From the IMG/VR virus record IMGVR_UViG_3300043774_000178, positions 32,001 to 96,000 of that record: a stretch of DNA of 64,000 nt; one strand, written 5' to 3'. Below are positions 1-64,000 of the stretch, in pieces. The notes under the pieces are model-generated. The model was not told where the DNA came from. It was given only the letters and a program-made list of their open reading frames with translations, and did not search any database. Made by a program: the position numbers and the translations under genes. Source of the stretch: a virus. The stretch's first letter is position 1. The number at the start of each line of letters is the position of its first letter.

Positions 1-2
1 CA

Positions 3-3000
3 GCAGGTATTATATCTGAAGCTATTATAGAAGAAGCAGGTTTAGGTTTATTAACTGCTGCTACTGGAGGAGGTGCTGCTCCTGCTTGGATGGCATCACT
101 TGCTAATAAAGGTAATCAATTTAAAAACTTATTTAGAACCTTATCTAAAGCTGACAATGTTGTTGATGCTTCAAATATATATAGGAAGTCATTGAAAGCA
201 ATGGATAATGTTGATGATACTAGAAGAATTTGGAGTGCTCAAAAAGCAGACAAAGCATTAAACTCTGGTATAGGTAGATTCTTTAACCCAGTAGAAAATA
301 CTGCAAATGCTATAATGAAAGGTATAAAGAATGAAGATAACCTAACAGGATTAGCAAGAGCATATACTACAGGATACAATACAGTAGGTGGATTATACCG
401 TGATGTTAGATCAATTAACATGGCTCTTGCAGAAGCAAGACTTGAAGGAGGTATGACCCAGAATGATGTCTATAAAGAATTATATAATAGATATTATGAA
501 AAGACTGGTAGAGCCCCGTCAGATGCAGAACAAGAGTTGATGATTAAGCAGTCTAAAGATGCTGCTACAACATCAATGATGTGGAACACAGGTCTTATAT
601 ATTTGTCAAACAAAGTTGTACTTGATAATATAGTAGGTGCGGGAAAAGGAATTACTGGTTGGACAAGAGGCAAGATTGATGATATACTAGATTTAAAAAC
701 AGGTAAGGTAATTAAAGAAACTGAGGAAGTTGTATTAAAGTCTGGTAAGAAATTTCAGAAACCTAAGTATAAGTGGGAAGAAAATACTTTTAAAAACAAA
801 CTACTTAATATAAAGAAGAATCCAGTAAGTGGTACACTCAGTTTTGCAGGAACATACTTGAAAGGAAACATAATGGAAGCGGGGCAGGAAGTTGCTCAAG
901 AAGTTATTGGTGATGCTACTAAAAAGTATTATGTTTCTACATTTAAGAATGAACACTTAAGAACTCAACAGTATGCAACCGGTTTAGCAAAGTCTGCATT
1001 TGATGACTTATTTAGTACTTCAAGAGGATGGGAAACAGCAGCTTCTGGTTTCTTTATGGGTATGTTTGCTGGACCATTAAATAAGTCAGTAGAACTTATG
1101 TCTGTAGGATATGATAAATACTTCAATCCTGAACAGTACAATGAGTATAAAAAAGTAAGAGATGAGTATGGCAAGAGGATTGTCAATACCCTATCTAGTG
1201 TAGACATGAATGAATTCTTTAATTCAAGAATTTGGAATTATGGTGTTCAAGGTTCTATGAGTGATTTAAGATTAGCAGACAGTGAAAAACTACAGAGAGA
1301 TGCGCAGGATCAAGCCTTCATAACTCAAATGAACACTGTACTTGAGAATGACATGATGAATCACTTTATAGAAAACTTAGAGTCTTATAAAGGATTAACT
1401 GCTGAAGAATTTGAAGAAGCCTTCCCTAATGTGCCTCAAGGAGAAGGAGCTAAATACATTGCTAAGCTAGATGAGACAATAGACAGAGCAAAAAATCTAG
1501 AGAAGAAATATAACTTCTATAAAGAAAGATTTCCAGATCCTGTTAGTGCAAAAGATCTAGAGGGATTGGCTCCTGAATCTAAAGAGTATCAAAATGCTCA
1601 GTTACTAAATGAGGCTTGGAAGGTTGCAAGATACAATGGTATATTCTTTAGTGAGACATTTGAGAATGTAACAAAAAGAATGTCAGGTATACTAGATTCT
1701 GTAGCATCACAAAAACTACTTAAGAATGCATCAGCTAGTGATATAACTGTATTGTTTGATCCTAAGTTACTTGCTAATCAAGCAGACATACTTAGAGATG
1801 AGATAGACATGATGTCTAAGACAGAAGGTACAAGACCTAAAGATCTCTTAGAAAGAAAACAAAAGCTTGAGGCTCTAGATAATTATGACAAAGCTGTAAA
1901 TACTTACTTGTCATTTACTATGACAAAAGAAGCTATAGCTGAGAAGTTTATTAACCGTGCTAAGATGCAGGGTAAAGAACTTTCTGATGAGGAGTTAGAT
2001 TCACTTGTAGAATCTGAAATGAGTAAGAGATCCGAATCAGACCAAGTAGAAGCAGCTAAACAATTAGAGATTGCTTACAAAGACTATCTTAAAACTCTTG
2101 CTGGTCAAACTGGTGACTATGTATTTGATGAGCAAATAGATGACTCATTCATAAAACTAATAGACTATTATAAGCTAAGTGATGAAGCTAAGCTTATGAA
2201 TACATATGCAAACTTATTAATGAATCCTGCAGGATATCTAGAACAAGTAGAGAAGAACCAGGAGTGGATGAGTGAGCTTTACAATAATAGAAAGGAGTAC
2301 TATCAAGAGATGGTACAAGAAGCTATAAAAGCAAAAGAGTCTAATGATCTTTTAAACTTTCTTGCTTCTAGAAACATCTATGTAAGTTTAGATGACTTTC
2401 AAAGATTCTTAGAAACAGGTATCCTACCTGATGAATTCTATAATGACACTAATAATACCGTAATAAAAAGATCTAATCCTGAATACATTGAGCTAGCTAG
2501 AGCATTTATAAAGTTTAATGAACTAAACAAACAAGTTATAAAAGCTCAGTCAGCAGATGAAACTCTTAGAGAGACTCTGAAGAATCTTGATGAGAAGATG
2601 ATGGATGAGATTGAGGCTCTTGAAAAATCAGAAGTAAGAAATGAACTTGGTCCAATACCTACAAAGAAAAAGGGTATAGGTATTTCTGATGTGATGGCTA
2701 ATGTAGAAGATGGTCAATATGCAGACCTTATCTACATGGAAGGTAAAGATGAAACACAGATTACTGTATACAGAGATGGTGATGTCTTAAAGTATAATAA
2801 CAAAGAAGGAGAAGAAGTTAATCCTAAACTTAAGACAAAGTTTATCTCTGGAGTAAAGTATGAAATAAAACTAGAACCAGACGCAGCTGAAGTAGAAGCT
2901 ATTAAAGAAAAGTATAGAGCAATAAAAGACCTTAAGGTAGAAGAAGCTTTAGCAGAAAAAGAAAAGGAACAGTTTGAAGAAGATAAGTTTGTAGAGATAA

Positions 3001-6000
3001 CTCCTAGTACTCCTATTGAAGAGTTTCCAGCTGATTTATATAATGAACTATATCTCATGTTTGAAGACTATATTGATAAAACAAATATAGAAGTTCAGGA
3101 TGATGAGTTTACTGACAGATTAGCTAACTTCATAAGAACCAACTCTTTAGCTGCTGAAGTAATAGCTGAGTATAATAAAAACAAAAAGTTAGAAATAGCT
3201 ACAGCTCCTACTGGTGAAGTTATTGTACCCACTATAACTACAAGAGATGGTAAAGAAGTTTCTGTAGATGAGTTACCTGAAGAAGAAGTAAGGTCATATC
3301 TGAACTCTTTCTTATCTGAATTAAAAGTATTAGAAACAAAAGATAAACTAGAACCACAAGAACAGAACAGACTCTATCAAATAAAAAGAGTAGCAGATGA
3401 TCTACAGAAGTATGTGGATAGTCTAGATAAAACTCAGTTTACGGAAGCACAGCTTGCCACTATTGAAGTACTAAATCAGATAAAACTTAAGAATGAACAG
3501 TTAGTAAGAACTCCTAATGGGTATATCATAGATGATACACTTCATAAAAGAGTTACTACTGAGATTCAAAAGCTAGTATCTAAAGGTTACCAGTATACAG
3601 ATATTGGTAAAATACGTATTGCATTTAATAGTACACTAGGTAAAACAGGACTTACTGTAGATTCAGTAGATGCATTTATAAATAAGCTAAGAGAGGAATC
3701 TCCAAAAGGATTCAGTGAGTATACATATACAGAATTAGACCAAGAGCTTAAAGCATTAGCTGGTCAACCTACTACTGCTGGTACTCAAGCTGATATAGAA
3801 AGAAAATCTAATGAGTCTGTAAAAGACTTTATAGAAAGATTGTTTTCTAATAATTACTTTTCAGAAGTAGATGGAAAACAAATATTTAGTTTGACACAAG
3901 GAAGATGGGGTGTTGTAGTTAATATAAATGGTGTACAAGTACCTTTTTATCAATCTACTTCTGGTACAGACACTAAAGTTACAGGCCAATGGTACCCATT
4001 CTTTGGAGACTTAGGTAATTGGGTTATAAAAGGGAATAGCGATGATTCTAATATAGGGTATGGGTTTAAAGCTATACAAAATGTTCAAAAGTTTTTAAAT
4101 GATAATATAAAAGAAACAGATGCTATAGCTTTAAGCGGTATTATATCTACAGACGTTAATCAAAATAAAGAAAGTTTAAGAAGCTTAGATGAATCTAAAA
4201 TAAAAGGTAATGAAAAAATATCTTTAAATAAAGAAGCAACTGCAAAAAGATTAGCTGATGTAGCAGGTTACTCACTTGAAGAAGGTAGGAAAACTAAATC
4301 AGATTTAGAATTATTTGAGTTAGCATCTAAAAAAATATTTGCAGAACTAGCTGCATTAGAACCTAAAGCAACTGAAAACCAAGTAGATAGAAAAGCTGCA
4401 GTCATAGAAGCTGGTTTAGGTAGAGAGTTAGAAAATATAGTTAGAGATAGACTAAGAAATGAAGGTGTCACCCAAGCAGAAAGAAATAAATTAACTCTTA
4501 CCCAAGAACAATCTATTTCATTAGCAACAGAAGCTGATTACAAAACTCTTTTAGAAAATAATAAGAGGAAACTCAAAGAAGAAGAAGCTAAGTTTGAAGC
4601 ATCTCAGAAAGAAGATTTTGATCCTACAACTGGAGAATTTGAAACTGGGGAGAATGTTGCTTTCTATCAGAATAAGATAAAATCTATTGAAGGTATAATC
4701 AATATTAAACCTACAGCTAAACCACAGTTTCTTACAAAAGCTGAGCTTAGAGAACTTGTTGAAAATCTAGTCCAGGAGAAAACATATGAAGATGCTAGAA
4801 TAGCAGGTAATTATGTAGATAGAGCCATAAGAGATTTCTTTGCAGGTAGAACTCCTGAGTTCAATGAAAAATATATTACTAAGGAAGCTTATGATAGTTT
4901 ATTTGGTGACTCATCTGCAGTAGATGCATCAGGTAATAGAACTTCAATAGGTTATTTAGAACTAGCAAAACAAAGACTTGAAGAGCAAGGTCTATATCTA
5001 TACTCAGAAGGGTTAGTATTAAATGATGTTGATGCTGTTGTTGCTGGTGAGATTGACCTTATAATGGTAGATAGACAAGGTAGGGTATTTATAGTTGATG
5101 TCAAAACAGGAGACGCAACAAAATGGGGGAATTTCAATGACCCTAAAAATCAATACTCTAAAAAAGAAGACTATGAGTTGCAACAAACTACATACTCTAA
5201 TCTTCTGTTTAACATGACAGGATTAAATTCATTAGTATCTCTTATGCCAATTGAGATAACTAAAGATAAAGAAACAGGAAAAATCCTTACTGCCTCAGCA
5301 CCTAAAGCTAAAGACTTACTTAAACCGGAATCATTTAGAATACCATTAAGTAAAGAAACTAAATCTATTGGTGCTGTTAAAACTATTACAGATACTCAGA
5401 GAGCTGAGATTAAAGGATTTGGTATTACTGATTCTCAAATTGAGCTAATGACTCAAAGAGAAATTGACTTACTTCTAAACCCAGAATTAAGGTCTGAGGT
5501 AATGATTGAAGACTTAAAGAAGAAATATAAAAATGCAGATACAGTTTTAGGAAAAACTATTCAAGAAAGAGTAGATACTATAGTACCAAGAAAAGATAGA
5601 GAAGCATCTATCATTCAAACAGGAAGACCTGTGTCAGAAGAAACAGTTAAGAAACTAAAGAGTCTAGGTTTTACTGATGAGATGATTGGTATAATGAGTG
5701 CAGAAGATATAGAAGAAGCTAAAAAGATCCGTAGAAAAGCAGATGCAAAAACTCTTATAGATAAGTATGCAGAACTTTTACCAAAAGAAGGATCTGAGGG
5801 TGACCAAGCTCCTCCTAAAAATTCTACTAATGCTAATCAGAATGTAGAAGAAAGTGCTGAACTAAGACAGTTTAGAGAAGGCTTAAGAGGACACCTAGCA
5901 AAAATGGATCTTATTGCACTAGATAAGTATGAAGCTGAGACTGTTGCAAACCTTATTAAAAACAAACAGATTACTGCTGAGTTTGCTATCATAGCGTCAG

Positions 6001-6455
6001 AAGAAATTCAAGCTAGAAGAGAAGAACTAAAACAAGGTGCACCATCTGAAGTAACTCCAGTTACTATTGAAAAAGGATCTGAATATGCGGTAGAAGTTAC
6101 TATCTTTGAAACAAGAAATCCTAATAATATTTTTGCAAAGCCTGGTGATGTTGTAAGAGTTGTAAGCTCTACTGAAAATAAAGTAGTAGTAAAGAACAGT
6201 AATAACAAACAAAAGACTTTAAGCTTTGAAGAGTTCAATAAAATGCTTATATTAAAAGAGAACGTAATGCAACCTAGTACTGATACAAGTGAAACTTTAA
6301 CTCCAGAAGAATCCTCTATAGTAGACGAATCTAATTCTGCAGCAATGGATCTATTAGATAGTCCAACTAGAATGGCAGAATTACAAAAAGAAGCTGAAGA
6401 TTCTAAAATAGAAGATCTGGAAAAAGATTTCTTAGACAGTATTGATGAATGTTAG
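3..6455 (+). CDS. Giant virion/ejection protein 1 (5'-truncated) with PD-(D/E)XK nuclease-like domain
   Basis: Frame is open from nt 3, so the gene starts before the window. Motifs GNYVDRAIRDFF, AGEIDLIMVD..VFIVDVKTG and QQTTY at ~4780-5200. First of three tandem giant genes typical of crAss-like phages. Confidence 0.8.
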   Translation, partial: AGIISEAIIEEAGLGLLTAATGGGAAPAWMASLANKGNQFKNLFRTLSKADNVVDASNIYRKSLKAMDNVDDTRRIWSAQKADKALNSGIGRFFNPVENTANAIMKGIKNEDNLTGLARAYTTGYNTVGGLYRDVRSINMALAEARLEGGMTQNDVYKELYNRYYEKTGRAPSDAEQELMIKQSKDAATTSMMWNTGLIYLSNKVVLDNIVGAGKGITGWTRGKIDDILDLKTGKVIKETEEVVLKSGKKFQKPKYKWEENTFKNKLLNIKKNPVSGTLSFAGTYLKGNIMEAGQEVAQEVIGDATKKYYVSTFKNEHLRTQQYATGLAKSAFDDLFSTSRGWETAASGFFMGMFAGPLNKSVELMSVGYDKYFNPEQYNEYKKVRDEYGKRIVNTLSSVDMNEFFNSRIWNYGVQGSMSDLRLADSEKLQRDAQDQAFITQMNTVLENDMMNHFIENLESYKGLTAEEFEEAFPNVPQGEGAKYIAKLDETIDRAKNLEKKYNFYKERFPDPVSAKDLEGLAPESKEYQNAQLLNEAWKVARYNGIFFSETFENVTKRMSGILDSVASQKLLKNASASDITVLFDPKLLANQADILRDEIDMMSKTEGTRPKDLLERKQKLEALDNYDKAVNTYLSFTMTKEAIAEKFINRAKMQGKELSDEELDSLVESEMSKRSESDQVEAAKQLEIAYKDYLKTLAGQTGDYVFDEQIDDSFIKLIDYYKLSDEAKLMNTYANLLMNPAGYLEQVEKNQEWMSELYNNRKEYYQEMVQEAIKAKESNDLLNFLASRNIYVSLDDFQRFLETGILPDEFYNDTNNTVIKRSNPEYIELARAFIKFNELNKQVIKAQSADETLRETLKNLDEKMMDEIEALEKSEVRNELGPIPTKKKGIGISDVMANVEDGQYADLIYMEGKDETQITVYRDGDVLKYNNKEGEEVNPKLKTKFISGVKYEIKLEPDAAEVEAIKEKYRAIKDLKVEEALAEKEKEQFEEDKFVEITPSTPIEEFPADLYNELYLMFEDYIDKTNIEVQDDEFTDRLANFIRTNSLAAEVIAEYNKNKKLEIATAPTGEVIVPTITTRDGKEVSVDELPEEEVRSYLNSFLSELKVLETKDKLEPQEQNRLYQIKRVADDLQKYVDSLDKTQFTEAQLATIEVLNQIKLKNEQLVRTPNGYIIDDTLHKRVTTEIQKLVSKGYQYTDIGKIRIAFNSTLGKTGLTVDSVDAFINKLREESPKGFSEYTYTELDQELKALAGQPTTAGTQADIERKSNESVKDFIERLFSNNYFSEVDGKQIFSLTQGRWGVVVNINGVQVPFYQSTSGTDTKVTGQWYPFFGDLGNWVIKGNSDDSNIGYGFKAIQNVQKFLNDNIKETDAIALSGIISTDVNQNKESLRSLDESKIKGNEKISLNKEATAKRLADVAGYSLEEGRKTKSDLELFELASKKIFAELAALEPKATENQVDRKAAVIEAGLGRELENIVRDRLRNEGVTQAERNKLTLTQEQSISLATEADYKTLLENNKRKLKEEEAKFEASQKEDFDPTTGEFETGENVAFYQNKIKSIEGIINIKPTAKPQFLTKAELRELVENLVQEKTYEDARIAGNYVDRAIRDFFAGRTPEFNEKYITKEAYDSLFGDSSAVDASGNRTSIGYLELAKQRLEEQGLYLYSEGLVLNDVDAVVAGEIDLIMVDRQGRVFIVDVKTGDATKWGNFNDPKNQYSKKEDYELQQTTYSNLLFNMTGLNSLVSLMPIEITKDKETGKILTASAPKAKDLLKPESFRIPLSKETKSIGAVKTITDTQRAEIKGFGITDSQIELMTQREIDLLLNPELRSEVMIEDLKKKYKNADTVLGKTIQERVDTIVPRKDREASIIQTGRPVSEETVKKLKSLGFTDEMIGIMSAEDIEEAKKIRRKADAKTLIDKYAELLPKEGSEGDQAPPKNSTNANQNVEESAELRQFREGLRGHLAKMDLIALDKYEAETVANLIKNKQITAEFAIIASEEIQARREELKQGAPSEVTPVTIEKGSEYAVEVTIFETRNPNNIFAKPGDVVRVVSSTENKVVVKNSNNKQKTLSFEEFNKMLILKENVMQPSTDTSETLTPEESSIVDESNSAAMDLLDSPTRMAELQKEAEDSKIEDLEKDFLDSIDEC

Positions 6456-6459
6456 TAAT

Positions 6460-9400
6460 ATGAAAATTACCTGTGCACTTTCACCCACTCAATTAGAGAA
6501 GTTATATAAACTTGTTTATAAAAATATAATCACTGCAGTAGAAAAAGGGGATACTACATTTGACCCTAATGTCTATATGCAGGATCTGTTTACTAAGATG
6601 GCTGATAATTCCTCAGAGGATAATGCCGCCAAGTTTATTCAACAGGTACCCATACTTTTAGTATCAATACAAGCTACTCCTAAAGTATTTAGAAGTGGTA
6701 TAAAGTTTCCTGAAGGCACAGACTTAAGAGAATTAGATTCTAGATATACTAATTCTGAAACAGGTATAGGTGAAATACTTAAAGACTTTGGATCATCAAA
6801 CATTAATGATCTTAGATCAAAGGTTCAAATGAATGCAAGGACTCAGTTTGATCCTACAGAAAGAGATCTTGAAGAACAAGAGATTCCAAGTGCACCAAGA
6901 CTAACATCATTCAACCCTAATACAGGAACCCTAATTGAGTTTCAACCTGTAAAGCCTGGTAAGAAAGCAGAAGATGTTCTGTTCCAAGAATCTATAAATG
7001 AAAATAGAACTACTATTTATACTACTATAAATAGATTAAGAGATGCTGTTGATCCTACTACACAACTAGTAAAAGATTTAGTATATCAAAATAGAACACT
7101 TAGATTAAAAGCAGTTCCTCTTGAAACTATTGACAGAGATTTACTTGATCAGACTACTTTAAAAGCAATTGAAAGATCACAAGTACTAAGAGCTGATAAA
7201 AAAACTCAAGCTGGTGTAGTTCAAACAGATAGTATGGTAGCATTAGTTGTTATTGATGCTGAAACAGGAGATTTTGTAAAGTTTGATGAGACCGGTGACA
7301 TAACAGATAATGTTGAAGGTAAGATAGTATATCAGTTCTTAAGACCTATAGCAAAGGATTCTAATGGAAAATATGTTGTTACTGATTTCTTTGCAAAAGA
7401 AAGAAGAATAGCTAAGCCTGACCTAGTTGCAACTAAGACATACTTTCCTGAAATGGGTATATCTTATGAGGAGTATCTTAAGCAAGTAGATAAAGAACAG
7501 CAAGAAGACTTTAAAAAAATAGAAGAACTTAGAAAAAAAGTTTTATCTGGAGAAGATATAGAACTTTCTATAATAAGTGTTACTGATGGTATTGCTCCTT
7601 CAGAAACTGGTATAAGACTTACTATACAAAAAATTAACGATAACTATTATGGTGATCTTAATTGGGAATCTATATTTAAAACAACAAGGATATTAAACAA
7701 GAAAGAAAAGGGATTAGGAGAAGGTGTTGCTGTTGTAGAAATAAAAGGTAAAGAATACGCAATAGATAGAAAAGACATACCTAATGATAAGGCAGAAGAA
7801 ATATCTTATGTATTAACAAATCCTAATATTCCTTTTGAAACAAGACTATCATTTTATCATCAGTTCTTTGGAGATAAGATATCACCTTCAGCTGTAAGTC
7901 ATAAGATAACTTATGATGTAGATACTAAAGAATTTAAGATCTTCATATATAATGAAACTTATGCTCAAAATAAAAACAGAAAAGAACCTAGAGGAATTGA
8001 TATATCGGATGCAGCATTAAAGAAAGCATCACCTGAGTTTTTAGAAAAATTAAGATATAATATAGAACAAAGATTAAAAAAAGGTAAGTCATCTGTTTCA
8101 GGAACAATGTATGCTGCTAAGATGAGTTATGTATCTGATTTATTTAAAGGTAATAAAGCATTCTTTACTTATGATATAAACACTCAGGAGTTTACACCAA
8201 CTAACTATACTAAGTTTATTACATCTCTTAACCCAGAAATTACTACAGCTCTGGAAGGAACTGAGAACTTTAATGCATCTATAGTATTTAACATGCCCTC
8301 ATCTATTGAGAGTAAGATTGAACAGACTAATAAAAATTTAAAAGCAGAAAAAGAAGATCCTGAATTAAGTGTAAAAGAAAACAAAGATGATTTAGTATCT
8401 TATCTTAAGACTGTTGGTGATGCTGAAACAGCATTAGTAGATACTCTTAATATTACAGAAAGTAAAAGTGGTAGCACTCTAACTTTTACATCTCCTTCTA
8501 ATGGATCTGAAATAACTGTAGGACTAGATCCAAAAGCTATTGATGAAAATTTAATACCTGAAAAAGAAGGTATAATTACATTAGGATTAGCTACAGTTGA
8601 AACAGATGACATATATGTAGAAGATGCAATAGAGGTTTTTCACAATGGTCAATTAATTGGATACGTTAGAGAAACTAGTACTCCTCAAGAAAGAGTAGAA
8701 AGAGAAAAATTTTACAAAGACAAAAAGAAAGAAATTCTAGCTCAGAGATTAGCAGAGCAAAATCAAATTCTTAACCCTACAAATGTTACTCAACCATCTG
8801 ATACAAAACAGAAGCCAGGTAAGAAAACAAAAATAGATCCTAGTAAATTCTCAGGTTTAAATAGAAGTAACTTACTAGATAATGGTGTCACTCAAGAGCA
8901 GATTACTGCTGCAGAGAAATGGTGGTCTTCACATCCACTAAATAAAGTTATTGGATTAGAGCACCTTACTAACATTGTTAATTCAAATGCTTTTGCAAGA
9001 TTTACTTCTTCTGCGCAGAAACTAACTGACCCTTCTTTACTAGGTAAAATAACTTTTTATAAAGGTGGTAGTTTAGTAGATATCTATCATGAAGCATGGC
9101 ATGCATTCTCTCAATTATATTTAACTAGAGATGAGAAGATAAAACTCTATGAGGAAGTAAGAAGAGCTACTCCAAAACTTGCTGATGCAAGCCAACGAGA
9201 AATAGAAGAAGAACTTGCAGAAGACTTTAGAACTTATGCTAAAAATCAAAAGGTAAAGAAAGACTCTCCTGTAAGAAACTCTTTGTTTAGAAAAATACTA
9301 AACTTTATAAGATCCTTTTTTGGAAAGAATCCTGCTAGTCAAGAAGTATCTAATAATCTATCTGATAATACAGTAGTAAAAGAACTGTATGATAAACTAT

Positions 9401-12400
9401 TTTTTGCTAATCAAAATCCTAGTTTATTAAATGACTATACTCCTCTTATTGACAATGTCATGTTTGACTCGCTAAATAGAGGTCCTCAGAGAGTAGATAA
9501 TAGAAAAGAACAAGCTTTGAGTAAAGCAGATGCAGATAAAGCAGTAGAAAGCTTAGATTCTATATTATCTGACTATATAGATGAGATCCATGACGTAAGA
9601 AAAAGTCAAGGAGATGCAAACTTAAAGTCTGGTAGTATTGCATTACTTTCAAGTCAAGTTGGTGAAGATGGTATAACTAATAAAGAAAGACTTTATGATT
9701 ATGCTAAATCAGAGTTTCAAGACAAACTCGAATATTGGCAAGATCAGCTAGGTGAAATATCTGGAGCTAACTTTAACAAGTTAAATTCTGTAGAAGAAAT
9801 AGAAAGAAATGCTATAGGTATAATTAGAAGTGAAAAAGGAAAACACAAATACTTTTTCTTAACTTCTCAAGTAGAAAATTTTGATAACCTAATACCTGAG
9901 TTAAAACGAGGTCAGAGAGTAAAAGGACAAGCATACTATAATATAAATGTAGTATCAGACTTCTATTCACATAAAAATATAAAAGTAGGTGACAGACCAA
10001 TAACTATTGCACTTGTATCAGATGTAAGAGATGCTGAGATACAATATGATAACTACATAAAAGGTGGAAATCAGGACGTTACTATTTTTGAGCAAAAAAA
10101 TCAACCGAACTTAGTACCTCTAACTCCTGAGCAACAAGCTATACAAAACAAAGTAAGATTGCTTGAGAAAGTTTTAGAGAACTGGGGTGATGCAAATACT
10201 GGTTTTGTAAAATATCATATGGAGAATAGTGACTTTGATATTATCAAAGAAACATTTGTTGAAGTAGAATATGATGAGGCTGGTGTAGAAGTAGATGAAA
10301 CAAGTCCTGAAGATGGTAAAGGTTCTGATGATACCTTCAATGATAAGACAGGTAAAGTATCATTAGAGAAACTAGCAAACAAAGAAACTGTATACCTACT
10401 AAAAAGTCTTTTTAAGATTGATAGAAAGACTGGTGAAACAATAGAAGATTCACTTGGATTTAAACAACGTGCAGACTATAGAGAAGTATGGAATGCAGTT
10501 GTAAGAGCAATGGGTGGAGAAAAGAATAGAGTTAAAGCTTATGAAAAACTAAAAAAAGCAGTATCTCATACTCCTGAATTAAAACAACTTATAGAGAAGA
10601 AGTTTCCTATGCCAGAGGGTATTACAAACCCATATGAGTTTAACATAAGCTCTTCATTCTGGCAAACATTCTCAAGACCAAGAGTACCTTATTTGCAGCT
10701 TACTGCATATATGAATGTAGAAAAAGTTTATGATCCTATATCAGGTTCAGAAACTTCAAAAGTTAGATCAGTAAACACTGAAGTTACTACAGCTTCTGTT
10801 GAGGTAAGTTCTACATTAAGAAAGTTTGAGACTAAATTTAAGACTGATCTTAATAATCCATATGTTACAAGAACAGCAAGTAATGAAACTCTATTAAAAG
10901 TACAGGAGGTAGCTAAAGCTTTTGCAAATAAGAAAACAGCAGATCTTAATGTTGCTGACTCATTTAATTTTGCAAGAGCTATAGGTTTCTATGTTGATGA
11001 TTTACTATCTATAAAGAAAGAACTTAAAGATAATCCGGGTCAATATGGGTTGCAATATATCTATGATGTTGTAAAAGGGTTTGCTGCAATAGAAGCTAAA
11101 GGTGCAGAAGCTACAGTAGAACAATCTAAGAAGTTATTAGAATTCAAAAGAAATCCTGTACAAGTATTATCTAGTGAGATTCCTAAAGGTATACTAGGAG
11201 ATAAGTCTGTTAACATGAGTACTAATGTTGATAGATTAGCTAAGCTACAAATTAACCTTGGTGTAGATTCTTCTAACTATTCAGTGTTTAGTGCTGATAG
11301 AAATAAGGTATTTGAGTTTATCAATGACCACTCTATAAGTAGAATGGTTGATGCTATAAATGATGTAAATAAGTTAACTGAGCTTTGGACAGAGTCAGAG
11401 TATAAGTACATGAGCTACTTGGATTGGAACAAAAATACATTTACTCAAAAGTCACAAATACTTAAAAGTCTATTTGATTTTACTGATCCAGAATTTGAGA
11501 AAAGAGAAGGTAAGTCACTCAAGTTATTTAATGACTCTGGTACTCAAGCTGTTATAAATGAAAATGGTAGGACTGAGTTTTTTACAGGAACTAATACTAC
11601 TTCACAAGATATCAATGGTAAGTTCATTCAAGAACTACACATGATGTTAAAAGGTGGTGTCCAAGAGTTTATTAGACACGCATCAAAGAAAACAGCACAA
11701 GGTGTAAAGGTAGATGGTGGAATAATAGGTGGTATTGAAAAAGGTATAGACCCTAATCTATATGTAGATATATCTATGTTCAAACCTGATGGTGCAGGTG
11801 TAAGCTATGCATTCAATCAAATACTATTACCATATATTACTGTAGAGTTTGATAGGATACAAAAGTTTAAAGCTAACAAAGAGAAGTATCTTAACTTCCT
11901 CGGATATAATAATAGAGTTGGTGGTACTAAAGAAAATCCTATTTATGCAGGAGAAGTATTCACAGCTTTTGATAATGTTATTACTGATAGTGTAAAACAA
12001 AAGTTGTATAATCTACCACTAGGTACAGATCTTAATGCGTACTTAAGAAGTAATCCTTCACTGAGATTAGAACTACAAAGAGATGTTGAACAGTACTTTA
12101 AAGAACAGACTCTTGATAATATCAGCATGCTTGAAGAGAACAAGTTTATAGACAGCTCTCTCTTTGATAAGTTAGGTATGCCTGCCCCTGTTAATGAAAC
12201 TCGTGAACAAAAACTAACAAGAGAAAAAGAGGCTGAAGCTTTGCTTGTAAAAGCATATACATACAACTCCTGGATACATAACTTTGAGACAATACATCTT
12301 TTCTATGGTGATATGGCTCAGTACAATCACATAAAAGAAGAGTTGCATAAGAGAAATACAGGATCTACTTCAGGTGGTATTAAGTTCTTATCAGATAAGC

Positions 12401-15400
12401 CTGCTCAAGACTTTATCAATAATAGTTTTAATCTTAAAACTTACGGTGCAAAGCTTGCTAAAGATTTAAAAGATGATAACTATAACTCTTTCTTCTTTGA
12501 CGGTACTTTAAACTCAGCAGTAATTCAGGATATAGAAAGAGAATCCGTTTACTTAACTGAGATAGAAGAAGCATTAAGAGAAGACTATACTGAGAGTCTT
12601 AAAAAGTTTAATTATACTGACAAGCAAGTTAAAGAAATAGTAGATAAGAGAATTAAGGAAGAGATAAAAGCATACAAGAAAATGACTGAAGGTGATGGTG
12701 CTGGATACATTACTCTTGATGCATATAGAACTCTTAAGAAATTATCTAATGAGTGGACTGATGATGTTCAGGAAAAGATTTATCAAGACATCATTAATGG
12801 AAGACCGGTTAAAGCAAAAGATATAAAAGAATTCTTCCCTGTATACAAACTTCAGTATTTTGGAAATATAGATACAGGAAAAGATAATCTTCCTGTTACA
12901 GCAATGCATAAGTTTGCACTTACTCCTTTGATACCAAGTGTATTTAAAGGTACAGAGTTAGAGAAGATGCATAAAGAAATGTTGAGAAACAATGTTCAGT
13001 ATGTAACATTCCAATCTGGTTCTAAAGTATCTGGTGTAACAAGCAATGGTAAAGTTGATGATATCTATGCAGACAGTGAGAGAAAGACTCTAAAAGATAA
13101 AATGGAGTTCACTCCTAACAAAATCTATTTAGAATATCTTAAAGATGTAACTAAAGTACCTAATAAGTTTAAAGAAACAATTACATATCCTACTCAGCTT
13201 AGAGGACTTCTTTTAGATGGTATCTATAATGAAGGAAACATAATTGATAAAGTATTTACAGAACCTGCAAATCAGTATAAGAATGCAGTTGATGGTTATT
13301 CAGAGTTGCTTAAGATTGAGTTGCTCAATGAAATAGGATATGAGTACGATGAGAAAACAGGTAAGTACACAGGGAATCTTCAGGACTTCCTTGAAATGGT
13401 TCAGAAAGAGTTAGAGAAAAGAGATCTTCCTGAACAACTTGTTAAGTTCGTAGGAGTAAATTTGGACAAGAGTCTAAGAACAGACTTATCTCTACACTTA
13501 GAAGCAGATACAATAGAAAAGATTCTTTTATCTGTAGTTCAGAAAAGACTTATTAAGCAGAAAGTAAAAGGAGAAGCTTTTGTACAGATACCTAGCTCTA
13601 TGACTAATGGGGGTTGGGGAAGTAAATTTAAGCTAGGTACAGTAGAGGACAGAAAGAAATTTATGGGTTCCAATACTCTTCCTTTCTATAAAAGAAATAA
13701 AGGAGGAAAGACATCTGCTATGAAAGTAGCTGTGGCTTTGCAAGGTGACTTTGAAAATTTACTTAAGCTTAAATATAATGATGAGGTAATAGGTGATATC
13801 AATACTCTAAATGAGGCAATTAAGGATGATGCTTGGTTAGAAAAACATAGAGAAGCTATAACACTTGCTGGAGCACGTATTCCTATTCAGAACCTTAACT
13901 CAATGGAATTTGCAGAGGTCTATCACTTCTTAGATCCTACTGCAGGTAACATGATTATAGTACCTACTGAGATTGTAGCTAAAGCAGGATCTGACTTTGA
14001 CGTTGATAAAATCTTCTTTAGTTTACCACACATTGATAAGAAAGGTAGATTTATTAAGACTAAGCTGACTAACCAAGAGTTAGAAGCTAAAATAAAAGCT
14101 GCAAAGAAACCTAAAGAAAAAGCTGCAGTTAAAGCTTTGATTAAAGAACAGAAACAAGCTTTAGAAAATAACCTCATAAGTACAACAAGAGGTATCCTAG
14201 AAGTAGATAAAAACTATTCAAACCTTGTAAGACCTAATGCTACATATCTAATGCAGGATATGGTAGAGTCCTTAGAAGATTATGTAGTTGACTACAGTAG
14301 GTATAATACTATGCACGATGAGGGTATAAGAATGTTTACTGATAATGACGGTAAACAGAAAAGAGTTATTAGTCCAACAAGAACACTTGAAGCTAGATAT
14401 AATTTACAGAAGCATCAGGTAAACATGGTAGGTAAAGATACTCTTGGTATTGTAGCTCTTGAAAACAAACAGCATCCTATTTGGAAATCTATAATGGCTA
14501 AGATGCCTCTTTTTTACAAAGAAGCAGTTTGGAGTAATGGATTAGGTAAGTATGTTGAAATACCTGAGATAGACAAGTTTATGTATCTCAGAATGAATCA
14601 TAATAAGATAGGTGATAATATCTCTATGTCATCCATGTATTCAAAAGATGGAGACAGAATATCAGATCTTATATCTCATATGATGAATGGTCTTTTAGAT
14701 GTAGAAAAAGATCCTTGGGTATTCTTTATTCAAGCTAACTTAGAACAGATACCTGTAATTAACTATTTACTTCAAGCAGGTGTACCTAAAAAAGAAGCAA
14801 TATACTTTGCTGCTCAACCTGCAGTAAGAGAGTATGCTAAAGTACAGAGAAACCTTAAGAGTACATTCTCTGCATTCAATAGTGCAACACCTATCAATGA
14901 AGCAATGATAGCAGCACAAGCTGCAAAAATTGTATTTGAAAATAATTTTGGTAATAGCTCTTTAGGTGAACAAGCTAGAGATGAGCGTCTTGGTCAAGTA
15001 TTTGACAAGTTTAAAAACAAAGATGTTTATATAACTTATGGTGTAAAAGGTACAAGTGAAGTTTATGAGGGTCCTCTTAAAGGTTTTGAAGACTTTTATT
15101 TTACATATAATGTAGCTAATAAAGTTCCAATTTTTATTAAAGGTATCAATGAAGCAAAAACAGGAAGAATATTATTTCAGCCTTCAGTAAATCCTGTAGC
15201 ATCAAGTAACATTTACTATAGTTCAAAAATTGTAAATGGTGCAAAAAACTTTACAGAAGAAGAGTTATATGATAATATTAAGAATAACAGATTTGATCTA
15301 GGATCATTCTTACATTTCTTAGAAATTGAGCAACAAATAAAAGGTATCCAAGCTGTTAAAAGACAAGCTAATCCAGATACTAAACTTGTAAAAACTGCAT

Positions 15401-18400
15401 ATCAAATTAACAAGCAAGAACTTGCATATGAGAATGTAGTTGATTCTTCTAAAGTAGATAATGATTTACCAGTAGCTATTAGGGAAAGATCTATCTTAAG
15501 CTCATTCTATGCTAGTAAACTAACAAAAGATTTAGTAACTCCTGTATTTCCTTTAAGATTAAATAATGAGATAAATGACTTTATCACAAATAGATTAAAT
15601 TTTGGAAGTCAGAGAATCAAGAAAAGATTTGGTGCAGGAGTAGATGGTCAAGAGAAGTTTACATCTAGCTTTAACAATGGTGTAGTTAATTATATATTCC
15701 AGAACTATCTTTCTAACTATATAGATAATAGTGGTAAAGCTACAGTTCTCCCAACTGTTTATAGGGAGATGACAGTAATCAGTGCTCCATTTAAAGAAGG
15801 AGACAATGAGTACTTTATACATGTAGACAAAGCAAATAAAACTATTAACGTAGACCTTGAGGAGTTAAAAGATATCTATGATAATGGTTTATACTTAAGA
15901 AGCAATAGAGAAGAAGGTAGCTACAATGATATAGGTTTATATAGCTTTATTGATGCTAACAATCCTTTTGATACATTTGAGTCCTTTGTACGATACACTA
16001 TTGAAGAAGCACACCTTAGAAGCATATATACTCCTGAGAGTCTTAAGGGTAATAAAACTTATGAAAGATATGAGAAAATAGTTAAGAGAGGTCTTAAAGA
16101 TGCAAAGCAATCAGAAATAGATGCTAAAGCATTTAATGCATATATAGCACAGAGAGCATTACTAAATGTTTACAATCCTAATGCTATAATGAAAACAGAT
16201 CTCTTCTCATACTCAGATCAAATCATGAGTGTAATAGAAGACTATCAAGGAACATCTCTCATGGATACGTATCCTATACTAAATCAATTTGAGATAGCAC
16301 AGTTCCCAGCAAAAAGAGGAGTTAAACTTATTACACTAAAAGATAAGAGTTTAGCAGAAGGTGATGTAGCATTTGGATACTATCAACAACTAAGACAACT
16401 TGGTGATATAAATATCAGAAAAGTAAATGACCCAGTAGAGAACAAAAGAATCAGTGATCTATTTAAGGTCTTTACTAATATGATGATATATCAACATGGT
16501 ATAGGATATAGTCCATATGGATTCCCTAAAGTACTAGACCCGGACCCATTTGTAGAAGTAATGAGAAATGCCAGTGCTAGATTTATGCAGGGTAATCTAA
16601 ACAATGATACTTTATCTAGTATATATGAAACAGTAGTATCTGATAGTCCATTACAAAAAGACTTTAGAAACTATGTAAAAACTGTTGAAGAGTTTAATAA
16701 AGGTGTTAAAGAAATAGATAACAGTTCTGAAAACCCAGAAGAGATAGAAGGAGAAAGTGAAGGTACATCTACTCAACCAACAGCCCAACCTGCTACAGGA
16801 GGAACAATTAGTTCCACTATATATGAACTTAATCCTAATATTACAGAAAAAGAAATTAAGAAGATATATAACAACTATGTTGCTCTAATGAATCTTAGGA
16901 GAGAAGGTAAACAGATAAGTTATAAAACTTTTAAAAGTCTTCTGGACTCTTACCAAGTATATAAATATAAAGACACTTATATATTTGGACAGTATGATAA
17001 TAAGAATGCGGTGTTTATTACAAGGATGAATAGTTCTCCAACTAGTAAAGAATTGCTAGCAGAAGCTATACCAAATCTTGTAAGTAAGGGATTAGACTTT
17101 ATGTCTTTTGTACCTAAAGATTATGCAGAAAAATTAGTAAGAAGTGGATATACATCTTCTACTGACTCATATTCTTATAATTTCAAGGGAGAAAAGATGC
17201 AAAAGTTTGCTGTAGCATCCAATCCTTTAATCTTCCAAAAAGTATTTAACAAGAAGTTTGATGAAGTAACTGCAGAAGAAATAGAAGATTATGCTGACTC
17301 AGTTGAGTTAAAGTATAAACCGGTTGAAATAAATGCTGATCTTATACAACAAGCAGGTAATGATCTTTCTAAAGTCTTAGAAACTTATCTTGGACAATTT
17401 GGAATACGTGTTGATGACATAAATGTTATAAAGGATAAACTAAAAGTTGATGAATTAGGTTTTGCAGATATACTATCTAAAGTTGCATATGTAAAAGATA
17501 AAAAAGATTTACCACCAATAGCTGGAGAATTCATTGCTTACATGATGCAGTATAATCCTTTAGTTCAGAGTATTGTAAATGATCTGATTCAGACTAATGC
17601 TATACTTATACCTAAAGACAGTTATACATTTAACGAGCAAGGGAATAAAGTTTATAACTATAAGTCTCTTGATAAAACAGAGTTCTTTAAATACATAGGT
17701 AAGTTAATCTCAGAAGATCTACAAAACAAACTTGAGGGTAACTATAATAAGTCTCTAGTACAGAAAATCAAAGACTTGATAAAAACATTCTTTGACTACA
17801 TTAATAGAACTCATATTGATAGGATAAATACTAATGTAGGTATCATATCAAATAACATCCTTCAACAGAACAAGAAGTTGATCACTTCATCTTTATATAA
17901 ACCTGGAGCATTTGGGCAACCAACTCAACAGGTAGATATTGAGTTTGCATTAAAACAAGATCAATTTGGAGCATCTATTATATACTCTTTAGCAAATGAA
18001 GGATTCATACTTACAGGAAGTACTGCACTATCAGAACAAGGTACAATCCTAAGACCTGATGAGAATCCTCTCCATGATATTGATTGGGTAAGTCCATTTA
18101 ATAGAAAGGAAACTGAAGAGAAGTTCTTAAAAGTATATCCAGATGCTGTTAAAGTAAGAGACATATATGGGGAAGGTTATATAACTGATAGCTATCTTAT
18201 TGCACCTGAAGGACACTCAATAGCTAATTATAAAGCTGATAACTTTAACGGTAAAATAATTATGAATTCCTATGATGTACTAGATAGTAGTGGTGCTGTA
18301 GTAGGTACATACCGACTACAGAAACAAGAGAATAATAATCAAATGGAAGAAGTTGTTACAGGTGTAGAAGGTAAAGTTATTGACTTCTTTAGTTATGAAA

Positions 18401-18672
18401 ACTATAATGACTTTAACAGAGGAAAAGCTTTTGAGTATACTTCAAAACAAGGTACAGTAATTAAGCTTGCAAACTGGAAAGACATCTTTGGTGCCAAGTT
18501 AGCATGGGCTAGATATAAGGACATATGGGATTACAATAGATTTATTCCAAATGAAAATATAGAAAAGATAACTGGTAACCAGCCTGGTGCAAATTTAAGT
18601 TCTTATGAAAATAAAAATGCTCCTGATGGACTTCCTCCAATTGATAGAACATCCCCTTCATGTGGAGGGTAA
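6460..18672 (+). CDS. Virion-packaged two-barrel RNA polymerase polyprotein with zincin (HEAWH) domain and C-terminal nucleotidyltransferase
   Basis: Catalytic GSDFDVDK (13987-14010) preceded by RIPIQ and EGDGAGYI, as in crAss-like virion RNAPs (phi14:2 gp66 type). HEAWH at 9088-9102 with downstream EEELAEDF. ATG at 6460 preferred over the TTG at 6442, which overlaps the previous gene. Confidence 0.9.
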   Translation: MKITCALSPTQLEKLYKLVYKNIITAVEKGDTTFDPNVYMQDLFTKMADNSSEDNAAKFIQQVPILLVSIQATPKVFRSGIKFPEGTDLRELDSRYTNSETGIGEILKDFGSSNINDLRSKVQMNARTQFDPTERDLEEQEIPSAPRLTSFNPNTGTLIEFQPVKPGKKAEDVLFQESINENRTTIYTTINRLRDAVDPTTQLVKDLVYQNRTLRLKAVPLETIDRDLLDQTTLKAIERSQVLRADKKTQAGVVQTDSMVALVVIDAETGDFVKFDETGDITDNVEGKIVYQFLRPIAKDSNGKYVVTDFFAKERRIAKPDLVATKTYFPEMGISYEEYLKQVDKEQQEDFKKIEELRKKVLSGEDIELSIISVTDGIAPSETGIRLTIQKINDNYYGDLNWESIFKTTRILNKKEKGLGEGVAVVEIKGKEYAIDRKDIPNDKAEEISYVLTNPNIPFETRLSFYHQFFGDKISPSAVSHKITYDVDTKEFKIFIYNETYAQNKNRKEPRGIDISDAALKKASPEFLEKLRYNIEQRLKKGKSSVSGTMYAAKMSYVSDLFKGNKAFFTYDINTQEFTPTNYTKFITSLNPEITTALEGTENFNASIVFNMPSSIESKIEQTNKNLKAEKEDPELSVKENKDDLVSYLKTVGDAETALVDTLNITESKSGSTLTFTSPSNGSEITVGLDPKAIDENLIPEKEGIITLGLATVETDDIYVEDAIEVFHNGQLIGYVRETSTPQERVEREKFYKDKKKEILAQRLAEQNQILNPTNVTQPSDTKQKPGKKTKIDPSKFSGLNRSNLLDNGVTQEQITAAEKWWSSHPLNKVIGLEHLTNIVNSNAFARFTSSAQKLTDPSLLGKITFYKGGSLVDIYHEAWHAFSQLYLTRDEKIKLYEEVRRATPKLADASQREIEEELAEDFRTYAKNQKVKKDSPVRNSLFRKILNFIRSFFGKNPASQEVSNNLSDNTVVKELYDKLFFANQNPSLLNDYTPLIDNVMFDSLNRGPQRVDNRKEQALSKADADKAVESLDSILSDYIDEIHDVRKSQGDANLKSGSIALLSSQVGEDGITNKERLYDYAKSEFQDKLEYWQDQLGEISGANFNKLNSVEEIERNAIGIIRSEKGKHKYFFLTSQVENFDNLIPELKRGQRVKGQAYYNINVVSDFYSHKNIKVGDRPITIALVSDVRDAEIQYDNYIKGGNQDVTIFEQKNQPNLVPLTPEQQAIQNKVRLLEKVLENWGDANTGFVKYHMENSDFDIIKETFVEVEYDEAGVEVDETSPEDGKGSDDTFNDKTGKVSLEKLANKETVYLLKSLFKIDRKTGETIEDSLGFKQRADYREVWNAVVRAMGGEKNRVKAYEKLKKAVSHTPELKQLIEKKFPMPEGITNPYEFNISSSFWQTFSRPRVPYLQLTAYMNVEKVYDPISGSETSKVRSVNTEVTTASVEVSSTLRKFETKFKTDLNNPYVTRTASNETLLKVQEVAKAFANKKTADLNVADSFNFARAIGFYVDDLLSIKKELKDNPGQYGLQYIYDVVKGFAAIEAKGAEATVEQSKKLLEFKRNPVQVLSSEIPKGILGDKSVNMSTNVDRLAKLQINLGVDSSNYSVFSADRNKVFEFINDHSISRMVDAINDVNKLTELWTESEYKYMSYLDWNKNTFTQKSQILKSLFDFTDPEFEKREGKSLKLFNDSGTQAVINENGRTEFFTGTNTTSQDINGKFIQELHMMLKGGVQEFIRHASKKTAQGVKVDGGIIGGIEKGIDPNLYVDISMFKPDGAGVSYAFNQILLPYITVEFDRIQKFKANKEKYLNFLGYNNRVGGTKENPIYAGEVFTAFDNVITDSVKQKLYNLPLGTDLNAYLRSNPSLRLELQRDVEQYFKEQTLDNISMLEENKFIDSSLFDKLGMPAPVNETREQKLTREKEAEALLVKAYTYNSWIHNFETIHLFYGDMAQYNHIKEELHKRNTGSTSGGIKFLSDKPAQDFINNSFNLKTYGAKLAKDLKDDNYNSFFFDGTLNSAVIQDIERESVYLTEIEEALREDYTESLKKFNYTDKQVKEIVDKRIKEEIKAYKKMTEGDGAGYITLDAYRTLKKLSNEWTDDVQEKIYQDIINGRPVKAKDIKEFFPVYKLQYFGNIDTGKDNLPVTAMHKFALTPLIPSVFKGTELEKMHKEMLRNNVQYVTFQSGSKVSGVTSNGKVDDIYADSERKTLKDKMEFTPNKIYLEYLKDVTKVPNKFKETITYPTQLRGLLLDGIYNEGNIIDKVFTEPANQYKNAVDGYSELLKIELLNEIGYEYDEKTGKYTGNLQDFLEMVQKELEKRDLPEQLVKFVGVNLDKSLRTDLSLHLEADTIEKILLSVVQKRLIKQKVKGEAFVQIPSSMTNGGWGSKFKLGTVEDRKKFMGSNTLPFYKRNKGGKTSAMKVAVALQGDFENLLKLKYNDEVIGDINTLNEAIKDDAWLEKHREAITLAGARIPIQNLNSMEFAEVYHFLDPTAGNMIIVPTEIVAKAGSDFDVDKIFFSLPHIDKKGRFIKTKLTNQELEAKIKAAKKPKEKAAVKALIKEQKQALENNLISTTRGILEVDKNYSNLVRPNATYLMQDMVESLEDYVVDYSRYNTMHDEGIRMFTDNDGKQKRVISPTRTLEARYNLQKHQVNMVGKDTLGIVALENKQHPIWKSIMAKMPLFYKEAVWSNGLGKYVEIPEIDKFMYLRMNHNKIGDNISMSSMYSKDGDRISDLISHMMNGLLDVEKDPWVFFIQANLEQIPVINYLLQAGVPKKEAIYFAAQPAVREYAKVQRNLKSTFSAFNSATPINEAMIAAQAAKIVFENNFGNSSLGEQARDERLGQVFDKFKNKDVYITYGVKGTSEVYEGPLKGFEDFYFTYNVANKVPIFIKGINEAKTGRILFQPSVNPVASSNIYYSSKIVNGAKNFTEEELYDNIKNNRFDLGSFLHFLEIEQQIKGIQAVKRQANPDTKLVKTAYQINKQELAYENVVDSSKVDNDLPVAIRERSILSSFYASKLTKDLVTPVFPLRLNNEINDFITNRLNFGSQRIKKRFGAGVDGQEKFTSSFNNGVVNYIFQNYLSNYIDNSGKATVLPTVYREMTVISAPFKEGDNEYFIHVDKANKTINVDLEELKDIYDNGLYLRSNREEGSYNDIGLYSFIDANNPFDTFESFVRYTIEEAHLRSIYTPESLKGNKTYERYEKIVKRGLKDAKQSEIDAKAFNAYIAQRALLNVYNPNAIMKTDLFSYSDQIMSVIEDYQGTSLMDTYPILNQFEIAQFPAKRGVKLITLKDKSLAEGDVAFGYYQQLRQLGDINIRKVNDPVENKRISDLFKVFTNMMIYQHGIGYSPYGFPKVLDPDPFVEVMRNASARFMQGNLNNDTLSSIYETVVSDSPLQKDFRNYVKTVEEFNKGVKEIDNSSENPEEIEGESEGTSTQPTAQPATGGTISSTIYELNPNITEKEIKKIYNNYVALMNLRREGKQISYKTFKSLLDSYQVYKYKDTYIFGQYDNKNAVFITRMNSSPTSKELLAEAIPNLVSKGLDFMSFVPKDYAEKLVRSGYTSSTDSYSYNFKGEKMQKFAVASNPLIFQKVFNKKFDEVTAEEIEDYADSVELKYKPVEINADLIQQAGNDLSKVLETYLGQFGIRVDDINVIKDKLKVDELGFADILSKVAYVKDKKDLPPIAGEFIAYMMQYNPLVQSIVNDLIQTNAILIPKDSYTFNEQGNKVYNYKSLDKTEFFKYIGKLISEDLQNKLEGNYNKSLVQKIKDLIKTFFDYINRTHIDRINTNVGIISNNILQQNKKLITSSLYKPGAFGQPTQQVDIEFALKQDQFGASIIYSLANEGFILTGSTALSEQGTILRPDENPLHDIDWVSPFNRKETEEKFLKVYPDAVKVRDIYGEGYITDSYLIAPEGHSIANYKADNFNGKIIMNSYDVLDSSGAVVGTYRLQKQENNNQMEEVVTGVEGKVIDFFSYENYNDFNRGKAFEYTSKQGTVIKLANWKDIFGAKLAWARYKDIWDYNRFIPNENIEKITGNQPGANLSSYENKNAPDGLPPIDRTSPSCGG

Positions 18673-18702
18673 TTAGTATCTTAGTATAATAATCTTTAAG
18701 AA

Positions 18703-21700
18703 ATGCCTTGCAGAATACAAATTGAAGAAAAAATAAGGACTCAAGCAGAAGATGCTATCAGACCTTATAGAGGAAGAGACTACATAAAGCTAAGAGTAGA
18801 AGCTAGTAACGTAAATAAAAGATATGGTTACCCTGTTGTACAAGTATCACAATGGGAAGCTGACATCTATGATGTAAATGTAAATGTTCCTGAGCCTTTG
18901 ATTGAAGAGTACTATCAGAATGAACTCAGAAAAGAAGAGGAAGAAGCAAGACAAAGTCAGATAGAAGATGCTGAAAGAGCAGGTGAAATATATAATGATA
19001 GATACCTGTTTGATAATAAACAACTTGTCTTAAAGACAATGGCAGAGCAAGGGGTTGATGACTATGATGAAGTCATGAGATCTCTTAAAGAAGATAGAAT
19101 AATGCAAGTAGCCAAACTCCTGGGAGAAAGATTCCAGAAAGCATTTGGTATACCACATGAAGTTATCACAGCAGCACAAGCAAGAGAGTTATTAAGAGGT
19201 ACTAATATACCTTACACAGGTGAGGCAGCATTCTATTATGGGAATGTTATATATGTAGTAGAAGGTAATATGAAACCTAGTGCAATACTTCATGAGTATG
19301 CACACCCTTTTATTCAAGCATTAGAAAAAGATAATCCACAGTTATTTGAAAGATTGTTTTACAATCTAGCTACCTATGATGTAGGTCAACAAATCATTCA
19401 AGAGATAGAGTCTAAGTACCCTGAGCTTGAAGGAGATACGCAAAGATTTAAACAAGAAGTTTTAGTTACTGCACTTGAGAGAGCAGCACTAGATAACTTA
19501 GCTGAAATAGAAAAGAATGATCCTGACTTTGACAACTTCATTTCTCAGTTATTATATGCTATAAAGAAGATAATAAGAAAGCTTGTAGATAAAGTAAACT
19601 TAAAAGAGCTTAGTCCTAATACTACAATGGAAGAGCTTGCTGATATGTTTCTTGATCCACAGTTTGTAATTGAAGTTCCTAAGTTCTCAGAAGATTCCTT
19701 TGTATACTTTAAAAAGAATCTTAGTGATTTTACTACACAGCTTCAAGACATAAAGTATGATTCTCTAATTGATACAATTAATAGAGTACATCAGGAAGCT
19801 AAGTATGAGATTGCAGCAATTAAAGCAGCACCTTTTAGATTAACAAAAGAACTTTCTGGTAAGGATGGTATAAAATTATTAAGAGGTGTAGAAGGAAGTT
19901 TAAAAAACTTTCAGACATATGAAAAAGATCCATCAAAAGCTGATCCTCAAGTAGTAGCTGATGCTATGTTAGACCATACGGAAGAGTTTAATAAAAGAGC
20001 ATTAGCATTGATTAACAGCATGAATGAGATGGAAGTCTTTGCTGAGAATATTGAGAAGGTTCTTGATGAGATGAAAGAAAACAAGGAGCACTTTACTTCT
20101 GTAGGTATCTCCAAGATAATGTACTTCAAAGATTTTATAGCAAGACAAAGTGAGTTCATAGATGAGATAAAGGAAATATCCGGGCTCAAGAAAACAAATG
20201 AGTTCTATAAGAAACTTAACTCTATTGACAATACACTACAGGGTGCATCAAAACAGATTAAGAGATTACAAAGAGAGTTTGTAACAGACTTCTTTGGTAA
20301 ATCTACTAATCTTATGACTACTAATCTGGAAGAAGGTATAAAGGAAAGGATTACTAAGGTATTTAAAGCAGATGGTCTTAGTGATGAGATGATTAATGAG
20401 TTTTACAAAACAGTAATTAATACTCCAAACGGTAAAACTATTACAATTAAAGATGCAAACTATCCTCTCAATCCTAAGAGAGCTCAGAGACTAATCAATG
20501 AAGTAAATGAATACTTTGCTAAAAGACTTGGTAAAGAACAGATAGATGATTTTATAGAAGGGAGAAGAGATGACTTAGGTTTCTTTAGTGCATGGATTAC
20601 TCCTTATGCAAATATTGATGATCCTCTAGTAGGTTCATTTGCAAACTTTATAAAAAGAGAACTAAAGAAAGCAGAGAATAAAAGTTTAAGACAAGCAAAT
20701 GATATTGCTCAAAGAACTTTTCAGTTACTTAAGGATGTAGGATATAATCCTAATAGTACAGGGCAGCTAGCTAAGATGGTTTTATTTACAGATAAGGTAG
20801 GTACCTTAAATGATAAAGGAGAGTATGAAGAGTTTGAGGTTAGAAGTTTCATGGACAAGTTTAAAAACTGGAGATATGAAAGAGGAAAACTTCAGCATGA
20901 GTTTGATGAGGCTAGAGAATCTAAAGATAAAGATGCAATTAAAAAAGCTTATGATGCTCTTTTAGAGTTTGATGAGAAGTACATGCATAGAAGGTATAAG
21001 AAAGAGTACTATGATTTACAAAAGATTTGGAAAGAAGGAGCAAGAGTAATTGACCCCTTTACAAAGGAAGAGATAGTTGTTTCTAAAGAAGATGCATTTC
21101 AGGCATGGTTAGAAAGACAAACAGCACTAGATAAGTTATCAGTTGTAAAGAATGTACACTTTACTGAGTTAGAAGATGTAGAAGGTTTCTCAATGGCTGA
21201 TGCAGCTAATGCTGAATACCAAAGATTATTTGATGTATATAATCCAGACAATACACCTAAGACTGGTGAAGAGCTTAGAAAAACTTTATTAAGAAGATTC
21301 TACAGATCTGAATCAAGAAAGTTCTATGAGTATCCTATAAGTATGGATAGAGTACAGCAAGATCTAGATAACTTTATAATTAAACTTGCTGGTGAAGGCA
21401 TCACATTAGAAAACAATGAAGAAAAGTTTAATGAAAAACTTGAGAAGTTTATAAGCGTAAACTTCAGAACAGCATATACAGATGAGTACTATTCTGAAAA
21501 AAGAAGAATACTATCTGATATTAGAGCAATCAACAATAGAGCAAAAGCTAATCAAGATATTCTAGATAAAAGAGAAGACTTAAGTAAACAGTTATTTGAG
21601 TTAGTAAATCTTGTACTTGATAAGAATGGTCAACCTAATGGTATTGAGTTTACTCCTGAGCAGATAAAAAGAGTTAAGACACTAGAAGAAGAAATAGCTA

Positions 21701-24564
21701 CTATTGATGCTCTGTATGATAAGAAGAGTGGATTAGCATTTGATGACTTAGATAGATACAGAAAGTATGAGTATAAGCTTGCTAATAACAAAAGTCTAAC
21801 TGAATCAGAAGAAATAGATTATCAGAATTTATTAAAAGCAAAGAATGAATTTGGTCTAAGTGCTGTTGAAAAAGCTAGTTTAGATGCTTTGTGGATTGAG
21901 TATAGGGGATTAGCTCAGAAACAACCTACTGAATATTACTTAGAAGCATTTGAGTATGCACTAGGTGGTTTAAATGTAGATCCGATTACTATGGATAATG
22001 CTGATGAATGGATCAATGGTCCAGAAGTAATAAAAGCATTAGCTGAAAATCCTAAGTTTAAAAACTGGTTTCTTAGAAATCATATTGTTAAAGAAGTATT
22101 TGATGCCTCTGTTTCTGAAATGGTGCCTAAATATTTTAGAACATCTGTTTGGAGTGTATCAAGACCTTCCTCAGAAAGTAGTTACAAGAAAACAACTTTG
22201 GTACATCCTGTAACTGGAGAACCTTTAGTTATTCCTGGAGTACCTGCTGGTAAATACTCATATCAAAAAATAAAAGATCAGTATCTAACAATTCCTAAAG
22301 GTTCAGATAAAAAACAATATGTAGGAAAAATCATAGATAACATGGGTAACTTTCTACCTAGAGAGTATAACCCTAATGATCCTGATTCTGCATATGATAA
22401 AGCTTTTATTAACGAAGAGTATGAAGCTCTAGATAAAAATAGCTCTCAGTTTAAACTTCTTGAAGAACTTAAAAAGATATTCTTAGAAATTCAAGAGGAG
22501 ACAACTAATTCAACTAAACTGTATTTAGATCTTCCTAGGATGAGGATGGTATCTAATTTAGAGTATGTTCAATCTGGTCAAGGAAGGGAAGACTTTAAAA
22601 CTAAGTTAGAGGGAGTTACATCTGTCATAAAGGCAATGGCAGGTAAAGATAGAGCTGCTGATGCTGCAGAAGATGGATTTAATGCTGATGTTGAAAGACA
22701 GTATTTAATAACTACTGATATGCAAGGTAAACCTCTCAGCAGAATTCCTGTAAGAGGTTTGTATAAACTCAAAACAAGTGAAGCTTCTCAAGATGTATTA
22801 AAAGTACTTTATGATTATTTATACTCTATAAATGAGAGCTCAGCATTAAGAGAATCAGAACCATTGGTAAATGCAGTTAGTGATGTATTAAATGATCCAG
22901 CTAATGCTATCAAGAAAATGGATGGTATTAGTAAGCAAATTAGAAAAGCTACTGGTAAACTTCAGTTTATTCCTAAAGGTAAGGGTAATCTTAGAGCTCA
23001 ATCTATTGATTATCTTATAGATAAAGTATACTACGGTCAAGGAAATGATACTCTTACAGAAGAGAATCCATTACTTGCTAAGTTTAGTAACTTCTTAATG
23101 AGAGCTGCAAGTAGATCTTTCATTGCATTAGATGTACCATCTGCACTTAAAAACAGATTTGGTATGATCTTCCAAAGTCTTATTGAAACTGCTGGTGGAA
23201 AGTTTGTTACACCTATGACTCTAGCTAAAGGTAGAGCAAAGTCTTTTACTACAATAGTTGAGTTAAGTTCTAAAGGTATCTATGATAGAGGACCAAAAAG
23301 TCTTGACTTACAGATTATGGAATACTTTGATCCTATAACCGGTAAGACTAAGAAAGACTTTGGTAAATCTTCTTCTAGAACTTTTATGAAAGATATGATG
23401 GACTTCAGTTTTCTATATGACTTTAGAAGACTAGCTGAAGTTGAAGCATCGTTACAAGTATTCTGGGGGATGATGTACCATAAAAAGGTAACTCAAGTAC
23501 AAGCAGATGGTACAGAAAAACAATTAGACTACGCTGATGCATTTGAACTTGATCCAGAGACTAAGCAAATAAAACTTAAAGAAGGTATTGATCCTGAGTT
23601 TGCTCCATATGAAGTAAACCATACATTCACAGAAGGAGATACTATGAGTAGTATAGCTAAGAAGTATGGGATTACAGAAGATGACTTAGCAGCTAGAATA
23701 AGAAGAGATGATCTTTCTGATGTAGAACCAGGAACAACTTTAGAAATAGGTAAGAGTACCAAGTTTTTAGATTTCCAACAACAGGTTACTAATATAGGTA
23801 AGATGTTGAATGGTCAGGTAAACTCACTTGATAGTTCACAAGCAGATAAGTTTCTTCTCTATAGACTCTTCACCTTCTATAAGAAGTTTGCTACAGGTAT
23901 GTTCCTAAATAGATTCCAAGCAGACCTAGCTAAAGATAATAGATGGGGTCATGTATATAACTGGGATTTAGGTACTACCTCAAAAGGTTATTATATATCT
24001 GCATACCAAGGTATATATAAAACTCTAAGAGATTGGGGAGCTTACTATCCTATGATGACAGATGAAGAAAAGATAGCTATTAGAAAAGTTGTTACTGAAA
24101 TTGCTGGAGTAATTGTACTAGGACTAGCTATAGGAATGTTATTTGGATATGATAAAGGAGATGAAGAAAGGTTTGAGAAAATGAGACTCCGTAATGAGAA
24201 GTATGGAGAACTAGGTGGTAAAATCACTAATCATATTCTCTATCAGTTAATGATGGTTAAGCAGGAGAATGAGGCCTTTGTACCAATACTAGGTACATCA
24301 GAGATGGTTAAGTATGGAGATAAGACATCAATTGTATTTGGACCTACCATCAATCTCTATGTTAAAATACTAGCTGACTTATGGAATACTGCTACAGGAA
24401 ATCCTAAAGCACTTTATAGAAATGATGCTGGACCATATCCTTGGCAAGAAGAAGGTAGATATAAACTATGGAACCACTTGTTCTCATTGTATGGTATTAA
24501 AGGTAAAACTTATGATCCTATACATGCTATCAAATCAGCTGAGACATTCCAAAATCTGAAGTAA
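18703..24564 (+). CDS. Giant virion/ejection protein 3 with N-terminal zincin (HEYAH) and LysM domain
   Basis: HEYAHPF at 19291-19311; LysM-like HTFTEGDTMSSIAKKYGIT..DL...VEPGTTLEIG at ~23620-23751; hydrophobic helix near the C-terminus. Confidence 0.8.
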   Translation: MPCRIQIEEKIRTQAEDAIRPYRGRDYIKLRVEASNVNKRYGYPVVQVSQWEADIYDVNVNVPEPLIEEYYQNELRKEEEEARQSQIEDAERAGEIYNDRYLFDNKQLVLKTMAEQGVDDYDEVMRSLKEDRIMQVAKLLGERFQKAFGIPHEVITAAQARELLRGTNIPYTGEAAFYYGNVIYVVEGNMKPSAILHEYAHPFIQALEKDNPQLFERLFYNLATYDVGQQIIQEIESKYPELEGDTQRFKQEVLVTALERAALDNLAEIEKNDPDFDNFISQLLYAIKKIIRKLVDKVNLKELSPNTTMEELADMFLDPQFVIEVPKFSEDSFVYFKKNLSDFTTQLQDIKYDSLIDTINRVHQEAKYEIAAIKAAPFRLTKELSGKDGIKLLRGVEGSLKNFQTYEKDPSKADPQVVADAMLDHTEEFNKRALALINSMNEMEVFAENIEKVLDEMKENKEHFTSVGISKIMYFKDFIARQSEFIDEIKEISGLKKTNEFYKKLNSIDNTLQGASKQIKRLQREFVTDFFGKSTNLMTTNLEEGIKERITKVFKADGLSDEMINEFYKTVINTPNGKTITIKDANYPLNPKRAQRLINEVNEYFAKRLGKEQIDDFIEGRRDDLGFFSAWITPYANIDDPLVGSFANFIKRELKKAENKSLRQANDIAQRTFQLLKDVGYNPNSTGQLAKMVLFTDKVGTLNDKGEYEEFEVRSFMDKFKNWRYERGKLQHEFDEARESKDKDAIKKAYDALLEFDEKYMHRRYKKEYYDLQKIWKEGARVIDPFTKEEIVVSKEDAFQAWLERQTALDKLSVVKNVHFTELEDVEGFSMADAANAEYQRLFDVYNPDNTPKTGEELRKTLLRRFYRSESRKFYEYPISMDRVQQDLDNFIIKLAGEGITLENNEEKFNEKLEKFISVNFRTAYTDEYYSEKRRILSDIRAINNRAKANQDILDKREDLSKQLFELVNLVLDKNGQPNGIEFTPEQIKRVKTLEEEIATIDALYDKKSGLAFDDLDRYRKYEYKLANNKSLTESEEIDYQNLLKAKNEFGLSAVEKASLDALWIEYRGLAQKQPTEYYLEAFEYALGGLNVDPITMDNADEWINGPEVIKALAENPKFKNWFLRNHIVKEVFDASVSEMVPKYFRTSVWSVSRPSSESSYKKTTLVHPVTGEPLVIPGVPAGKYSYQKIKDQYLTIPKGSDKKQYVGKIIDNMGNFLPREYNPNDPDSAYDKAFINEEYEALDKNSSQFKLLEELKKIFLEIQEETTNSTKLYLDLPRMRMVSNLEYVQSGQGREDFKTKLEGVTSVIKAMAGKDRAADAAEDGFNADVERQYLITTDMQGKPLSRIPVRGLYKLKTSEASQDVLKVLYDYLYSINESSALRESEPLVNAVSDVLNDPANAIKKMDGISKQIRKATGKLQFIPKGKGNLRAQSIDYLIDKVYYGQGNDTLTEENPLLAKFSNFLMRAASRSFIALDVPSALKNRFGMIFQSLIETAGGKFVTPMTLAKGRAKSFTTIVELSSKGIYDRGPKSLDLQIMEYFDPITGKTKKDFGKSSSRTFMKDMMDFSFLYDFRRLAEVEASLQVFWGMMYHKKVTQVQADGTEKQLDYADAFELDPETKQIKLKEGIDPEFAPYEVNHTFTEGDTMSSIAKKYGITEDDLAARIRRDDLSDVEPGTTLEIGKSTKFLDFQQQVTNIGKMLNGQVNSLDSSQADKFLLYRLFTFYKKFATGMFLNRFQADLAKDNRWGHVYNWDLGTTSKGYYISAYQGIYKTLRDWGAYYPMMTDEEKIAIRKVVTEIAGVIVLGLAIGMLFGYDKGDEERFEKMRLRNEKYGELGGKITNHILYQLMMVKQENEAFVPILGTSEMVKYGDKTSIVFGPTINLYVKILADLWNTATGNPKALYRNDAGPYPWQEEGRYKLWNHLFSLYGIKGKTYDPIHAIKSAETFQNLK

Positions 24565-24600
24565 AAAAAAAGGGGAGCTCAATTAAGAACTCCCCTTTAA
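24565..24600. terminator. Bidirectional intrinsic terminator between convergent structural and replication modules
   Basis: A-run, then AAAGGGGAG...CTCCCCTTT inverted repeat at the coding-strand switch. Confidence 0.8.
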
Positions 24601-24628
24601 ACTTTAATCATTTATAAACTACACAAGT

Positions 24629-24802
24629 TTATTCTCCTTTTACAAACTTCAGTGCATCAATGAATTTGTCAACATCTTCAATGTGTACTGTGTTATCTCT
24701 TTTATCTACTTGGTTTTCACCACCTACAGTAATATATAATTCTGAATCTTCATAATCAATAGATACTGTAGTACCATTTGCATCTGTAAATACTATTGTC
24801 AT
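24629..24802 (-). CDS. Small hypothetical protein (57 aa, not in ORF track)
   Basis: MTIVFTDANG...KFVKGE; ATG overlaps the TGA of the upstream gene (ATGA coupling). Confidence 0.65.
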   Translation of the reverse strand: MTIVFTDANGTTVSIDYEDSELYITVGGENQVDKRDNTVHIEDVDKFIDALKFVKGE

Positions 24803-25176
24803 AAGAATTGATTTAAGTTTGGTCTAAAATAGTTTGGACCTTTAGTTATCTTTCCATCTGCTCTCAAGATAGGTTTTCCATCTTCTCCAAGTTTACTCAT
24901 ATTACTGGAATGGATCTCATCAAATACGTCCTCAATTATGTGATGCATTCCGTGTTTTAGGATTGTACCACATAGGATATATAACATATCTCCTAGAGCA
25001 TCAGCAATTTCTTCAAGAGATTGTTTAGCACATGCTTCTAAATACTCACCATTCTCTTCATCCATTAATCTGTATCTTAGTTGACTTTCAGGCCACTTAA
25101 TTTTATCTGGAGTTTTTCCATTCTCTTGTCCAAAAGCATTATGGAATTCTTCTACTTTCTCAATTTGTTTTTTCAT
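24799..25176 (-). CDS. MazG-like (PRA-PH type) NTP pyrophosphohydrolase
   Basis: VEEFH..F, EENGEY, EIADALGD..Y, EIHSSNMSK, GKITKGPNY motifs. Confidence 0.85.
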   Translation of the reverse strand: MKKQIEKVEEFHNAFGQENGKTPDKIKWPESQLRYRLMDEENGEYLEACAKQSLEEIADALGDMLYILCGTILKHGMHHIIEDVFDEIHSSNMSKLGEDGKPILRADGKITKGPNYFRPNLNQFL

Positions 25177-25187
25177 GGTGCGAATTT

Positions 25188-25225
25188 AAAAAAAAATAGG
25201 AGAGACTACAAGAGCCCCTCCTATT
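25188..25225 (-). terminator. Intrinsic terminator
   Basis: AATAGGAG...CTCCTATT hairpin followed by a T-run on the - strand. Confidence 0.65.
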
Positions 25226-25246
25226 ATGCTAACCTAACTGCAATGG

Positions 25247-26503
25247 TTATAAGAATAAATTAGACCCGTTAGAGTCATCATCATCTTTAAAATCTAAATC
25301 AAAATCAAAGAAGTCAGTATCTTTTTTTTCTTCTTCAAGTTTCAGTTCATTCTCCATAGCTACATGATCTTCAGGAGTAGGAGTTATTGAATCACCTTCC
25401 CAAGCAAATGGTTCTTGCTCTTCAGTAACTTCTGTTTCCCATACTATAGCTTCTAGAACTTTAGTATCTTCTTCAACTTTTTCTATCATAGCCTCCTCAT
25501 GAACTTCTACAAATGTTTTATCTTCAGGGATAACTATAGAAACTTCACTAGCAATAACATCATCTTCATATTCACCATCCTCAAGATCTTCCATAAATGC
25601 TTCCCGCATCATTTCAAAATCTTCATCCATACCAATAAATGCATCAGATACTTTAGGATCTGTTACTTCTGCTGACTGAGCATTTGTAATTTCTTCTATC
25701 TGATCTAGTATATTTGTTTGACCTGGATATGCATACAAAGGATCTATTGGTAAAACCACATCTCCTACTACAGAAACAGATACACCTGGGGTATCTAATT
25801 CTTCTGTAAGTACAAAGTGCAATACTCTCTGATCCTCCATCCACGTTCTAGGATGAGATTGTTGCAAAGCTAGAGTAACATGATTATAGAATGCCCATAG
25901 GGTATTCTTACCACCATTATAGAAAAAGCTAGGTTTAGTCATCTGATTCCTTACAAAGCTAGCTTGCTCAGTATTAAGTACCTCATACTCAGCAAATAGG
26001 ATACCTAGTATCTCAGCTTGTCTTCTATCAGTAAGTTGGATAGACTTCATTTCATTCTTTGCATCTACTAACTGATCATAATACATCATAGCATTAGTAA
26101 TCTGAGCTTGCATACTTGCAATTGTATCAGCATCTGCAGAACCAGTATGCTTACGATTATAGCTACCCATATCACCTGAAATCATAACTGCACCACTAGC
26201 ATTTATATAAGTACCAATAGCACATTTAAACCTCATTTGTTTATTATAACTGTTTGCCCATGCAAACATCAATGACAACTCGGGATCACTATTATACTCT
26301 AACTTGTATATACCCTGTGCAATTTGTCCATCATGAGTACATCTGTACTCTTCTTCTACAATTCCAAAACCTTGACTAGTAAGCTCTTGAAAAGCATAGT
26401 CAATAATAGATTCATGAGATATAACAGTGTAAGTGTCCGCATGATTAGGTAGCGGAACATTTACAATATAATCTCTAGTTACGTTTTTAATTTTTCTTGG
26501 CAT
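25247..26503 (-). CDS. DUF932/DUF945-like protein with long acidic C-terminal tail
   Basis: YTVISH, NSYNK..RF..AIG, RKHTG and TLWAFYNHVT motifs; last ~170 aa strongly D/E-rich. Confidence 0.6.
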   Translation of the reverse strand: MPRKIKNVTRDYIVNVPLPNHADTYTVISHESIIDYAFQELTSQGFGIVEEEYRCTHDGQIAQGIYKLEYNSDPELSLMFAWANSYNKQMRFKCAIGTYINASGAVMISGDMGSYNRKHTGSADADTIASMQAQITNAMMYYDQLVDAKNEMKSIQLTDRRQAEILGILFAEYEVLNTEQASFVRNQMTKPSFFYNGGKNTLWAFYNHVTLALQQSHPRTWMEDQRVLHFVLTEELDTPGVSVSVVGDVVLPIDPLYAYPGQTNILDQIEEITNAQSAEVTDPKVSDAFIGMDEDFEMMREAFMEDLEDGEYEDDVIASEVSIVIPEDKTFVEVHEEAMIEKVEEDTKVLEAIVWETEVTEEQEPFAWEGDSITPTPEDHVAMENELKLEEEKKDTDFFDFDLDFKDDDDSNGSNLFL

Positions 26504-28500
26504 TAGAATAAACTTAATTGTGATTTATTTGGTTCTAGATTATGTATCTCTTTCATAATCTTTTCTAAATAGAATTCATAGTTCAAATCATATTCACCTA
26601 TATCTTTCTTGACATAATCAATAAAGAGAGTCTGCAACCACTTACCAGCAACAACCTGAGTAGTTCTCTTATCCAGATAATTATACTTTATAATCTTAGA
26701 GCCCTTGTTAGATACATAGTACCTAATAGTATTCTGCAGTTTATCTTTCTTATGTACGTGATTTACAACATATTCCTGATTAAACTGCCAGTCACCCTTT
26801 ATCTTTTTACCTGCACAGAAGTCATAGATATTTCTCTGATTAGCTAAAAACTCTATAGGATCAACACCATGAACAAAATAATAGAAGATAGCTTTAGGAA
26901 TAACTAAAAAGCTTTTGTTCTTGTGTAATGCTAGACCGTGGAATTCAAATCTACCTTTACACTTTACTGCATTGTAATAATACTTTTTATCATCAGTCTT
27001 ATAGAATACATAATGAGGATTATCTTTCTTGATTCCTCTTAATGTTTCTAAATCAACTTCTTTAGGAGTATTTACAGCTATGTAGTTATTCACATCACCA
27101 ATAATCATTTTATCATAGGTATCATGCTCTAGTTCTAGATTAGTAATCTGTTCCCATTCTTTACAGATCTCATAGTATTTATCTTCATACTCTCTTGGGA
27201 TCATAGTCTCAAGACCATCAGTATTCTGCATCAACGGAATAGCACCAGGAATCCTTTCACTTACCATCTCATACAGTAATGCTAGACTAAGTTGACCATT
27301 AATAGTAATCCTCATAGTAAACTCAGGATCATATAGAAAACTGTTCTCATCATTACTAAGACCATAAGTAGAATTCAGAATAATCTTGTATACATAATTT
27401 CTGACATCTTTCTTACTGATCTTTCTTCTCTCATTAAAGAACCATTCATACTGCTCACAGAAATCTTCTTTAGGTAAATGTGCAGGAGACCATCTGTTTC
27501 TAATAGCAAGATTAGGATAGAAACTTACAACATCTGATGTCATAATTATTACATCCTTATCTGACTTATAGATACCAGCTTTCCTAGCACCATGAATACC
27601 ACCTAATCCAAAGTCTGTCTTAACTCCTTTGTACTGTATTGAATATTTAAAGCCACCTTTAGTCTGATCAGGATATACTATTATCTCCCGGAATCTACTA
27701 ATTAGTTTTTGAAAGGTAGCTGTTTTGAAATCAAGATAGTCAAGTAGTATATCTTTTACATGTATCTCTGTTCTCCTAGTTCTAAGTTGTCTTATCTCAT
27801 TTTTCTTATAGCCCATTTTCTGACTCAAGAAATGAAGAAACAAGTCTTTAGATATCTTAGTTTCAGAAGCACTGAAAAGATTAATGTTATACTCTTCTGT
27901 AAGTGTCTTACGTAAAGCAATCTGACTCTTACTAAGTTGCATAATTTTCTTAGTAGAGTTAACATCATTCTTACAATACTTGATTATCTCTTTTATCTGA
28001 TCAAGAGTTTTTATCTCAGTACTATGATGAATAGGCATATCAACTATGTTGTCCCAGTCCATTGTGTACTGTATCCACTTTAATGAACTTCTCTTAGCTG
28101 CATTATCCCAGTGATTAAGTTTGAATACATCTACCTGGTTAATTTGAATATCCCAAGGATTAAATTCCAGAAACTTATCTTCATTCTGTCTTTGAATAAT
28201 ATCTTGAGCTTTTCCATATATCCATCTAGCTACTTCTTCTGGATTCATATGTACTAGTTGCTCATGACTTCTAAGAATGTATTCAGTTATCTGACTATCA
28301 AACCCTAGTCCATTAAAGCTTACATGCCACTCATCTAGTTCTATATTTCTGATAAGAAATTCTATCAGTTTTTCTGTGTCATTTTGAAGCCTATGTATTA
28401 CAAAAACTTCTGTATCATCTGTTTTAATATCCTGAAACACAGCAACAAAGCAGTTGCTCAAAGTTTCATAGTCCATGACGTAATGTGTACGTTGATGCAT
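26503..28500 (-). CDS. polB: Family B DNA polymerase
   Basis: Exo motifs DYET, FNGLGFD, YCKND; polymerase motifs DVVSFYPN, KIILNSTYG, NTDG. Confidence 0.93.
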   Translation of the reverse strand: MHQRTHYVMDYETLSNCFVAVFQDIKTDDTEVFVIHRLQNDTEKLIEFLIRNIELDEWHVSFNGLGFDSQITEYILRSHEQLVHMNPEEVARWIYGKAQDIIQRQNEDKFLEFNPWDIQINQVDVFKLNHWDNAAKRSSLKWIQYTMDWDNIVDMPIHHSTEIKTLDQIKEIIKYCKNDVNSTKKIMQLSKSQIALRKTLTEEYNINLFSASETKISKDLFLHFLSQKMGYKKNEIRQLRTRRTEIHVKDILLDYLDFKTATFQKLISRFREIIVYPDQTKGGFKYSIQYKGVKTDFGLGGIHGARKAGIYKSDKDVIIMTSDVVSFYPNLAIRNRWSPAHLPKEDFCEQYEWFFNERRKISKKDVRNYVYKIILNSTYGLSNDENSFLYDPEFTMRITINGQLSLALLYEMVSERIPGAIPLMQNTDGLETMIPREYEDKYYEICKEWEQITNLELEHDTYDKMIIGDVNNYIAVNTPKEVDLETLRGIKKDNPHYVFYKTDDKKYYYNAVKCKGRFEFHGLALHKNKSFLVIPKAIFYYFVHGVDPIEFLANQRNIYDFCAGKKIKGDWQFNQEYVVNHVHKKDKLQNTIRYYVSNKGSKIIKYNYLDKRTTQVVAGKWLQTLFIDYVKKDIGEYDLNYEFYLEKIMKEIHNLEPNKSQLSLF

Positions 28501-28573
28501 GATATATAGTTTTATTATATAAGAAAGGGAGAGCTACCGCATAACCCTCCCTTGTCTTATTTTGACAGAGTAA

Positions 28574-28948
28574 TTACTTTTTCATAAAGGACTCGAAGTC
28601 AAACTCCTTACAGTTTACCCCAAAAGTAGTAACAAGTCCTTTAATAGCCTCATGATCTTCAAGATAGAATTCTTGAAAGGTTTCAATGGTTCTTCTTTCT
28701 TCTTTAACTGATCTTCCATTTGGTCTTTTAGTTTTAAGAGGAGCAGGATCACCATTATCATCTAGCTTAGGAAGCATGTGTAAAGTTGTCTTAGTAATCC
28801 TACTAATAACAACAAATACTTTTGTTCCTGGATCCCATATACATTCTACATATGGACAATCCATTGATAAAGGAATCATTCTAAATGTTTGGTCTTCATT
28901 CCAAGAAGACTTAACTAGGAGCATATTGCCTCCAATGTTTGAACTCAT
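28574..28948 (-). CDS. Hypothetical protein
   Basis: 124-aa ORF in the replication operon. Confidence 0.75.
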   Translation of the reverse strand: MSSNIGGNMLLVKSSWNEDQTFRMIPLSMDCPYVECIWDPGTKVFVVISRITKTTLHMLPKLDDNGDPAPLKTKRPNGRSVKEERRTIETFQEFYLEDHEAIKGLVTTFGVNCKEFDFESFMKK

Positions 28949-28976
28949 AATTGTTGGTTTTTTTAATGTTTACAAA

Positions 28977-29543
28977 TTAACCTAGAATTTTTTTGTTTTG
29001 CAAATCTTTGATATCTACAGTTAGTCTTTCCTTTTCTAGGTCTGGTTTACTACAAAGTTCACCTACGGATCTTAGTAAATCTTCTGAAGTTCCTAAGAGT
29101 TCTGCATAAAGACTAAAATAGTTTTCTGGAAACATATAACTGTTTACATAAACATATGTACTACTACTCTTGTCAAAATGATCTCTTACTTTGCGCCTTA
29201 TTTGCATACTTAGCTGACTATACTTACCATTAATGAACTTCATCCAATCAGATTTTAAATCAGCAAAATCAAATATTACAACTGTTCTACCATCTGCAAG
29301 TTTGAAATAATCACTTATTCTTTTATGCCCTAGTAACACAGTTTTCTCAAACTTGTGATACTCAGCATCTTCTCTTGCAGGATATACAGCTATAAATTTA
29401 GCATCCTCAGAGGATACATGTCCATCCCAGTGAACATAAGTCTGTTCTGGAATAGCTACAGCACCTCTTTTAATACCAAGGAGCGGATACCACAACACCT
29501 TGGATTTTTGAAAATAGCTTTTATAAAGCGCATCAATTGCCAT
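28977..29543 (-). CDS. Hypothetical protein
   Basis: 188-aa ORF (GKYSQLS motif), tightly packed in the operon. Confidence 0.75.
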   Translation of the reverse strand: MAIDALYKSYFQKSKVLWYPLLGIKRGAVAIPEQTYVHWDGHVSSEDAKFIAVYPAREDAEYHKFEKTVLLGHKRISDYFKLADGRTVVIFDFADLKSDWMKFINGKYSQLSMQIRRKVRDHFDKSSSTYVYVNSYMFPENYFSLYAELLGTSEDLLRSVGELCSKPDLEKERLTVDIKDLQNKKILG

Positions 29544-29548
29544 AAAGC

Positions 29549-30577
29549 TTAAAGTTTTAAGTTACCCAATGCAAGCTCATAAGGAAGAGTATAATCTCTT
29601 TGTTTGTAGTGATAGTCTAAGACTTCCAATACATGTTTGAAATTATTCTCCCATACTTTCAGAGTTTGTTCTGATACTTGATAAGGATAAATCTGGTTAT
29701 ATTTATCTACTACAATGAACGTGAACACCACTTTCCAATATTCAGCATCAGGTCTGTGTCTAATAAAGTTATTTATTGTCAAGCCTAAGTACATCATAGC
29801 TTGAATATCATAACGATAATAGTCAACAGATTTTGGGAAATCTTGAATCAGCTTACCGGTTAGCTTAAGGTCATTGATAAATATAGTTCTAGATGATTCT
29901 TCTATAACTAGATTATCAACAACTCCTTTTAAACCAAAATCATGATTTTCTAAATCAGTTTTCAACATGAGTTCATTCATACAGGACATGGATTGCGGAC
30001 CACTTGTCCCTAATTGGAGAAGAGCTTTTACTCTGTCATCTGCTCTTATTATTCCAACAACTTCTTCTGCTTGCATTTTTACTGCAGCATCTATTACAGT
30101 TTTGTTTTTCTTAATCTTAAGAAAGTTAAAGTACTCTTTGTTATTATCTGTAAGAATCTTCTCTAACCTCTGAGCATCAGTCTTAAGACTCTGGTACAAG
30201 TTTACAGATAGCAAGTATGTTAGTATCTCATTACTAAAATCTCCAAGATCCAGTGCAGGGTTATTCATCTGAAGATAATAATTATTAAAGATATGATCTA
30301 ACAATAGTCTATTACTATCTGTAGGAATTTTACCAGGGAGCATAATAAACTGTTCATCAAAACTTTCTGGTTCAAGTAACAAACAGTGTGTTGCCCTACC
30401 TGCTACTAGGTGGGCATCAACACTATCTTCTCTTTGCTTAAGTATATAATGGCTATAGAATAACCTAGGTGAGAATAAAAGCTTATTTATGCTTGAGTAA
30501 CTAAAATAAAACTTCTCTTCATAAAATTTCTGAATCTCTTCAGATGAAATCAAAATTGATTGTGTTTGTATTGACAT
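29549..30577 (-). CDS. PD-(D/E)XK exonuclease (RecE/exonuclease VIII-like)
   Basis: FSYSSI, GRATHCLLLEP, LKGVVDNL..INDLK and YRYDIQAMMY motifs. Confidence 0.85.
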   Translation of the reverse strand: MSIQTQSILISSEEIQKFYEEKFYFSYSSINKLLFSPRLFYSHYILKQREDSVDAHLVAGRATHCLLLEPESFDEQFIMLPGKIPTDSNRLLLDHIFNNYYLQMNNPALDLGDFSNEILTYLLSVNLYQSLKTDAQRLEKILTDNNKEYFNFLKIKKNKTVIDAAVKMQAEEVVGIIRADDRVKALLQLGTSGPQSMSCMNELMLKTDLENHDFGLKGVVDNLVIEESSRTIFINDLKLTGKLIQDFPKSVDYYRYDIQAMMYLGLTINNFIRHRPDAEYWKVVFTFIVVDKYNQIYPYQVSEQTLKVWENNFKHVLEVLDYHYKQRDYTLPYELALGNLKL

Positions 30578-31703
30578 GTTCTACCTCCTGTGTATAATTA
30601 TCTTTTAGGTTTACTATTAATTCTTCATTCATGAGTTTATCAAACTCTTCACTCATAGTCACAGCTTTTACTTGAAAGTGTTTTGAATAAGATCCTGGAA
30701 TATTATTCTGAAACTTATTAAGTAAATGCATTAGATTGTCTCTTGTAAGAGCATTCTTATCTCTAAGAATCTCTACACAGTCATCCATACCGGGTGATAG
30801 ATGTCTATCAAATCCCATATAACTTTTAAGAGCTTTAAAGTTTACATGATTCCTACTAGGCATATCAGATATCCTACTACCAAAATCATAAAACAAATCT
30901 ACTAGATAAAGTATGCTACCTACATAATCACAGTTTGCCATAATCTCCATAGCAACAGTCCAGTTCTCTTTATCTGAGCTCATGAACATATCACTAATAG
31001 CTTTATGCATATCAGCATCAATTACTACAGCTTCTGGACCATTGATATAAGGCATAAGAGCTACTTCTTGAGTAAGTTGTTTACTAACAATAGAATCATA
31101 TAAATCCTTATGTGCATCAGCTACTTTATAAAAAGTTTGTCTGTTTCTAGTTACTCCTTTATCTCCATAATAAACTTTAGCAAGACGAAAAGGTAAATTA
31201 ACTTCTGTGAATACTTTAGCAGTAAAGTTATCACCTAAGATTACTACATTTTCTGTATAAAATTCTAGAGCTGTCTTAAGTTTATCATAATAGTAACTAT
31301 CAATATGGTTACCTTCTTTACAAGATTCTATAAACTCTGTGAATGATTGCGTATCACAGGTATGATACCAGTTATCATCAAATAAATTAAACCCAGTCTT
31401 TCTACCTGCAAAGATATGACTTGCTTTATCAGGATCTCTTACTATTTTGATACCATACTGAGAACCTAGATCTTTCAGTTTAACTCTTGGAATACTAACA
31501 CCAGGTAGAAAATAGAAAGTATCCCCTTTTTGAGGGGAATAACTTTCTAATACATCATTCTGAGTAAAAGACAAATCACCTATAGCATTAAAGCTACCAG
31601 TTATCATATCTACAGAAGTTTCAATATAAAACTTAAAGCAGTCGTTTACAAAGTTATCTGCTTCTGTTAATCTAATTACTAAATAATTTTTCAAAGAACT
31701 CAT
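30540..31703 (-). CDS. Hypothetical protein with BRCT-like segment
   Basis: FYFLPGVSIPRVKLKDL...GIKIVRDPDKASHIF resembles the BRCT beta1-alpha1-beta2-beta3 pattern. Confidence 0.55.
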   Translation of the reverse strand: MSSLKNYLVIRLTEADNFVNDCFKFYIETSVDMITGSFNAIGDLSFTQNDVLESYSPQKGDTFYFLPGVSIPRVKLKDLGSQYGIKIVRDPDKASHIFAGRKTGFNLFDDNWYHTCDTQSFTEFIESCKEGNHIDSYYYDKLKTALEFYTENVVILGDNFTAKVFTEVNLPFRLAKVYYGDKGVTRNRQTFYKVADAHKDLYDSIVSKQLTQEVALMPYINGPEAVVIDADMHKAISDMFMSSDKENWTVAMEIMANCDYVGSILYLVDLFYDFGSRISDMPSRNHVNFKALKSYMGFDRHLSPGMDDCVEILRDKNALTRDNLMHLLNKFQNNIPGSYSKHFQVKAVTMSEEFDKLMNEELIVNLKDNYTQEVEHVNTNTINFDFI

Positions 31704-31708
31704 AACTA

Positions 31709-32884
31709 TTATTTTACAGCCATTTTAACTACAGCAGGATTCATCATCAACTTAGCCCATTTAGTCTTATTACCATTTACAATCTCCTTGATAATAAAAT
31801 ACTTAAGGTCATCTGTGAATACATCACATCCTGTAGTAAGTTTAATTACTCTATTTATCATTTGATCACTAACTGGTTTTGTCTCAGAATGAACAAGACA
31901 ATAGTTAATCATCCTAGTTGCAATTACACTAGAGATATCTGCTCTAAAGTTACCTCCTTGATTTACAGAAGAGTTAAGAGCTCCTACTACATATGCTTCA
32001 TTAGGATTTGTCATCATATCTTCAGGAGATATAATCTTATCCAAGTTGTTATTAATGAACATAGTAAATAGACTAGATGTTTCTGAACCTACAGAACCTT
32101 CACCAATCATTTGGACTAATGGAAGCTCATCTTCAAACTTATCTATAGAACTAATAGAGTTGAAGAATGTAGTAATTGCACGAGGATTAACATTAGAGTT
32201 AATAACTTCTGGGTTCATCAATAGGAAGTTGATACATCTACCATCAATACTAGCAGTCTCCGCCCACTTAGCCCATACTTTCTCATCAAACTTTACCTCA
32301 ACAGAAATAAATCTAGTCTTCTGAGCTATATCCAAACTAGTAACATTATAGTCACCATTATCTGGATTAGTAGTCAATACAATATGCCAGTTCTTAGGAA
32401 GCTTCCAAGAGATGTACTCTTGTCTATCAATCAATTCCATAGTTGCTTGCATGAATCTTTGATCTGCACGAGTATAATCATCAAGAATCAAGAAGCCACC
32501 CTCACCTTTACCTTGAATCCACTCAGGAGATGCATGCGACATTCTACTTTGTCCACTAGGTCTAAAGCCTGCTTTTACATAAGTCTCAAGTAAAGTTTCT
32601 TGAATCCACTTCTTAGCACCATCTTTGTTTTCAATCTCAAACTCTTTGAATGGAAAACCAACCAAGTCACCAAGCTCCTCTATCTGACTCAAATTTAATT
32701 TAATGACAGCCATGTTCATCTCTTTTGCAAGTTGCATTAGAGATGAAGTCTTACCAAGACCAGCTTCACCTTCAATATTTACAGCTACAGGTACTTTACC
32801 TTTTGTTTGAATATGCTGATTATTCTTTACCATGTGTCCCAAGAAGGACTTTAACTCATCAATATTTAACTTTACTTGACTCAT
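31709..32884 (-). CDS. MoxR-like AAA+ ATPase
   Basis: Walker A GEAGLGKTS, Walker B FLILDD, sensor TTNP, LDIAQKTRF; adjacent to a vWA gene. Confidence 0.85.
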   Translation of the reverse strand: MSQVKLNIDELKSFLGHMVKNNQHIQTKGKVPVAVNIEGEAGLGKTSSLMQLAKEMNMAVIKLNLSQIEELGDLVGFPFKEFEIENKDGAKKWIQETLLETYVKAGFRPSGQSRMSHASPEWIQGKGEGGFLILDDYTRADQRFMQATMELIDRQEYISWKLPKNWHIVLTTNPDNGDYNVTSLDIAQKTRFISVEVKFDEKVWAKWAETASIDGRCINFLLMNPEVINSNVNPRAITTFFNSISSIDKFEDELPLVQMIGEGSVGSETSSLFTMFINNNLDKIISPEDMMTNPNEAYVVGALNSSVNQGGNFRADISSVIATRMINYCLVHSETKPVSDQMINRVIKLTTGCDVFTDDLKYFIIKEIVNGNKTKWAKLMMNPAVVKMAVK

Positions 32885-32893
32885 ACTCTTTTA

Positions 32894-33046
32894 TTAATAT
32901 TTCCAATTAAAACCTATTTCAAACAAAGGTGTAATATGTAAAGCATATACATTTGCTTTAGCATCTACATTACTTTTACTAAAACCAATAACCATTGGTA
33001 TAATCCATGAAAACTTTGTCTCAATTTTTCCTTCGTACTTACTCAT
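32894..33046 (-). CDS. Small hypothetical protein (50 aa, not in ORF track)
   Basis: MSKYEGKIET...IGFNWKY; ATGA overlap with the vWA gene stop; fills the gap. Confidence 0.55.
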   Translation of the reverse strand: MSKYEGKIETKFSWIIPMVIGFSKSNVDAKANVYALHITPLFEIGFNWKY

Positions 33047-34341
33047 AACTCTAATCTAATTACTTTACCTGGTAATTCATTATTCATACCAGATCTCTCT
33101 GATAATACCCACAATACTGGGGACTTAGGTTTTACTGAAGTGTGCCATTCACCATCAGTAAAATAAACTAAGCTTGTATACTTCTTAAGGTTTTGATTGT
33201 AATAATCCAAAACAGGATCAAACTCAGTACCACCTCTACCACCTACCTTGATTTGGTTCTTACCATTATAAGGTTCTATAGATCTAATTACAGTATCACA
33301 TTGGATAATAGTAATATCTACTCCTGTTTTATGGATGTGATGTATCTCATTCATAAACTCAAGTAACTCATCATCTGATACTGAACCAGAAGTATCAATA
33401 GCTAGTAGCATGTGTTGTCTCATCTTTATCTTCAAACCTGGATTATCAGAATACCTTTTATTCTCTTTTCTCCTAAGTTTCTTGGTAAAGATTCTTGTAC
33501 TTACACCTGTGAATCTTCTGATATAAGCTCTCCAATTGAACTTTGCTTTCTCAATTTTTGCAAGCTCTAGTAGATGCTTCTCAATATTACCAGGAACAGA
33601 TCCTCTTTTCTTTACAGTTTGCTCAGCAGCTTCACCCAATAGCCTATCAAGTTGTTGCTGTACAATCTTCTTCTCTGCTTCAGATAGATTCTCAAAGTCT
33701 TCCCATGTACTATGATCAGGAATACCATCACCGGATTCCATCTGATCACATAGTTGATCAAAGTTAGGACAACCAGAAGAACCATCCTTTTCCTTCTTAT
33801 CCTTAGCTTCTTTAAGCTTATCATAATAATATCTACAACCAGCTTTAAGATCTAGATTCAACTCAGGATAATCTTCAATCATTATACCTCTTTGCGGAAG
33901 CTTAGATATTTCATTCACAGCATCTTCTAAGGACAATGCACCAGAATCAATCTTATCAGTAATAGATTTCTTAAGATTCTCATACTGTTCCTTAGTATAC
34001 TCATCTCCAGGAAGATAACCCTTGTCAATATACTGATTAATCTCCATGTCCATTGCTATATTAGCAAGCTTCTTGTCAGGAAAATTAAAGTACATAGATA
34101 GGTGAAAATAAGCAATATGCAGTAGCTCATGCTTTAGAATACCAATCCTGTGATTATCAGTCATTCCTTGCCAGAAGTTTTCATTTATAGTAAGTTGATA
34201 GTTAATACCATTCTTACTAACACCGGCAGTAGGAATCCTGTTATTCCATACTTTATTCAACATGATAAGAAAGAACCCATAGAAGGGCTCTTTCCACATC
34301 AATTCTTTACTAGCTTTACCTAGTGTATCCTCTTTACTCAT
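33043..34341 (-). CDS. Metallopeptidase-vWA protein (DUF2201-like)
   Basis: HELLH zinc motif; MIDAS DTSGS; GRGGTEF; YFTDG. Confidence 0.88.
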   Translation of the reverse strand: MSKEDTLGKASKELMWKEPFYGFFLIMLNKVWNNRIPTAGVSKNGINYQLTINENFWQGMTDNHRIGILKHELLHIAYFHLSMYFNFPDKKLANIAMDMEINQYIDKGYLPGDEYTKEQYENLKKSITDKIDSGALSLEDAVNEISKLPQRGIMIEDYPELNLDLKAGCRYYYDKLKEAKDKKEKDGSSGCPNFDQLCDQMESGDGIPDHSTWEDFENLSEAEKKIVQQQLDRLLGEAAEQTVKKRGSVPGNIEKHLLELAKIEKAKFNWRAYIRRFTGVSTRIFTKKLRRKENKRYSDNPGLKIKMRQHMLLAIDTSGSVSDDELLEFMNEIHHIHKTGVDITIIQCDTVIRSIEPYNGKNQIKVGGRGGTEFDPVLDYYNQNLKKYTSLVYFTDGEWHTSVKPKSPVLWVLSERSGMNNELPGKVIRLEL

Positions 34342-34730
34342 TTCTTTAGAGTTAGGTTAAAATCTAAATTCTTTGTAGGATAACCCATATTATCTAGCAT
34401 TTGAACAAGCTCTCCTACATGTCTTTCTAGAAATGCAGTTACAGATTCTTTGTCAGCTTTCATTGATATTAAGACACTTAACCCTTTAGCATAAGTAAAC
34501 GGACTATCAAAATCATAATACTTTGAAAGCTCTTTAGCAACTTCAGGTGCATTTGATTTCCATTCACTATATGTTAAACGGGAGTACTTAAATATATAAA
34601 GCAACCATCCAAAATCAGAATCTTTGAAATTAAATGCTTCAACTGCTTTATACGCTAAATGTCCATTATCTTCATCAGGAGATAAAAACATGTTTATAAT
34701 ATTATCAGCTTCTTGTCTTGTAATTTTCAT
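34338..34730 (-). CDS. Hypothetical protein
   Basis: 130-aa coupled ORF carrying the MFxSxDxxN motif (see findings). Confidence 0.75.
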   Translation of the reverse strand: MKITRQEADNIINMFLSPDEDNGHLAYKAVEAFNFKDSDFGWLLYIFKYSRLTYSEWKSNAPEVAKELSKYYDFDSPFTYAKGLSVLISMKADKESVTAFLERHVGELVQMLDNMGYPTKNLDFNLTLKK

Positions 34731-35077
34731 CAGTCTTCAATTTTTAAAGTTCTAATCATCCACTCTTCAGGTTTACCAGACTTAATAGCCTTAAACCATT
34801 CTTTTGCACTAGGAATATATCCAAAGCAATCCTCTTTTACATGCTGTTCACCAATGTATCTAACATAGACATCTTTTCCATCAGAGTTAGTAATTATCAT
34901 ACCAAATCTTTGTTCACATTCAAATATACCTTCACTGTGATGTCTAAACATTCTATGCTCACTATGACCTACCCAAGCCTTAGTAGCATCAAACCATTCA
35001 TGAATTTTAATATAGTCAGTTGCTACACCTCCCCATTTTCTTGCAGAGGATCTAGCATGATCCCAAGGATGTGCCAT
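34730..35077 (-). CDS. DUF6915-like His-rich protein
   Basis: MAHP..HA.SSA..WGG...DY..IH.WFD, HR..RHH..GIF and GEQHV.ED motifs. Confidence 0.7.
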   Translation of the reverse strand: MAHPWDHARSSARKWGGVATDYIKIHEWFDATKAWVGHSEHRMFRHHSEGIFECEQRFGMIITNSDGKDVYVRYIGEQHVKEDCFGYIPSAKEWFKAIKSGKPEEWMIRTLKIED

Positions 35078-35481
35078 TACTTTGCTGATTTTTCAATTAA
35101 GTTACCTTCATGAGTATATTGCTCATAATCAATTACTCTAATATTATTATCAATTGAGTATTGTCCAGATGGAACCATTATAGATACTGTACCGTAACCA
35201 CCTTCATTATTATACCAATCTTCTATGTCTTCAAGAAGTTTATTATATGTAAAGTCTTCTATTCTAGATTTCAAACCTGAACTTAAAACACAAAGTTCAG
35301 GACTATCAAAATGTACATTATCTTCTACATCTTCTACAGCATCAATAGGTTTAGTACAGTACTGAATCTCTTCAATTTGACCAGAGTCTCCTGATCCATC
35401 ATATCTTATCAAAATACCTGTAACACCCATACCAGATAATTCTAGCATAAGCTCTGTCATTTCTAATTCTGTCATAATCAT
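35077..35481 (-). CDS. DUF6878-like acidic protein
   Basis: YDGSGDSGQIE and DWYNNEGGYG motifs. Confidence 0.65.
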   Translation of the reverse strand: MIMTELEMTELMLELSGMGVTGILIRYDGSGDSGQIEEIQYCTKPIDAVEDVEDNVHFDSPELCVLSSGLKSRIEDFTYNKLLEDIEDWYNNEGGYGTVSIMVPSGQYSIDNNIRVIDYEQYTHEGNLIEKSAK

Positions 35482-35900
35482 TTTGTTTTGTAAAACCGTC
35501 CTAATATGTTTCCATTTAGGAATTCTTCTTTCTCAAGTACCTCATACAGGAACTGATGTTTTGTTTCTTGATATGTTAACTCTGTAGATGAATAGCATAT
35601 TCTAAGAATTTCTCTTTTGATTACTCCTCCTGTTTTTGCAAAGTCCTTAAGTATCTTATTACTACTATAGTACTTCATAAAATTAGGTACAAGCTCTCTC
35701 CTGTACTTTTTTAGCCTTTTATCTGTAGTCATAGCTAAAGCTTTCTTACCTAATGGTTTTTTAACATTAGCATAGAAGTTCTTTTTACCTATGTACCTTA
35801 CAGATTTACCATCAATAATAGCTGACATTTCATATATAAAACCTACAGCTCCTTCAGGAATTGATAGTTCATCAAATTCCTTTCCTTCATATATCCACAT
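35478..35900 (-). CDS. Seg-like GIY-YIG nuclease family protein
   Basis: GFIY...RYIGKK, YYSS, REILRIC, LTYQE, NGNILG. Confidence 0.75.
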   Translation of the reverse strand: MWIYEGKEFDELSIPEGAVGFIYEMSAIIDGKSVRYIGKKNFYANVKKPLGKKALAMTTDKRLKKYRRELVPNFMKYYSSNKILKDFAKTGGVIKREILRICYSSTELTYQETKHQFLYEVLEKEEFLNGNILGRFYKTK

Positions 35901-36159
35901 TTTCTTTAAGTTGACTGATTAAGAGTAAATAATCTACTATTTCAAGTTTTAGTTGAGTATTTTCTGACCTTAAATTCATATTGTCTTCTTCTAGAAGTTC
36001 ATTCTGTTCTTCAAGCTGAGATTTTTCATCTTTAAGTTCAGTTATTTCATTTATGTAATCTGTTTCTAGTACTTCAAACTCTTGTCTTAAATCTTTAAAA
36101 TAACTATTAGTATAATCAAGATATGTTTCAACCTTGTCCATTAATTTTTGTACACTCAT
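35887..36159 (-). CDS. Acidic coiled-coil protein
   Basis: Heptad pattern LKDEKSQLEEQNELLEEDNMNLRSEN. Confidence 0.7.
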   Translation of the reverse strand: MSVQKLMDKVETYLDYTNSYFKDLRQEFEVLETDYINEITELKDEKSQLEEQNELLEEDNMNLRSENTQLKLEIVDYLLLISQLKENVDI

Positions 36160-37133
36160 AATATTTGTTTTAGTAATGGGAATAACTTATCTCTCACAGC
36201 TTCAATACCATGTATGTTTACAGAGTCTGATAGATCCTTTTCCATATCTAGTATAATATAATCAATACTATATTTCTGTTTGTACTTTTCCATAGAAGCA
36301 ATACCTGCCTCATCATTGTCAAACAAAGTAATAATCTTCTTATACTTAGATCTTAGCATTACCATATCAGATTCTCTTATCATACTATTCTCACTGTCTG
36401 GAGCAATTGCTTCTATGTTCTTAATACCCAAAACATTAAAACACATTAAGTCTTTGAGTGAAGATGTAATAATCAGATAATCAGCAGTATAAGTTAGTTG
36501 ATTTAAACCTTGAATATAATTAGTAACCTTTATAAATTTCTTAGCTACATTCTTAGGAGAATAGATTTTGTATAGAACACCGTCATCTCTAAAATAACCA
36601 TAGATATGGTTGTATTCAAAGAGTATAGAGTTTACACTACCATCTTCTTCTACCTTCTGCATGTTAAAGAACTTTAGTGGAACAACATTATATCTATCAA
36701 GCATCTTAGAACTAATCTTAAATCTTGACCAATAGCTTTGATCTAGATTATTCCAGTGCCTCATTTCATAATCAACTACTTTATACTTATCATGTACTTT
36801 GAACTCTCTACTTGTAGTAGGTGACTGGTTCTTTAGATACTCAGTATAGTCTGAAGTAATCTTATTTACTGTTTGAACAAAGGTTAGATTATACATACGC
36901 ATAACCATGTTCTTACCATCACCATGATACCCGGTAGAGAAATCTTTAAACCTATAATCATTAATTGACTTACTATAATAGACATACATAGATGGAGTCT
37001 TCTCATGTCTAAACACTGAGAATAACTTCACATCTTGACCAGTAAGACTTTCATTAAGATTCAAATAGTGTTCAAATATCCATGTATTTGGTACTTCATT
37101 AAGTCCCTCAAATATGTTCTTTGTAGATAGCAT
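36156..37133 (-). CDS. DNA primase (TOPRIM)
   Basis: SVFRHEKTPS, FKDFSTG..GD, IITSSLKD, APDSE, FDNDEAG, KDLSD. Start moved to MLSTKN because a hairpin lies in the extra 5' codons. Confidence 0.85.
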   Translation of the reverse strand: MLSTKNIFEGLNEVPNTWIFEHYLNLNESLTGQDVKLFSVFRHEKTPSMYVYYSKSINDYRFKDFSTGYHGDGKNMVMRMYNLTFVQTVNKITSDYTEYLKNQSPTTSREFKVHDKYKVVDYEMRHWNNLDQSYWSRFKISSKMLDRYNVVPLKFFNMQKVEEDGSVNSILFEYNHIYGYFRDDGVLYKIYSPKNVAKKFIKVTNYIQGLNQLTYTADYLIITSSLKDLMCFNVLGIKNIEAIAPDSENSMIRESDMVMLRSKYKKIITLFDNDEAGIASMEKYKQKYSIDYIILDMEKDLSDSVNIHGIEAVRDKLFPLLKQIL

Positions 37134-37192
37134 AGCAAATGAATAATAAAAAAGGGAAGCCATCTCTGACTCCCCCTTTCCATCCTAATTGC

Positions 37193-37870
37193 TTAGTCTA
37201 ATGAGAAGTCAGTAGCAGCTCTCTGTGGAATATCCAAGTCATCATCACCAAATGATCCAACTTCACGAACTTCCATCTTCTTGAGATGCTCTTCCTCGTT
37301 AAATTTAATTACATTTCCTCCTACAGGAGCAATAGCATAAGCTCCTTTAGAACCTTTTGCTAACCATAAGTCATAATTGGTATAACCATTCTTACCCTCA
37401 TACTCTTTACCAGCAATACAGAAATCTGCAAGCTTGTCTTTGTATGGAGCATCAGCATTAAAAGCATCTACAAATTCTTCAATTGTATCATGCTTATTAT
37501 CCTGTGCAAGAAACCAATCACTTATACCAAGAGTAGAAGTAAGATTCTTCAAGAAAATCATAATAGATTTATCTCTCTGAACTTTGATACCACTCTTAGT
37601 TACACCATCAGCAAATGCATATTGAGAAGCTTTCACTCTACCAATCTGACCTGCATAGTGACCTTTGCTGTCATCATCTTTGTCAATCATGAATCCCTCA
37701 AATCCTTCAATAGGTTGAGTTTCTACATTTAAAATCAAATGATATGCTCCATCAATAAACTTAAATTTCTCTAGCATTGCGCTATTGATTTTCAAAGTAT
37801 AGTTACCTGGTGCAATTGTTTTAGGTAGTCCTGAACCACCTTCTGTTAATCCTGTTGTGCTTAAAGCCAT
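37193..37870 (-). CDS. Putative single-stranded DNA-binding protein
   Basis: PGNY-type N-terminus, acidic/aromatic C-tail (DDDLDIP..DFSLD), downstream of a Sak4-like ATPase. Confidence 0.55.
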   Translation of the reverse strand: MALSTTGLTEGGSGLPKTIAPGNYTLKINSAMLEKFKFIDGAYHLILNVETQPIEGFEGFMIDKDDDSKGHYAGQIGRVKASQYAFADGVTKSGIKVQRDKSIMIFLKNLTSTLGISDWFLAQDNKHDTIEEFVDAFNADAPYKDKLADFCIAGKEYEGKNGYTNYDLWLAKGSKGAYAIAPVGGNVIKFNEEEHLKKMEVREVGSFGDDDLDIPQRAATDFSLD

Positions 37871-37887
37871 TTTGTTTGTTTTAGTTG

Positions 37888-38637
37888 TTAATCAATAAAT
37901 ACTTTGTCCCAGTAAGTTTTATACTCACCGTTCTCATCAATTTCAGAAATCACTATTTCAGCATTGCTTAGATGTGCAGGTCTTGCACCACAAGCAATAT
38001 CATCATTAGTTTTGAAGCTGAGAATATTCTTATTCCCTTTTCTATAGAGATAACCAATAGCATCAGAATTAGAAGTTGTAATTCTTTTTAGCTTACCAGT
38101 TAGATCTAAATCAAGAGAGTTGAATGTTCCTCCTGCTTTCTCAAGCTGAGTATCCTTTACGTGACCTACAAAGATTACATATGGAGCCCATGTCTTGATA
38201 TAATCAATAACCTTTGTAAATGCTTGTCTAGTCCAGAAATAACCAGAACCTTCAGGTAAACCCAATATGCTACCATACTTCTCTTTACCACCACCTGGAT
38301 TAAACCAGTTCTTACCCATAGGGCTACGTGAATAGAGAGCTTCTGCATAAGGAATAACCATTTCTTCTAATGCAGTGATAGTATCAACAGCTATAATCTT
38401 ATAAGGATTACCTGCTTCTTTGATTGCATTACCAACTTCTTTGATTTCCTCAAAGGTGTTAGCTTCTACCTTCATTGCATTAAGATACTTAGTACCACCT
38501 TCTAAATCTAGAATAAGACAGTTTGGTAATTCAGATAACAAGCTTGTCTTACCTGTCTTAGGTTTAGAAAATATAATAAGATTCTTTGGACTGAGGCTTT
38601 CTGGAGCCACTCTAGATTTTGGCAATATTATTCCCAT
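37888..38637 (-). CDS. AAA_24/Sak4-like ATPase (recombinase)
   Basis: SKPKTGKTS, ILDLEGG, IAVDTIT, FVGH, DAIGY. Confidence 0.85.
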   Translation of the reverse strand: MGIILPKSRVAPESLSPKNLIIFSKPKTGKTSLLSELPNCLILDLEGGTKYLNAMKVEANTFEEIKEVGNAIKEAGNPYKIIAVDTITALEEMVIPYAEALYSRSPMGKNWFNPGGGKEKYGSILGLPEGSGYFWTRQAFTKVIDYIKTWAPYVIFVGHVKDTQLEKAGGTFNSLDLDLTGKLKRITTSNSDAIGYLYRKGNKNILSFKTNDDIACGARPAHLSNAEIVISEIDENGEYKTYWDKVFID

Positions 38638-39185
38638 GGAGCTTTGTCTTTATTGTGAATAAGTTCATTTAACCACTTCTTGTTACTTACTGGTTTCTTT
38701 AACAGAATAGCAGCAAGATCCCTTAATGTGATTTGACTAAGCGGTGCATCTGAATCAGGATCAGGAAGATCATCAAAGTCGGGAAAAGCACTTGTCTTTT
38801 CCTCTTCTCTTTGAATCTCAATCTTAATTAACTCAGACACAGGAACTAGATACCTCATACTAGTATTGTTATGAGCTGACGGTTCAGTCTTATCATACTC
38901 TTCTTCAAAATGAGGATTAAACCTCCATTTGTAAAGAGTTCTGTTTGGATCTTCAGGTTCAAGTTCTACACTGGTAAACTCAGTATAGATGTCTTTACCC
39001 TTTCTAAATTCGCTTTGGAAGAATCCTATGCACATTTCTGACTTTCCTTTTGGGAAATATGCACACTTTGGTATAAACAATGGATTTTCTTCTTGTAGAA
39101 TTTTGAATTTCCACTCATGATGCTTAATCAGCTCTTCAGTCTTCTCCTGTCTATTGACAGATGACGATTTTGTTGTAAGACTCAT
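38628..39185 (-). CDS. Hypothetical protein
   Basis: 185-aa ORF ending DAPLSQITLRDLAAILLKKPVS.K.WLN.LI. Confidence 0.75.
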   Translation of the reverse strand: MSLTTKSSSVNRQEKTEELIKHHEWKFKILQEENPLFIPKCAYFPKGKSEMCIGFFQSEFRKGKDIYTEFTSVELEPEDPNRTLYKWRFNPHFEEEYDKTEPSAHNNTSMRYLVPVSELIKIEIQREEEKTSAFPDFDDLPDPDSDAPLSQITLRDLAAILLKKPVSNKKWLNELIHNKDKAPWE

Positions 39186-39188
39186 AGT

Positions 39189-40202
39189 TTAATTTTTAGT
39201 TGATAATCTTCTTTCTTGTTGTGGAGGTGTTGGCATTTCCACAATCTTCATCTTTTCAAATTCAGCTCTAAAGAAACTTAGTCTAGTGTCACCATTTCTA
39301 CATTTAAGAAAGTGTAATACTATAACTCTGTCATCTTCAATCATATACCTATCAGGACCATAATACCTAATCTTCTGCTTAGCAGGTCTATTGATACCTA
39401 TAACAGTATCAGCATGCTGTAACAGAGCATCAGCCCCAAACAAATCAGATTCAAGTACATAATTACCATACTTACCTTCTTCACTTCTCTCTGGGTTATC
39501 TATGTTCCTATTGAGCTGACTTAGCACAATAAAAGCCACAGGAAATACCCTCTTGAGTAATGTAAGAGCTTCACCAAGATTGTTAAGCATATCATGCTTA
39601 TCTTTCTCATATGGAGCTTTCTTAAATAATAAAGAGTGATCTATAGTAATCAGCACCTTTGTAAAAATCATATTCCCGTCCTGATCATACTTAGCATTTG
39701 CAAACATGTAATCCCTCACAATCTCCTTAAATTCATCTATAGTACAAGGAGTTTCTACTACGTCTATTGGATACTTAATTTTCAGCTTAGCATAATCATA
39801 ACATTTTTGTAAATCAGAATCACTTAGTTTTCCATCAGCACTACATAAGTACTTATAAGACCTGCCAATTACACTGGAATACTCACGTATTGCAGAAGTT
39901 CTAGCTAGCATCTCAAACTGGAATTGCAGAACTCTAAAATTCTCACCTTGGTTGAGTGGGAAAGATTCCCTTACAATCTGTTCTGCAATTAAGGTTTTAC
40001 CACTAGCTGGTCTGCCACCAATAACAGTAAGAGTATTCCACTCTATACCATCTGTGGTAGCATCATTAAACTTTGGCCAAGGAGTTCTTAAACTCTTTAT
40101 AGAACCACGCATTCTACCCTGTAGATACTTTAAAGATTCTTGAAATCCTTCCTTTTGGCTAGCCCACTTCTTCTTAGACTTAACCTCATTTGTATTATCC
40201 AT
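39189..40202 (-). CDS. dnaB: DnaB-like replicative helicase
   Basis: GGRPASGKT, FQFEM, ITIDH, LSQLNR, QHADTV, KCRNG. Confidence 0.92.
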   Translation of the reverse strand: MDNTNEVKSKKKWASQKEGFQESLKYLQGRMRGSIKSLRTPWPKFNDATTDGIEWNTLTVIGGRPASGKTLIAEQIVRESFPLNQGENFRVLQFQFEMLARTSAIREYSSVIGRSYKYLCSADGKLSDSDLQKCYDYAKLKIKYPIDVVETPCTIDEFKEIVRDYMFANAKYDQDGNMIFTKVLITIDHSLLFKKAPYEKDKHDMLNNLGEALTLLKRVFPVAFIVLSQLNRNIDNPERSEEGKYGNYVLESDLFGADALLQHADTVIGINRPAKQKIRYYGPDRYMIEDDRVIVLHFLKCRNGDTRLSFFRAEFEKMKIVEMPTPPQQERRLSTKN

Positions 40203-40207
40203 GAAGC

Positions 40208-40384
40208 TTATTTGTTTTGTAACTCTTTCTTTACTCCCTGATATATAAAATGTGTCAGAGTAATCACAATCTCTATGAGTATATACTGCATAAAGTTTAT
40301 AGGGAGTATAAAATTATCTACAATAACACAACCAACTGCAGAGCCAATTATTGCTACTAAGACAAGTTTAAGAGAATCTTTCAT
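40208..40384 (-). CDS. Small two-helix membrane protein (58 aa, not in ORF track)
   Basis: MKDSLKLVLVAIIGSAVG...KELQNK; ATGA coupling with the upstream gene. Confidence 0.6.
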   Translation of the reverse strand: MKDSLKLVLVAIIGSAVGCVIVDNFILPINFMQYILIEIVITLTHFIYQGVKKELQNK

Positions 40385-40980
40385 ACCACTCTCTCACTAA
40401 AATGTTTTTCTTCATAATCATTCCCTCCATTAATATACATATTACAATAATCAGCAAGCTCAGATTCAAATGTTTTCTCAGCTGTATTAGTTTTACGGAT
40501 AAAGTACTGAGAAGTTCTCATGTATTTGTACCCTTGCCTCTCGAACGTGTCAACATATAGTTTAGTAGCTGCAATGATAGTACTCCAATTATAATTGTGA
40601 TTATCAAAAAACCATCTAAAAGCATTCTCAAGATTCTTTTTATCAGAGCGTGCATACTTGTTACTTGGAAGCTTTAATTTAGGAAAAATTTCTGAATATT
40701 CTGCTATCATCTTGTCAAAATCTTTACCCAATAATTGTGTAGAAGTCTTCTTTTTACTAGTCTTGAAGAACTTATCCATTTCCTTGAGTATGAACAATGA
40801 CTTACCAGTTAGCTTATCACTCTTTTCATCTATCCAATCACCTACTAACCTTGCATGTTCTACATTAGAAGCTATAAGTTTTGGTACAATGTTGTTTTGT
40901 TTACAGTGAAGAAAGTACAACTGATTTGGTGTTAGATTATTCTGTATCAGTATCTCATAAATTTCTGTCATAGTTACCAA
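40381..40980 (-). CDS. Putative replication initiator/helicase loader
   Basis: N-terminal helical segment plus a YSEIFP...YMRTSQYFI segment resembling phage replisome organisers; upstream of DnaB. Confidence 0.5.
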   Translation of the reverse strand: MVTMTEIYEILIQNNLTPNQLYFLHCKQNNIVPKLIASNVEHARLVGDWIDEKSDKLTGKSLFILKEMDKFFKTSKKKTSTQLLGKDFDKMIAEYSEIFPKLKLPSNKYARSDKKNLENAFRWFFDNHNYNWSTIIAATKLYVDTFERQGYKYMRTSQYFIRKTNTAEKTFESELADYCNMYINGGNDYEEKHFSERVV

Positions 40981-41687
40981 ATTAGATCAAAGTTATACAA
41001 CTTTTTTACAATATCCTTAGCCTCAACAAATACGTTCTTAGAATCCCAATCATCATAATTGTTATACTTAGCAGAAGCAGGGTGAGTTACATGATACTTG
41101 TAGCAGTTATCATTTATTGCATCTGCCCAATCTGAAGCTTTCTTGCCAGCAAATATATAAACAAGACCCGGACAATACCAAGATAACCAATCAAGAATGT
41201 ATGCTATAAATGGTTGCCAAATAAGATAGTGTTGACCTATCTTACCTATAGAAGTTGTAAGAGCAGTATTTAATAATAAAACACCTTGGTTTGCCCATCT
41301 AGTTAAGTCTTTATCATAACAGATATTCTCACCATTGTACACAGTATCATTTATTGCTCTAAATACATATCCTAGACTAGGTTGCATTATATCAGTATCC
41401 TTTAGACTAAATGCTATACCATCTGCTTGATTTATTCCTGGATATGGATCTTGACCAAGTATGACTACTTTAAGCTGATCATAAGGACATTCTTCAAATG
41501 CTCTAAACCAATTCTTTATTTGTGGTGTAAATCTTTTACCATCTCTTGATTGTGCAGCTAAAGCAAGTATTATATTCTCAAAGTCTTTACTATATATAAA
41601 TCCTCTGAAGATTCTTGCCCAACCAGATGGTTCTAGTTTAGCTATCATTTTATCTTTTATCTCTTCTATATTCAGTGTGTTAGACAT
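40974..41687 (-). CDS. ung: Uracil-DNA glycosylase, family 1
   Basis: VVILGQDPY, ADGIAFS, PSL, WANQGVLLLNTALT, HPAS. Confidence 0.95.
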   Translation of the reverse strand: MSNTLNIEEIKDKMIAKLEPSGWARIFRGFIYSKDFENIILALAAQSRDGKRFTPQIKNWFRAFEECPYDQLKVVILGQDPYPGINQADGIAFSLKDTDIMQPSLGYVFRAINDTVYNGENICYDKDLTRWANQGVLLLNTALTTSIGKIGQHYLIWQPFIAYILDWLSWYCPGLVYIFAGKKASDWADAINDNCYKYHVTHPASAKYNNYDDWDSKNVFVEAKDIVKKLYNFDLIW

Positions 41688-41694
41688 AAATTTC

Positions 41695-41702
41695 TATTTT
41701 TG
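41695..41702 (+). promoter_or_regulatory. Bacteroidota sigma70 -7 element (TAnnTTTG)
   Basis: TATTTTTG 14 nt upstream of the lone + strand gene at 41717. Confidence 0.55.
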
Positions 41703-41716
41703 TTAAAAAGTTTATT

Positions 41717-42028
41717 ATGGCAATTAAAGTAAAGGAACTTAAGGATGATGCTCTTATTGATGTGAAAGTCAACAAGAACTATTACATGATGCTTAAGAAT
41801 GCATTAGCTTTCATCTTTCAACATATCCCAGGAGGTGATGACAAATCTGAGTCTTTAGATAGAATCATGAATGCTAAAACTGATGAGATGAATCATGCTG
41901 AAGTAAGCTTCTATACCGTTACTTTAATGCTTGCAGAGATTGAGAAGATTGCTAGAGATCAAGAATTGTATGATGAGAAAGAAGTTCTTGAACCAGGTGA
42001 TGAAGGTTATGTAGAACCTACAGAATAA
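41717..42028 (+). CDS. Hypothetical acidic protein, inverted relative to its neighbours
   Basis: 103-aa ORF with phage-like codon usage; fills the gap between ung and the NinB-like gene. Confidence 0.8.
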   Translation: MAIKVKELKDDALIDVKVNKNYYMMLKNALAFIFQHIPGGDDKSESLDRIMNAKTDEMNHAEVSFYTVTLMLAEIEKIARDQELYDEKEVLEPGDEGYVEPTE

Positions 42029-42389
42029 TATTCATATCTCTTCCTAGATCATTACAAGACTCAATAGCTGAACTTATTTCTTCAGTTGTACATTCTCCAA
42101 ATGACTTAAAAGTCATCTCATCTTCATCATACATAACAAGACCTGATCTCTTTTTTATGATGTTCTTCATCTCAGTAAAAGAATAACCAAGCTCTGATGC
42201 AAGAACCCTAATACATGCATGGACTTTTGATATCTGTGCATTATTAGCTTTCTTCCCTTTGGGAGATATGAATATCTCTACCATATCTCCCTCTTTTAGT
42301 TTCTCCAAAAATAAATTAAAAAGTATTTTATCTTGTTTACTAGAAAAACTCATCTTAGAGTCTTTCTTAACTAATACTGCAGAATACAT
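42018..42389 (-). CDS. NinB/Orf-like recombination protein
   Basis: NAQ..VHACIR.LA.ELGYS..EMK...K...SFGECT.EEIS..IE pattern. Confidence 0.55.
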   Translation of the reverse strand: MYSAVLVKKDSKMSFSSKQDKILFNLFLEKLKEGDMVEIFISPKGKKANNAQISKVHACIRVLASELGYSFTEMKNIIKKRSGLVMYDEDEMTFKSFGECTTEEISSAIESCNDLGRDMNIIL

Positions 42390-42390
42390 A

Positions 42391-42645
42391 CTAAGAAATT
42401 TTTGATGACTTAGAGAATAGAGAAATAAGGCATTGTAAATCTTCTAAAGTATTTATAGTAAGATCTATTTCATAACAGAATACTTTCCATTTATTACGCG
42501 TACTCTCATCATCAGAACTACTTATAAGAGTTACATGATCATTTAGTTTGAGTAAGTAATAGTAATAATCTGTCTTATCTCCAGACTCTTCTTTAGGTAC
42601 ATTTACAATTTCAAAACCTTCTTCCTCTAATTCTATCTCTGTCAT
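42391..42645 (-). CDS. Hypothetical protein
   Basis: 84-aa packed ORF. Confidence 0.7.
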   Translation of the reverse strand: MTEIELEEEGFEIVNVPKEESGDKTDYYYYLLKLNDHVTLISSSDDESTRNKWKVFCYEIDLTINTLEDLQCLISLFSKSSKIS

Positions 42646-42651
42646 AATTCA

Positions 42652-43098
42652 TTAATTTTTCTTGATAAACCTTCTTATTATTTCTACTGGGTAGTTCATT
42701 ATTACATTCATGAATTCAGAAGATACATCAGGTTTTTTATGGTCATACTCACCATGAGTTTTAATCCTAGAAGTTCTAAGTTGCTCAATAGATAGAAGTG
42801 CCATATAAATATTATCCTGATCTTCAGAAGAAAACATAGAACCTAATGTATCTCTTTCTTCTTCTGCAATAAGTCCCAAAGATAATAATAAGTTTATTTC
42901 ACAAATGAATATGAAATCAGTTACTGAGCCAGTTTTTGAACCACTCATATAACTCCACCATAAATAGTTTGTTTGCTTGTCAGATACAAGAGTCATTTCA
43001 AAATGCTCTTTGATTATCTTCCCTGTAAGTTTATTAACCTTCTTTAAAATCTCTTTATCAGTTATCCTGGATAGCAGGTTGCTGTGAGGTTTCACCAT
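42652..43098 (-). CDS. Hypothetical protein
   Basis: 148-aa ORF carrying MFSSEDQDN. Confidence 0.7.
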   Translation of the reverse strand: MVKPHSNLLSRITDKEILKKVNKLTGKIIKEHFEMTLVSDKQTNYLWWSYMSGSKTGSVTDFIFICEINLLLSLGLIAEEERDTLGSMFSSEDQDNIYMALLSIEQLRTSRIKTHGEYDHKKPDVSSEFMNVIMNYPVEIIRRFIKKN

Positions 43099-43285
43099 CC
43101 CTTACTTTTTTAGGACCAATAACTACAGCATCTTGTACTACTTTGTCAAGTATCTGAGTATGCTGGTTAATAGCAGTAGCCTCAAGATCCATTTTAGATA
43201 CTACACTTAGTATAGCACTTTCTACCTCATTCTCCGGAATTAGTACAATCCTTGTTGTACCATTTAAAATCACATCTACTCTCAT
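43058..43285 (-). CDS. Hypothetical protein
   Basis: 75-aa ORF. Confidence 0.65.
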   Translation of the reverse strand: MRVDVILNGTTRIVLIPENEVESAILSVVSKMDLEATAINQHTQILDKVVQDAVVIGPKKVRDGETSQQPAIQDN

Positions 43286-43344
43286 AGGTTATAATTTAGT
43301 GATCATCTTTATATAAACACGAGATAACTACTAGAAATAGTATC

Positions 43345-43866
43345 TCACTTAAGCTTGTCAGCAAGCTTTTTAACTGTGACTGAATAATGTGGACCCGCTG
43401 CATAGCTATCTGCAAGATAAGAATAATATTGACTTTCTGTTTTGCACTCTGATAAGTAAGTAGCCTGATACAGAGCATAGTCTACTACTGATTCTTTCCA
43501 ATTTGCATATACTGCATGACCAAACTGAGTACCTAGATTATTACTAATACGCAGTCTTGCTTCTCTCATACCAAAGAGATTATTATTCCTTTTACAAATC
43601 TTAGAAGTAAATGTACCTGACTCTATAATAGCTTGTGCAAGTACAATATGAGGGAACTTAACATTTAACTCCTTCATATACTTCATTACATTTTCTTTAG
43701 TCAACTCTTCAATCTCAGGTTTAATAACCTTGTCTTTGTATACAGTAACTACTTTTACTTTTTCCAATACTAGTGGTGGTTTTGTTGCACTTAATATTGT
43801 AAATGCTGCAATCATACCACCTACAATAACTACACTTGTTTTAAAACTAATCAGTTGTTTATTCAT
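43345..43866 (-). CDS. Membrane-anchored glucosaminidase (GH73/FlgJ-like peptidoglycan hydrolase)
   Basis: N-terminal TM; IVLAQAIIESG, NNLFGM, Y..WKESV.DY and YA..P.Y motifs. Start moved to MNKQ because the longer ORF runs through the tRNA. Confidence 0.85.
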   Translation of the reverse strand: MNKQLISFKTSVVIVGGMIAAFTILSATKPPLVLEKVKVVTVYKDKVIKPEIEELTKENVMKYMKELNVKFPHIVLAQAIIESGTFTSKICKRNNNLFGMREARLRISNNLGTQFGHAVYANWKESVVDYALYQATYLSECKTESQYYSYLADSYAAGPHYSVTVKKLADKLK

Positions 43867-43891
43867 ATTATTTGATTTGGTTAATAGATAG

Positions 43892-43963
43892 TAGTTCCAC
43901 CTGGACTCGAACCAGGAATACAAGCTTAGAAGGCTAGTGTTATATCCCTTTAACTATGGAACT
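43892..43963 (-). tRNA. tRNA-Arg(TCT)
   Basis: Acceptor AGTTCCA/TGGAACT, D-stem GTTA/TAAC, anticodon loop CTTCTAA, T-arm CCTGG-TTCGAGT-CCAGG; no encoded CCA. Confidence 0.93.
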
Positions 43964-44303
43964 ATTCTGTGATCTTAATAGTGATAGTATCATCACCATT
44001 TTTTGCCACTATATAAGAAGGTTCTGAAATTATGATTTCTACCTCTTTGTTATTTACAAAAATAGCATAATTTTTATCATTATGCTTTTTTAGATACTCA
44101 TGGTACTTAGCTATATAATATTCCTCTTTGTACTTGACTTTATAGTTATATCTACCATGACAAGAGTTGTATCCTCTCTGCATTAATGGTGCAACTTTCT
44201 CACAGGCATCACTTGTATGGTAACCTTCTTTTAATAGATTCCCCACTAGATATGCGAGTCTTGCTGTTTCTTCTTCTGTCCACCTTGTGCTTTTTTTCTC
44301 CAT
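43962..44303 (-). CDS. Myb/SANT-like helix-turn-helix protein
   Basis: RWTEEETARL...EKVAPLMQRGYNSCHGRY; its TAG overlaps the first two tRNA bases. Confidence 0.6.
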   Translation of the reverse strand: MEKKSTRWTEEETARLAYLVGNLLKEGYHTSDACEKVAPLMQRGYNSCHGRYNYKVKYKEEYYIAKYHEYLKKHNDKNYAIFVNNKEVEIIISEPSYIVAKNGDDTITIKITE

Positions 44304-44484
44304 GATTATCATAGTAGTCAATTATAAATCCAATAGCAACAATTATATTAAGACCGAATGAGGTAATAATCTCATATACATCCTCATAGATGTTTGTAGT
44401 AAGGTGTACATGTCCTACAACCCAAAATGGTATGGATAAGTTTTGACTTACCCATACCACCATGTATTTTAAGAACTTAATCAT
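44209..44484 (-). CDS. Small membrane protein
   Basis: Two hydrophobic segments; basic tail overlaps the next gene. Confidence 0.65.
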   Translation of the reverse strand: MIKFLKYMVVWVSQNLSIPFWVVGHVHLTTNIYEDVYEIITSFGLNIIVAIGFIIDYYDNHGEKKHKVDRRRNSKTRISSGESIKRRLPYK

Positions 44485-44837
44485 TTCTGTAAAGACATCA
44501 AACTATCTATTTGAGCAATTCCTTTATCAACAGCAACAGCAATTTTATCAGCTTCAACATTCAAGCTATCATACATAGAAGATAATCTTGCTACTTCAGC
44601 TACTGCATTTTTGTAATCTTTGCTATTCTTTGATGCACCTGCTCCTTCAAGTCTGAATACAAAAGTTTCTGCCTCAGCTTTTTGATCAATTATGTAATGA
44701 ATCTTCTGTGTAATCTCTTCCATTTTAATACCTAGAGATTCAACTTCTTTACTCTTTAGATCAATTTGTTCTTGAATTGGATCTACACAAGCTGTTAATA
44801 ATAAGACAGTTGCAATAAAATAAAATAAATTTTTCAT
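44481..44837 (-). CDS. Coiled-coil lipoprotein
   Basis: Signal peptide with lipobox LLLTAC followed by heptad repeats. Confidence 0.75.
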   Translation of the reverse strand: MKNLFYFIATVLLLTACVDPIQEQIDLKSKEVESLGIKMEEITQKIHYIIDQKAEAETFVFRLEGAGASKNSKDYKNAVAEVARLSSMYDSLNVEADKIAVAVDKGIAQIDSLMSLQK

Positions 44838-44885
44838 AATGTTTGGTTTTAATCTCCTTCTTCAGGATTTATTGGTTTAACAAAA

Positions 44886-45083
44886 TCAGGATAGATGTGA
44901 TTCATTCTGTTCCTCTGAAGCAAGAATCCCATTACTGTCCATTTCCTTCCTATCTGAGCATATCTCTTCTCCCTCAGATAGTGTAATTTCTTTATCTTTA
45001 TACCATCTCTCATAACTAAAGTTTTCTGGTACCTCACCATATTCATTCATCAGATCTATGTAGATCTCCTTCATTCTGCCCAT
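44886..45083 (-). CDS. Hypothetical protein
   Basis: 65-aa ORF starting MGRMKEIYI; preferred over the overlapping alternative frame. Confidence 0.55.
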   Translation of the reverse strand: MGRMKEIYIDLMNEYGEVPENFSYERWYKDKEITLSEGEEICSDRKEMDSNGILASEEQNESHLS

Positions 45084-45390
45084 TACTTAAGCTCTTTAAA
45101 ATTAATAATTCTTCACCACTTAAATCTTCAGGTTTGTAATCAGGTATCTCAGGTGGATAATCACCTTCATAATAAGGCTCTTTCTTATGCCCAAAATATA
45201 TTGGTCTCATATCCTGCTTACCTGAGTACATTACATACAAAACTTTAGCAACTTCTTCAGGAAATGGATATAGCTCAATAAATTCATCGTAGCTAACACC
45301 AGTCTTTATATACCTTCTTATTGGGAGTAAAGGTTTTTTATTGCGTGTAAGATATGATAGAGCATAAAGAATTTGCTCATGACTATACAT
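45043..45390 (-). CDS. Hypothetical protein
   Basis: 115-aa ORF. Confidence 0.7.
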   Translation of the reverse strand: MYSHEQILYALSYLTRNKKPLLPIRRYIKTGVSYDEFIELYPFPEEVAKVLYVMYSGKQDMRPIYFGHKKEPYYEGDYPPEIPDYKPEDLSGEELLILKSLSNGQNEGDLHRSDE

Positions 45391-45409
45391 AAACTTAAAA
45401 TGTTTAATG

Positions 45410-45661
45410 TTAGAATTCTAAACTTAGATTCTCTAATTCTACAAGAAGACCCTTATCTGATAGTTCATTTTGAAGCTCAAACATATCAATATAGTTGCCT
45501 GTCTTTATTTCACACTTACCTACATTATGGGTTATAATAGCACACTGTTCAGCTTGCTCTTTTGAGTGATCACAGTGAATGATCAAGCATCTAATTACAT
45601 GTTGATATGTATTATCAGAGTCATTGATCAAAATAAGTGAATGTGTCTTTTCCAAAACCAT
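45410..45661 (-). CDS. clpS: ClpS-like N-degron adaptor
   Basis: LILINDSDNTYQHVIRCL...EQAEQCAIITHNVGKCEIKTG matches the Bacteroidota ClpS pattern. Confidence 0.85.
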   Translation of the reverse strand: MVLEKTHSLILINDSDNTYQHVIRCLIIHCDHSKEQAEQCAIITHNVGKCEIKTGNYIDMFELQNELSDKGLLVELENLSLEF

Positions 45662-45697
45662 CTTGTTTAATTTAAATTACAAAAAAAATTACATACT

Positions 45698-46792
45698 CTA
45701 AAGTTTAATGTTAAAGTTCTTCCAAGTGATTTTCTTCTCATCATATCCCTCCAAAGCACTTTTCACCCATGTTTCATCCATAGTATTCATGTAACATAGT
45801 ATGTGAATAGTAGCAGTTTCATCTGGGTTCAACCTAAGTAATCTACCTATCCTCTGAGCAGACTTTCTCTCATTGCCATAAGCATGGAGTATTATACCTT
45901 GCCTTAATTCTGGTATATTTATACCCTCACTAAGTTGTAATACACATGATAATTTGTTTATCTCACCTTTCTTAAATCTAATTAAATTATCATGAGATTC
46001 TGGATTTGTACTATGATAGCTATCCTTGCAAATTTTATCTGCCTGCTCTTGTGTATTAGCGAATATGATGCACTTAGACTTGATACTTTCAGCAAGGAGC
46101 TTTGCATATCTTTCCTTAGATGGATATTCCATCATGGCTTTCATACGCATTACTCTTGCTATCTGTACTGACTTCTTAGTACTTGCATTATCAACTCTAC
46201 TACACCAGTAGTTATAGCTTGCTTGTTCTGTAGTATAGAATGTACCTGACTTTGCACTTACATTTTTATTTTTACTATCTAACCTAAGCTCATGTACTAT
46301 AATCTTGTAATCATTAAGAATGTTATCATCAATTGCATCATCAGTCAGATAAGTATATACTACCGGACAATACTCATTAATCATTTGTCCTTTCTCAGAA
46401 CTACCATACTTTGGTGGAGTACCTGTTAGACCAAGTATCCTACCTTGAAATGCATCTAAGAATTTTCTATGACTATCAAGTAATGAATGTACCTCATCTA
46501 GAATAAGAATATCATACTCTCCTGGATGATGCTTAGTTAGACTTAAATAAGTACTAAAGGTAGCATTATCTAACACTCTGGTTTTGTTGAACTTAGATGC
46601 TTGTACTCTCCATTCTGTCATGACTGTAGTCTTTGGAGTTACAATCAGTACATTCTTAAGAGGAGTAACATGTTGTTCAAGATACATTAGACCAACCAGG
46701 GTTTTTCCAACCCCAGTTGCTAAGCCTAATGTACAACCTAGTTTACCTTCAGTAGCTTTTAAAGCTTCCTTCTGGATATCATCACGATTCAT
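45698..46792 (-). CDS. Superfamily 2 DExH helicase
   Basis: ATGVGKT, LDEVH, GLTGT, EGINIP, QRIGRLLR. Confidence 0.9.
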   Translation of the reverse strand: MNRDDIQKEALKATEGKLGCTLGLATGVGKTLVGLMYLEQHVTPLKNVLIVTPKTTVMTEWRVQASKFNKTRVLDNATFSTYLSLTKHHPGEYDILILDEVHSLLDSHRKFLDAFQGRILGLTGTPPKYGSSEKGQMINEYCPVVYTYLTDDAIDDNILNDYKIIVHELRLDSKNKNVSAKSGTFYTTEQASYNYWCSRVDNASTKKSVQIARVMRMKAMMEYPSKERYAKLLAESIKSKCIIFANTQEQADKICKDSYHSTNPESHDNLIRFKKGEINKLSCVLQLSEGINIPELRQGIILHAYGNERKSAQRIGRLLRLNPDETATIHILCYMNTMDETWVKSALEGYDEKKITWKNFNIKL

Positions 46793-47124
46793 ATTTCTTG
46801 GTATTCGGTTACAAGTTTAAGTATTTTATAATCATTAGCTTTTAATAGGTTTATAGCAGCTTGTATTTTCAGATCTGTTGATTCTTCTTTTACAGGTTGC
46901 TCAGGTATTACTTCACGGTTTAATACTTTGTATTTATCATTTCCTATGTATCTGTAGTATATATTAATACAAGCTGCAACACTCCTACCCATTTGCTGAG
47001 CTACACTTTCTATGTTTACATTTTTATGTGAGTAATTGTCAGGGTTTACACCATTTAAAGAAATCAACTTGGCTATTTCTTTATTACTCCATCTACCATA
47101 ACGGTTTTTAGCTTCTGCTGTCAT
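46789..47124 (-). CDS. Myb/SANT-like helix-turn-helix protein
   Basis: GRWSNKEIAKL...VAQQMGRSVAACINIY. Confidence 0.55.
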   Translation of the reverse strand: MTAEAKNRYGRWSNKEIAKLISLNGVNPDNYSHKNVNIESVAQQMGRSVAACINIYYRYIGNDKYKVLNREVIPEQPVKEESTDLKIQAAINLLKANDYKILKLVTEYQEI

Positions 47125-47141
47125 AAGATTAAATTTTAAGG

Positions 47142-47549
47142 TTATTTTAAGTATCCTAACTCACGTGCCTCTTTTGGATGAGAGTGACACCACTCATGGC
47201 ATTCTCTACATGCAGCAAGCCAAGTAGCTTGTGCTAATGTATTTATGCCTCTGTAAGCAGTATGATGAATATCACACGCATTACCTTTACAAACTCCTGG
47301 TAGATTTATCTCACACATAGGATGTTTTGTGAGATATTCTTTCCTCATTAAACTATAAGCTTTGTCAAGAGCTTTTTGTTTCTCTGATTTCTGAGCTATT
47401 CTGGAAGATGAAGGAGCAGACTTTGGTTTCTGTGACTTATTTTCTTTGCTTTTGTGGCAACTCCAGCAGTGTTTACAGTATCTGCTACCTTCATGATTCT
47501 TCCAGATAGGACCTTCCTTCTCACAAATACTACATATTTTAAACTTCAT
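47142..47549 (-). CDS. HNH endonuclease with N-terminal zinc finger
   Basis: CSIC..CKHC; HPMCE...DIHH...GIN...CRECHEWCH. Confidence 0.8.
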   Translation of the reverse strand: MKFKICSICEKEGPIWKNHEGSRYCKHCWSCHKSKENKSQKPKSAPSSSRIAQKSEKQKALDKAYSLMRKEYLTKHPMCEINLPGVCKGNACDIHHTAYRGINTLAQATWLAACRECHEWCHSHPKEARELGYLK

Positions 47550-47917
47550 TCAACATAACTTACTTCATAAACATAGATTATATAATCATACATTACAGAA
47601 ATGGTCCCAGGCTCAACATAATTTATAATTATATTACATGAAGTATTGGTTTCATCTAAAGCATCCCACATAGCAAGTTCTTCTGTGTCTACAATCTTAT
47701 CAAAAACCTTATAAGTACTTTCTGCAACATCATCTGCTAAAAGTGTATTATTCTGCAGAATAAAGTTTATTACAGTATACTTGGGTTTTTCCCATTCCCA
47801 ATCCTCTCTAGAATCACTCCAGTGACCAACAGTAACCTGATCTGTATGAATAATGGATCTTTGTCCCTGTACTACTAGAGATAGAAACAGACAGAGTATT
47901 AATAGTAATCTTTTCAT
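47546..47917 (-). CDS. Secreted hypothetical protein
   Basis: Signal peptide MKRLLLILCLFLSLVVQG-Q. Confidence 0.7.
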   Translation of the reverse strand: MKRLLLILCLFLSLVVQGQRSIIHTDQVTVGHWSDSREDWEWEKPKYTVINFILQNNTLLADDVAESTYKVFDKIVDTEELAMWDALDETNTSCNIIINYVEPGTISVMYDYIIYVYEVSYVE

Positions 47918-48099
47918 AGTGTATTTCTTTGTGATTTTAACTTTTGGATATACAATATTGCATCCATTAATTCTTCTTGTAAGTGATTTAAGTAATCATC
48001 AGTATTATTCTCTTCAAGAGTAGTACCATACTTAGTTATTCCTCTCTCTGATCTTTCTTTAAATTTTTCTATTACATCTGCTACAATTTTGTCTTTCAT
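47914..48099 (-). CDS. Minimal MazG-like helical protein
   Basis: G.TKYGTTL...HLQEELMDAILY. Confidence 0.6.
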   Translation of the reverse strand: MKDKIVADVIEKFKERSERGITKYGTTLEENNTDDYLNHLQEELMDAILYIQKLKSQRNTL

Positions 48100-48100
48100 A

Positions 48101-48325
48101 TTATTCCATTACTAAGTGATACCCAGATAATATCTCACGGATGTTATCTCTTAATGTCTCAAATGCTCTACTAACATCTTCCGGTAACTGGTCATCATAC
48201 TTAATTCTATTTCTAAGCATTTGATCAATATCCTGTACAGCTAGCTTCCATTTATAACCATCTAATGCATCTCTAGCATCTTGTGCTTCTTCTACAGAAT
48301 CAAACTTTATTATTATCTTTCCCAT
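48101..48325 (-). CDS. Hypothetical protein
   Basis: 74-aa packed ORF. Confidence 0.7.
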   Translation of the reverse strand: MGKIIIKFDSVEEAQDARDALDGYKWKLAVQDIDQMLRNRIKYDDQLPEDVSRAFETLRDNIREILSGYHLVME

Positions 48326-48497
48326 TCTTCAAGTATTTTTTCTCAAACTTATCCCAGCCTTCAAAGTTAGCAATCATTAAGTCAAGAGATATCTCCTCTT
48401 CATGCTCAGAACACATATTTATACCTTTGATGTCTAAATCAGGACTATACCTTTTGGTAGCTGGAGCTCCACACTTAATACATGTTTCTTTGCTCAT
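48300..48497 (-). CDS. Small zinc-finger-like protein
   Basis: CIKC...CSEH. Confidence 0.6.
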   Translation of the reverse strand: MSKETCIKCGAPATKRYSPDLDIKGINMCSEHEEEISLDLMIANFEGWDKFEKKYLKNGKDNNKV

Positions 48498-48513
48498 TCT
48501 TCTGATTTAAAGG

Positions 48514-48636
48514 TTAATTACTTTCTTTCTTTTTCATGAATCTTTCTATGGCTTCTTCTGTGTTTTCATAGATGTACCAAGCATCTTCACCACATTCTTT
48601 TGCCCATTCAATAAATTCTTCTAATAGTTCTTCCAT
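48514..48636 (-). CDS. Small acidic protein (40 aa, not in ORF track)
   Basis: MEELLEEFIEWAKEC...KKKESN; flanked by 16-bp direct repeats. Confidence 0.6.
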   Translation of the reverse strand: MEELLEEFIEWAKECGEDAWYIYENTEEAIERFMKKKESN

Positions 48637-48637
48637 T

Positions 48638-48928
48638 CTATTCTGATTTAAAGGTTTCAACATCAATAGTACCATCCCTGTATTCGGTTACTATTGTTTC
48701 ACCAAAGGTTTCGTTGTAGTATTGTTCTGCTTCTCTATCTGGGTTATCTTTAACATCATTGTCACCAGCGTAGTAAGCCTTTTTTATCTGCTCTTTCTCC
48801 TTTTCTAAGGCTTTCTCTACTAATTCATCTTTGAGTTCAAAGAAATCATTTAGATTAATTTCTTTTTGTCTTAATCTTTCTTCTAATTCAATGATTCTGT
48901 CTGCTAAATTTTCCACTGCTGTTTTCAT
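48638..48928 (-). CDS. Hypothetical protein (MKTAVE...EKEQI..AY...AEQYYNETF type)
   Basis: 96-aa coupled ORF. Confidence 0.7.
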   Translation of the reverse strand: MKTAVENLADRIIELEERLRQKEINLNDFFELKDELVEKALEKEKEQIKKAYYAGDNDVKDNPDREAEQYYNETFGETIVTEYRDGTIDVETFKSE

Positions 48929-49221
48929 ATCTCCTCAATAAATTGTTTAACTTCTTGCCAATATTTTTCACTTAATTCTAATTTTTTATCAATTCTAAAA
49001 GCTGATAATAGTTTATTGATTTTCCAAACAACATTTTCTTGGTTTTTCAATATCTCATCAACTGCAATTAATGCGCATAGTTTAGCATTATTGTCACTTG
49101 ATTTTATATTAATATCACAACTAAGTTGCCCTGCTATTGTTGATTCTGTTGGTATTACTGCTGGGGGCATTTTCATCTTCATTTTACCAACTAACTCTTC
49201 CGCTTTTTCTTTTGCTGTCAT
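48925..49221 (-). CDS. Hypothetical protein (KEKAEELV...CALIAVDEIL...YWQEVK type)
   Basis: 98-aa coupled ORF. Confidence 0.7.
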   Translation of the reverse strand: MTAKEKAEELVGKMKMKMPPAVIPTESTIAGQLSCDINIKSSDNNAKLCALIAVDEILKNQENVVWKINKLLSAFRIDKKLELSEKYWQEVKQFIEEI

Positions 49222-49871
49222 AAATTAAATGCCTTTACTGTATACTCAAATGGATTACCCTCAATACCCTTTACTAAATTTAACATCTCCTGTGCTATCT
49301 CTTTTATTTCTAACTGAGCATGTTCAGAGTTTCTAAGCTCTTGAAAGTGTGCAAAGCTTCTGAAGTTAAACATTACATCCATAGTAATTTGAGAGTTAAA
49401 TGTTTTAAAGAATCTTGCTGATTCCTTAGCTCTCTTTCTACCAAGTATAGGAGTAAGTTCTTCTAAACACTTGTGGTACATGTTATTACCTAGGTCTGCA
49501 TACCAATTAAGATACTCATACCATGTAAATATCTCAGTCTCCACAGTACTGATCTGGATATCCTTCCAATCTTCAGGGAGATACATCCTGTCCTCCTTAA
49601 GCTCTTTATACCTAGCAGACTCTCCATTAATACTAACTCCAATCCGGTGCTTTAGTAAATGAATATGTGATGCCTGATCACAAGTAACTAAGAAGTGTAA
49701 AGAGCTTTTCTCAAATGGTGTGTGATGACCCTCTGAAGCAAGCATAGATAATAACTGTGGTATTCTATTTACCTTATCTTCTGTTAGGTCTCTACTTGTG
49801 GATGTCCAAGCTGACTGAGCATGAATAGTATCAGACCCATACCAACCTAATAGTTCTACTGTGTTCTCCAT
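49218..49871 (-). CDS. thyX: Flavin-dependent thymidylate synthase
   Basis: GHHTPFE, KHRIGVSINGESARY, KESAR, NFRSFAHF..LR...HAQLEI; start set at MENTVELL. Confidence 0.92.
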   Translation of the reverse strand: MENTVELLGWYGSDTIHAQSAWTSTSRDLTEDKVNRIPQLLSMLASEGHHTPFEKSSLHFLVTCDQASHIHLLKHRIGVSINGESARYKELKEDRMYLPEDWKDIQISTVETEIFTWYEYLNWYADLGNNMYHKCLEELTPILGRKRAKESARFFKTFNSQITMDVMFNFRSFAHFQELRNSEHAQLEIKEIAQEMLNLVKGIEGNPFEYTVKAFNL

Positions 49872-49872
49872 C

Positions 49873-50130
49873 CTACTTCTTTTTAAATTGTTCAAACCAT
49901 TCTAAATCTTGTTTAAGAAGTAATTCCTGAAAGGGTTTTACATTGGTACCAAAATGTTTAGACCTTTGTGTTAATAATTCAATTACTTCTTCCTCACTAT
50001 ACATTCTTTCAGCTATCCATTTAGCACCTTCTATAAAAATTCTTCTATAAATTTCTGCACTTCTATCTGTACCATCACATCCATCAGGATATAATATCTT
50101 AGCAGCTTCTTCAAGTGTTTCTTTATTCAT
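49873..50130 (-). CDS. Hypothetical protein (ETLEEAA...GAKW..ERMYSEEEV type)
   Basis: 85-aa ORF. Confidence 0.7.
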   Translation of the reverse strand: MNKETLEEAAKILYPDGCDGTDRSAEIYRRIFIEGAKWIAERMYSEEEVIELLTQRSKHFGTNVKPFQELLLKQDLEWFEQFKKK

Positions 50131-50131
50131 A

Positions 50132-50542
50132 TCAAATCTTTTTAAGTATTAAACATCCTTCTGAGTCAAGTTTTGGTATTGCTCTGTCACATAATCCATC
50201 TTCATCCCATTCTAAATCTGAATCATGCTTTACAATGTTTCCTGTTCTTGAATTTTTCATTATAATCTCAACTTCAATTTCTGTTGGGTGCAGTATTTCA
50301 TACAACTCCATTGCTTTTTTGAATCCTTGTTTAAATCCATATTCAGTATCATCTTGTGCCGTTGGATATATTGAATGATTTTTAGCAAAATCTTCAGCCA
50401 ACTTCTCAACATCAACTACTCCAAATATCTCATCACAGTTTTGTTTGGATAGAAGTGCAGTAGCACATGCTAACATATCTTCATCATTATAGAACTTTAG
50501 CTTATACAGCTGTTCTGGTGTCTTAATAAGTATTGCTTTCAT
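50132..50542 (-). CDS. Hypothetical protein
   Basis: 136-aa ORF. Confidence 0.7.
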   Translation of the reverse strand: MKAILIKTPEQLYKLKFYNDEDMLACATALLSKQNCDEIFGVVDVEKLAEDFAKNHSIYPTAQDDTEYGFKQGFKKAMELYEILHPTEIEVEIIMKNSRTGNIVKHDSDLEWDEDGLCDRAIPKLDSEGCLILKKI

Positions 50543-50747
50543 CTTCTAATTCTTTAAGTAAAGCATCTGCCATTTTAACTGACCATTTTGCAATAACCTC
50601 TCTGTCATTATCTCTTTGAACATATTTTTGCATACAAATACCCTGTAAAGCTAACCCAGCAAAGTATTCTCTTTTGGTTAGACCTATTTGTGTAAAACCT
50701 AAATTGGTATCAATCATTGCAAATGCCCCTTGTTTTCCATTTTCCAT
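50523..50747 (-). CDS. Hypothetical protein (GLTKREYFA type)
   Basis: GLTKREYFAGLALQG...ADALLKELE. Confidence 0.7.
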   Translation of the reverse strand: MENGKQGAFAMIDTNLGFTQIGLTKREYFAGLALQGICMQKYVQRDNDREVIAKWSVKMADALLKELEDESNTY

Positions 50748-50748
50748 A

Positions 50749-50985
50749 TTATAAATTTTTAGAAATATACTCTAATACTTCAGGAGAAGCACTAGCTTTA
50801 AACTTACCCTGATTTATGTAGTCAAACATTCTATAGAATACCATAGCATTGTCCTGTATATTATCAAAGCTATTTATTCTATCCAGTTTTTCTGTGACAT
50901 AACCATACTGGTTATCATAAGTATTCCATATATCTGTGGCAATACTTTTCATCTCATTAAATATTTCTTGACTTGGTGTTTCCAT
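50749..50985 (-). CDS. Hypothetical protein
   Basis: Start moved to METPSQ to avoid overlap with the upstream gene. Confidence 0.65.
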   Translation of the reverse strand: METPSQEIFNEMKSIATDIWNTYDNQYGYVTEKLDRINSFDNIQDNAMVFYRMFDYINQGKFKASASPEVLEYISKNL

Positions 50986-50986
50986 A

Positions 50987-51316
50987 TTACTTAATCTTTT
51001 TAAGTTCTCTTTTAAGTTGCTTAATTTCTCCTTCAATACTCTCAATAAAAGCCATCCAGTGGTCATACTTTCTTTCTCTTTCATCTAAAAGTTCTTGAGC
51101 AAGATCAGCAACTATATCACAGGCATTAAACCAAAGTTCTTCAGGACAGAGATCATCACCTTCTTCTATTTGCTCATCAGTTGCACCAATAGATCTTAAA
51201 TATTCCTCTTTCTCTTCATATAATCTTTTTAACTTAGCTGTATCATCTGGATATAAAGGATATCCATTAGTAAAATAATCTAACTCTTTTTGACTAAATT
51301 TCTTTTTCTTTTTCAT
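50987..51316 (-). CDS. Hypothetical protein
   Basis: 109-aa ORF. Confidence 0.7.
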   Translation of the reverse strand: MKKKKKFSQKELDYFTNGYPLYPDDTAKLKRLYEEKEEYLRSIGATDEQIEEGDDLCPEELWFNACDIVADLAQELLDERERKYDHWMAFIESIEGEIKQLKRELKKIK

Positions 51317-51374
51317 AATATTTTTTAGTTAAAAAAGTCAGGACAGATGTTACTCTATCCTGACTATTATAATC

Positions 51375-51881
51375 TTATTTTCCTTTCAGTCTTGGTAACT
51401 GATTAGGATTTTCTGTTAAACTCATAAAGTTTTTAGGTAGAATTCCTTCCTGTATAAATATACTAATTATCTCATCCTTAGATATTTTAAGATCTTTGAA
51501 TGTTAGTACATTTCTAAAGTTTGGATCTGTCTCATCATTGTTTAACAAGAAATCAGTGATCGGAGAATCTGGAAATAGTGTCTTGAAGATAAAGTTAGTA
51601 TATCTATTAGTAAGCTTCTGCTTATATAGATTGATTACTACTTGTGCTCGCTGATACACTTTACTGACTCTTTGCTTTTTCTTACTACACATGGTAGCAA
51701 GCTCTTCTTTACTCATAGCACTAAGACCATATAGTGCTCTTTTGTAAAGATAATTCTGATATTGAGAGTAAGTATCTTGTTCATACTGTACGTATGTTTT
51801 TCCTGCATACAGTTGATAGTTTTCAAGTTTACCACTATACTCAAATTTCTGCTGTTGTTTCATTTTCATATTCATATACAT
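51375..51881 (-). CDS. Hypothetical protein
   Basis: 168-aa ORF bounded by hairpins at ~51331-51365 and ~51892-51927. Confidence 0.75.
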   Translation of the reverse strand: MYMNMKMKQQQKFEYSGKLENYQLYAGKTYVQYEQDTYSQYQNYLYKRALYGLSAMSKEELATMCSKKKQRVSKVYQRAQVVINLYKQKLTNRYTNFIFKTLFPDSPITDFLLNNDETDPNFRNVLTFKDLKISKDEIISIFIQEGILPKNFMSLTENPNQLPRLKGK

Positions 51882-51945
51882 TTACTTAATTAAAAAAAAG
51901 AGGAGATACGAATAATCATACCTCCTCTATAACTAAACCTAAACC

Positions 51946-52404
51946 TTAGACAATGTCAAAGTTGTCATTAGCTTTGATACCTGATTGTTTAGTCTTATAT
52001 GCTGCACGCAATTCTTCAACATTGTCATGTTGAATTGTGATATCAGCAGTCTTAGGATTTTCTGAATACCGTGTTCTACGGTAAATAGGATCTCCATTAA
52101 GAGTACACACAATTCCTGTGTCACCTGCTACTTTTAAGTCTAATTCAGGTTTACGGAATGGAGTTATAGACTCTTCTACCCAGATTGCTCCTGGTAATTC
52201 TTGTCCAACTTTGTAGTCAAGCTCTTGTAACTGGTCAATGTTACCTTTTAACAAGAAGCTTACACGTTTCTTTTCTAAGAAACCATTAGCATTAATCAAA
52301 TTACGAGTTTGTGAAAGTGTAATGTATCCGTACATAGGATTGCTTGATACATTTACTACAGATCCTGTTGCAGAGTCTCCCTCTACGATTACTTTTGAAT
52401 TCAT
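51946..52404 (-). CDS. Beta-rich (possibly OB-fold) protein
   Basis: 152-aa ORF with YGYITLSQ, LPGAIWVEES and K.AGDTGIVC..NG.PIYR. Confidence 0.6.
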   Translation of the reverse strand: MNSKVIVEGDSATGSVVNVSSNPMYGYITLSQTRNLINANGFLEKKRVSFLLKGNIDQLQELDYKVGQELPGAIWVEESITPFRKPELDLKVAGDTGIVCTLNGDPIYRRTRYSENPKTADITIQHDNVEELRAAYKTKQSGIKANDNFDIV

Positions 52405-52511
52405 CTTTAAGATAATTTTGGTTAAACAATAAAATAGATGTGAGTTAATATACTATACACAAGCTAACTCATGCTGTGTGTAAGTGATAGTGCTTATTGC
52501 GCAATTGGGCA

Positions 52512-52793
52512 CTATATATCCAAGGAATCAGAAAGATCTATGATGTCATCAAATGGTGTGTCATCTGATGGTATATTGTTTATTTCCTCATCTTCTAATG
52601 GTAGATAATCAAAGTCATAATGTTTGTCTGGGACTTGTTTATCTACTGCTGAACCGGAAAATGGATTAAGTATGGATTCACCATAATCAAGAGAGATGAG
52701 GTATTGTATATCCTGTTCAGTAAGATCAAGATACTCCTCTATGGTGAGGTAAACCGTTTTACCAGTAGGTAGCTGAAATAACAATTTAAACAC
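52512..52793 (-). CDS. Acidic hypothetical protein
   Basis: 93-aa ORF with non-ATG start and D-rich tail. Confidence 0.65.
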   Translation of the reverse strand: MFKLLFQLPTGKTVYLTIEEYLDLTEQDIQYLISLDYGESILNPFSGSAVDKQVPDKHYDFDYLPLEDEEINNIPSDDTPFDDIIDLSDSLDI

Positions 52794-52939
52794 AAATAAG
52801 CGTAAATATATTACATTTTCATACTCAACAAGTTAAGTGTGCTTATTTAAATGCATTATATAGCTACATGATAAAGGGAGTATATTTCAACTCCCTGTTT
52901 TATCATTGGTCTATGAAAGTATACAGCAGATATACTATC

Positions 52940-53362
52940 TTAAAAGGGTACTGGAATCCAATCATAAGGATCTCCTTCTGGATTTAGTCTAAAATCTTTG
53001 AGATCTACAGAATACTCACCAAAATCACCTGGAAGTTGTATCCTTAGTGGACTATATTTAGTATATCCACTAAATGAAATCACTCTAACTTCTATAAATC
53101 CATTTTGATTGTAAGGAGATGCTGCTACTAGATCATACATCTGATTGTACTTCAGTTTCTCAACACTGATAAACCCCATATAGTTATCTTTAGGAGGTCT
53201 TGGTAATTTATTACCAAGTACAAGAGATATGAAATAGTTTGATGCAGTATGATTCTCAGATATTAATTCAGATAACAAAGTTACTATGTCTGGATTACTA
53301 TTCTTGAGTAACTGCTTGAGACTATTACTTATATCAGTGTTGGTGATATTGATCTGTATCAT
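52940..53362 (-). CDS. Hypothetical protein
   Basis: 140-aa ORF. Confidence 0.7.
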   Translation of the reverse strand: MIQINITNTDISNSLKQLLKNSNPDIVTLLSELISENHTASNYFISLVLGNKLPRPPKDNYMGFISVEKLKYNQMYDLVAASPYNQNGFIEVRVISFSGYTKYSPLRIQLPGDFGEYSVDLKDFRLNPEGDPYDWIPVPF

Positions 53363-53664
53363 AGTGCATCTTTTAAAGTATTAACTATTTCACTTCTATG
53401 ATGAGCTCTACCCATTACTAGTATGAGGTATGTTGCTTCATTCATATGGTTGATTTGTGCAATAGCTTTCTCTAATGCAAGTGCAAAGTCTGATTCTGTT
53501 TTTAGAGCATTAAGACCAATCTCTATAATCTCATATAATCTGTCATCAGTTATGCCAAGCGCATCTGCAAGATTAGTGCTATCATCATTGATGATTAGAA
53601 GCTTGTACTTTTGATTAGGAATGTACGTGTTTTCCTTTTTTTTTTTCTTGAATAAGTTGAACAT
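53359..53664 (-). CDS. Hypothetical protein
   Basis: 101-aa ORF. Confidence 0.7.
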   Translation of the reverse strand: MFNLFKKKKKENTYIPNQKYKLLIINDDSTNLADALGITDDRLYEIIEIGLNALKTESDFALALEKAIAQINHMNEATYLILVMGRAHHRSEIVNTLKDAL

Positions 53665-53778
53665 AAGTTTGTTTTTAAGGTGAATATATAGCTAAGCAGG
53701 AGAATTAATACTCTCCTGCTATAAAACAATATAGTTCTAACAAGAACCATAGAATGATGGATATCTTGTATCCTTTAT

Positions 53779-53958
53779 TTAAGAGTGAATCCATTGTCTA
53801 CAAGAATTAGAATGTCTACTGTGTTTTTGTTGTTTCTTCACATGCTTACGATGCTTCTTGTAATTAAAGCCTCTGTGTTTGGGATACTTATCCCGTGTGT
53901 TAGCAGAAGACACTACTGGTAATGCAATCAGAATTGCAATAATCAAATGTTTAATCAT
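53779..53958 (-). CDS. Signal-peptide-bearing cationic peptide (59 aa, not in ORF track)
   Basis: MIKHLIIAILIALPVVSSA followed by a K/R/H-rich mature region. Confidence 0.65.
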   Translation of the reverse strand: MIKHLIIAILIALPVVSSANTRDKYPKHRGFNYKKHRKHVKKQQKHSRHSNSCRQWIHS

Positions 53959-53959
53959 A

Positions 53960-54172
53960 TTATTTGTTTTTAGGGTTTAAATATTCAACAATTTTTGTGG
54001 GCATACGTCCACTGTTTAATACTGCTATACCAGCAGTGATATCTGATTCAGCCCATATTGTAAAGACTTCTTCATTACTCCATACTTTAAACGGTACAAG
54101 ACCTGCAGTATGGAGTTCATACATCTGCTCAACATAGTCATCATAGTATTGGTCATATATAGGATCTTGCAT
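53960..54172 (-). CDS. Hypothetical protein
   Basis: 70-aa coupled ORF. Confidence 0.65.
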   Translation of the reverse strand: MQDPIYDQYYDDYVEQMYELHTAGLVPFKVWSNEEVFTIWAESDITAGIAVLNSGRMPTKIVEYLNPKNK

Positions 54173-54414
54173 CAGTCATGACTTTTAGGTGTAACGCCTA
54201 CTATTTGATCAGGTGTATATTCATCTAATGCTTTTATATAAGCTTCTATAGCTGTGTCAGCGTGTATAGTCACTACTGATACAGAGTATCTTTGACTACC
54301 AGGTTGTATTCTGACCAAATATGCTTGGTTATCTCCACCAAAGAATTCTCTAAATGCAGTTAGTATAGCTTCCTCAGAAGCCATGCCATTCATCATTAGA
54401 ATAATCTTCTTCAA
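54172..54414 (-). CDS. Hypothetical protein
   Basis: 80-aa ORF; start uncertain. Confidence 0.6.
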   Translation of the reverse strand: MKKIILMMNGMASEEAILTAFREFFGGDNQAYLVRIQPGSQRYSVSVVTIHADTAIEAYIKALDEYTPDQIVGVTPKSHD

Positions 54415-54598
54415 GCATTTGCTCTAAGAAATTTTGAGCTATCTCACCATGAATCTCAAACTTAGGTTTTACAGGTGTAGCAACTTGCTTAGCTCTAATA
54501 AGCATTTTAAGAGTGTTACGGAGGTGATTAACGTCCATATCATCAACATTAATCTTTTGACCATTCCTCATGGTCCAATAAACTGGTTCTTTAATCAT
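54374..54598 (-). CDS. Hypothetical protein
   Basis: W...NGQKI.V.DM...HL.N.LKML pattern. Confidence 0.7.
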   Translation of the reverse strand: MIKEPVYWTMRNGQKINVDDMDVNHLRNTLKMLIRAKQVATPVKPKFEIHGEIAQNFLEQMLEEDYSNDEWHGF

Positions 54599-54613
54599 AA
54601 TTATAAATTTAAG

Positions 54614-54880
54614 TTAGTAATCAAGTTTCTGTATTTCTTTTTGGATAAATTCTAGTCTTGCCTCTAGATTTCCATATTCATTAAATGCTAGTAATTCTGC
54701 ATCACTAAGTTGTGCTTTATATTCTTCAACTGGTTTATTCATATAGTTACCTAAATGAATATATTCTTCTTGACTAATAAGATTTGATTCTAACAATCCT
54801 CTTAACCAGCCCATTATACCGCCTCTAAACTTATCTTTGTTTTGCACCATAAGTTTTAATAGTTCTTTGTCTGCTCTCAT
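54614..54880 (-). CDS. Hypothetical protein
   Basis: 88-aa ORF. Confidence 0.7.
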   Translation of the reverse strand: MRADKELLKLMVQNKDKFRGGIMGWLRGLLESNLISQEEYIHLGNYMNKPVEEYKAQLSDAELLAFNEYGNLEARLEFIQKEIQKLDY

Positions 54881-54920
54881 AATATTATTAATTAAGTTTC
54901 TATAAGTTATGTTAAGTAAA

Positions 54921-55620
54921 ACTACAAGTCAAACTCTGCTTTACAGTATGAGAGTTTATGCCTGAAACCTTGTAGTCTACTCAACAACCAGAAGTGTTAG
55001 CCCGTTGCTGTCCCTAGGGAGTGCTGGCATGTGGTTACTGGTTAAATACCCCTCTGCACTCAGTTGTAATAGTATTGGTTGTAGCTCAATTTAAAAGTAA
55101 ACATCATTCAAGATAGCGTACTGTGAACACTTCTATATATCTATAGAGCTATCACTATCTTATAGTTTAAATTAAATCATAACTAAGAGTTCTTATACTA
55201 CTCTTAAATCAACTATTACAACTGCTCACCCTTGGGAAGTGAGAATGGTGCATTAGTACCTTGCATACTCTTACAAGGATTAGTTATTTCTGTCTTCCAG
55301 TGGTACTTCTACCTGCAATTTTAACTACTCCAATTGCATAAATTACTTTAAGTATAAAGCTTTCGCATTTCACTTATGCCTTTCTTACAAAGATGATTAG
55401 TCTTCTCAACCTTTACAGAGGTTTAGTTAGGAGTTACATACAGCTAACAAGTAATCATCTTGTTTCTTATAATCTTACTGTAATAAGATTAAATCACTGA
55501 CATAAATAGTACTCTCACAAGGTTGCAACCCTTGAGGATGTAGTCATTCCATTAAGAGCCCACAGTAATAGACTGACGAGATCTACTAGTAGCATTTCCT
55601 TACCTGCTTGGATGAGAGTA
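54921..55620 (-). ncRNA. Candidate large structured ncRNA or ncRNA cluster
   Basis: ORF-free in the track; many nested helices, e.g. 54921/54969, 55061-73/55212-24, 55390-99/55452-61, 55510-17/55613-20. Strand inferred from flanking genes. Confidence 0.6.
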
Positions 55621-55653
55621 TAAGCAGTTTTATATCATGCTTAGGATATGTCT

Positions 55654-55899
55654 TTAGATATTATCAATACATATTAATGAATCTAAGTCAGCGTATTTAC
55701 CTGTGTATACTTTGCCCGACTGTGATTCTACTTTGATACTATCTTCAGAGACTTCAAGGAAATACTCTGTCTTAATATGCTTAGAAGTTTTGGGAGAATG
55801 ATGCTCTACAGCATTATTGTGTCCTAATATACATCCTACAAAGAATGTAATAATAGCATAAATAGTGAATGCGAATGCAAGTTTACCATTGTTAATCAT
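55654..55899 (-). CDS. Membrane-anchored hypothetical protein
   Basis: Start moved to MINNGKLAF; the upstream extension is low-complexity DNA. Confidence 0.65.
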   Translation of the reverse strand: MINNGKLAFAFTIYAIITFFVGCILGHNNAVEHHSPKTSKHIKTEYFLEVSEDSIKVESQSGKVYTGKYADLDSLICIDNI

Positions 55900-56019
55900 A
55901 TAATTGAGATTTGAGTTACTGAAATTAATTCCCCGGAGAATATGTGGCTCTAATAGATAATAATAATAGTATAGATAGAGATAGAGATAGTAAGTAAGTA
56001 TGTATAAAGATACTTGTAT

Positions 56020-56211
56020 ATACTGACCAATAGCCATATTCTTAAATTGTATGTGGAGTATGAGTAGGGATTATTCATACTGACCAAGGTTGTTGTAGAT
56101 ATGTGGTGGTTGATTATCAACTAGTTAGCTCTTAATGAATCTTAATTAATCCATAGTAACTTCAATAACATACTAGTTTATCACTAGTATATACTGACCA
56201 TGTATTGACCA
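56020..56211. repeat. ATACTGACCA direct repeats (3 exact + 1 variant)
   Basis: Copies at 56020, 56077 and 56191; TATTGACCA at 56203. Confidence 0.75.
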
Positions 56212-56329
56212 TACCTTTACAACCCCACTCTGTTTTGAGCTGTTTAACTTAAGCCGCAGACGAAGTCTGCTTAATAGCAAAAACAATAACCCTACACTGT
56301 ATATCAGTATAGGGTCATTGTGGATTGGG

Positions 56330-56725
56330 TTAAATCTCAGCCTCAGCTTGTTCCTCAATCACAAAGCCAAACATGGATGCAGTAGTAACTACAGCACTTG
56401 CAAGATGGCTTAGGGTCCAAAGTATGATGAGCTCACCATTCTCATCGCGCTTAGCATCCTGTGTAGTAGGATCCCACACAGTACTAGCTTTAGCACTGTA
56501 CTTACGTCCTACAACAAACTCTGCATCAGCATGGTTATAGGTACCTGCATAAACCTGTGCTGTAGTAGCAATGCCATCTACATCAATGGTTGCGAGTTTA
56601 TACTCAGTACCATTAGAGTTGGTGAATGTTTGTGCACTAAGTGGTGCAACAAGCTTAGCACTTTTACGCGCTTCATAGCTAATTGTTCCATTAGCTAAGT
56701 CTACTCTTTTCATTTTCATAATCAT
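56330..56725 (-). CDS. Beta-rich early protein (possible OB fold)
   Basis: 131-aa ORF downstream of the motif at 56766. Confidence 0.75.
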   Translation of the reverse strand: MIMKMKRVDLANGTISYEARKSAKLVAPLSAQTFTNSNGTEYKLATIDVDGIATTAQVYAGTYNHADAEFVVGRKYSAKASTVWDPTTQDAKRDENGELIILWTLSHLASAVVTTASMFGFVIEEQAEAEI

Positions 56726-56818
56726 AAAAATTAGAAATTAAACAATCATTTATCCAACTTAGTTATGAGCTGTTTAATAAAAAAGCCGCATGCGTAGCAT
56801 GCTACAAGTGTGGTTAGC

Positions 56819-56916
56819 AATTCCCACTTGGGTATATATTATTACCCATTATGTGAATACAAATTCCCACTTGCTATTAAAACCTTCCCGTGTGAAGAGT
56901 TTGAAATTCCCACTTG
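56819..56916. repeat. Three 12-bp repeats AATTCCCACTTG with exact 43-bp period
   Basis: Copies at 56819, 56862 and 56905 separated by two different 31-bp spacers. Confidence 0.85.
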
Positions 56917-56933
56917 AGTAGAAAAAAAGGGGA

Positions 56934-57200
56934 TTATTCATCCCCTATTAATCTCATGTCTGTGGTTTGAGCTAAATCATTAAGATATTCAAAGCTCTGT
57001 TTCATACTCATAAACAGATTTGCTAATGTCCAATCACATGTTGTAGGATTTCCTGGTCCTTTATAGTAAGTACCATACTTCTTTGTTTTTGGATCATAAA
57101 AGTAGAACCCCATGATATCTATATTTCTACTCATGAATAGTTCTTTCATTTTCCAACGGAGATCCTTTAGCATTTCTAATTCTATTTCTTTCTTTGTCAT
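56934..57200 (-). CDS. Early hypothetical protein
   Basis: 88 aa; own motif and terminal hairpin (56922-56946). Confidence 0.75.
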   Translation of the reverse strand: MTKKEIELEMLKDLRWKMKELFMSRNIDIMGFYFYDPKTKKYGTYYKGPGNPTTCDWTLANLFMSMKQSFEYLNDLAQTTDMRLIGDE

Positions 57201-57260
57201 GATATATAGTTTTAGTTAATAATTGTGAGCTGTTTAAAGAGGTAAATAATAAAGGGGATA

Positions 57261-57482
57261 TTACTCCCCTTTATTAAGATGTTGTTTTAACATCTTAATT
57301 AAATGCTCAGCTTGTTCATTGCTTAATTTAATTATAGCAATTTCAGCTGAATCAAATGACATAAAAAGTTCTAACTTTTCTTTACCATTTGATTGTACAG
57401 AAATACATACATCTTGCCCATCTAATTCATTTAAGCTTGATGATGTCTTTGCATTATTAATAATGTTGTTTAGTATATTCAT
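57261..57482 (-). CDS. Early hypothetical protein
   Basis: 73 aa; 12-bp inverted repeat 57247-57276 spans the stop. Confidence 0.75.
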   Translation of the reverse strand: MNILNNIINNAKTSSSLNELDGQDVCISVQSNGKEKLELFMSFDSAEIAIIKLSNEQAEHLIKMLKQHLNKGE

Positions 57483-57558
57483 AACAATAAATTTTAATAC
57501 TAGTTATGAGCTGTTTATATTTAAAAAAAGAAGAGGAGCCTAAGCCCCTCCACCTTAA

Positions 57559-57777
57559 TCAGATGTCATCCTCCATGTTGATGGTAGGACGTAACTGTGC
57601 TATGTCTGCATCTTGATACAGAGAGTCACGGTACTTAACAAGTTCACGTAATGATAAGCAGTCCATAGCCTCAATGAGTGCTTGCTCTTGAGCCTTGTGT
57701 GGACGTAGGAATAGTATCCCTGCAATCTCCATTACTACATCATTTTTGTTTTCTTTTGCTTTAGTTAAATTAAACAT
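57559..57777 (-). CDS. Early hypothetical protein
   Basis: 72 aa; terminator at ~57523-57552. Confidence 0.75.
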   Translation of the reverse strand: MFNLTKAKENKNDVVMEIAGILFLRPHKAQEQALIEAMDCLSLRELVKYRDSLYQDADIAQLRPTINMEDDI

Positions 57778-57840
57778 GATAAATAAATTTTAAGGTTCAT
57801 ATTAGTTTTGAGCTGTTTATTCTGGTAAGTAAAAAGGGGA

Positions 57841-58035
57841 TTATATTTTCCCCTCTTCACTCAATTCTATGATAGTCATCAGTGCAGCAAAGATGGATAT
57901 TAATCCCCCCACTACTACGTATCCTGATTCACTAGCAATAGTACTGAATCCACACTTAGGACATATTAAGAATATGAACCCAGCACCTGCAAGGTAATAC
58001 CCGCAGAATGTTACTAAAAATAAAAATGTTTTCAT
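57841..58035 (-). CDS. Early two-TM membrane protein with CPKC
   Basis: 64 aa; hairpin 57831-57854 spans the stop. Confidence 0.75.
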   Translation of the reverse strand: MKTFLFLVTFCGYYLAGAGFIFLICPKCGFSTIASESGYVVVGGLISIFAALMTIIELSEEGKI

Positions 58036-58084
58036 AGCTTATAATTTTAAGTATAGTATATGAGCTGTTTAAAATAAATGGGGA

Positions 58085-58174
58085 TTAATATCCAATCCCC
58101 ATTGCAAAGCAATACAACTCTAGTAAGAACCAGAGTATGATTGCAATTTTGTAACCTCCATCTAGATACTTCAT
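58085..58174 (-). CDS. Early single-TM peptide (29 aa, not in ORF track)
   Basis: MKYLDGGYKIAIILWFLLELYCFAMGIGY; ATGA-coupled; stop inside hairpin 58077-58103. Confidence 0.55.
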   Translation of the reverse strand: MKYLDGGYKIAIILWFLLELYCFAMGIGY

Positions 58175-58326
58175 GATTCCTGTATAAATAGTGAAGAAAC
58201 ACCTGCAACTCCTGCAAGTGCAAATAGTACTAGCCACCACTGGCTTTCACCATCAATCAATGCACCGATTGAGATAGTCATTACACCAGCTAAATAAATC
58301 TGAACCAATCTTAATACTTTTTTCAT
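58171..58326 (-). CDS. Early two-TM peptide (51 aa, not in ORF track)
   Basis: MKKVLRLVQIYLAGV...SLFIQES; 31 nt downstream of the motif at 58358. Confidence 0.7.
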   Translation of the reverse strand: MKKVLRLVQIYLAGVMTISIGALIDGESQWWLVLFALAGVAGVSSLFIQES

Positions 58327-58391
58327 GATACTTGTTTTATAGTTTAGATATAGTACATGAGCTGTTTATATTAAAAAGAAAGAAAAGAGGA

Positions 58392-58556
58392 TTACTCCTC
58401 TTTCTTTCTACACACGTTGAATATAACGTACTCTCCGGCAGTATGAATCTGATACTTCTTAAGAGTTTTAGCAGTCAACCATTGGTTAAGCTTTTGTTGC
58501 ATCTGAGTTAACGCTTTGGAATCAGATGCAGGAATTGAAAATATATCTACTCGCAT
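58392..58556 (-). CDS. Early hypothetical protein (54 aa, not in ORF track)
   Basis: MRVDIFSIPA...CRKKEE; motif at 58585 and hairpin 58373-58408. Confidence 0.7.
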   Translation of the reverse strand: MRVDIFSIPASDSKALTQMQQKLNQWLTAKTLKKYQIHTAGEYVIFNVCRKKEE

Positions 58557-58928
58557 AATACAAAATTTAGTTTAAGTACAGTCTTGAGCTGTTATACCTA
58601 TATGTATATAATATATAATACTTTGCGCGTGTATAATATATACATGAGCTTGGTTGTGTCACATGATACAACACATACTATATACAATATAGTACCCATA
58701 GTAACTCACATAGCCTAAGCAAAGTATTGAGCTGTTGCATGCAAAACATTTTCTCCTGGAAAGAATTACTTGATTTATTCTATATATATGAGATGCCTTG
58801 CTGTAGAAGCATAGGGGGTGCCCCAGGTTTGCGCGGTGGGTGGGGTCTATATATTAAGGACCCATCACAATCTCTAGTATACTGTGAAACCAAATACACC
58901 ATAATAGTTTTTGATATATCTTTACACT

Positions 58929-59561
58929 ATGGCTTATATAGAACACAACTTCTTTCCTCTTAAGGTATTTGTTAGAAATGAGTATATGTATCAACATACT
59001 AAGGGTGAAGGAGAGTTTACCCCGGGGGTAGTTATCTCAGTAAGATGTATGCCGGGACAAGCAGCATTGTTCCAGGTACTTTTAGAGAATGGAGTACTTA
59101 GAGATAAGTTACCTTCTCATGCTTTACTTACCAAGGATACTCTCCCAGATCCTGATCTACCTTTTCATTATCTACAGATATGGAATTGCTTTTCATACAA
59201 CTTTACTTTACTGCATCTATCATACTTATATGATACACCTGTAGAAGTATATATGAAGGATAGGAAGTTCTACCCAGGTAGTTATTATGGTACAATCAAC
59301 TGGGGAGCTAATGACCTTAACTCAGACCTGTCTCTAGCAGAAGATCCTCTAGAACATAAGTCACATCATATTATATTACTTGATAATGGGCAGATAGCAC
59401 TGCAACCTAACAATCGTATTAAATGGTCTGAACCTTCATTTGTAACTAAACCTTTTCCTGAGAGACCTGACTATCTAGTTAATAAGGATTACTATAACTG
59501 TGAGGGTTATGAGAAATGGAATACTGAAGATTCAGAAAGAATGTTTTATGATAATGAATAG
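58929..59561 (+). CDS. Conserved phage protein of unknown function
   Basis: MAY...FVRNEYMY...GEGEF...LENG...LP..LQIWNCFSY...QPNNRI pattern; start moved to the ATG at 58929. Confidence 0.75.
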   Translation: MAYIEHNFFPLKVFVRNEYMYQHTKGEGEFTPGVVISVRCMPGQAALFQVLLENGVLRDKLPSHALLTKDTLPDPDLPFHYLQIWNCFSYNFTLLHLSYLYDTPVEVYMKDRKFYPGSYYGTINWGANDLNSDLSLAEDPLEHKSHHIILLDNGQIALQPNNRIKWSEPSFVTKPFPERPDYLVNKDYYNCEGYEKWNTEDSERMFYDNE

Positions 59562-59688
59562 TATCTCATGGTGATACTGTTGCCATGATTTAAGTACCAG
59601 GAAGCATACCGTAAGATCTGCTCACTACACTGGTCATTAGTTACTGGGAAAGCAATTAAGGTACCTAAGATTGTATAACCAGTAACAC

Positions 59689-59734
59689 ACCCAGACAAGT
59701 TTCTCTGATCAAGAATTACTGTCTGGGTTTTTTT
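59689..59734 (+). terminator. Intrinsic terminator
   Basis: ACCCAGACA...TGTCTGGGT followed by a T-run. Confidence 0.7.
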
Positions 59735-59845
59735 ATTATATTCGTAACCTATTTTGGTTATAGTAGTAGATTCAGTTAGGTACCAAGGAATCCTCCATAT
59801 ATTGGGGGATTTTTTGTATATTATAGTGTATCTAATTTAAAAACT

Positions 59846-60706
59846 ATGGTAGAGAGAATATCTCGCAACATTCACAAATTTTCGTTTACTACAAATAAAG
59901 GAGAAGTTGCTGTGCTTTCAGATGTACATTGGGACAACCCACATTGTGATAGAAAGCTTTTAAAAAAACACCTTGACTATTGTTTAGATAAAAACATTCC
60001 TGTAATTATAGTAGGGGATATGTTTTGTCTGATGCAAGGTAGAGGAGATAACAGAAGAAACAAATCTGATATTAGACCTGAGCACAATAATGCTAGATAC
60101 CTAGACTCAGTTGTAGAAACTGCTGTAGAATGGTTTACACCATATGCGGGTATTCTAAAGTTAATTACTTATGGAAACCATGAGACAGGTATAATTAAGT
60201 ATCAAGAAACAGATGTCTTACAAAGATTTGTTTCATTGTTTAATTATGCTAATAAGTCTACTGTAGAACTAGGTGGTTATGGTGGATGGATCATTTATAG
60301 TTTTAAAGACAGTAGTGTTACTAATGCAAGTTTTAAACATAAATACTTTCACGGATCTGGTGGAGGCGGTATTGTAACTAAAGGTGCAATCAACCTTACA
60401 AGAGCTCTAGAGATATATGAGAACTTTGATATATTCTCAATGGGTCATATACATGAGAACTCTTGTCGTACTGATGTTAGAGAATGTCTTGAAACAAATG
60501 CTGGTAACTATGAGATTAAAAAAAGATATATTCATCATTGTATCACAGGTACATATAAGGAGGAATATGGAGATGGTTATGGTGGATGGCATATTGAGAG
60601 AGGTGCACCCGCAAAACCATTAGGTGGTAGGATACTTAAGATGTCTGTAAAAAGAGTAAATAAGAAAGCTGTTAAGATGGTAGATAGTACCAGTTTTCCA
60701 TTATAA
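59846..60706 (+). CDS. Calcineurin-like metallophosphoesterase
   Basis: SDVH, GDMF, GNHE, HG, GHIH. Confidence 0.85.
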   Translation: MVERISRNIHKFSFTTNKGEVAVLSDVHWDNPHCDRKLLKKHLDYCLDKNIPVIIVGDMFCLMQGRGDNRRNKSDIRPEHNNARYLDSVVETAVEWFTPYAGILKLITYGNHETGIIKYQETDVLQRFVSLFNYANKSTVELGGYGGWIIYSFKDSSVTNASFKHKYFHGSGGGGIVTKGAINLTRALEIYENFDIFSMGHIHENSCRTDVRECLETNAGNYEIKKRYIHHCITGTYKEEYGDGYGGWHIERGAPAKPLGGRILKMSVKRVNKKAVKMVDSTSFPL

Positions 60707-60730
60707 TTAGTATATTATAATAAAAGGACT

Positions 60731-60868
60731 ATGGCAAAGATTAAAGAGAACATTCTCAAACTAACAAGCAGCACTGTATCAAGACCAGGAGTACATGCTA
60801 AAACAAAAACTTCTAAACTTAAGTCTAGCAAACATTATAAAAAAAATTATCGCGGACAAGGTAGATAA
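60731..60868 (+). CDS. Small basic protein ending YRGQGR (45 aa, not in ORF track)
   Basis: MAKIKENILK...RPGVHAK...KHYKKNYRGQGR. Confidence 0.75.
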   Translation: MAKIKENILKLTSSTVSRPGVHAKTKTSKLKSSKHYKKNYRGQGR

Positions 60869-60995
60869 TCAAAATTATTTTTATATTTGTTCTGCTTTTG
60901 AACTTTGGTTAAATAATCGAATGGTGATGTAAACTCCTGGTAAATATCAGGAGTTTATTTTTTTGTATATATTTGTACAAACCAACATTAAGCAT

Positions 60996-61253
60996 ATGTC
61001 TTTAAAGTATGTTACTAAACCTGTAACTGTAGATGCAGTAATCTGGACAGGTGATAATCGTAATGAGATATGGAAACTCTGCACATTATGTTATTTTAAT
61101 ACTGACTTTAATACTAGTGATTTAAGACTAATGGTGCAGACTCAGGATGGAATTATAGAAGCTAATGTAGGAGACTATTTAGTAAAAGATCAGTATGATA
61201 CGTATCATGTATATACACCTACTAGGTTTCTAGAAAAATATGACAAAGCATGA
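60996..61253 (+). CDS. PGDYG-like small phage protein
   Basis: Y..KPV.VDAV.W.G.N...T.DG...A.VGDYLVK; TATATTTG promoter element at 60968-60975. Confidence 0.7.
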   Translation: MSLKYVTKPVTVDAVIWTGDNRNEIWKLCTLCYFNTDFNTSDLRLMVQTQDGIIEANVGDYLVKDQYDTYHVYTPTRFLEKYDKA

Positions 61254-61329
61254 CTTACGTAGCAACAGTGTCAGGAGTAGTACCTGTATGGGTGTCCACA
61301 GCAACCTTTAATTTTAAATATAATATAGT

Positions 61330-61515
61330 ATGAGTCAAAACACACTACTAGTAGTTACAGAGGAGAATGGTAAAGTAGAAGTAAGTTTAAACGTAAAAGA
61401 TTTACCAGATGCTTTTGTAATTGGAATATTAGAACAAGTAAAGTTTAATATCCTAAATAGTCAAGAACCTGCAATTAAAGAAGCAATAGAACCATCTAAA
61501 AAGTATGAAGCATGA
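61330..61515 (+). CDS. Hypothetical protein
   Basis: 61-aa ORF with IGILEQVKFNIL. Confidence 0.65.
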   Translation: MSQNTLLVVTEENGKVEVSLNVKDLPDAFVIGILEQVKFNILNSQEPAIKEAIEPSKKYEA

Positions 61516-61808
61516 GCATGGGAATAAGAGAGGTTAAAGTACCTACATTTGGTGAGCAGCTGATGGAGATAAGTATTGAGACTCCACCAAGCAACACAGT
61601 AGAAAAAGTAAAGCATATGTTTGCTGAGATAGCTGAGATTATAAAGAATGATTATCAGTCTAACAACAGACATCCATTAAAGAGTATGTTATTTGATCAT
61701 GCAGTAGGAGAAATAGTATCTGCACAAATGGCAGTAGAGAAAGTATTAACAATGAAACACTATACAGAAAATGAAAACACTGAGGGGAAACAGGATACTG
61801 ATAAGTAA
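61512..61808 (+). CDS. Acb2/Tad1-like helical-hairpin protein (possible immune-signal sponge)
   Basis: TFGEQL...V.KVK..FAEIA.II...AV.EI..AQMAV.KVLT resembles the Acb2/Tad1 hairpin pattern. Confidence 0.5.
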   Translation: MSMGIREVKVPTFGEQLMEISIETPPSNTVEKVKHMFAEIAEIIKNDYQSNNRHPLKSMLFDHAVGEIVSAQMAVEKVLTMKHYTENENTEGKQDTDK

Positions 61809-62049
61809 GCCTGCAGTTAAAGAATCTTTTTTAGAATTATCTGATAAAGACAAAGCATTAATAGAAGCAGAACTAAGAAAGAGCTGGTCATCACTAGATG
61901 TATATGCAGTAGGAGAAACTGTAAAAGATATATCTGCTGGTGATAAGGTTTATGTAAGAGCAACTGCATTAGAGTTATCTGAGAAGATTGAAGTAGATGG
62001 AGAAATGAAATTTATGATTCATGAACAAGATGTAGCAATTATTTGGTAA
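61771..62049 (+). CDS. groES: Co-chaperonin GroES-like protein
   Basis: LRGNRILI, VYAVG..V.DI.AGDKV and VDGE..FMI.EQDV.II. Confidence 0.8.
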   Translation: MKTLRGNRILISKPAVKESFLELSDKDKALIEAELRKSWSSLDVYAVGETVKDISAGDKVYVRATALELSEKIEVDGEMKFMIHEQDVAIIW

Positions 62050-62084
62050 TTTTATTACTCTCTTAATTTTCTCGCTAGGTAAGG

Positions 62085-62120
62085 AATCCCCACAAAAATT
62101 AATCTGTGGGGATTTGTTTT
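62085..62120 (+). terminator. Intrinsic terminator
   Basis: AATCCCCACA...TGTGGGGATT followed by TGTTTT. Confidence 0.7.
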
Positions 62121-62166
62121 GTACCAAACTTTTTACTATATTATAAGTGTAATATATATTTGTACT

Positions 62167-64000
62167 ATGGATATTCTAAATTTTATAAACTGGAAAAGAA
62201 GCAAAAGACAAGTAACTTCTGCTCCACCAAACTCATTCATACCACTAGGTATTCCTGATGGAAAGAGAGATGATGATTATTTAGCAGTTAACATCAGTGC
62301 TGCTGACTTTGCTGCTTCAGTAAGTACTGCTGGTCCACAAGGACCTCAAGGAGTACCTGGTCCCACTGGACCTACTGGTGCAACAGGAGCTGCTGGACCG
62401 CAAGGTGCACAGGGACCACAAGGTTTGCAAGGAACTCCTGGAGCTGTAGGACCTGCTGGTTTAAATTGGCAAGGTGTATGGTCAGCACTAAGTACATATG
62501 CTCCTGATGATGCAGTATCATTTAGTGGCTCTTCCTACTTTTGTTTAAATGCTGTAGGACCATCTGTTTCTGATCCTGCTACTGATACTGTTAACTGGGC
62601 CCTATTAGCAAACATTGGTGCTACTGGTCCCCAAGGAATTCAAGGTATACAAGGTATCCAAGGTGTAGCAGGTGCAACTGGTGCTGCAGGTCCCGCTGGT
62701 CCTCAAGGGATAGCTGGTCCTCAAGGTATTCAAGGTGTTGCTGGTCCCGTGGGTCCTGCTGGACTTAACTGGCAAGGAGTGTGGTCTAACTTAGGAGTAT
62801 ATGCAGTAGATGATGCAGTATCTTTTGGAGGAGCCTCATACTTTTGCATTAATCCTGTAGGACCTTCTATACTTGATCCTTTTACAGATAATACTAACTG
62901 GGCATTGCTTGCTCAACAAGGTGCAACCGGTCCTCAAGGTCCAATTGGATTAACAGGTCCTGCTGGAGCAACAGGTGCTACAGGTGCTCCAGGTCCTAAT
63001 CAACTTATTATAGATAGTACTGTTATATCAGGTGGTAGTGGAAGAAGAGTTATTTTTGAAAGCTTATTGAATAAAGTAACTGAAGATGCAAGGTTTACAT
63101 ATACTAGTGCTTCAGGTACATTAAATAATACAGGTCTAGCTAACACAGCTACCAACTCTTCATTTGGAGCAAGTGCTTTACAAGGAACTACAACTGGTCA
63201 GTTTCTTTCAGCTTTTGGTCTAGGGGCACTTCAGAATAATAATACTGGTCAATTCAATACTGCTGTAGGAAGTTATACTTGTAATACATTGACTACTGCA
63301 AGTAATAATACTGCTGTAGGTTATGCAGCTCTTAATAATAGTAATGCTGCTGACAATACAGGAGTTGGTAAATCTGCAGGAGCAGTACTTACTACAGGTA
63401 AGTGGAATGTTGCAGTAGGTTCAGAATCAATGAATATTGGTGCTAACTCTTCTACTAAATCAGTAGCTGTAGGTTATAGAGCTTTATATTCCGCAACTTC
63501 TAACTCTGTTGCTGTAGGTTTCCAAGCATTGATGTCAAACCTTTCTGTTGAAATGGTAGCTGTTGGTGACTCTGCTTTAATGTCAAATACTTCAGGTACC
63601 TCAAATACAGGAGTTGGATTTAGTGCACTTAAGTTAAACACTACAGGACTTAGCAATACAGCTTTAGGTTATAAATCTTTATCTTCAAATATAGTTGGAG
63701 CAGCTAATACTGCTGTTGGTTCTGGAGCATTACAATTAAATACTGCAAGTAATAACATAGCAGTAGGTTTTGATTCTTTATCACTTAATGTATCTGGAGC
63801 AAATAATACAGCAGTTGGTACCCAAGCATTGTTAAGTAACACTTCAGGTTCAAGTAACATTGCTCTTGGTTTTCAAACTTTAACAGATAACACTATTGGA
63901 AATAATAACGTAGCAATTGGAGAATCCTCTTTAACAGATAACACTGGAGATGGGAATATTGCAATCGGTACACAAAGTGCTAGTGATAATGTAACAGGTA
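62167..64000 (+). CDS. Collagen-repeat tail fibre/adhesin (3'-truncated, not in ORF track)
   Basis: Open from ATG 62167 to the window end: Gly-X-Y blocks, two copies of an NWQGVWS..Y..DDAVSF.G.SYFC..NWALLA module, then ~14-aa NTAVGxxAL solenoid repeats. Confidence 0.88.
   Translation, partial: MDILNFINWKRSKRQVTSAPPNSFIPLGIPDGKRDDDYLAVNISAADFAASVSTAGPQGPQGVPGPTGPTGATGAAGPQGAQGPQGLQGTPGAVGPAGLNWQGVWSALSTYAPDDAVSFSGSSYFCLNAVGPSVSDPATDTVNWALLANIGATGPQGIQGIQGIQGVAGATGAAGPAGPQGIAGPQGIQGVAGPVGPAGLNWQGVWSNLGVYAVDDAVSFGGASYFCINPVGPSILDPFTDNTNWALLAQQGATGPQGPIGLTGPAGATGATGAPGPNQLIIDSTVISGGSGRRVIFESLLNKVTEDARFTYTSASGTLNNTGLANTATNSSFGASALQGTTTGQFLSAFGLGALQNNNTGQFNTAVGSYTCNTLTTASNNTAVGYAALNNSNAADNTGVGKSAGAVLTTGKWNVAVGSESMNIGANSSTKSVAVGYRALYSATSNSVAVGFQALMSNLSVEMVAVGDSALMSNTSGTSNTGVGFSALKLNTTGLSNTALGYKSLSSNIVGAANTAVGSGALQLNTASNNIAVGFDSLSLNVSGANNTAVGTQALLSNTSGSSNIALGFQTLTDNTIGNNNVAIGESSLTDNTGDGNIAIGTQSASDNVTG

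Follow-up and report, generated by a model that had tools for sequence, protein, structure and literature searches.

In the cryo-EM structure of the pre-ejectosome of the Anabaena cyanopodophage A4, gp27 Cys1715 and gp26 Cys5 are disulfide-bonded and the C-terminal helix of gp27 is docked into gp26 (PNAS 2025, PMC12002296), a link that is given there as a structural detail. In Anabaena phage A-4L these are the sole cysteines of gp27 (1717 aa) and gp26 (1114 aa). The giant proteins N4 gp50/51/52 (0 in 4294 aa) and T7 gp15/16 (0 in 2065 aa), which are kept inside the head until they are threaded out through the tail, contain no cysteine at all. The virion RNA polymerase (vRNAP) of N4 has been likened to beads on a string and described as likely unfolded in the virion (PMC13434306). 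It is a T7-like enzyme, whereas the polymerase of crAss-like phages is of the two-barrel type, with a DFDxD motif (bioRxiv 10.1101/2020.03.07.982082). Homologues of the proteins described here have been detected in the virions of phi14:2 and crAss001 by mass spectrometry (crAss001: PMC10172136). In the crAss001 reconstruction the cargo was not resolved, and disulfides have been seen in crassvirus virions, linking tail hub proteins and ring proteins (PMC10172136). Terminal cysteines or a link between cargo proteins are mentioned neither in the phi14:2 polymerase paper (bioRxiv version) nor in the crAss001 structural atlas (PMC10172136), and our literature searches on cysteine and disulfide in crAss cargo proteins found no description for Crassvirales. 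How several megadaltons of protein are packed by crassviruses and then delivered in order through a narrow tail is called an open question in the crAss001 atlas as well as in the N4 paper of 2026.

Cysteines at the facing ends of three giant proteins

The window, a stretch of 64,000 nucleotides from an uncultured IMG/VR record, encodes three giant proteins, P1, P2 and P3, which are known here from their genes (Table 1). P1 is a homologue of phi14:2 g067 (blastp E 2e-9) and crAss001 gp47 (blastp E 1e-4), and P3 of crAss001 gp49 (blastp E 8e-9). A profile of the P2 core (alignment A4, 11 sequences) matches the phi14:2 gp66 structure 6VR4_A (E 8.2e-53); the profile alone detected it, as a single-sequence phmmer search of P2 against the PDB gave no match, 6VR4 included. 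Pairwise blastp also aligns P2 1929-2801 with phi14:2 g066 859-1666 (E 2e-19). There is one DxDxD in the whole of P2, AGSDFDVDK at residue 2512, which is invariant among relatives (D613 F614 D615 D617 in the numbering of alignment A4), and the same DFDxD motif is present in phi14:2 gp66, crAss001 gp50 and p-crAssphage gp44. PHROGs assigned no family to P1, P2 or P3. By analogy with what has been shown for the crAss001 and phi14:2 homologues, the three proteins are presumably packed in the head and injected into the host.

Table 1. Positions in the window of the three proteins, their cysteine codons and selected motifs
Feature	Positions	Strand	Description
P1 (first chain protein)	1..6455	+	2382 aa; start at genome 31307, 693 nt upstream of the window
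P1 C-terminal Cys, TGT codon	6450..6452	+	..SIDEC*
P2 (virion RNA polymerase protein)	6460..18672	+	4070 aa
P2 Cys5 codon	6472..6474	+	MKITC
HEAWH (HExxH, zincin-like motif)	9088..9102	+	P2 residues 877-881
DFDVD catalytic motif, two-barrel RNA polymerase	13993..14007	+	P2 residues 2512-2516
Conserved module, ~590 aa	16807..18579	+	P2 residues 3450-4040
P2 Cys4068 codon (third-last residue)	18661..18663	+	..SPSCGG*
P3 (last chain protein)	18703..24564	+	1953 aa
P3 Cys3 codon	18709..18711	+	MPC

The preliminary description had reported four cysteines in these proteins, all at facing termini, and every position was borne out with zero further cysteines. The only ones are Cys5 and Cys4068 in P2, Cys3 in P3 and, in P1, the final residue. 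The outward ends are free of cysteine, both at the N-terminus of P1 and, as had been claimed, at the C-terminus of P3, and so is the 971-aa protein encoded just upstream of P1. The total length had been put too low, at about 8150 aa instead of 8405 aa, because P1 begins upstream of the window, but the cysteine count itself was right. From the 1.28% Cys (289/22624 aa) in the remaining ORFs of the genome of 1500 aa or less, about 107 cysteines would be expected in P1, P2 and P3 (binomial probability of four or fewer, 7e-41). With four cysteines, the probability that every one falls by chance into a separate stretch of 5 residues at a facing end is about 3e-12. Among the other ORFs of the genome (n=97), cysteine is found within the first five residues in 2 and within the last five in 4.

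The start of P2 at the ATG at 6460 is backed by the invariant residues M1 I3 C5 A6 L7 (alignment A2). Individual relatives keep the C-terminal cysteine of P1 (..NDCPVK in L012), that of P2 (..SPTCGG in L002) and the MPCRI start of P3 (L002, L010, L046 and L048, at 34% overall identity).

Further motifs were seen in all three proteins. P2 866-960, around the HExxH motif, resembles the surroundings of HEAFH in crAss001 gp47 and cr50_1 gp059 (blastp); this region lies about 185 aa before the C-terminal end of gp47 in crAss001, whereas the window has it within P2, at a distance of 877 aa past the break. P3 contains HEYAH at residues 197-201 and a partial LysM match at 1640-1665 (Pfam), and P1 has a marginal Pfam match to PD-(D/E)XK at window positions of about 4776-5126.

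Two other candidate processes were rejected. Read-through or frameshifting that would join P1 to P2 is ruled out, as an in-frame TAA comes after the TAG of P1 and P2 is encoded in a different frame. Gly-Gly processing that would remove the N-terminal cysteines is ruled out as well, since GG is not enriched and the first one is residue 869 in P2 and residue 1088 in P3.

Cysteine pairs follow the gene breaks

The same terminal cysteine rule is found in crAss001, DAC15, phi14:2, p-crAssphage, crAss002, Flavobacterium phage Fpv1 and three Suoliviridae; cr50_1, cr1_1 and cr52_1 are among the genomes that follow it. The homologous series with the pattern of the window are gp47-gp50-gp49 in crAss001 and g067-g066-g065 in phi14:2. 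In crAss001, gp47 ends in ..RCNS, gp50 begins with MSKRC and has a cysteine 8 residues from its end, and gp49 begins with MAKKC. In phi14:2 the C-terminal residue of g067 is a cysteine, g066 has only Cys3 and Cys2179, and g065 only Cys3. The P1 homologue is encoded on the opposite strand in crAss001 (gp47) and DAC15. Gut lineages tolerate some internal cysteines (35 in 42,968 aa), which counts against the chain proposed below.

Gene fusions are informative about the partners. In p-crAssphage gp44, where the polymerase is fused to the next subunit, the N-terminal MSC is kept and the C-terminal cysteine is absent, while gp45 keeps ..SFSCM. In Fpv1 gp33 and cr50_1 gp059, where P1 and P2 are fused, the N-terminal cysteine is absent and the C-terminal cysteine is retained, as is the MAC or MQC of the protein that follows. 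Because each fusion removes exactly one pair, the pairing is that of the P1 C-terminus with the P2 N-terminus and of the P2 C-terminus with the P3 N-terminus, and a cyclisation of P2 through its own terminal cysteines is ruled out. The pair rule does not cover every terminal cysteine, as the smaller cargo proteins p-crAssphage gp47 (..QSCR) and crAss002 gp30 (..FRCGGKKKIA) carry a lone C-terminal cysteine without an N-terminal partner in the next gene.

A tblastn search with the junction regions against GenBank phages gave no match, and relatives were therefore taken from IMG/VR and metagenomes. Mapping cysteines across these aquatic relatives, a check that had been proposed with the original observation, found the terminal cysteines conserved. 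In 29 non-redundant junctions from relatives at 45-90% module identity, which are not phylogenetically independent as counts, cysteine is present on both sides in 26 and on neither in 3, with 0 discordant (Fisher p = 2.7e-4). The 53 distinct junction proteins (115,533 aa) have just 11 internal cysteines. The terminal ones lie 0-5 codons before the stop or at codon 3-9 after the start, in unrelated sequence contexts, and lysine within two residues of them is about twice as frequent (0.197 vs 0.097). From the general chemistry of thiols, nearby lysine should favour a reactive thiolate.

The break points between the proteins vary by lineage, and the cysteine pair moves along with the break. This can be followed with the conserved module of P2, which is at the C-terminal end of P2 in the window. 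Among relatives it is found there too or at the N-terminal end of the following protein, and elsewhere it is embedded in a fused protein or free-standing. In L003, L006 and L007, which have no cysteine at the equivalent of the P2/P3 break of the window, the module is N-terminal with P3-like sequence fused to it, while L011 and L041 have it in an internal position. The free-standing form, with a cysteine at both ends, is that of L021 and of L053/L054/L065 (782 aa). In the relative L023 the chain consists of four proteins with three cysteine pairs; one of these proteins, 465 aa long, has cysteine at residue 5 and at its very end and nowhere else. In L022, L026 and L033 an unrelated small gene lies between the partners, yet both cysteines persist. 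In the module tree the architectures are interleaved, with 9 changes, at least 3 of which are forced by well-supported branches.

A putative head-to-tail chain and its alternatives

The core proposal of the preliminary description, that terminal cysteine pairs link the proteins in gene order, is strongly supported by comparison, namely by the 29 junctions, the shifted breaks, the fusions, the rule across Crassvirales and the A4 precedent. On this comparative pattern we think it likely that a head-to-tail disulfide chain joins P1, P2 and P3 end to end in the virion. The terminal pairs would form intermolecular disulfides and give a linear, unbranched P1-S-S-P2-S-S-P3 of about 8400 residues, a topology that would match the single polyproteins of gene-fused relatives and the single-chain vRNAP of N4. 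The N4 and T7 proteins lack facing terminal cysteine pairs, and N4 gp50, a single ejected polymerase of 3500 aa, needs no coupler because its N-terminal, catalytic and C-terminal parts are one polypeptide. Other cysteines may have been purged because stray or internal disulfides would create loops or branches, which could not pass as an unfolded chain through the narrow channel of portal and tail, while links at the extreme ends would leave side stubs of a few residues at most.

Phage packaging takes place in the reducing host cytoplasm. For this reason stoichiometric packaging, one of the purposes originally suggested for the link, would probably be achieved by a non-covalent docking of the termini during assembly, with the bond forming later and locking the order. 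Each protein might then pull the next through the tail, and the reducing cytoplasm of the host could separate the subunits; ordered threading and reductive release, the other suggested purposes, we infer along with the bond in crassviruses and its timing. When P2 1-450 and the C-terminal 120 residues of P1 were modelled as a complex, the signal for such docking was weak (median ipSAE 0.54 vs 0.00 for the best of 3 controls). In the calibration of this value 58 of the 80 solved complexes reached the mark, as did 2 of the 110 mismatched pairs; among those reaching it, only 7 of the 80 solved complexes and both mismatches had an ipSAE of 0.60 or less. Between runs at least 64% of the contacts are shared, and the partner pLDDT is at least 57.

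The gp27-gp26 pair of A4/A-4L resembles the window in that adjacent genes encode large internal ejection proteins that are free of cysteine except for facing terminal ones. It differs in having one link between two proteins, a T7-like ordered core and no RNA polymerase, whereas the window has two links (up to three in relatives), a vRNAP with its partners, a putative thread of ~8400 residues and an order-wide rule that tracks gene fission and fusion. We take the likeness as one of design and not of descent, because the phage families differ (A4 belongs to the Saffermanviridae).

A more far-reaching version of the disulfide chain, which we put forward tentatively from the same cysteine patterns, is a redox-gated thread. 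The cargo might be clipped by disulfides into a megadalton chain and injected in fixed order, after which reduction in the host might cut the clips and release, and perhaps activate, the RNA polymerase. As a pair is gained or lost when a gene is split or fused, disulfide and peptide bond would be interchangeable, and the nearly complete ban on other cysteines, which is looser in the gut than in oxic waters, might be the cost of an unbranched thread.

Gut crassviruses live without oxygen. Both this and assembly in a reducing cytoplasm weigh against a disulfide, as they raise the question of when and how oxidation would occur. A shared metal ion (Zn, Fe or Cu) joining the paired cysteines would need no oxidant and would suit both settings, and such a clasp would open on metal loss and not on reduction. 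The co-presence and co-absence data fit any clasp mediated by cysteines, and in sequence a disulfide and a metal site look alike. Each terminus offers one thiol, with no conserved second ligand near it; none of the residues flanking the cysteines at the 26 paired junctions is a histidine, and histidine is scarce in P1, P2 and P3 (0.19-0.91%). With a single thiol, scarce histidine and no other cysteine, a site with the usual four ligands would require that two junctions come together, possibly giving four thiolates like the zinc hook of Rad50; each cargo protein is believed to be packed in several copies (PMC10172136). As the sole solved case with the same signature, A4, is a disulfide, we regard a metal clasp as rather unlikely.

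Somewhat less probable still is that the terminal cysteines bond elsewhere, to a common site for docking on the inner capsid or portal, to a lipid or other modification that serves after injection, or to the same terminus of a second copy as a homodimer, and flank a break since the same machinery handles both ends. The partnerless cysteines of p-crAssphage gp47 and crAss002 gp30 would fit this explanation, as would T7 gp14, which has a single cysteine at residue 2 and no partner in gp15 or gp16. Independent use does not predict the lack of discordant junctions or that the outermost chain ends never bear a cysteine; moreover, fusions remove just the two facing cysteines while the others stay, and in A4 the facing cysteines bond directly to each other. 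That the pattern has no function at the protein level, being due to chance, composition or a nucleotide signal at the junction such as translational coupling, could appeal to the closely packed genes (gaps of 4 and 30 nt) and to the general scarcity of cysteine in ejected proteins such as those of N4 and T7, but it is contradicted by the comparative data and highly improbable, given the chance values above, the unrelated contexts of the cysteines, the opposite-strand P1 homologues, the persistence of both cysteines across an inserted gene, and identities of 45-72%, which exclude an artefact of near-identical contigs.

Crassviruses are among the most abundant human gut viruses. A coupler made of terminal cysteines, as in the disulfide chain we favour, would explain why three polymerase-associated proteins behave like a polyprotein across the order, and is a concrete idea that can be tested cheaply in cultured phages (phi14:2, crAss001, DAC15). 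As a sequence rule, lone facing terminal cysteines in otherwise cysteine-free giant proteins may flag chains of injected cargo in uncultured phages. Crassviruses, A4-like cyanophages and the cysteine-free ejection proteins of N4 and T7 would then be linked under a single physical constraint, that of a threadable protein.

Cysteine inventory and identity of the giant proteins

The three giant ORFs on the plus strand of the window encode P1, P2 and P3, and their translation gives exactly four cysteines in 8405 residues. The window covers bases 32001-96000 of an IMG/VR virus record of 114,090 bp, which is estimated to be 96% complete. The preliminary description had placed cysteines only at the facing termini of these proteins, with none at the C-terminus of P3, and the translation bears this out; the other outward end, the N-terminus of P1, lacks cysteine as well. 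Its residue count for P1 was too low, as this protein begins upstream of the window. Other ORFs of up to 1500 aa in the same genome contain 1.28% cysteine, so about 107 cysteines would be expected in P1-P3, and under a binomial model finding four or fewer has a probability of 7e-41. With the total fixed at four, each would land in its own five-residue stretch at a facing end with a chance of about 3e-12. Among the 97 other ORFs of the genome only 2 have a cysteine within the first five residues and 4 within the last five.

Three ORFs upstream of P1 (324, 1671 and 971 aa) are also cysteine-free. Farther upstream in the same plus-strand block we find cysteine-rich ORFs, one with 40 cysteines in 546 aa, and cysteine avoidance is therefore not common to all virion proteins here. 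A 748-aa protein flanked by cysteine-free cargo-like ORFs is the sole exception within the cysteine-free block, and its bunched cysteines may form a metal-binding domain.

Coordinates of the cysteines, motifs and genes discussed (window positions unless a genome or locus is named)
Feature	Position	Strand	Detail
P1	genome start 31307, beyond the window 5' end	+	2382 aa
P2, virion RNA polymerase (vRNAP)	ATG at 6460	+	4070 aa
P3	18703-24564	+	1953 aa
P1 cysteine	6450-6452	+	last residue
P2 cysteine	6472-6474	+	residue 5
P2 cysteine	18661-18663	+	third-last residue
P3 cysteine	18709-18711	+	residue 3
HEAWH (HExxH)	9088-9102	+	P2 residue 877
HEYAH (HExxH)	19291-19305	+	P3 residue 197
Gly-Gly	16798-16803		P2 residues 3447-3448, in ..PTAQPATGGTISST..
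748-aa protein	genome 26090-28336, upstream of window		ten Cys at residues 375-476
Inserted small ORFs	L022:8051-8491; L026:2959-3462; L033:764-1288		147-175 aa, internal Cys
crAss002 gp33 annotated start	L016:15088-15190		
p-crAssphage gp47	L015, 1588-4161		lone C-end Cys, ..QSCR
crAss002 gp30	L016, 4393-6066		lone C-end Cys, ..FRCGGKKKIA

None of the three proteins has a match in PHROGs, and Pfam gives marginal matches only. P2 contains a single DxDxD motif, DFDVD at residue 2512; DFDxD is the defining motif of the large polymerase that crAss-like phages package in their virions (bioRxiv 10.1101/2020.03.07.982082). A P2-core profile built from eleven relatives matches the phi14:2 gp66 polymerase in the PDB (6VR4 chain A, E 8.2e-53), and pairwise blastp relates P1 to phi14:2 g067 and crAss001 gp47, and P3 to crAss001 gp49. 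The virus is therefore a divergent crAss-like phage. Judged by these comparisons, P1-P2-P3 correspond to crAss001 gp47-gp50-gp49, three virion proteins whose ejection is presumed to take place in a partly unfolded state, as cargo (PMC10172136). HEAWH and HEYAH are both zincin-like, and motifs of this type have been reported in phi14:2 gp65 (bioRxiv 10.1101/2020.03.07.982082). In the relative L003 the P3-type motif reads HEFCH, which contains the only internal cysteine of that protein.

Facing cysteines in relatives and across Crassvirales

A tblastn search against GenBank phages gave no match, and the relatives compared here are about 60 loci from IMG/VR and from JGI, ENA and TARA metagenome contigs. 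We listed all plus-strand ORFs with their cysteine positions and clustered the junctions between adjoining cysteine-poor ORFs. The terminal cysteines singled out in the preliminary description are conserved: 26 of 29 non-redundant junctions have a cysteine on both sides, three on neither and none on one side only (Fisher's exact test, p = 2.7e-4, relatedness ignored). A junction was scored as two-sided when the upstream cysteine lay 0-5 residues from the C-terminus and the downstream one at residue 3-5; in one case the downstream cysteine was at residue 9, where the start codon is doubtful. The surrounding sequence varies widely (..KCRK/MSKKC, ..KECY/MAC, ..FKCK/MSAC, ..KEKC/MAC, ..KTCT/MPC). 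The 53 distinct junction proteins contain 11 internal cysteines in 115,533 aa, and in every chain the first protein has no N-terminal and the last no C-terminal cysteine. In three loci a small ORF lies between two chain genes, with the cysteine pair kept on both its flanks; these ORFs may be mobile, homing-endonuclease-like insertions.

The same rule is seen across Crassvirales. In crAss001, gp47, encoded on the strand opposite to gp50-gp49, has its sole cysteine third from the end, gp50 has Cys5, Cys2404/2412 and one internal cysteine, and gp49 has Cys5 only; DAC15 shares this layout. In phi14:2, g067 ends in its sole cysteine, g066 carries Cys3 and Cys2179/2180 and no other, and g065 only Cys3. 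In p-crAssphage, gp45 ends in ..SFSCM and gp44 begins with MSC; gp44 is a fusion of the polymerase and the next subunit and is without a C-terminal cysteine. The crAss002 gp32 protein ends in ..FVCS, and MSC is found at residues 33-35 of annotated gp33. As this matches the MSC start of p-crAssphage gp44, the gp33 start call is doubtful and probably lies 32 codons too far upstream. A hairpin-like element is present in the 170-nt gap before gp33.

In cr50_1, cr1_1 and cr52_1 (Suoliviridae) and in Flavobacterium phage Fpv1, P1 and P2 are fused and the N-terminal cysteine is missing, with the C-terminal cysteine retained and facing MQC, MSIIC, MAKGIC and MAC of the next protein. The many in-frame TAG codons in cr52_1 gp32-gp35 (37 in gp34) indicate that this genome reads TAG as a residue, and the terminal-cysteine rule still holds despite the recoding. 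Because the fusions lose exactly two facing cysteines and keep all others, the proposed pairing is set as P1 C-terminus with P2 N-terminus and P2 C-terminus with P3 N-terminus. Two exceptions to the pair rule are p-crAssphage gp47 and crAss002 gp30, smaller cargo proteins of gut phages that lie upstream of the chain, with a cysteine 1-7 residues from the C-end and no N-terminal cysteine in the protein that follows.

Moving break points

Mapping of the relatives onto P1, P2 and P3 shows that lineages differ in where the chain is broken. One conserved stretch, a module about 590 aa long (P2 residues 3450-4040), occurs in four arrangements. It forms the C-end of P2, with the pair after it, in the window, L002, L004, L008, L010 and L035. 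In L003, L006, L007 and others it opens the following protein, in which P3-like sequence is fused to it, and the pair precedes it, near window P2 residue 3400, where the window protein is continuous and cysteine-free; this class has no cysteine at the site matching the P2/P3 break of the window. The module is internal in a 4660-4685 aa protein in L011/L064 and L041, with the pair at later breaks, and free-standing in L053/L054/L065 (782 aa) and L021 (1043 aa), where the module protein has a cysteine at both ends. In L023 the chain comprises four proteins and three pairs, and one member, of 465 aa, has just two cysteines, at residue 5 and at its very end.

On the maximum-likelihood tree of the module these architectures are interleaved, with nine changes on the best tree and at least three forced by well-supported branches, and close sisters differ in architecture (L023 and L024, L026 and L058). 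The P1/P2 break, too, is not homologous across the order: crAss001 gp47 has its HExxH region about 185 aa short of its C-end, and in the window this region is found 877 aa past the break. This co-variation is directly observed, and at the sequence level a cysteine pair appears to mark any break regardless of the flanking domains, with no pair where there is no break. The P2 Gly-Gly is located at the exact joint before the module, where other lineages have a break and a pair. P2 itself ends in ..SCGG, and P1-P3 as a whole show no enrichment of GG.

Proposed docking and linkage, and comparison systems

M1, I3, C5, A6 and L7 around P2 Cys5 are invariant at 28% overall identity, and MPCRI of P3 is kept at 34%, which suggests a docking motif in addition to a thiol at these N-termini. 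Lysine is twice as common next to a terminal cysteine as elsewhere. When P2 residues 1-450 were modelled in complex with the C-terminal 120 residues of P1, the median ipSAE was 0.54 (best of three controls 0.00). Of 80 solved complexes 58 come up to the ipSAE mark, as do 2 of 110 mismatches, and the range at or below 0.60 holds only 7 of the 80 solved complexes but both mismatches. At least 64% of contacts are shared between runs, with partner pLDDT at least 57, and the model lends weak support to docking of the P1 C-end on the N-terminal part of P2, a minor addition to the evidence.

A precedent exists in the Anabaena cyanophage A4, in whose pre-ejectosome the C-terminal helix of gp27 is docked in gp26 (PNAS 2025, PMC12002296) and a disulfide joins gp27 Cys1715 to gp26 Cys5 (PMC12002296). 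In the A-4L genome these are the sole cysteines of gp27 (1717 aa) and gp26 (1114 aa). The signature is identical to that of each crAss junction, and in A4 the bond is real. Crassvirus virions hold other disulfides, between the tail hub and ring proteins (PMC10172136). N4 gp50/51/52 have no cysteine in 4294 aa and T7 gp15 and gp16 none in 2065 aa, with one in T7 gp14 at residue 2. Being cysteine-free thus seems general for podophage tail-threaded proteins, a composition for which we found no mention in the literature examined; facing terminal pairs are special to crAss-like phages and A4.

We suggest that the termini would dock non-covalently during assembly and that a disulfide would then lock them. 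The outcome would be one unbranched thread, in which each protein draws the next through portal and tail. Internal cysteines would be purged, as a further cross-link of any kind would create loops or branches that could not be threaded, and the reducing cytoplasm of the host could afterwards free the subunits. Bond, timing and purpose are what we infer here, and the main difficulty for a disulfide is oxidation in a reducing cell or anoxic gut. Gut chain proteins (L013-L018, L067-L069) contain 35 internal cysteines in 42,968 aa (0.081%) and aquatic ones (L002-L066) 12 in 126,928 aa (0.0095%), about nine times denser in the gut (Fisher p = 2e-12, phylogeny ignored), which would fit weaker selection against stray disulfides where oxidation is rare.

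The main alternative to the disulfide is that the terminal cysteines are joined by a shared metal. Independent use of each terminal cysteine fits less well with fusions that drop two facing cysteines together and leave the others, and the same fusions argue against cyclisation of P2. A nucleotide-level junction signal is excluded by crAss001 gp47 on the opposite strand and by the unrelated small genes between partners in L022, L026 and L033.

Full-text literature searches found these cysteines, or covalent crAss cargo links, nowhere mentioned. The single A4 disulfide is already published. What the window contributes is the shifting position of the breaks, a free-standing module that has a cysteine at each end, a chain of four proteins, a module tree on which rearrangement recurs, and the weak docking prediction. 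A 2026 paper on N4 (PMC13434306) likens the N4 vRNAP to beads on a string, probably in an unfolded state inside the virion, that go through a 30-45 Å tail, and it raises the question of how the N-terminal, core and C-terminal parts of N4 vRNAP compare with the three crassvirus proteins. A P1-P2-P3 chain held together by disulfides would match N4 vRNAP in topology.

Follow-up and report, generated by a model that had tools for sequence, protein, structure and literature searches.

Parts of the tRNA fold recur as processing signals or excised RNAs in mascRNA (MALAT1), in RNAs C and D of the phage T4 tRNA cluster and in mitochondrial tRNA punctuation. The tRNA-like domain of tmRNA (SsrA) is built from an acceptor, a stemless D-loop substitute that touches a T-type loop, an insert, and a T-type arm of 5 bp. 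Y RNAs and YrlA (RF00019 and RF02553; Ro60/Rsr) have a terminal stem formed from both RNA ends and a variable, partly tRNA-like body. Bacterial tRNA-Sec is marked by an 8/5 stack, a 6-bp D-stem, a long variable arm and a UCA anticodon. The element described here, which is 112 bases long and comes from the genome of an uncultured aquatic phage, shares features with each of these. The best explanation is that it encodes a small structured RNA, a member of a family specific to phages.

The stretch of DNA analysed (the window, 64,000 nt) comes from an IMG/VR virus record of 114,090 bp (completeness 96%, G+C content 32%), of which it spans bases 32001-96000. Its + strand carries three giant ORFs, for which Pfam gave PD-(D/E)XK and LysM matches only. 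On the - strand, numerous small genes come after a replication module (DNA polymerase, primase, helicases), and PHROGs annotation places the element between this module and a block of small early genes. The element itself is on the - strand, in an ORF-free gap of ~770 nt (54881-55653) bounded by ORF 55654-56037 and ORF 54614-54880. The first 46 codons of ORF 55654-56037 (window 55897-56037, - strand) are of low complexity, with runs of Tyr and Leu. The real start is probably the second Met (~55899), which would give an 81-aa protein with a hydrophobic segment, and the 3' end of the ORF is conserved as coding sequence in contig L003. A promoter and terminator scan of 54400-56200 returned nothing exceeding shuffled expectation. 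A repeated promoter or operator was considered and rejected because the conserved blocks occur only once in the window and in the genome.

An earlier note had read the element as a non-canonical tRNA-like cloverleaf. The parts recognised here, together with the structure that adjoins them, are listed in 5' to 3' order of the element, the neighbour last.

55613..55620, - strand: closing stem (P1), 5' strand UACUCUCA, paired with 55510-55517; in tRNA terms U55620 would be position -1, with 55619-55613 as one strand of a 7-bp acceptor
55608..55612, - strand: joiner UCCAA, single-stranded and nearly invariant, leading from P1 to the tertiary pairing; conserved in two alignments (A3 and A4)
55604..55607, - strand: joiner GCAG, forming a pseudoknot with the hairpin loop, the counterpart of the D-loop/T-loop contact; supported by covariation
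55536..55603, - strand: variable insert of the window subtype, seen in relatives of the same subtype
55602-55599 with 55556-55553, - strand: 4-bp stem of the insert
55593-55581 with 55573-55558, - strand: 13-bp bulged long arm of the insert, supported by 12 relatives
55580-55574, - strand: loop CUCGUCA (7 nt) capping the long arm
55550-55536, - strand: small hairpin at the end of the insert
55518..55534, - strand: T-arm-like hairpin with a 5-bp stem CAAGG/CCUUG and the loop GUUGCAA, with zero bases before the 3' strand of P1
55510..55517, - strand: closing stem (P1), 3' strand UGAGAGUA, with covariation across 41 copies; A55510 is the discriminator under the 7-bp acceptor reading
55506..55509, - strand: unpaired conserved 3' tail C-U-A-U (family consensus C-N-A-A/U)
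55621..55648, - strand: 28-nt H-type pseudoknot, a neighbour outside the family core, read from the sequence

The predicted fold is no more stable than that of shuffled sequence (MFE z-score -0.68), so a cloverleaf drawn from this single sequence could be due to chance. Comparison with relatives is decisive, and the core of the earlier observation is real and far beyond chance. In two related contigs the two ends of the element are almost unchanged and the middle is divergent. Exact matches to a 20-mer (55531-55512) number at least 119 among viral contigs and at least 120 among metagenome contigs, from freshwater as well as marine (TARA) sources. Among prokaryote genomes the 20-mer occurs in one of 185,579 species, on a 3.5-kb contig of a lake MAG that is probably a mis-binned piece of phage. 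This near absence from prokaryotes argues that the conserved portion was not copied from a host gene. GenBank phages (50,697 records) gave no match with a 1.3-kb query, nor with a 49-nt minimal version of the conserved portion at E up to 1. Rfam 15 gave none at its gathering thresholds, none over 1.8 kb with E relaxed to 10 and none for a 151-nt stretch alone. In the literature no paper containing the motif strings was found, and keyword searches returned no description of such an RNA. The family is apparently undescribed in RNA catalogues and papers.

By the same comparison, the element is a member of a large phage-specific RNA family with a shared handle and a swappable insert. At least 225 distinct copies were collected from aquatic viral and metagenome contigs. 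The handle common to all copies consists of the 8-bp closing stem, the joiner, a hairpin of 5 bp with a 7-nt loop leading into the 3' strand of the closing stem, and, just past that strand, a conserved unpaired C. The joiner reads UCCAA followed by GCAGG, or has an extra UU ahead of the G. The 225 copies among the matches listed are 49-258 nt long (median 112); 142 of them have an identical closing stem, and the five joiner bases UCCAA are found in all 225. In the same 225 listed copies the insert between joiner and hairpin ranges from 5 to ~200 nt and falls into ~88 unrelated sequence classes, with a single 'empty' example, L013, which is an almost bare handle of 49 nt (L013:5512-5560). Within insert classes, loops are conserved over covarying stems. 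The element is single-copy in the whole window-source genome; each of six near-complete genomes of 113-123 kb (this one and five others) has one or two copies, and two or three are present on some contigs.

Run on the window, a covariance model derived from 47 copies gives the element 73.6 bits (E 4e-14); the runner-up site reaches 16 bits. Pairing was assessed in 41 diverse aligned copies (A4), whose diverged members came from second copies and from a scan for the loop variant. Seven of the eight pairs of the closing stem, including the first, show two-sided changes, as do two of the five pairs of the T-like hairpin. Standard pairs occupy 98% of the A4 cells, none of 500 shuffles equals the covariation, and no slid register comes close. 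In L243, from a scan anchored at the 5' side, another pair of the hairpin stem is altered, from G-C to A-U. Both the 8-bp acceptor-like stem and the 5-bp T-like stem stacked directly on it, as the earlier note had drawn them, are present at those positions and conserved.

The 7-nt loop of the T-like hairpin is not free. It pairs with the joiner (GCAG with UUGC), and the central C-G pair of this interaction (55606 with 55526) is replaced by U-A in 4 of the 41 copies. A variant joiner, AAUAG, occurs only together with the matching variant loop AUUAGAA; this match extends to L203 compared with L233, where the elements are otherwise near-identical. In the longer joiner the extra UU can pair with AA of the loop. 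Loop positions 2, 3 and 6 are U, U and A in all loop variants seen except that of L263, which has C at position 6. G-U pairs are tolerated throughout, and the commonest joiner-loop pairing includes one. The constraint therefore acts on RNA and not on duplex DNA.

This last point bears on the idea of a DNA-level element, that is, a miniature mobile element bounded by inverted ends of 8 bp, a site of recombination or a palindrome to which a protein binds. The stem strands do amount to terminal inverted repeats of 8 bp, the hairpin region is close to a palindrome, a neighbouring module can be present or absent (a 455-bp indel relative to contig L002, described below), and multiple copies on one contig are known. 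A DNA element nevertheless seems very improbable. Stems with G-U and U-G pairs are not expected of it, and a covarying joiner-loop pairing, which in its commonest form contains G-U, would make no sense in duplex DNA. In addition, no target-site duplication was seen in the flanks by eye, the copies are strongly biased in orientation with respect to genes, and the source genome of the window holds only one.

The insert of the window subtype was compared in 12 relatives (A2). The long arm is 100% paired in these sequences, with four pairs changed on both sides. Here the earlier note had proposed an arm of 8 bp with a 7-nt loop; its position and loop hold, but the actual arm is a bulged one of 13 bp. 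The small hairpin assigned to the variable region is found in its predicted place (55550-55536). The D-like arm AGCA/UGCU is not supported. It breaks wherever it varies (in 6 of the 12 relatives), it is absent from other subtypes, and its bases serve the better-supported pseudoknot and long-arm pairings. Covariation had itself been suggested as a check, and the closing stem, the hairpin and the long arm are all conserved and covarying, but the D-like arm shows no covariation. The loop triplet CGU of the window subtype varies among relatives. Loops of 7 nt occur 10 times in inserts compared with 5.5 in shuffles (~2x), several of them reading C-U-N-N-U-C-A, an excess too weak to carry an argument for anticodon-loop mimicry by the inserts.

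Two further observations concern the range of forms in the family. The insert of one copy (L004:9033-9152, + strand) contains a canonical T arm with a 4-bp stem and the loop UUCAAAU, a fragment of a genuine tRNA taken on as cargo; ARAGORN calls no tRNA at this place. In another subclass (L150, L177, L228, L236, L237, L241 and L249) two extra hairpins separate the T-like hairpin from the 3' strand of the closing stem. In these copies the sequence UUGGA before the 3' strand can pair with the joiner UCCAA, which extends the closing stem to ~13 bp, and a U-run often comes next. The subclass may represent an alternative or 'closed' form.

With respect to tRNA, ARAGORN and Rfam detect only a tRNA-Arg (43891-43963) in the window, and nothing at 55509-55620 even at E up to 10. 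A relaxed search of this kind had been proposed in the earlier note, and its silence at the element fits an RNA that is not a tRNA. The acceptor-type stack consists of 8 (or 7+1) bp plus 5 bp with zero intervening bases, and both helices covary; it is 13 bp long rather than 12 if the first pair forms. The last pair of the hairpin before the loop is G-C. The loop, GUUGCAA, is not T-psi-C-R-A, and nearly every variant retains U-U-N-N-A at positions 2-6. The constant U, U and A fit, as a pattern of bases, the general T-loop pattern. By analogy, the covarying joiner-loop pair would sit at the place of the G19-C56 elbow pair of tRNA, and the handle appears to imitate the acceptor/T-arm 'minihelix' and the elbow. 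The tRNA mimic first proposed is in this way narrowed to a conserved RNA that seems to copy the acceptor/T-arm half without being a tRNA; the full cloverleaf does not stand, as there is no D-arm and the 'anticodon arm' is swappable.

The ends of the element also resemble those of tRNA genes. Under the 7-bp acceptor reading, members of the family mostly have U at -1, A-U as the first pair, an A discriminator and the tail A-C-N-A. Among the matches listed, the C of the tail is present in 206 of 225 copies and the A two bases on in 177 of 225, and a C at tail position 75 is no commoner than background. In the clade's own tRNA genes (Arg, Leu, Asn and two odd ones of 86 nt), U likewise prevails at -1, and the ending is N73-C-U-A, once A-C-C-A. 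The ending A-C-U-A-U is common to the tRNA-Arg gene of the window and the element.

Some features of these tRNA genes deserve mention on their own account. Those at window 43891-43963 (- strand) and in L011, L041, L043, L048, L061, L064, L073 and L100 end in discriminator-C-U-A (one in C-C-A), so that 3' ends in the clade are a consistent near-miss of a CCA end and not either CCA or nothing. The two 86-nt tRNA-like genes reported by ARAGORN (L006:3196-3281, - strand; L069:5321-5406, + strand) have an 'anticodon' of two bases and a long extra arm. In L006 this gene is ~150 nt upstream of the element.

A working but odd tRNA, of the tRNA-Sec-like 8/5 type, charged and used in translation, is effectively excluded. 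It would be in keeping with the formal 8+5 stacking, the U at position 2 of the 7-nt loop and the tRNA-gene-like tail. However, there is no D-arm, the T-loop is non-canonical, position 37 is C, and both ARAGORN and Rfam are silent. The 'anticodon' arm, moreover, is ~17 bp long and in relatives is swapped for unrelated inserts of anything from 5 to ~200 nt. No special meaning can be kept for the tRNA-Sec geometry emphasised earlier; the 8/5 count fits, but nothing else does, with no D-stem and a CGU triplet that varies. The suggestion of a decoy for anticodon nucleases is likewise disfavoured by arm lengths that are not tRNA-like and by the C at position 37. Nothing ties the element to a virion nucleotidyltransferase, a link also raised in the earlier note, and no gene for a CCA-adding enzyme was found in the genome. 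Among the functions it had listed, a processing signal appears to fit best, with a U preceding the first A and U-A-C-N-A at the far end, as in the tRNA genes of the clade.

The genomic context of the family is informative in several ways. About 90% of copies are co-oriented with the nearest ORFs, and the copies lie in gene-free blocks with a median of ~300 nt to the ORFs on either side. Their immediate flanks are A/U-rich. A stable structure or hairpin ending no more than 12 nt upstream is seen in 54% of contexts versus 33% of random controls, and some copies are ~35 nt upstream of a start codon. In several copies (for example L057, L154, L212, L231, L232, L236, L237 and L249) a U-run directly follows the closing stem, so the 3' end of the RNA would there coincide with the end of the stem. 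What flanks the element is shuffled from phage to phage, and its neighbours are not the same on every contig.

In the window, the upstream neighbour is the pseudoknot at 55648-55621, which starts 5 nt past the stop codon of ORF 55654-56037 and abuts the element without a spacer. It has a 4-bp stem 1, a 6-bp stem 2 and an A-rich third loop. Stem 2 covaries between window/L003 and L017/L078, and the pseudoknot is found upstream of the element in 8 of 127 contexts. On the other side, the otherwise 99.7%-identical contig L002 is without the 455-bp stretch 55048-55502 immediately 3' of the element (junction at L002 ~2834-2838). The gene-free block is therefore a string of independent cassettes and not one large RNA. 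Within the block, window 54915-54985 (- strand) is a second recurring module, with an 8-bp closing stem followed by a U-run and no Rfam match. It contains the same CUCUCAUCC...GCAGG words as the 5' half of the handle and a shortened version of the 3' half. Modules of this type are located directly 5' of the element in 8 other contigs.

The arrangement raises the question of a cis-acting role, in which the element would be an mRNA stabiliser, a nuclease block or a terminator for the flanking genes. Its position between co-oriented genes would suit such a role, as would its frequent location just downstream of a stable hairpin or shortly before a start codon, and the U-run ends of some copies. 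A role of this kind is unlikely, however, given the typical distance to ORFs on both sides within larger gene-free blocks and the shuffling of the neighbouring sequences; elaborate covarying inserts would also be unnecessary for it.

The reading preferred here, to which we assign a probability of roughly 0.5, is that a stable small RNA is excised by the tRNA-processing enzymes of the host, which in doing so punctuate the early transcript. RNase P of the host would cleave this polycistronic transcript at the 5' edge of the element, at or next to U55620, and host tRNA 3'-end enzymes would trim at the A-C-N-A tail (~55510-55507). A stable RNA of ~110 nt would be released in this way. Excision would also define the 3' end of the upstream message, which would be left ending in its protective pseudoknot. 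The insert would be the working part, a binding or decoy module that differs from phage to phage.

Support for excision comes from the covariation of stem, hairpin, joiner-loop pairing and long arm, from the tRNA-like ends, from the spacer-free stack and from the loop, with its U-U-N-N-A and its covarying pair at the place of G19-C56. The size and distribution of the family also count in favour. The placement of co-oriented copies in gene-free gaps, the upstream stable structures and the U-runs at the stem end point the same way. The model is weakened by the failure of tRNA detectors and of the Rfam tRNA and tmRNA models to recognise the element, by a loop that is not T-psi-C-R-A, by the lack of a D-stem and by a stack of 13 versus 12 bp. 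It is weakened further by the background frequency of C at tail position 75. In L150, L177, L228, L236 and others the minihelix is broken because two extra hairpins intervene between hairpin and stem. The handle is also conserved in sequence far beyond the needs of an RNase P or RNase Z substrate, which suggests a sequence-specific partner.

Such a partner is the centre of a second possibility, in which a protein recognises the sequence of the handle and docks there, as Ro60 does on Y RNA or as in sRNA scaffolds, and the copies are modular trans-acting phage RNAs. The ends would then be set by termination or by general nucleases and the resemblance to tRNA would be incidental; the proposal is partly compatible with excision. 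It would account for a handle that stays near-invariant, with most listed copies sharing one stem, while inserts are replaced wholesale. The ~88 insert classes with loops conserved over covarying stems, the U-run endings of some copies and the rarity of the 'empty' handle are also in its favour. However, genes for TROVE/Ro60, DUF2828, RtcB and PolyA_pol/CCA enzymes were not found in the window-source genome, and TROVE and DUF2828 are absent from four or five related complete genomes (in both cases the DUF2828 search had no positive control). Rfam gave no Y-RNA match, and no candidate partner was identified. This explanation is a tentative one, clearly behind excision.

A bolder version, for which our confidence is equally low, combines elements of both. 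In it, an invariant handle that mimics the tRNA elbow would bring the RNA to a dedicated protein or to a host machine that handles tRNA, and would present ~88 interchangeable 'cargo' arms as lineage-specific modules for host takeover or counter-defence. Loops that bind or imitate particular host RNAs would be an example.

The conserved core might instead be a new catalytic or ligand-binding RNA, such as an aptamer or a self-cleaving ribozyme, that can do without its peripheral stem. Conserved bases at a junction and a pseudoknot combined with a stem of variable length are the usual anatomy of small ribozymes. A self-cleaving ribozyme of the hatchet class (L065:8591-8727, + strand; Rfam, 81.6 bits) is located ~870 nt upstream of the element in L065. 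However, models for twister, pistol, hatchet, hammerhead and HDV-like ribozymes gave no match on 55490-55640 at E up to 10, and the 151-nt stretch shows no similarity to any Rfam ribozyme or riboswitch at that threshold. A catalytic or ligand-binding core would leave the very stable 8-bp closing stem and the tRNA-gene-like flanks unexplained, there is no downstream expression platform, and the flanks differ between copies. We consider it improbable, on a par with a cis-acting role.

The excision model, like the family as a whole, has implications beyond this locus. The element is among the most strictly conserved non-coding sequences of widespread aquatic phages of ~115 kb, both freshwater and marine. 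Its organisation may be seen as a natural 'chassis plus cargo' design whose basis is the region of tRNA recognised by processing enzymes. If the processing model is true, it would explain how early transcripts are cut and stable small RNAs are made without enzymes of the phage's own. If the cargo arms are effectors, the ~88 insert classes would be a catalogue of unexplored interactions between phage and host RNAs. The handle could also serve as a compact RNA-expression scaffold in Bacteroidota-type hosts.

Among known systems, the tRNA-like domain of tmRNA has the closest layout. The order of parts is common to both: a stemless strand in place of the D-loop, a large insert where tRNA has its anticodon arm, a T-type arm that sits on the acceptor with no spacer, and 3' bases left unpaired. 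Unlike tmRNA, the phage element does not have the G3-U70 alanine identity pair (the third pair is U-A in 40 of 41 copies), its loop is GUUGCAA in place of T-psi-C-R-A, and it has neither a tag reading frame nor a series of pseudoknots. Its inserts, from 5 to ~200 nt, are too short and mutually unrelated, and ARAGORN reports no tmRNA. With canonical tRNA and bacterial tRNA-Sec it has in common the coaxial stack of 7 or 8 plus 5 bp, the G-C pair before the loop, the U at -1 and the A-C-N-A tail. It differs from them in having no D-arm, no fixed anticodon arm and a non-canonical loop, and in going undetected by ARAGORN and Rfam; of the hallmarks of tRNA-Sec, the D-stem is missing and the loop triplet is CGU where UCA would be expected.

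The likeness to mascRNA, to T4 RNAs C and D and to the mitochondrial punctuation model lies in an acceptor/T-arm mimic embedded in a longer transcript, with A/U-rich single-stranded flanks and ends like those of local tRNAs. Unlike those cases, the phage handle is almost invariant, has a covarying pseudoknot for the D/T-loop contact and acts as a chassis for ~88 inserts, and its cleavage is predicted. Y RNAs and YrlA resemble the element in the terminal stem formed from both RNA ends, in the variable body and in occurring in phages. They differ in that the element has no Rfam match to them and that the complete genomes of the clade that were searched contain no TROVE or DUF2828 gene (the latter searched with no positive control). 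The roles of the parts are also reversed: in YrlA the tRNA-like part is the body, whereas in the phage element it is the handle.

Follow-up and report, generated by a model that had tools for sequence, protein, structure and literature searches.

Do two small DNA hairpins beside a repeated early motif help a phage-borne RNA polymerase to start transcription? Few known phages are as abundant as the Crassvirales, and to our knowledge no promoter has been defined for a virion RNA polymerase (RNAP) of this order; phi14:2 is the only crAss-like phage we know of in which that enzyme has been studied. A literature search found no paper on hairpin signals in crAss-like phages. The hairpins at issue lie in a 64,000-nt stretch (the window) comprising bases 32001-96000 of the 114,090-bp IMG/VR virus record IMGVR_UViG_3300043774_000178. 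A sequence-only reading of the window had proposed that they are structure-based promoter elements for a two-barrel virion RNAP unrelated to that of phage N4.

A virion RNAP candidate in a distant crAss-like phage

Three giant ORFs occupy the + strand of the window, and a 4076-aa ORF (6442..18672, +) carries DFDVD at residue 2518. When the 800 aa around DFDVD were searched by tblastn, only Crassvirales records matched, at 21-26% identity, which points to a distant crAss-like phage with a candidate crAss-type virion RNAP. A search of the whole genome with PF00940 (T7-like RNAP) gave no match, control genomes being equally silent, and a sequence search of the RNAP core against the PDB gave none either. 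Megablast of 55000-59500 against phage records found no close cultured relative. Within 52000-60000, Rfam returned nothing relevant and no tRNA was found, and PHROGs and Pfam gave nothing significant for the small proteins of the array region described next.

Single-gene cassettes share a linear motif

Genes run on the minus strand from ~58.7 kb down to 52.5 kb, and the first 2.5 kb of this arm is an array of single-gene cassettes. Read in the gene sense, each cassette consists of TAAACAGCTCA, 2 bases, ACTA and ~30 nt before the ATG of a small gene, which is followed by a GC-rich hairpin and its T-run. On the + strand the motif reads TGAGCTGTTTA and has seven exact copies, all on that strand; two degenerate copies at 58585 and 58728, in the same orientation, bring the total to nine cassettes. 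Copy 1 (56236..56246, +) is the last of the array and heads a noncoding stretch, and copy 2 (56766..56776, +) heads a gene for a protein with a predicted OB fold. The other five exact copies (57226, 57507, 57809, 58061 and 58358; 57226..58368, +) all lack the GNA hairpin described below, and each follows, in the gene sense, a GC-rich terminator and its T-run. The Bacteroidota -7 box (TAnnTTTG) is absent from the gene strand of the cassette array, where only ~1.5 occurrences would be expected anyway.

Two cassettes carry a GNA hairpin on the template strand

Hairpin 1 (56256..56270, +) has a 6-bp stem and a GAA triloop closed by a C-G pair, laid out as GCAGAC at 56256-56261, GAA at 56262-56264 and GTCTGC at 56265-56270. 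Hairpin 2 (56788..56802, +) has the same stem length and closure around a GTA triloop, with GCATGC at 56788-56793, GTA at 56794-56796 and GCATGC at 56797-56802. Both follow a 5' flank AAGCC (56251..56255 and 56783..56787, +), for which the family consensus is AAG plus 1-3 nt. The complete elements, at 56251-56270 and 56783-56802, read exactly as the sequence-only reading had claimed, and its description of their setting is borne out as well. The two stems differ at two positions, and both differences are compensatory (G-C to T-A and A-T to G-C). The motif TGAGCTGTTTA ends at 56246 and 56776, that is, 4 and 6 nt before AAGCC. Because the small genes of the array lie on the minus strand, the + strand that carries the hairpins is the template strand. 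In the gene sense, the order at both hairpins is an ordinary terminator, then the hairpin, then the motif.

A chance origin of the hairpins was considered and rejected. The 20-nt pattern common to both occurs twice against an expectation of 0.01, and throughout the 114,090-bp genome these two are the only perfect C-GNA-G hairpins with stems of at least 5 bp, for which Markov shuffles predict 0.47 occurrences (0.15 at 6 bp or more). Computed with the ViennaRNA DNA parameters, hairpins 1 and 2 reach -4.9 and -5.5 kcal/mol on the + strand and -5.3 and -5.9 kcal/mol on the minus strand. The GNA strand thus gains no extra stability in this model, and the claim of extra stability rests on the literature, in which mini-hairpin DNA of the form d(GC-GNA-GC) is stable with only two to three pairs through a sheared G-A pair (PMC13037366).

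The hairpin structure is conserved on one strand in deep lineages

Searching relatives for the hairpin had been named as a check of the proposal, and it shows the module to be conserved, with the same layout and strand, in deep lineages. Through the neighbouring 216-aa gene we found 80 further loci in the same orientation, while querying with the conserved 81 aa of the next gene returned only 4. In five relatives the RNAP core has no more than 39-51% identity, and these are therefore deep lineages; the 216-aa marker is 88-98% identical. One relative, locus L014, encodes a 74% identical version of the 131-aa protein from between the hairpins; both hairpins and their GGCTT flank are unchanged there and their surroundings have diverged.

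Across lineages the module reads, on the + strand, as the cassette motif, 0-8 nt, AAG plus 1-3 nt, and a stem of 2-7 bp closed as C-GNA-G. Stem variants include GAC/GTC, TGC/GCA, GCC/GGC, TGTCC/GGACA, GATGC/GCATC, TGTTGC/GCAACA and GAAACAC/GTGTTTC. The hairpin always lies within 0-8 nt of a copy of the cassette motif, though the motif itself differs by lineage, and always beyond the T-run of the upstream terminator. Strand bias is strict: in 818 kb, all 20 perfect C-GNA-G hairpins of at least 5 bp lie on the template strand and 0 on the opposite one, while stems of at least 2 bp with an AAGC-type flank divide 34 to 1 in favour of the template strand and stems of at least 3 bp with an AAG flank 45 to 4.

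To these counts, 22 elements of different lineages add evidence of covariation when aligned on their loops. In this alignment 70% of cells pair, versus 48% in shuffles, and the covariation score of 0.519 (0.154 in shuffles) was reached by 0 of 500 shuffles; sliding the 3' partner by 1-3 columns lowers pairing to at most 60% and the score to at most 0.22. The 22 elements had been preselected for at least two inner pairs, so that only the third and outer pairs provide an unbiased test, and the third pair forms in 20 of the 22. The alignment indicates that selection acts on the structure of the hairpin and not on the sequence of its stem.

Inspection of 35 distinct elements reveals all four bases in the middle of the loop (GAA in 15, GTA in 11, GCA in 6 and GGA in 3). 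All 35 retain the closing C-G pair and the loop's G..A, positions at which the search itself required C, G, A and G. With C-G closure, a GNA loop of any middle base and stems down to 2 bp, the elements have the sequence hallmarks of DNA-level d(C-GNA-G) mini-hairpins, and we classify them as such.

We considered phi14:2 as a test case for the module and set it aside: its first 12 kb hold no C-GNA-G hairpin of at least 4 bp, and its first 61 kb no intergenic one of at least 3 bp on the template strand. Crassvirales as a whole therefore do not share the module.

The cassette motif differs from lineage to lineage, each having a version of its own; AAAGCTGTATA, AAAGAAGTA, TATAAAGTTGTT and AAAGAGGTA are + strand examples. 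A skeleton common to the lineages (window 56236-58738 and loci L015-L094) comprises AGT, two A/T positions, R-A-G, two variable positions, G-T and an A/T-rich end. Lineages whose RNAP cores are 39-51% identical differ in the motif at a few core positions; judging from these sequences, promoter and polymerase seem to have drifted together in specificity between lineages, as in T7-type phages.

Hairpins mark the last two cassettes of the array

The sequence-only reading had counted it as a caveat that only two of nine motif copies have a hairpin. The count is correct and is no weakness, for the placement follows a conserved positional rule. In 13 loci (the window and L019, L057, L062, L070, L083, L037, L043, L052, L015, L025, L059 and L036), the hairpins accompany the two motif copies that are most distant from the divergent intergenic region, and two in nine is therefore a conserved feature. 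Hairpin-bearing cassettes head units of two kinds, a small gene and a noncoding stretch. In most lineages, although not in all, the hairpins bracket the same gene. Their number and spacing vary at the margins, as five of the eight cassettes have a hairpin in L091 and the two hairpins of L064 are 143 nt apart. Restriction to the last two cassettes suggests a separate class of timing or strength.

An intergenic element of another kind lies at the opposite end of the array. At 58800-58860, in the divergent intergenic region and beside the first, degenerate motif copy, there is a GC-rich element with G-runs around GCGCGG, which is kept in L014, L059, L067, L077, L085 and L064.

The hairpins do not behave as terminators

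A further caveat of the sequence-only reading was that one hairpin has a T-run and could be a terminator. The observation stands, in that hairpin 2 is followed in the minus sense by GGC and a T-run and is listed by the terminator scan. A related possibility is that the element works in the RNA of the upstream transcript as a second intrinsic terminator, an insulator or a 3'-end stabiliser; both window hairpins would fold as RNA (-6.8 and -6.7 kcal/mol), and they fill the slot in which other cassettes have terminators. That slot, however, is already served. The terminator scan finds an intrinsic terminator of the 131-aa gene (56283..56321, -) directly upstream of hairpin 1 in the gene sense, and a terminator of an 88-aa gene (56928..56946, -) upstream of hairpin 2 and the repeat spacer before it, and in the family at large a good terminator likewise precedes each element.

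The sequences of the elements themselves do not suit termination either. Hairpin 1 has no T-run, the T-run of hairpin 2 begins 3 nt past the stem, and L014 replaces that T-run while keeping the hairpin and GGCTT identical. Among the 35 distinct family stems, 24 are of 4 bp or less and 13 give no RNA fold at all, and the fixed loop type and closing pair have no known meaning in RNA. Given short stems, preceding terminators and the lost T-run, the terminator reading fails, and any RNA-level role is highly improbable and close to refuted.

An OB-fold gene and two repeat sets surround the hairpins

The gene between the hairpins (131 aa; 56330..56725, -) encodes a protein whose AF2 model shows an OB fold followed by a disordered acidic C-terminal tail, an SSB-like build. 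Folded from the single sequence, the protein gave a pLDDT of only 36; the model used here was built with an alignment and has an OB barrel (pLDDT 83.7) and a low-confidence acidic tail. The best Foldseek rows for it are almost all SSBs and are weak (E ~0.02), VIA-align gives Z of 6-7.9 to IF1/eIF1A, PriB, SSB and RPA, and a sequence search of the 131-aa profile against the PDB gave no match. For this predicted structure the VIA-align matches show a fold, not a function. The gene in the same slot is homologous in L091, L064, L019 and L052 (hhalign probability 96.5%); the small gene there in L062 and L015 is not detectably related.

Residues ~20-83 of the 131-aa protein also match 4-9 stretches in each of seven large metagenome proteins of 553-2410 aa (P0007, P0011-P0014, P0016 and P0018).

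Hairpin 1 and motif 1 head a noncoding stretch that runs from 56235 down to ~55900. In it lies the iteron-like sequence ATACTGACCA, in three exact copies and one variant (56020..56212, +); the exact copies occur nowhere else in the window, and the GGTCA pairs of this region are kept in L014 and L083. An AT-rich low-complexity tract with a GC content of 0.24-0.28 (55950..56010) comes after the iterons, and the layout of 55950-56212 appears origin-like. A second set, three exact repeats of the 12-nt AATTCCCACTTG with a 43-bp period (56819..56916, +), sits beside hairpin 2 in the gene-free 125-nt spacer between that hairpin and the terminator at 56946-56928.

Relatives differ in this second set. 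L015 has the AATTCCCACTTG repeat and two copies of another, TTCTTGGATTCCTA, and L014 has the TTCTTGGATTCCTA repeat alone; both sequences are probably protein-binding sites.

These surroundings raise the possibility that the hairpins are single-strand initiation signals of a replication origin at 55.9-57.0 kb, where a primase or a primer transcript would start + strand synthesis. Mini-hairpin DNA has three known uses, and two of these, the G4/St-1/alpha3 origins and RSF1010 ssiA, are in priming (PMC13037366). The iterons and AT-rich tract after hairpin 1 and the repeats beside hairpin 2 would suit an origin, and relatives carry repeats of their own in these slots. The bracketed gene encodes, on its model, an OB-fold protein similar to SSB and PriB, and a Toprim_2 (primase) ORF (36156-37163) and a DnaB_C ORF (39189-40202) lie downstream on the same strand. 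Yet an origin signal would have no need of the cassette motif that adjoins every hairpin, and L091 has five such hairpin-motif units; both hairpins of the window lie on one strand, unlike ssiA and ssiB, and the conserved flank lies 5' of the hairpin, the geometry of N4 and not of G4.

An origin signal of this kind fits the surroundings nearly as well as a promoter does, and the iterons and AT-rich tract equally well. Origins of T7 and T4 are fired by a promoter, and the two roles would overlap if the origin here were fired by a promoter or by transcription. Taken for itself, we regard the origin role as unlikely; among the alternatives to a promoter it is the strongest.

Somewhat less probable again is an operator: a phage regulator such as the OB-fold protein would bind the hairpin, or its inverted repeat as a duplex, and tune two cassettes while taking no part in initiation. 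Such a role would agree with the frequent autoregulation of SSB-type proteins, with the position of the OB-fold gene between the hairpins in many lineages, and with the restriction of the element to a subset of cassettes. A duplex operator, however, would keep the sequence of its half-sites, whereas here the stems vary freely and the pairing alone is kept. A stem that can shrink to 2 bp also speaks against a duplex operator, and a symmetric duplex site leaves the strict orientation of the GNA loop unexplained.

A composite early promoter is the favoured reading

What set the elements apart in the comparison above, a selected, strand-specific structure of the N4-like d(C-GNA-G) type, upholds that part of the structure-based promoter claim. 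As the hairpin is always joined to the linear motif, it is better described as an accessory module of a composite signal than as a free-standing promoter of the N4 type, and since seven of nine cassettes lack it, the hairpin cannot be the core signal. We therefore favour, as a tentative candidate whose chance we put a little short of even, a composite early promoter in which the hairpin and its flank would form the upstream module.

Under this proposal the two halves of the promoter would be the hairpin with its 5' flank (AAG plus 1-3 nt) upstream and the lineage-specific linear motif that is present at all nine cassettes. Stems of 2-3 bp cannot extrude from duplex DNA alone, and something else must therefore unwind the strand first; once the template (+) strand is unwound, the d(C-GNA-G) mini-hairpin would fold on it. 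The folded hairpin would resist both SSB coating and melting, and so could mark, or hold open, a junction of single- and double-stranded DNA beside the motif. There the injected crAss-type two-barrel RNAP would start leftward RNA synthesis. Placement of the module at the SSB-like OB-fold gene and at the noncoding stretch leading to the replication genes would make these two units a separate class. We infer the role in initiation, the enzyme that reads the hairpin and the position of the RNA start alike.

Several observations bear on this composite promoter. Hairpins at five of eight cassettes in L091 fit a part of a promoter better than a single origin, and the conserved bases 5' of a template-strand GNA hairpin match the geometry of the N4 promoter (PMC4496689). 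The spacing between hairpin and motif, on the other hand, ranges over 0-8 nt, and such variation speaks against a single rigid protein contact. The lack of the hairpin on the template strand in the first 61 kb of phi14:2 also counts against this reading. At all known sites of mini-hairpin DNA, that is, the N4 early promoters, G4-type origins and RSF1010 ssiA, RNA synthesis begins on a single-stranded template (PMC13037366). The gp66 of phi14:2 transcribes single-stranded and not double-stranded DNA, and no common early promoter motif was found for it (bioRxiv 10.1101/2020.03.07.982082). Together these two properties lead to the promoter reading.

Comparison with known hairpin signals

The virion RNAP of N4 reads a template-strand hairpin with a G-R-A loop and requires A or G at -11; on the template, transcription starts 5' of the hairpin, and the hairpin stays intact in the presence of host SSB (PMC4496689). 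The present elements resemble the N4 promoters P1-P3, which are read by the injected gp50, in having a template-strand hairpin with a 3-nt GNA loop closed by C-G, few copies per genome, a position in the early region and conserved template bases 5' of the hairpin. The two window hairpins share further with N4 a stem within its range of 5-7 bp (both 6). In N4 the polymerase is carried in the virion, and here a candidate virion RNAP is known from its ORF; SSB is involved there as the host protein, and here an SSB-like gene lies between the hairpins.

The differences are equally clear. The N4 enzyme is T7-like and the candidate here is of the crAss-type two-barrel kind. Stems are 5-7 bp in N4 and 2-7 bp in the present family. 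N4 needs a central purine in the loop, whereas about half of the present elements have a pyrimidine, and the window pair already departs from purine centres, with GAA in hairpin 1 and GTA in hairpin 2. The hairpin here is also always coupled to a linear, lineage-specific motif and missing from most cassettes. With pyrimidine-centred loops and a candidate polymerase of another kind, the hairpin module is not a member of the N4 promoter family, and as the polymerases are unrelated, the analogy would have to be one of convergence. That the two-barrel RNAP of a crAss-like clade has arrived, independently of N4, at an SSB-free GNA landmark combined with a fast-evolving motif and an OB-fold co-factor is conceivable, and we consider this wider scheme rather doubtful.

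Priming sites provide the second comparison. The G4/St-1/alpha3 origins and RSF1010 ssiA have the same C-GNA-G core, act in single-stranded DNA and mark a start of RNA synthesis, the role proposed here. Iterons and an AT-rich tract lie nearby in the RSF1010 oriV, as they do near the hairpin here. Those sites, however, belong to single-stranded DNA phages and a plasmid, whereas the present elements stand beside a promoter-like motif in a double-stranded DNA phage; and in contrast to ssiA and ssiB, both copies are on one strand, with up to five copies in the relative L091. RepB' of RSF1010 reads the 5' tail together with the first base pair of the hairpin (PMC13037366).

Two other systems are similar in arrangement. 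The PeSL cassettes of T4-type phages are small early genes, each with a repeated promoter and a stem-loop, whose gene content is swapped between relatives; their stem-loops are RNA terminators read by the host RNAP. An array of single small early genes, each with a repeated promoter or candidate promoter and a stem-loop, is common to both, although the PeSL stem-loops are not strand-specific GNA mini-hairpins. In conjugative plasmids, the leading region carries Frpo, a long stem-loop that forms in the incoming single-stranded DNA and mimics a duplex sigma-70 promoter. Such Frpo/ssi structures in single-stranded DNA drive early expression of ssb, which recalls the SSB-like gene here, while Frpo has no GNA mini-hairpin.

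Consequences and neighbouring genes

Comparison within the clade defines a candidate signal compactly, as a linear motif with a GNA mini-hairpin and its AAG flank. Natural variants, including stems of 2-7 bp, four loop bases and cassettes with and without a hairpin, amount to a ready mutant series for work in vitro. If the composite promoter is real, N4 would gain an independent counterpart, the second case in which transcription initiation depends on a hairpin, and it would become clear how a polymerase that prefers single-stranded DNA can locate its start when the injected genome is a duplex. A priming signal, should the element prove to be one instead, would locate the origin of this phage group.

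The neighbourhood of the hairpins has further features of its own. A 127-aa ORF (55654-56037) begins with 46 codons that are a Tyr/Leu low-complexity reading of the AT-rich tract; relatives keep just its last ~80 aa, from the Met at 55899, and the ORF as called is probably too long. Downstream of the 81-aa gene, and inside the unit headed by hairpin 1, ~730 nt (54915-55645) hold no ORF, and Rfam finds nothing there. The 216-aa protein used as a marker (58911-59561) corresponds to phrog_3704, labelled ferredoxin or PurM in cyanophage records, and tblastn finds only distant homologues among auxiliary metabolic genes (AMGs), in cyanophages and a few others. Its 88-98% identity spans lineages whose RNAPs are ~45% identical, so that its sequence suggests an auxiliary gene that is either conserved to an unusual degree or moving horizontally.
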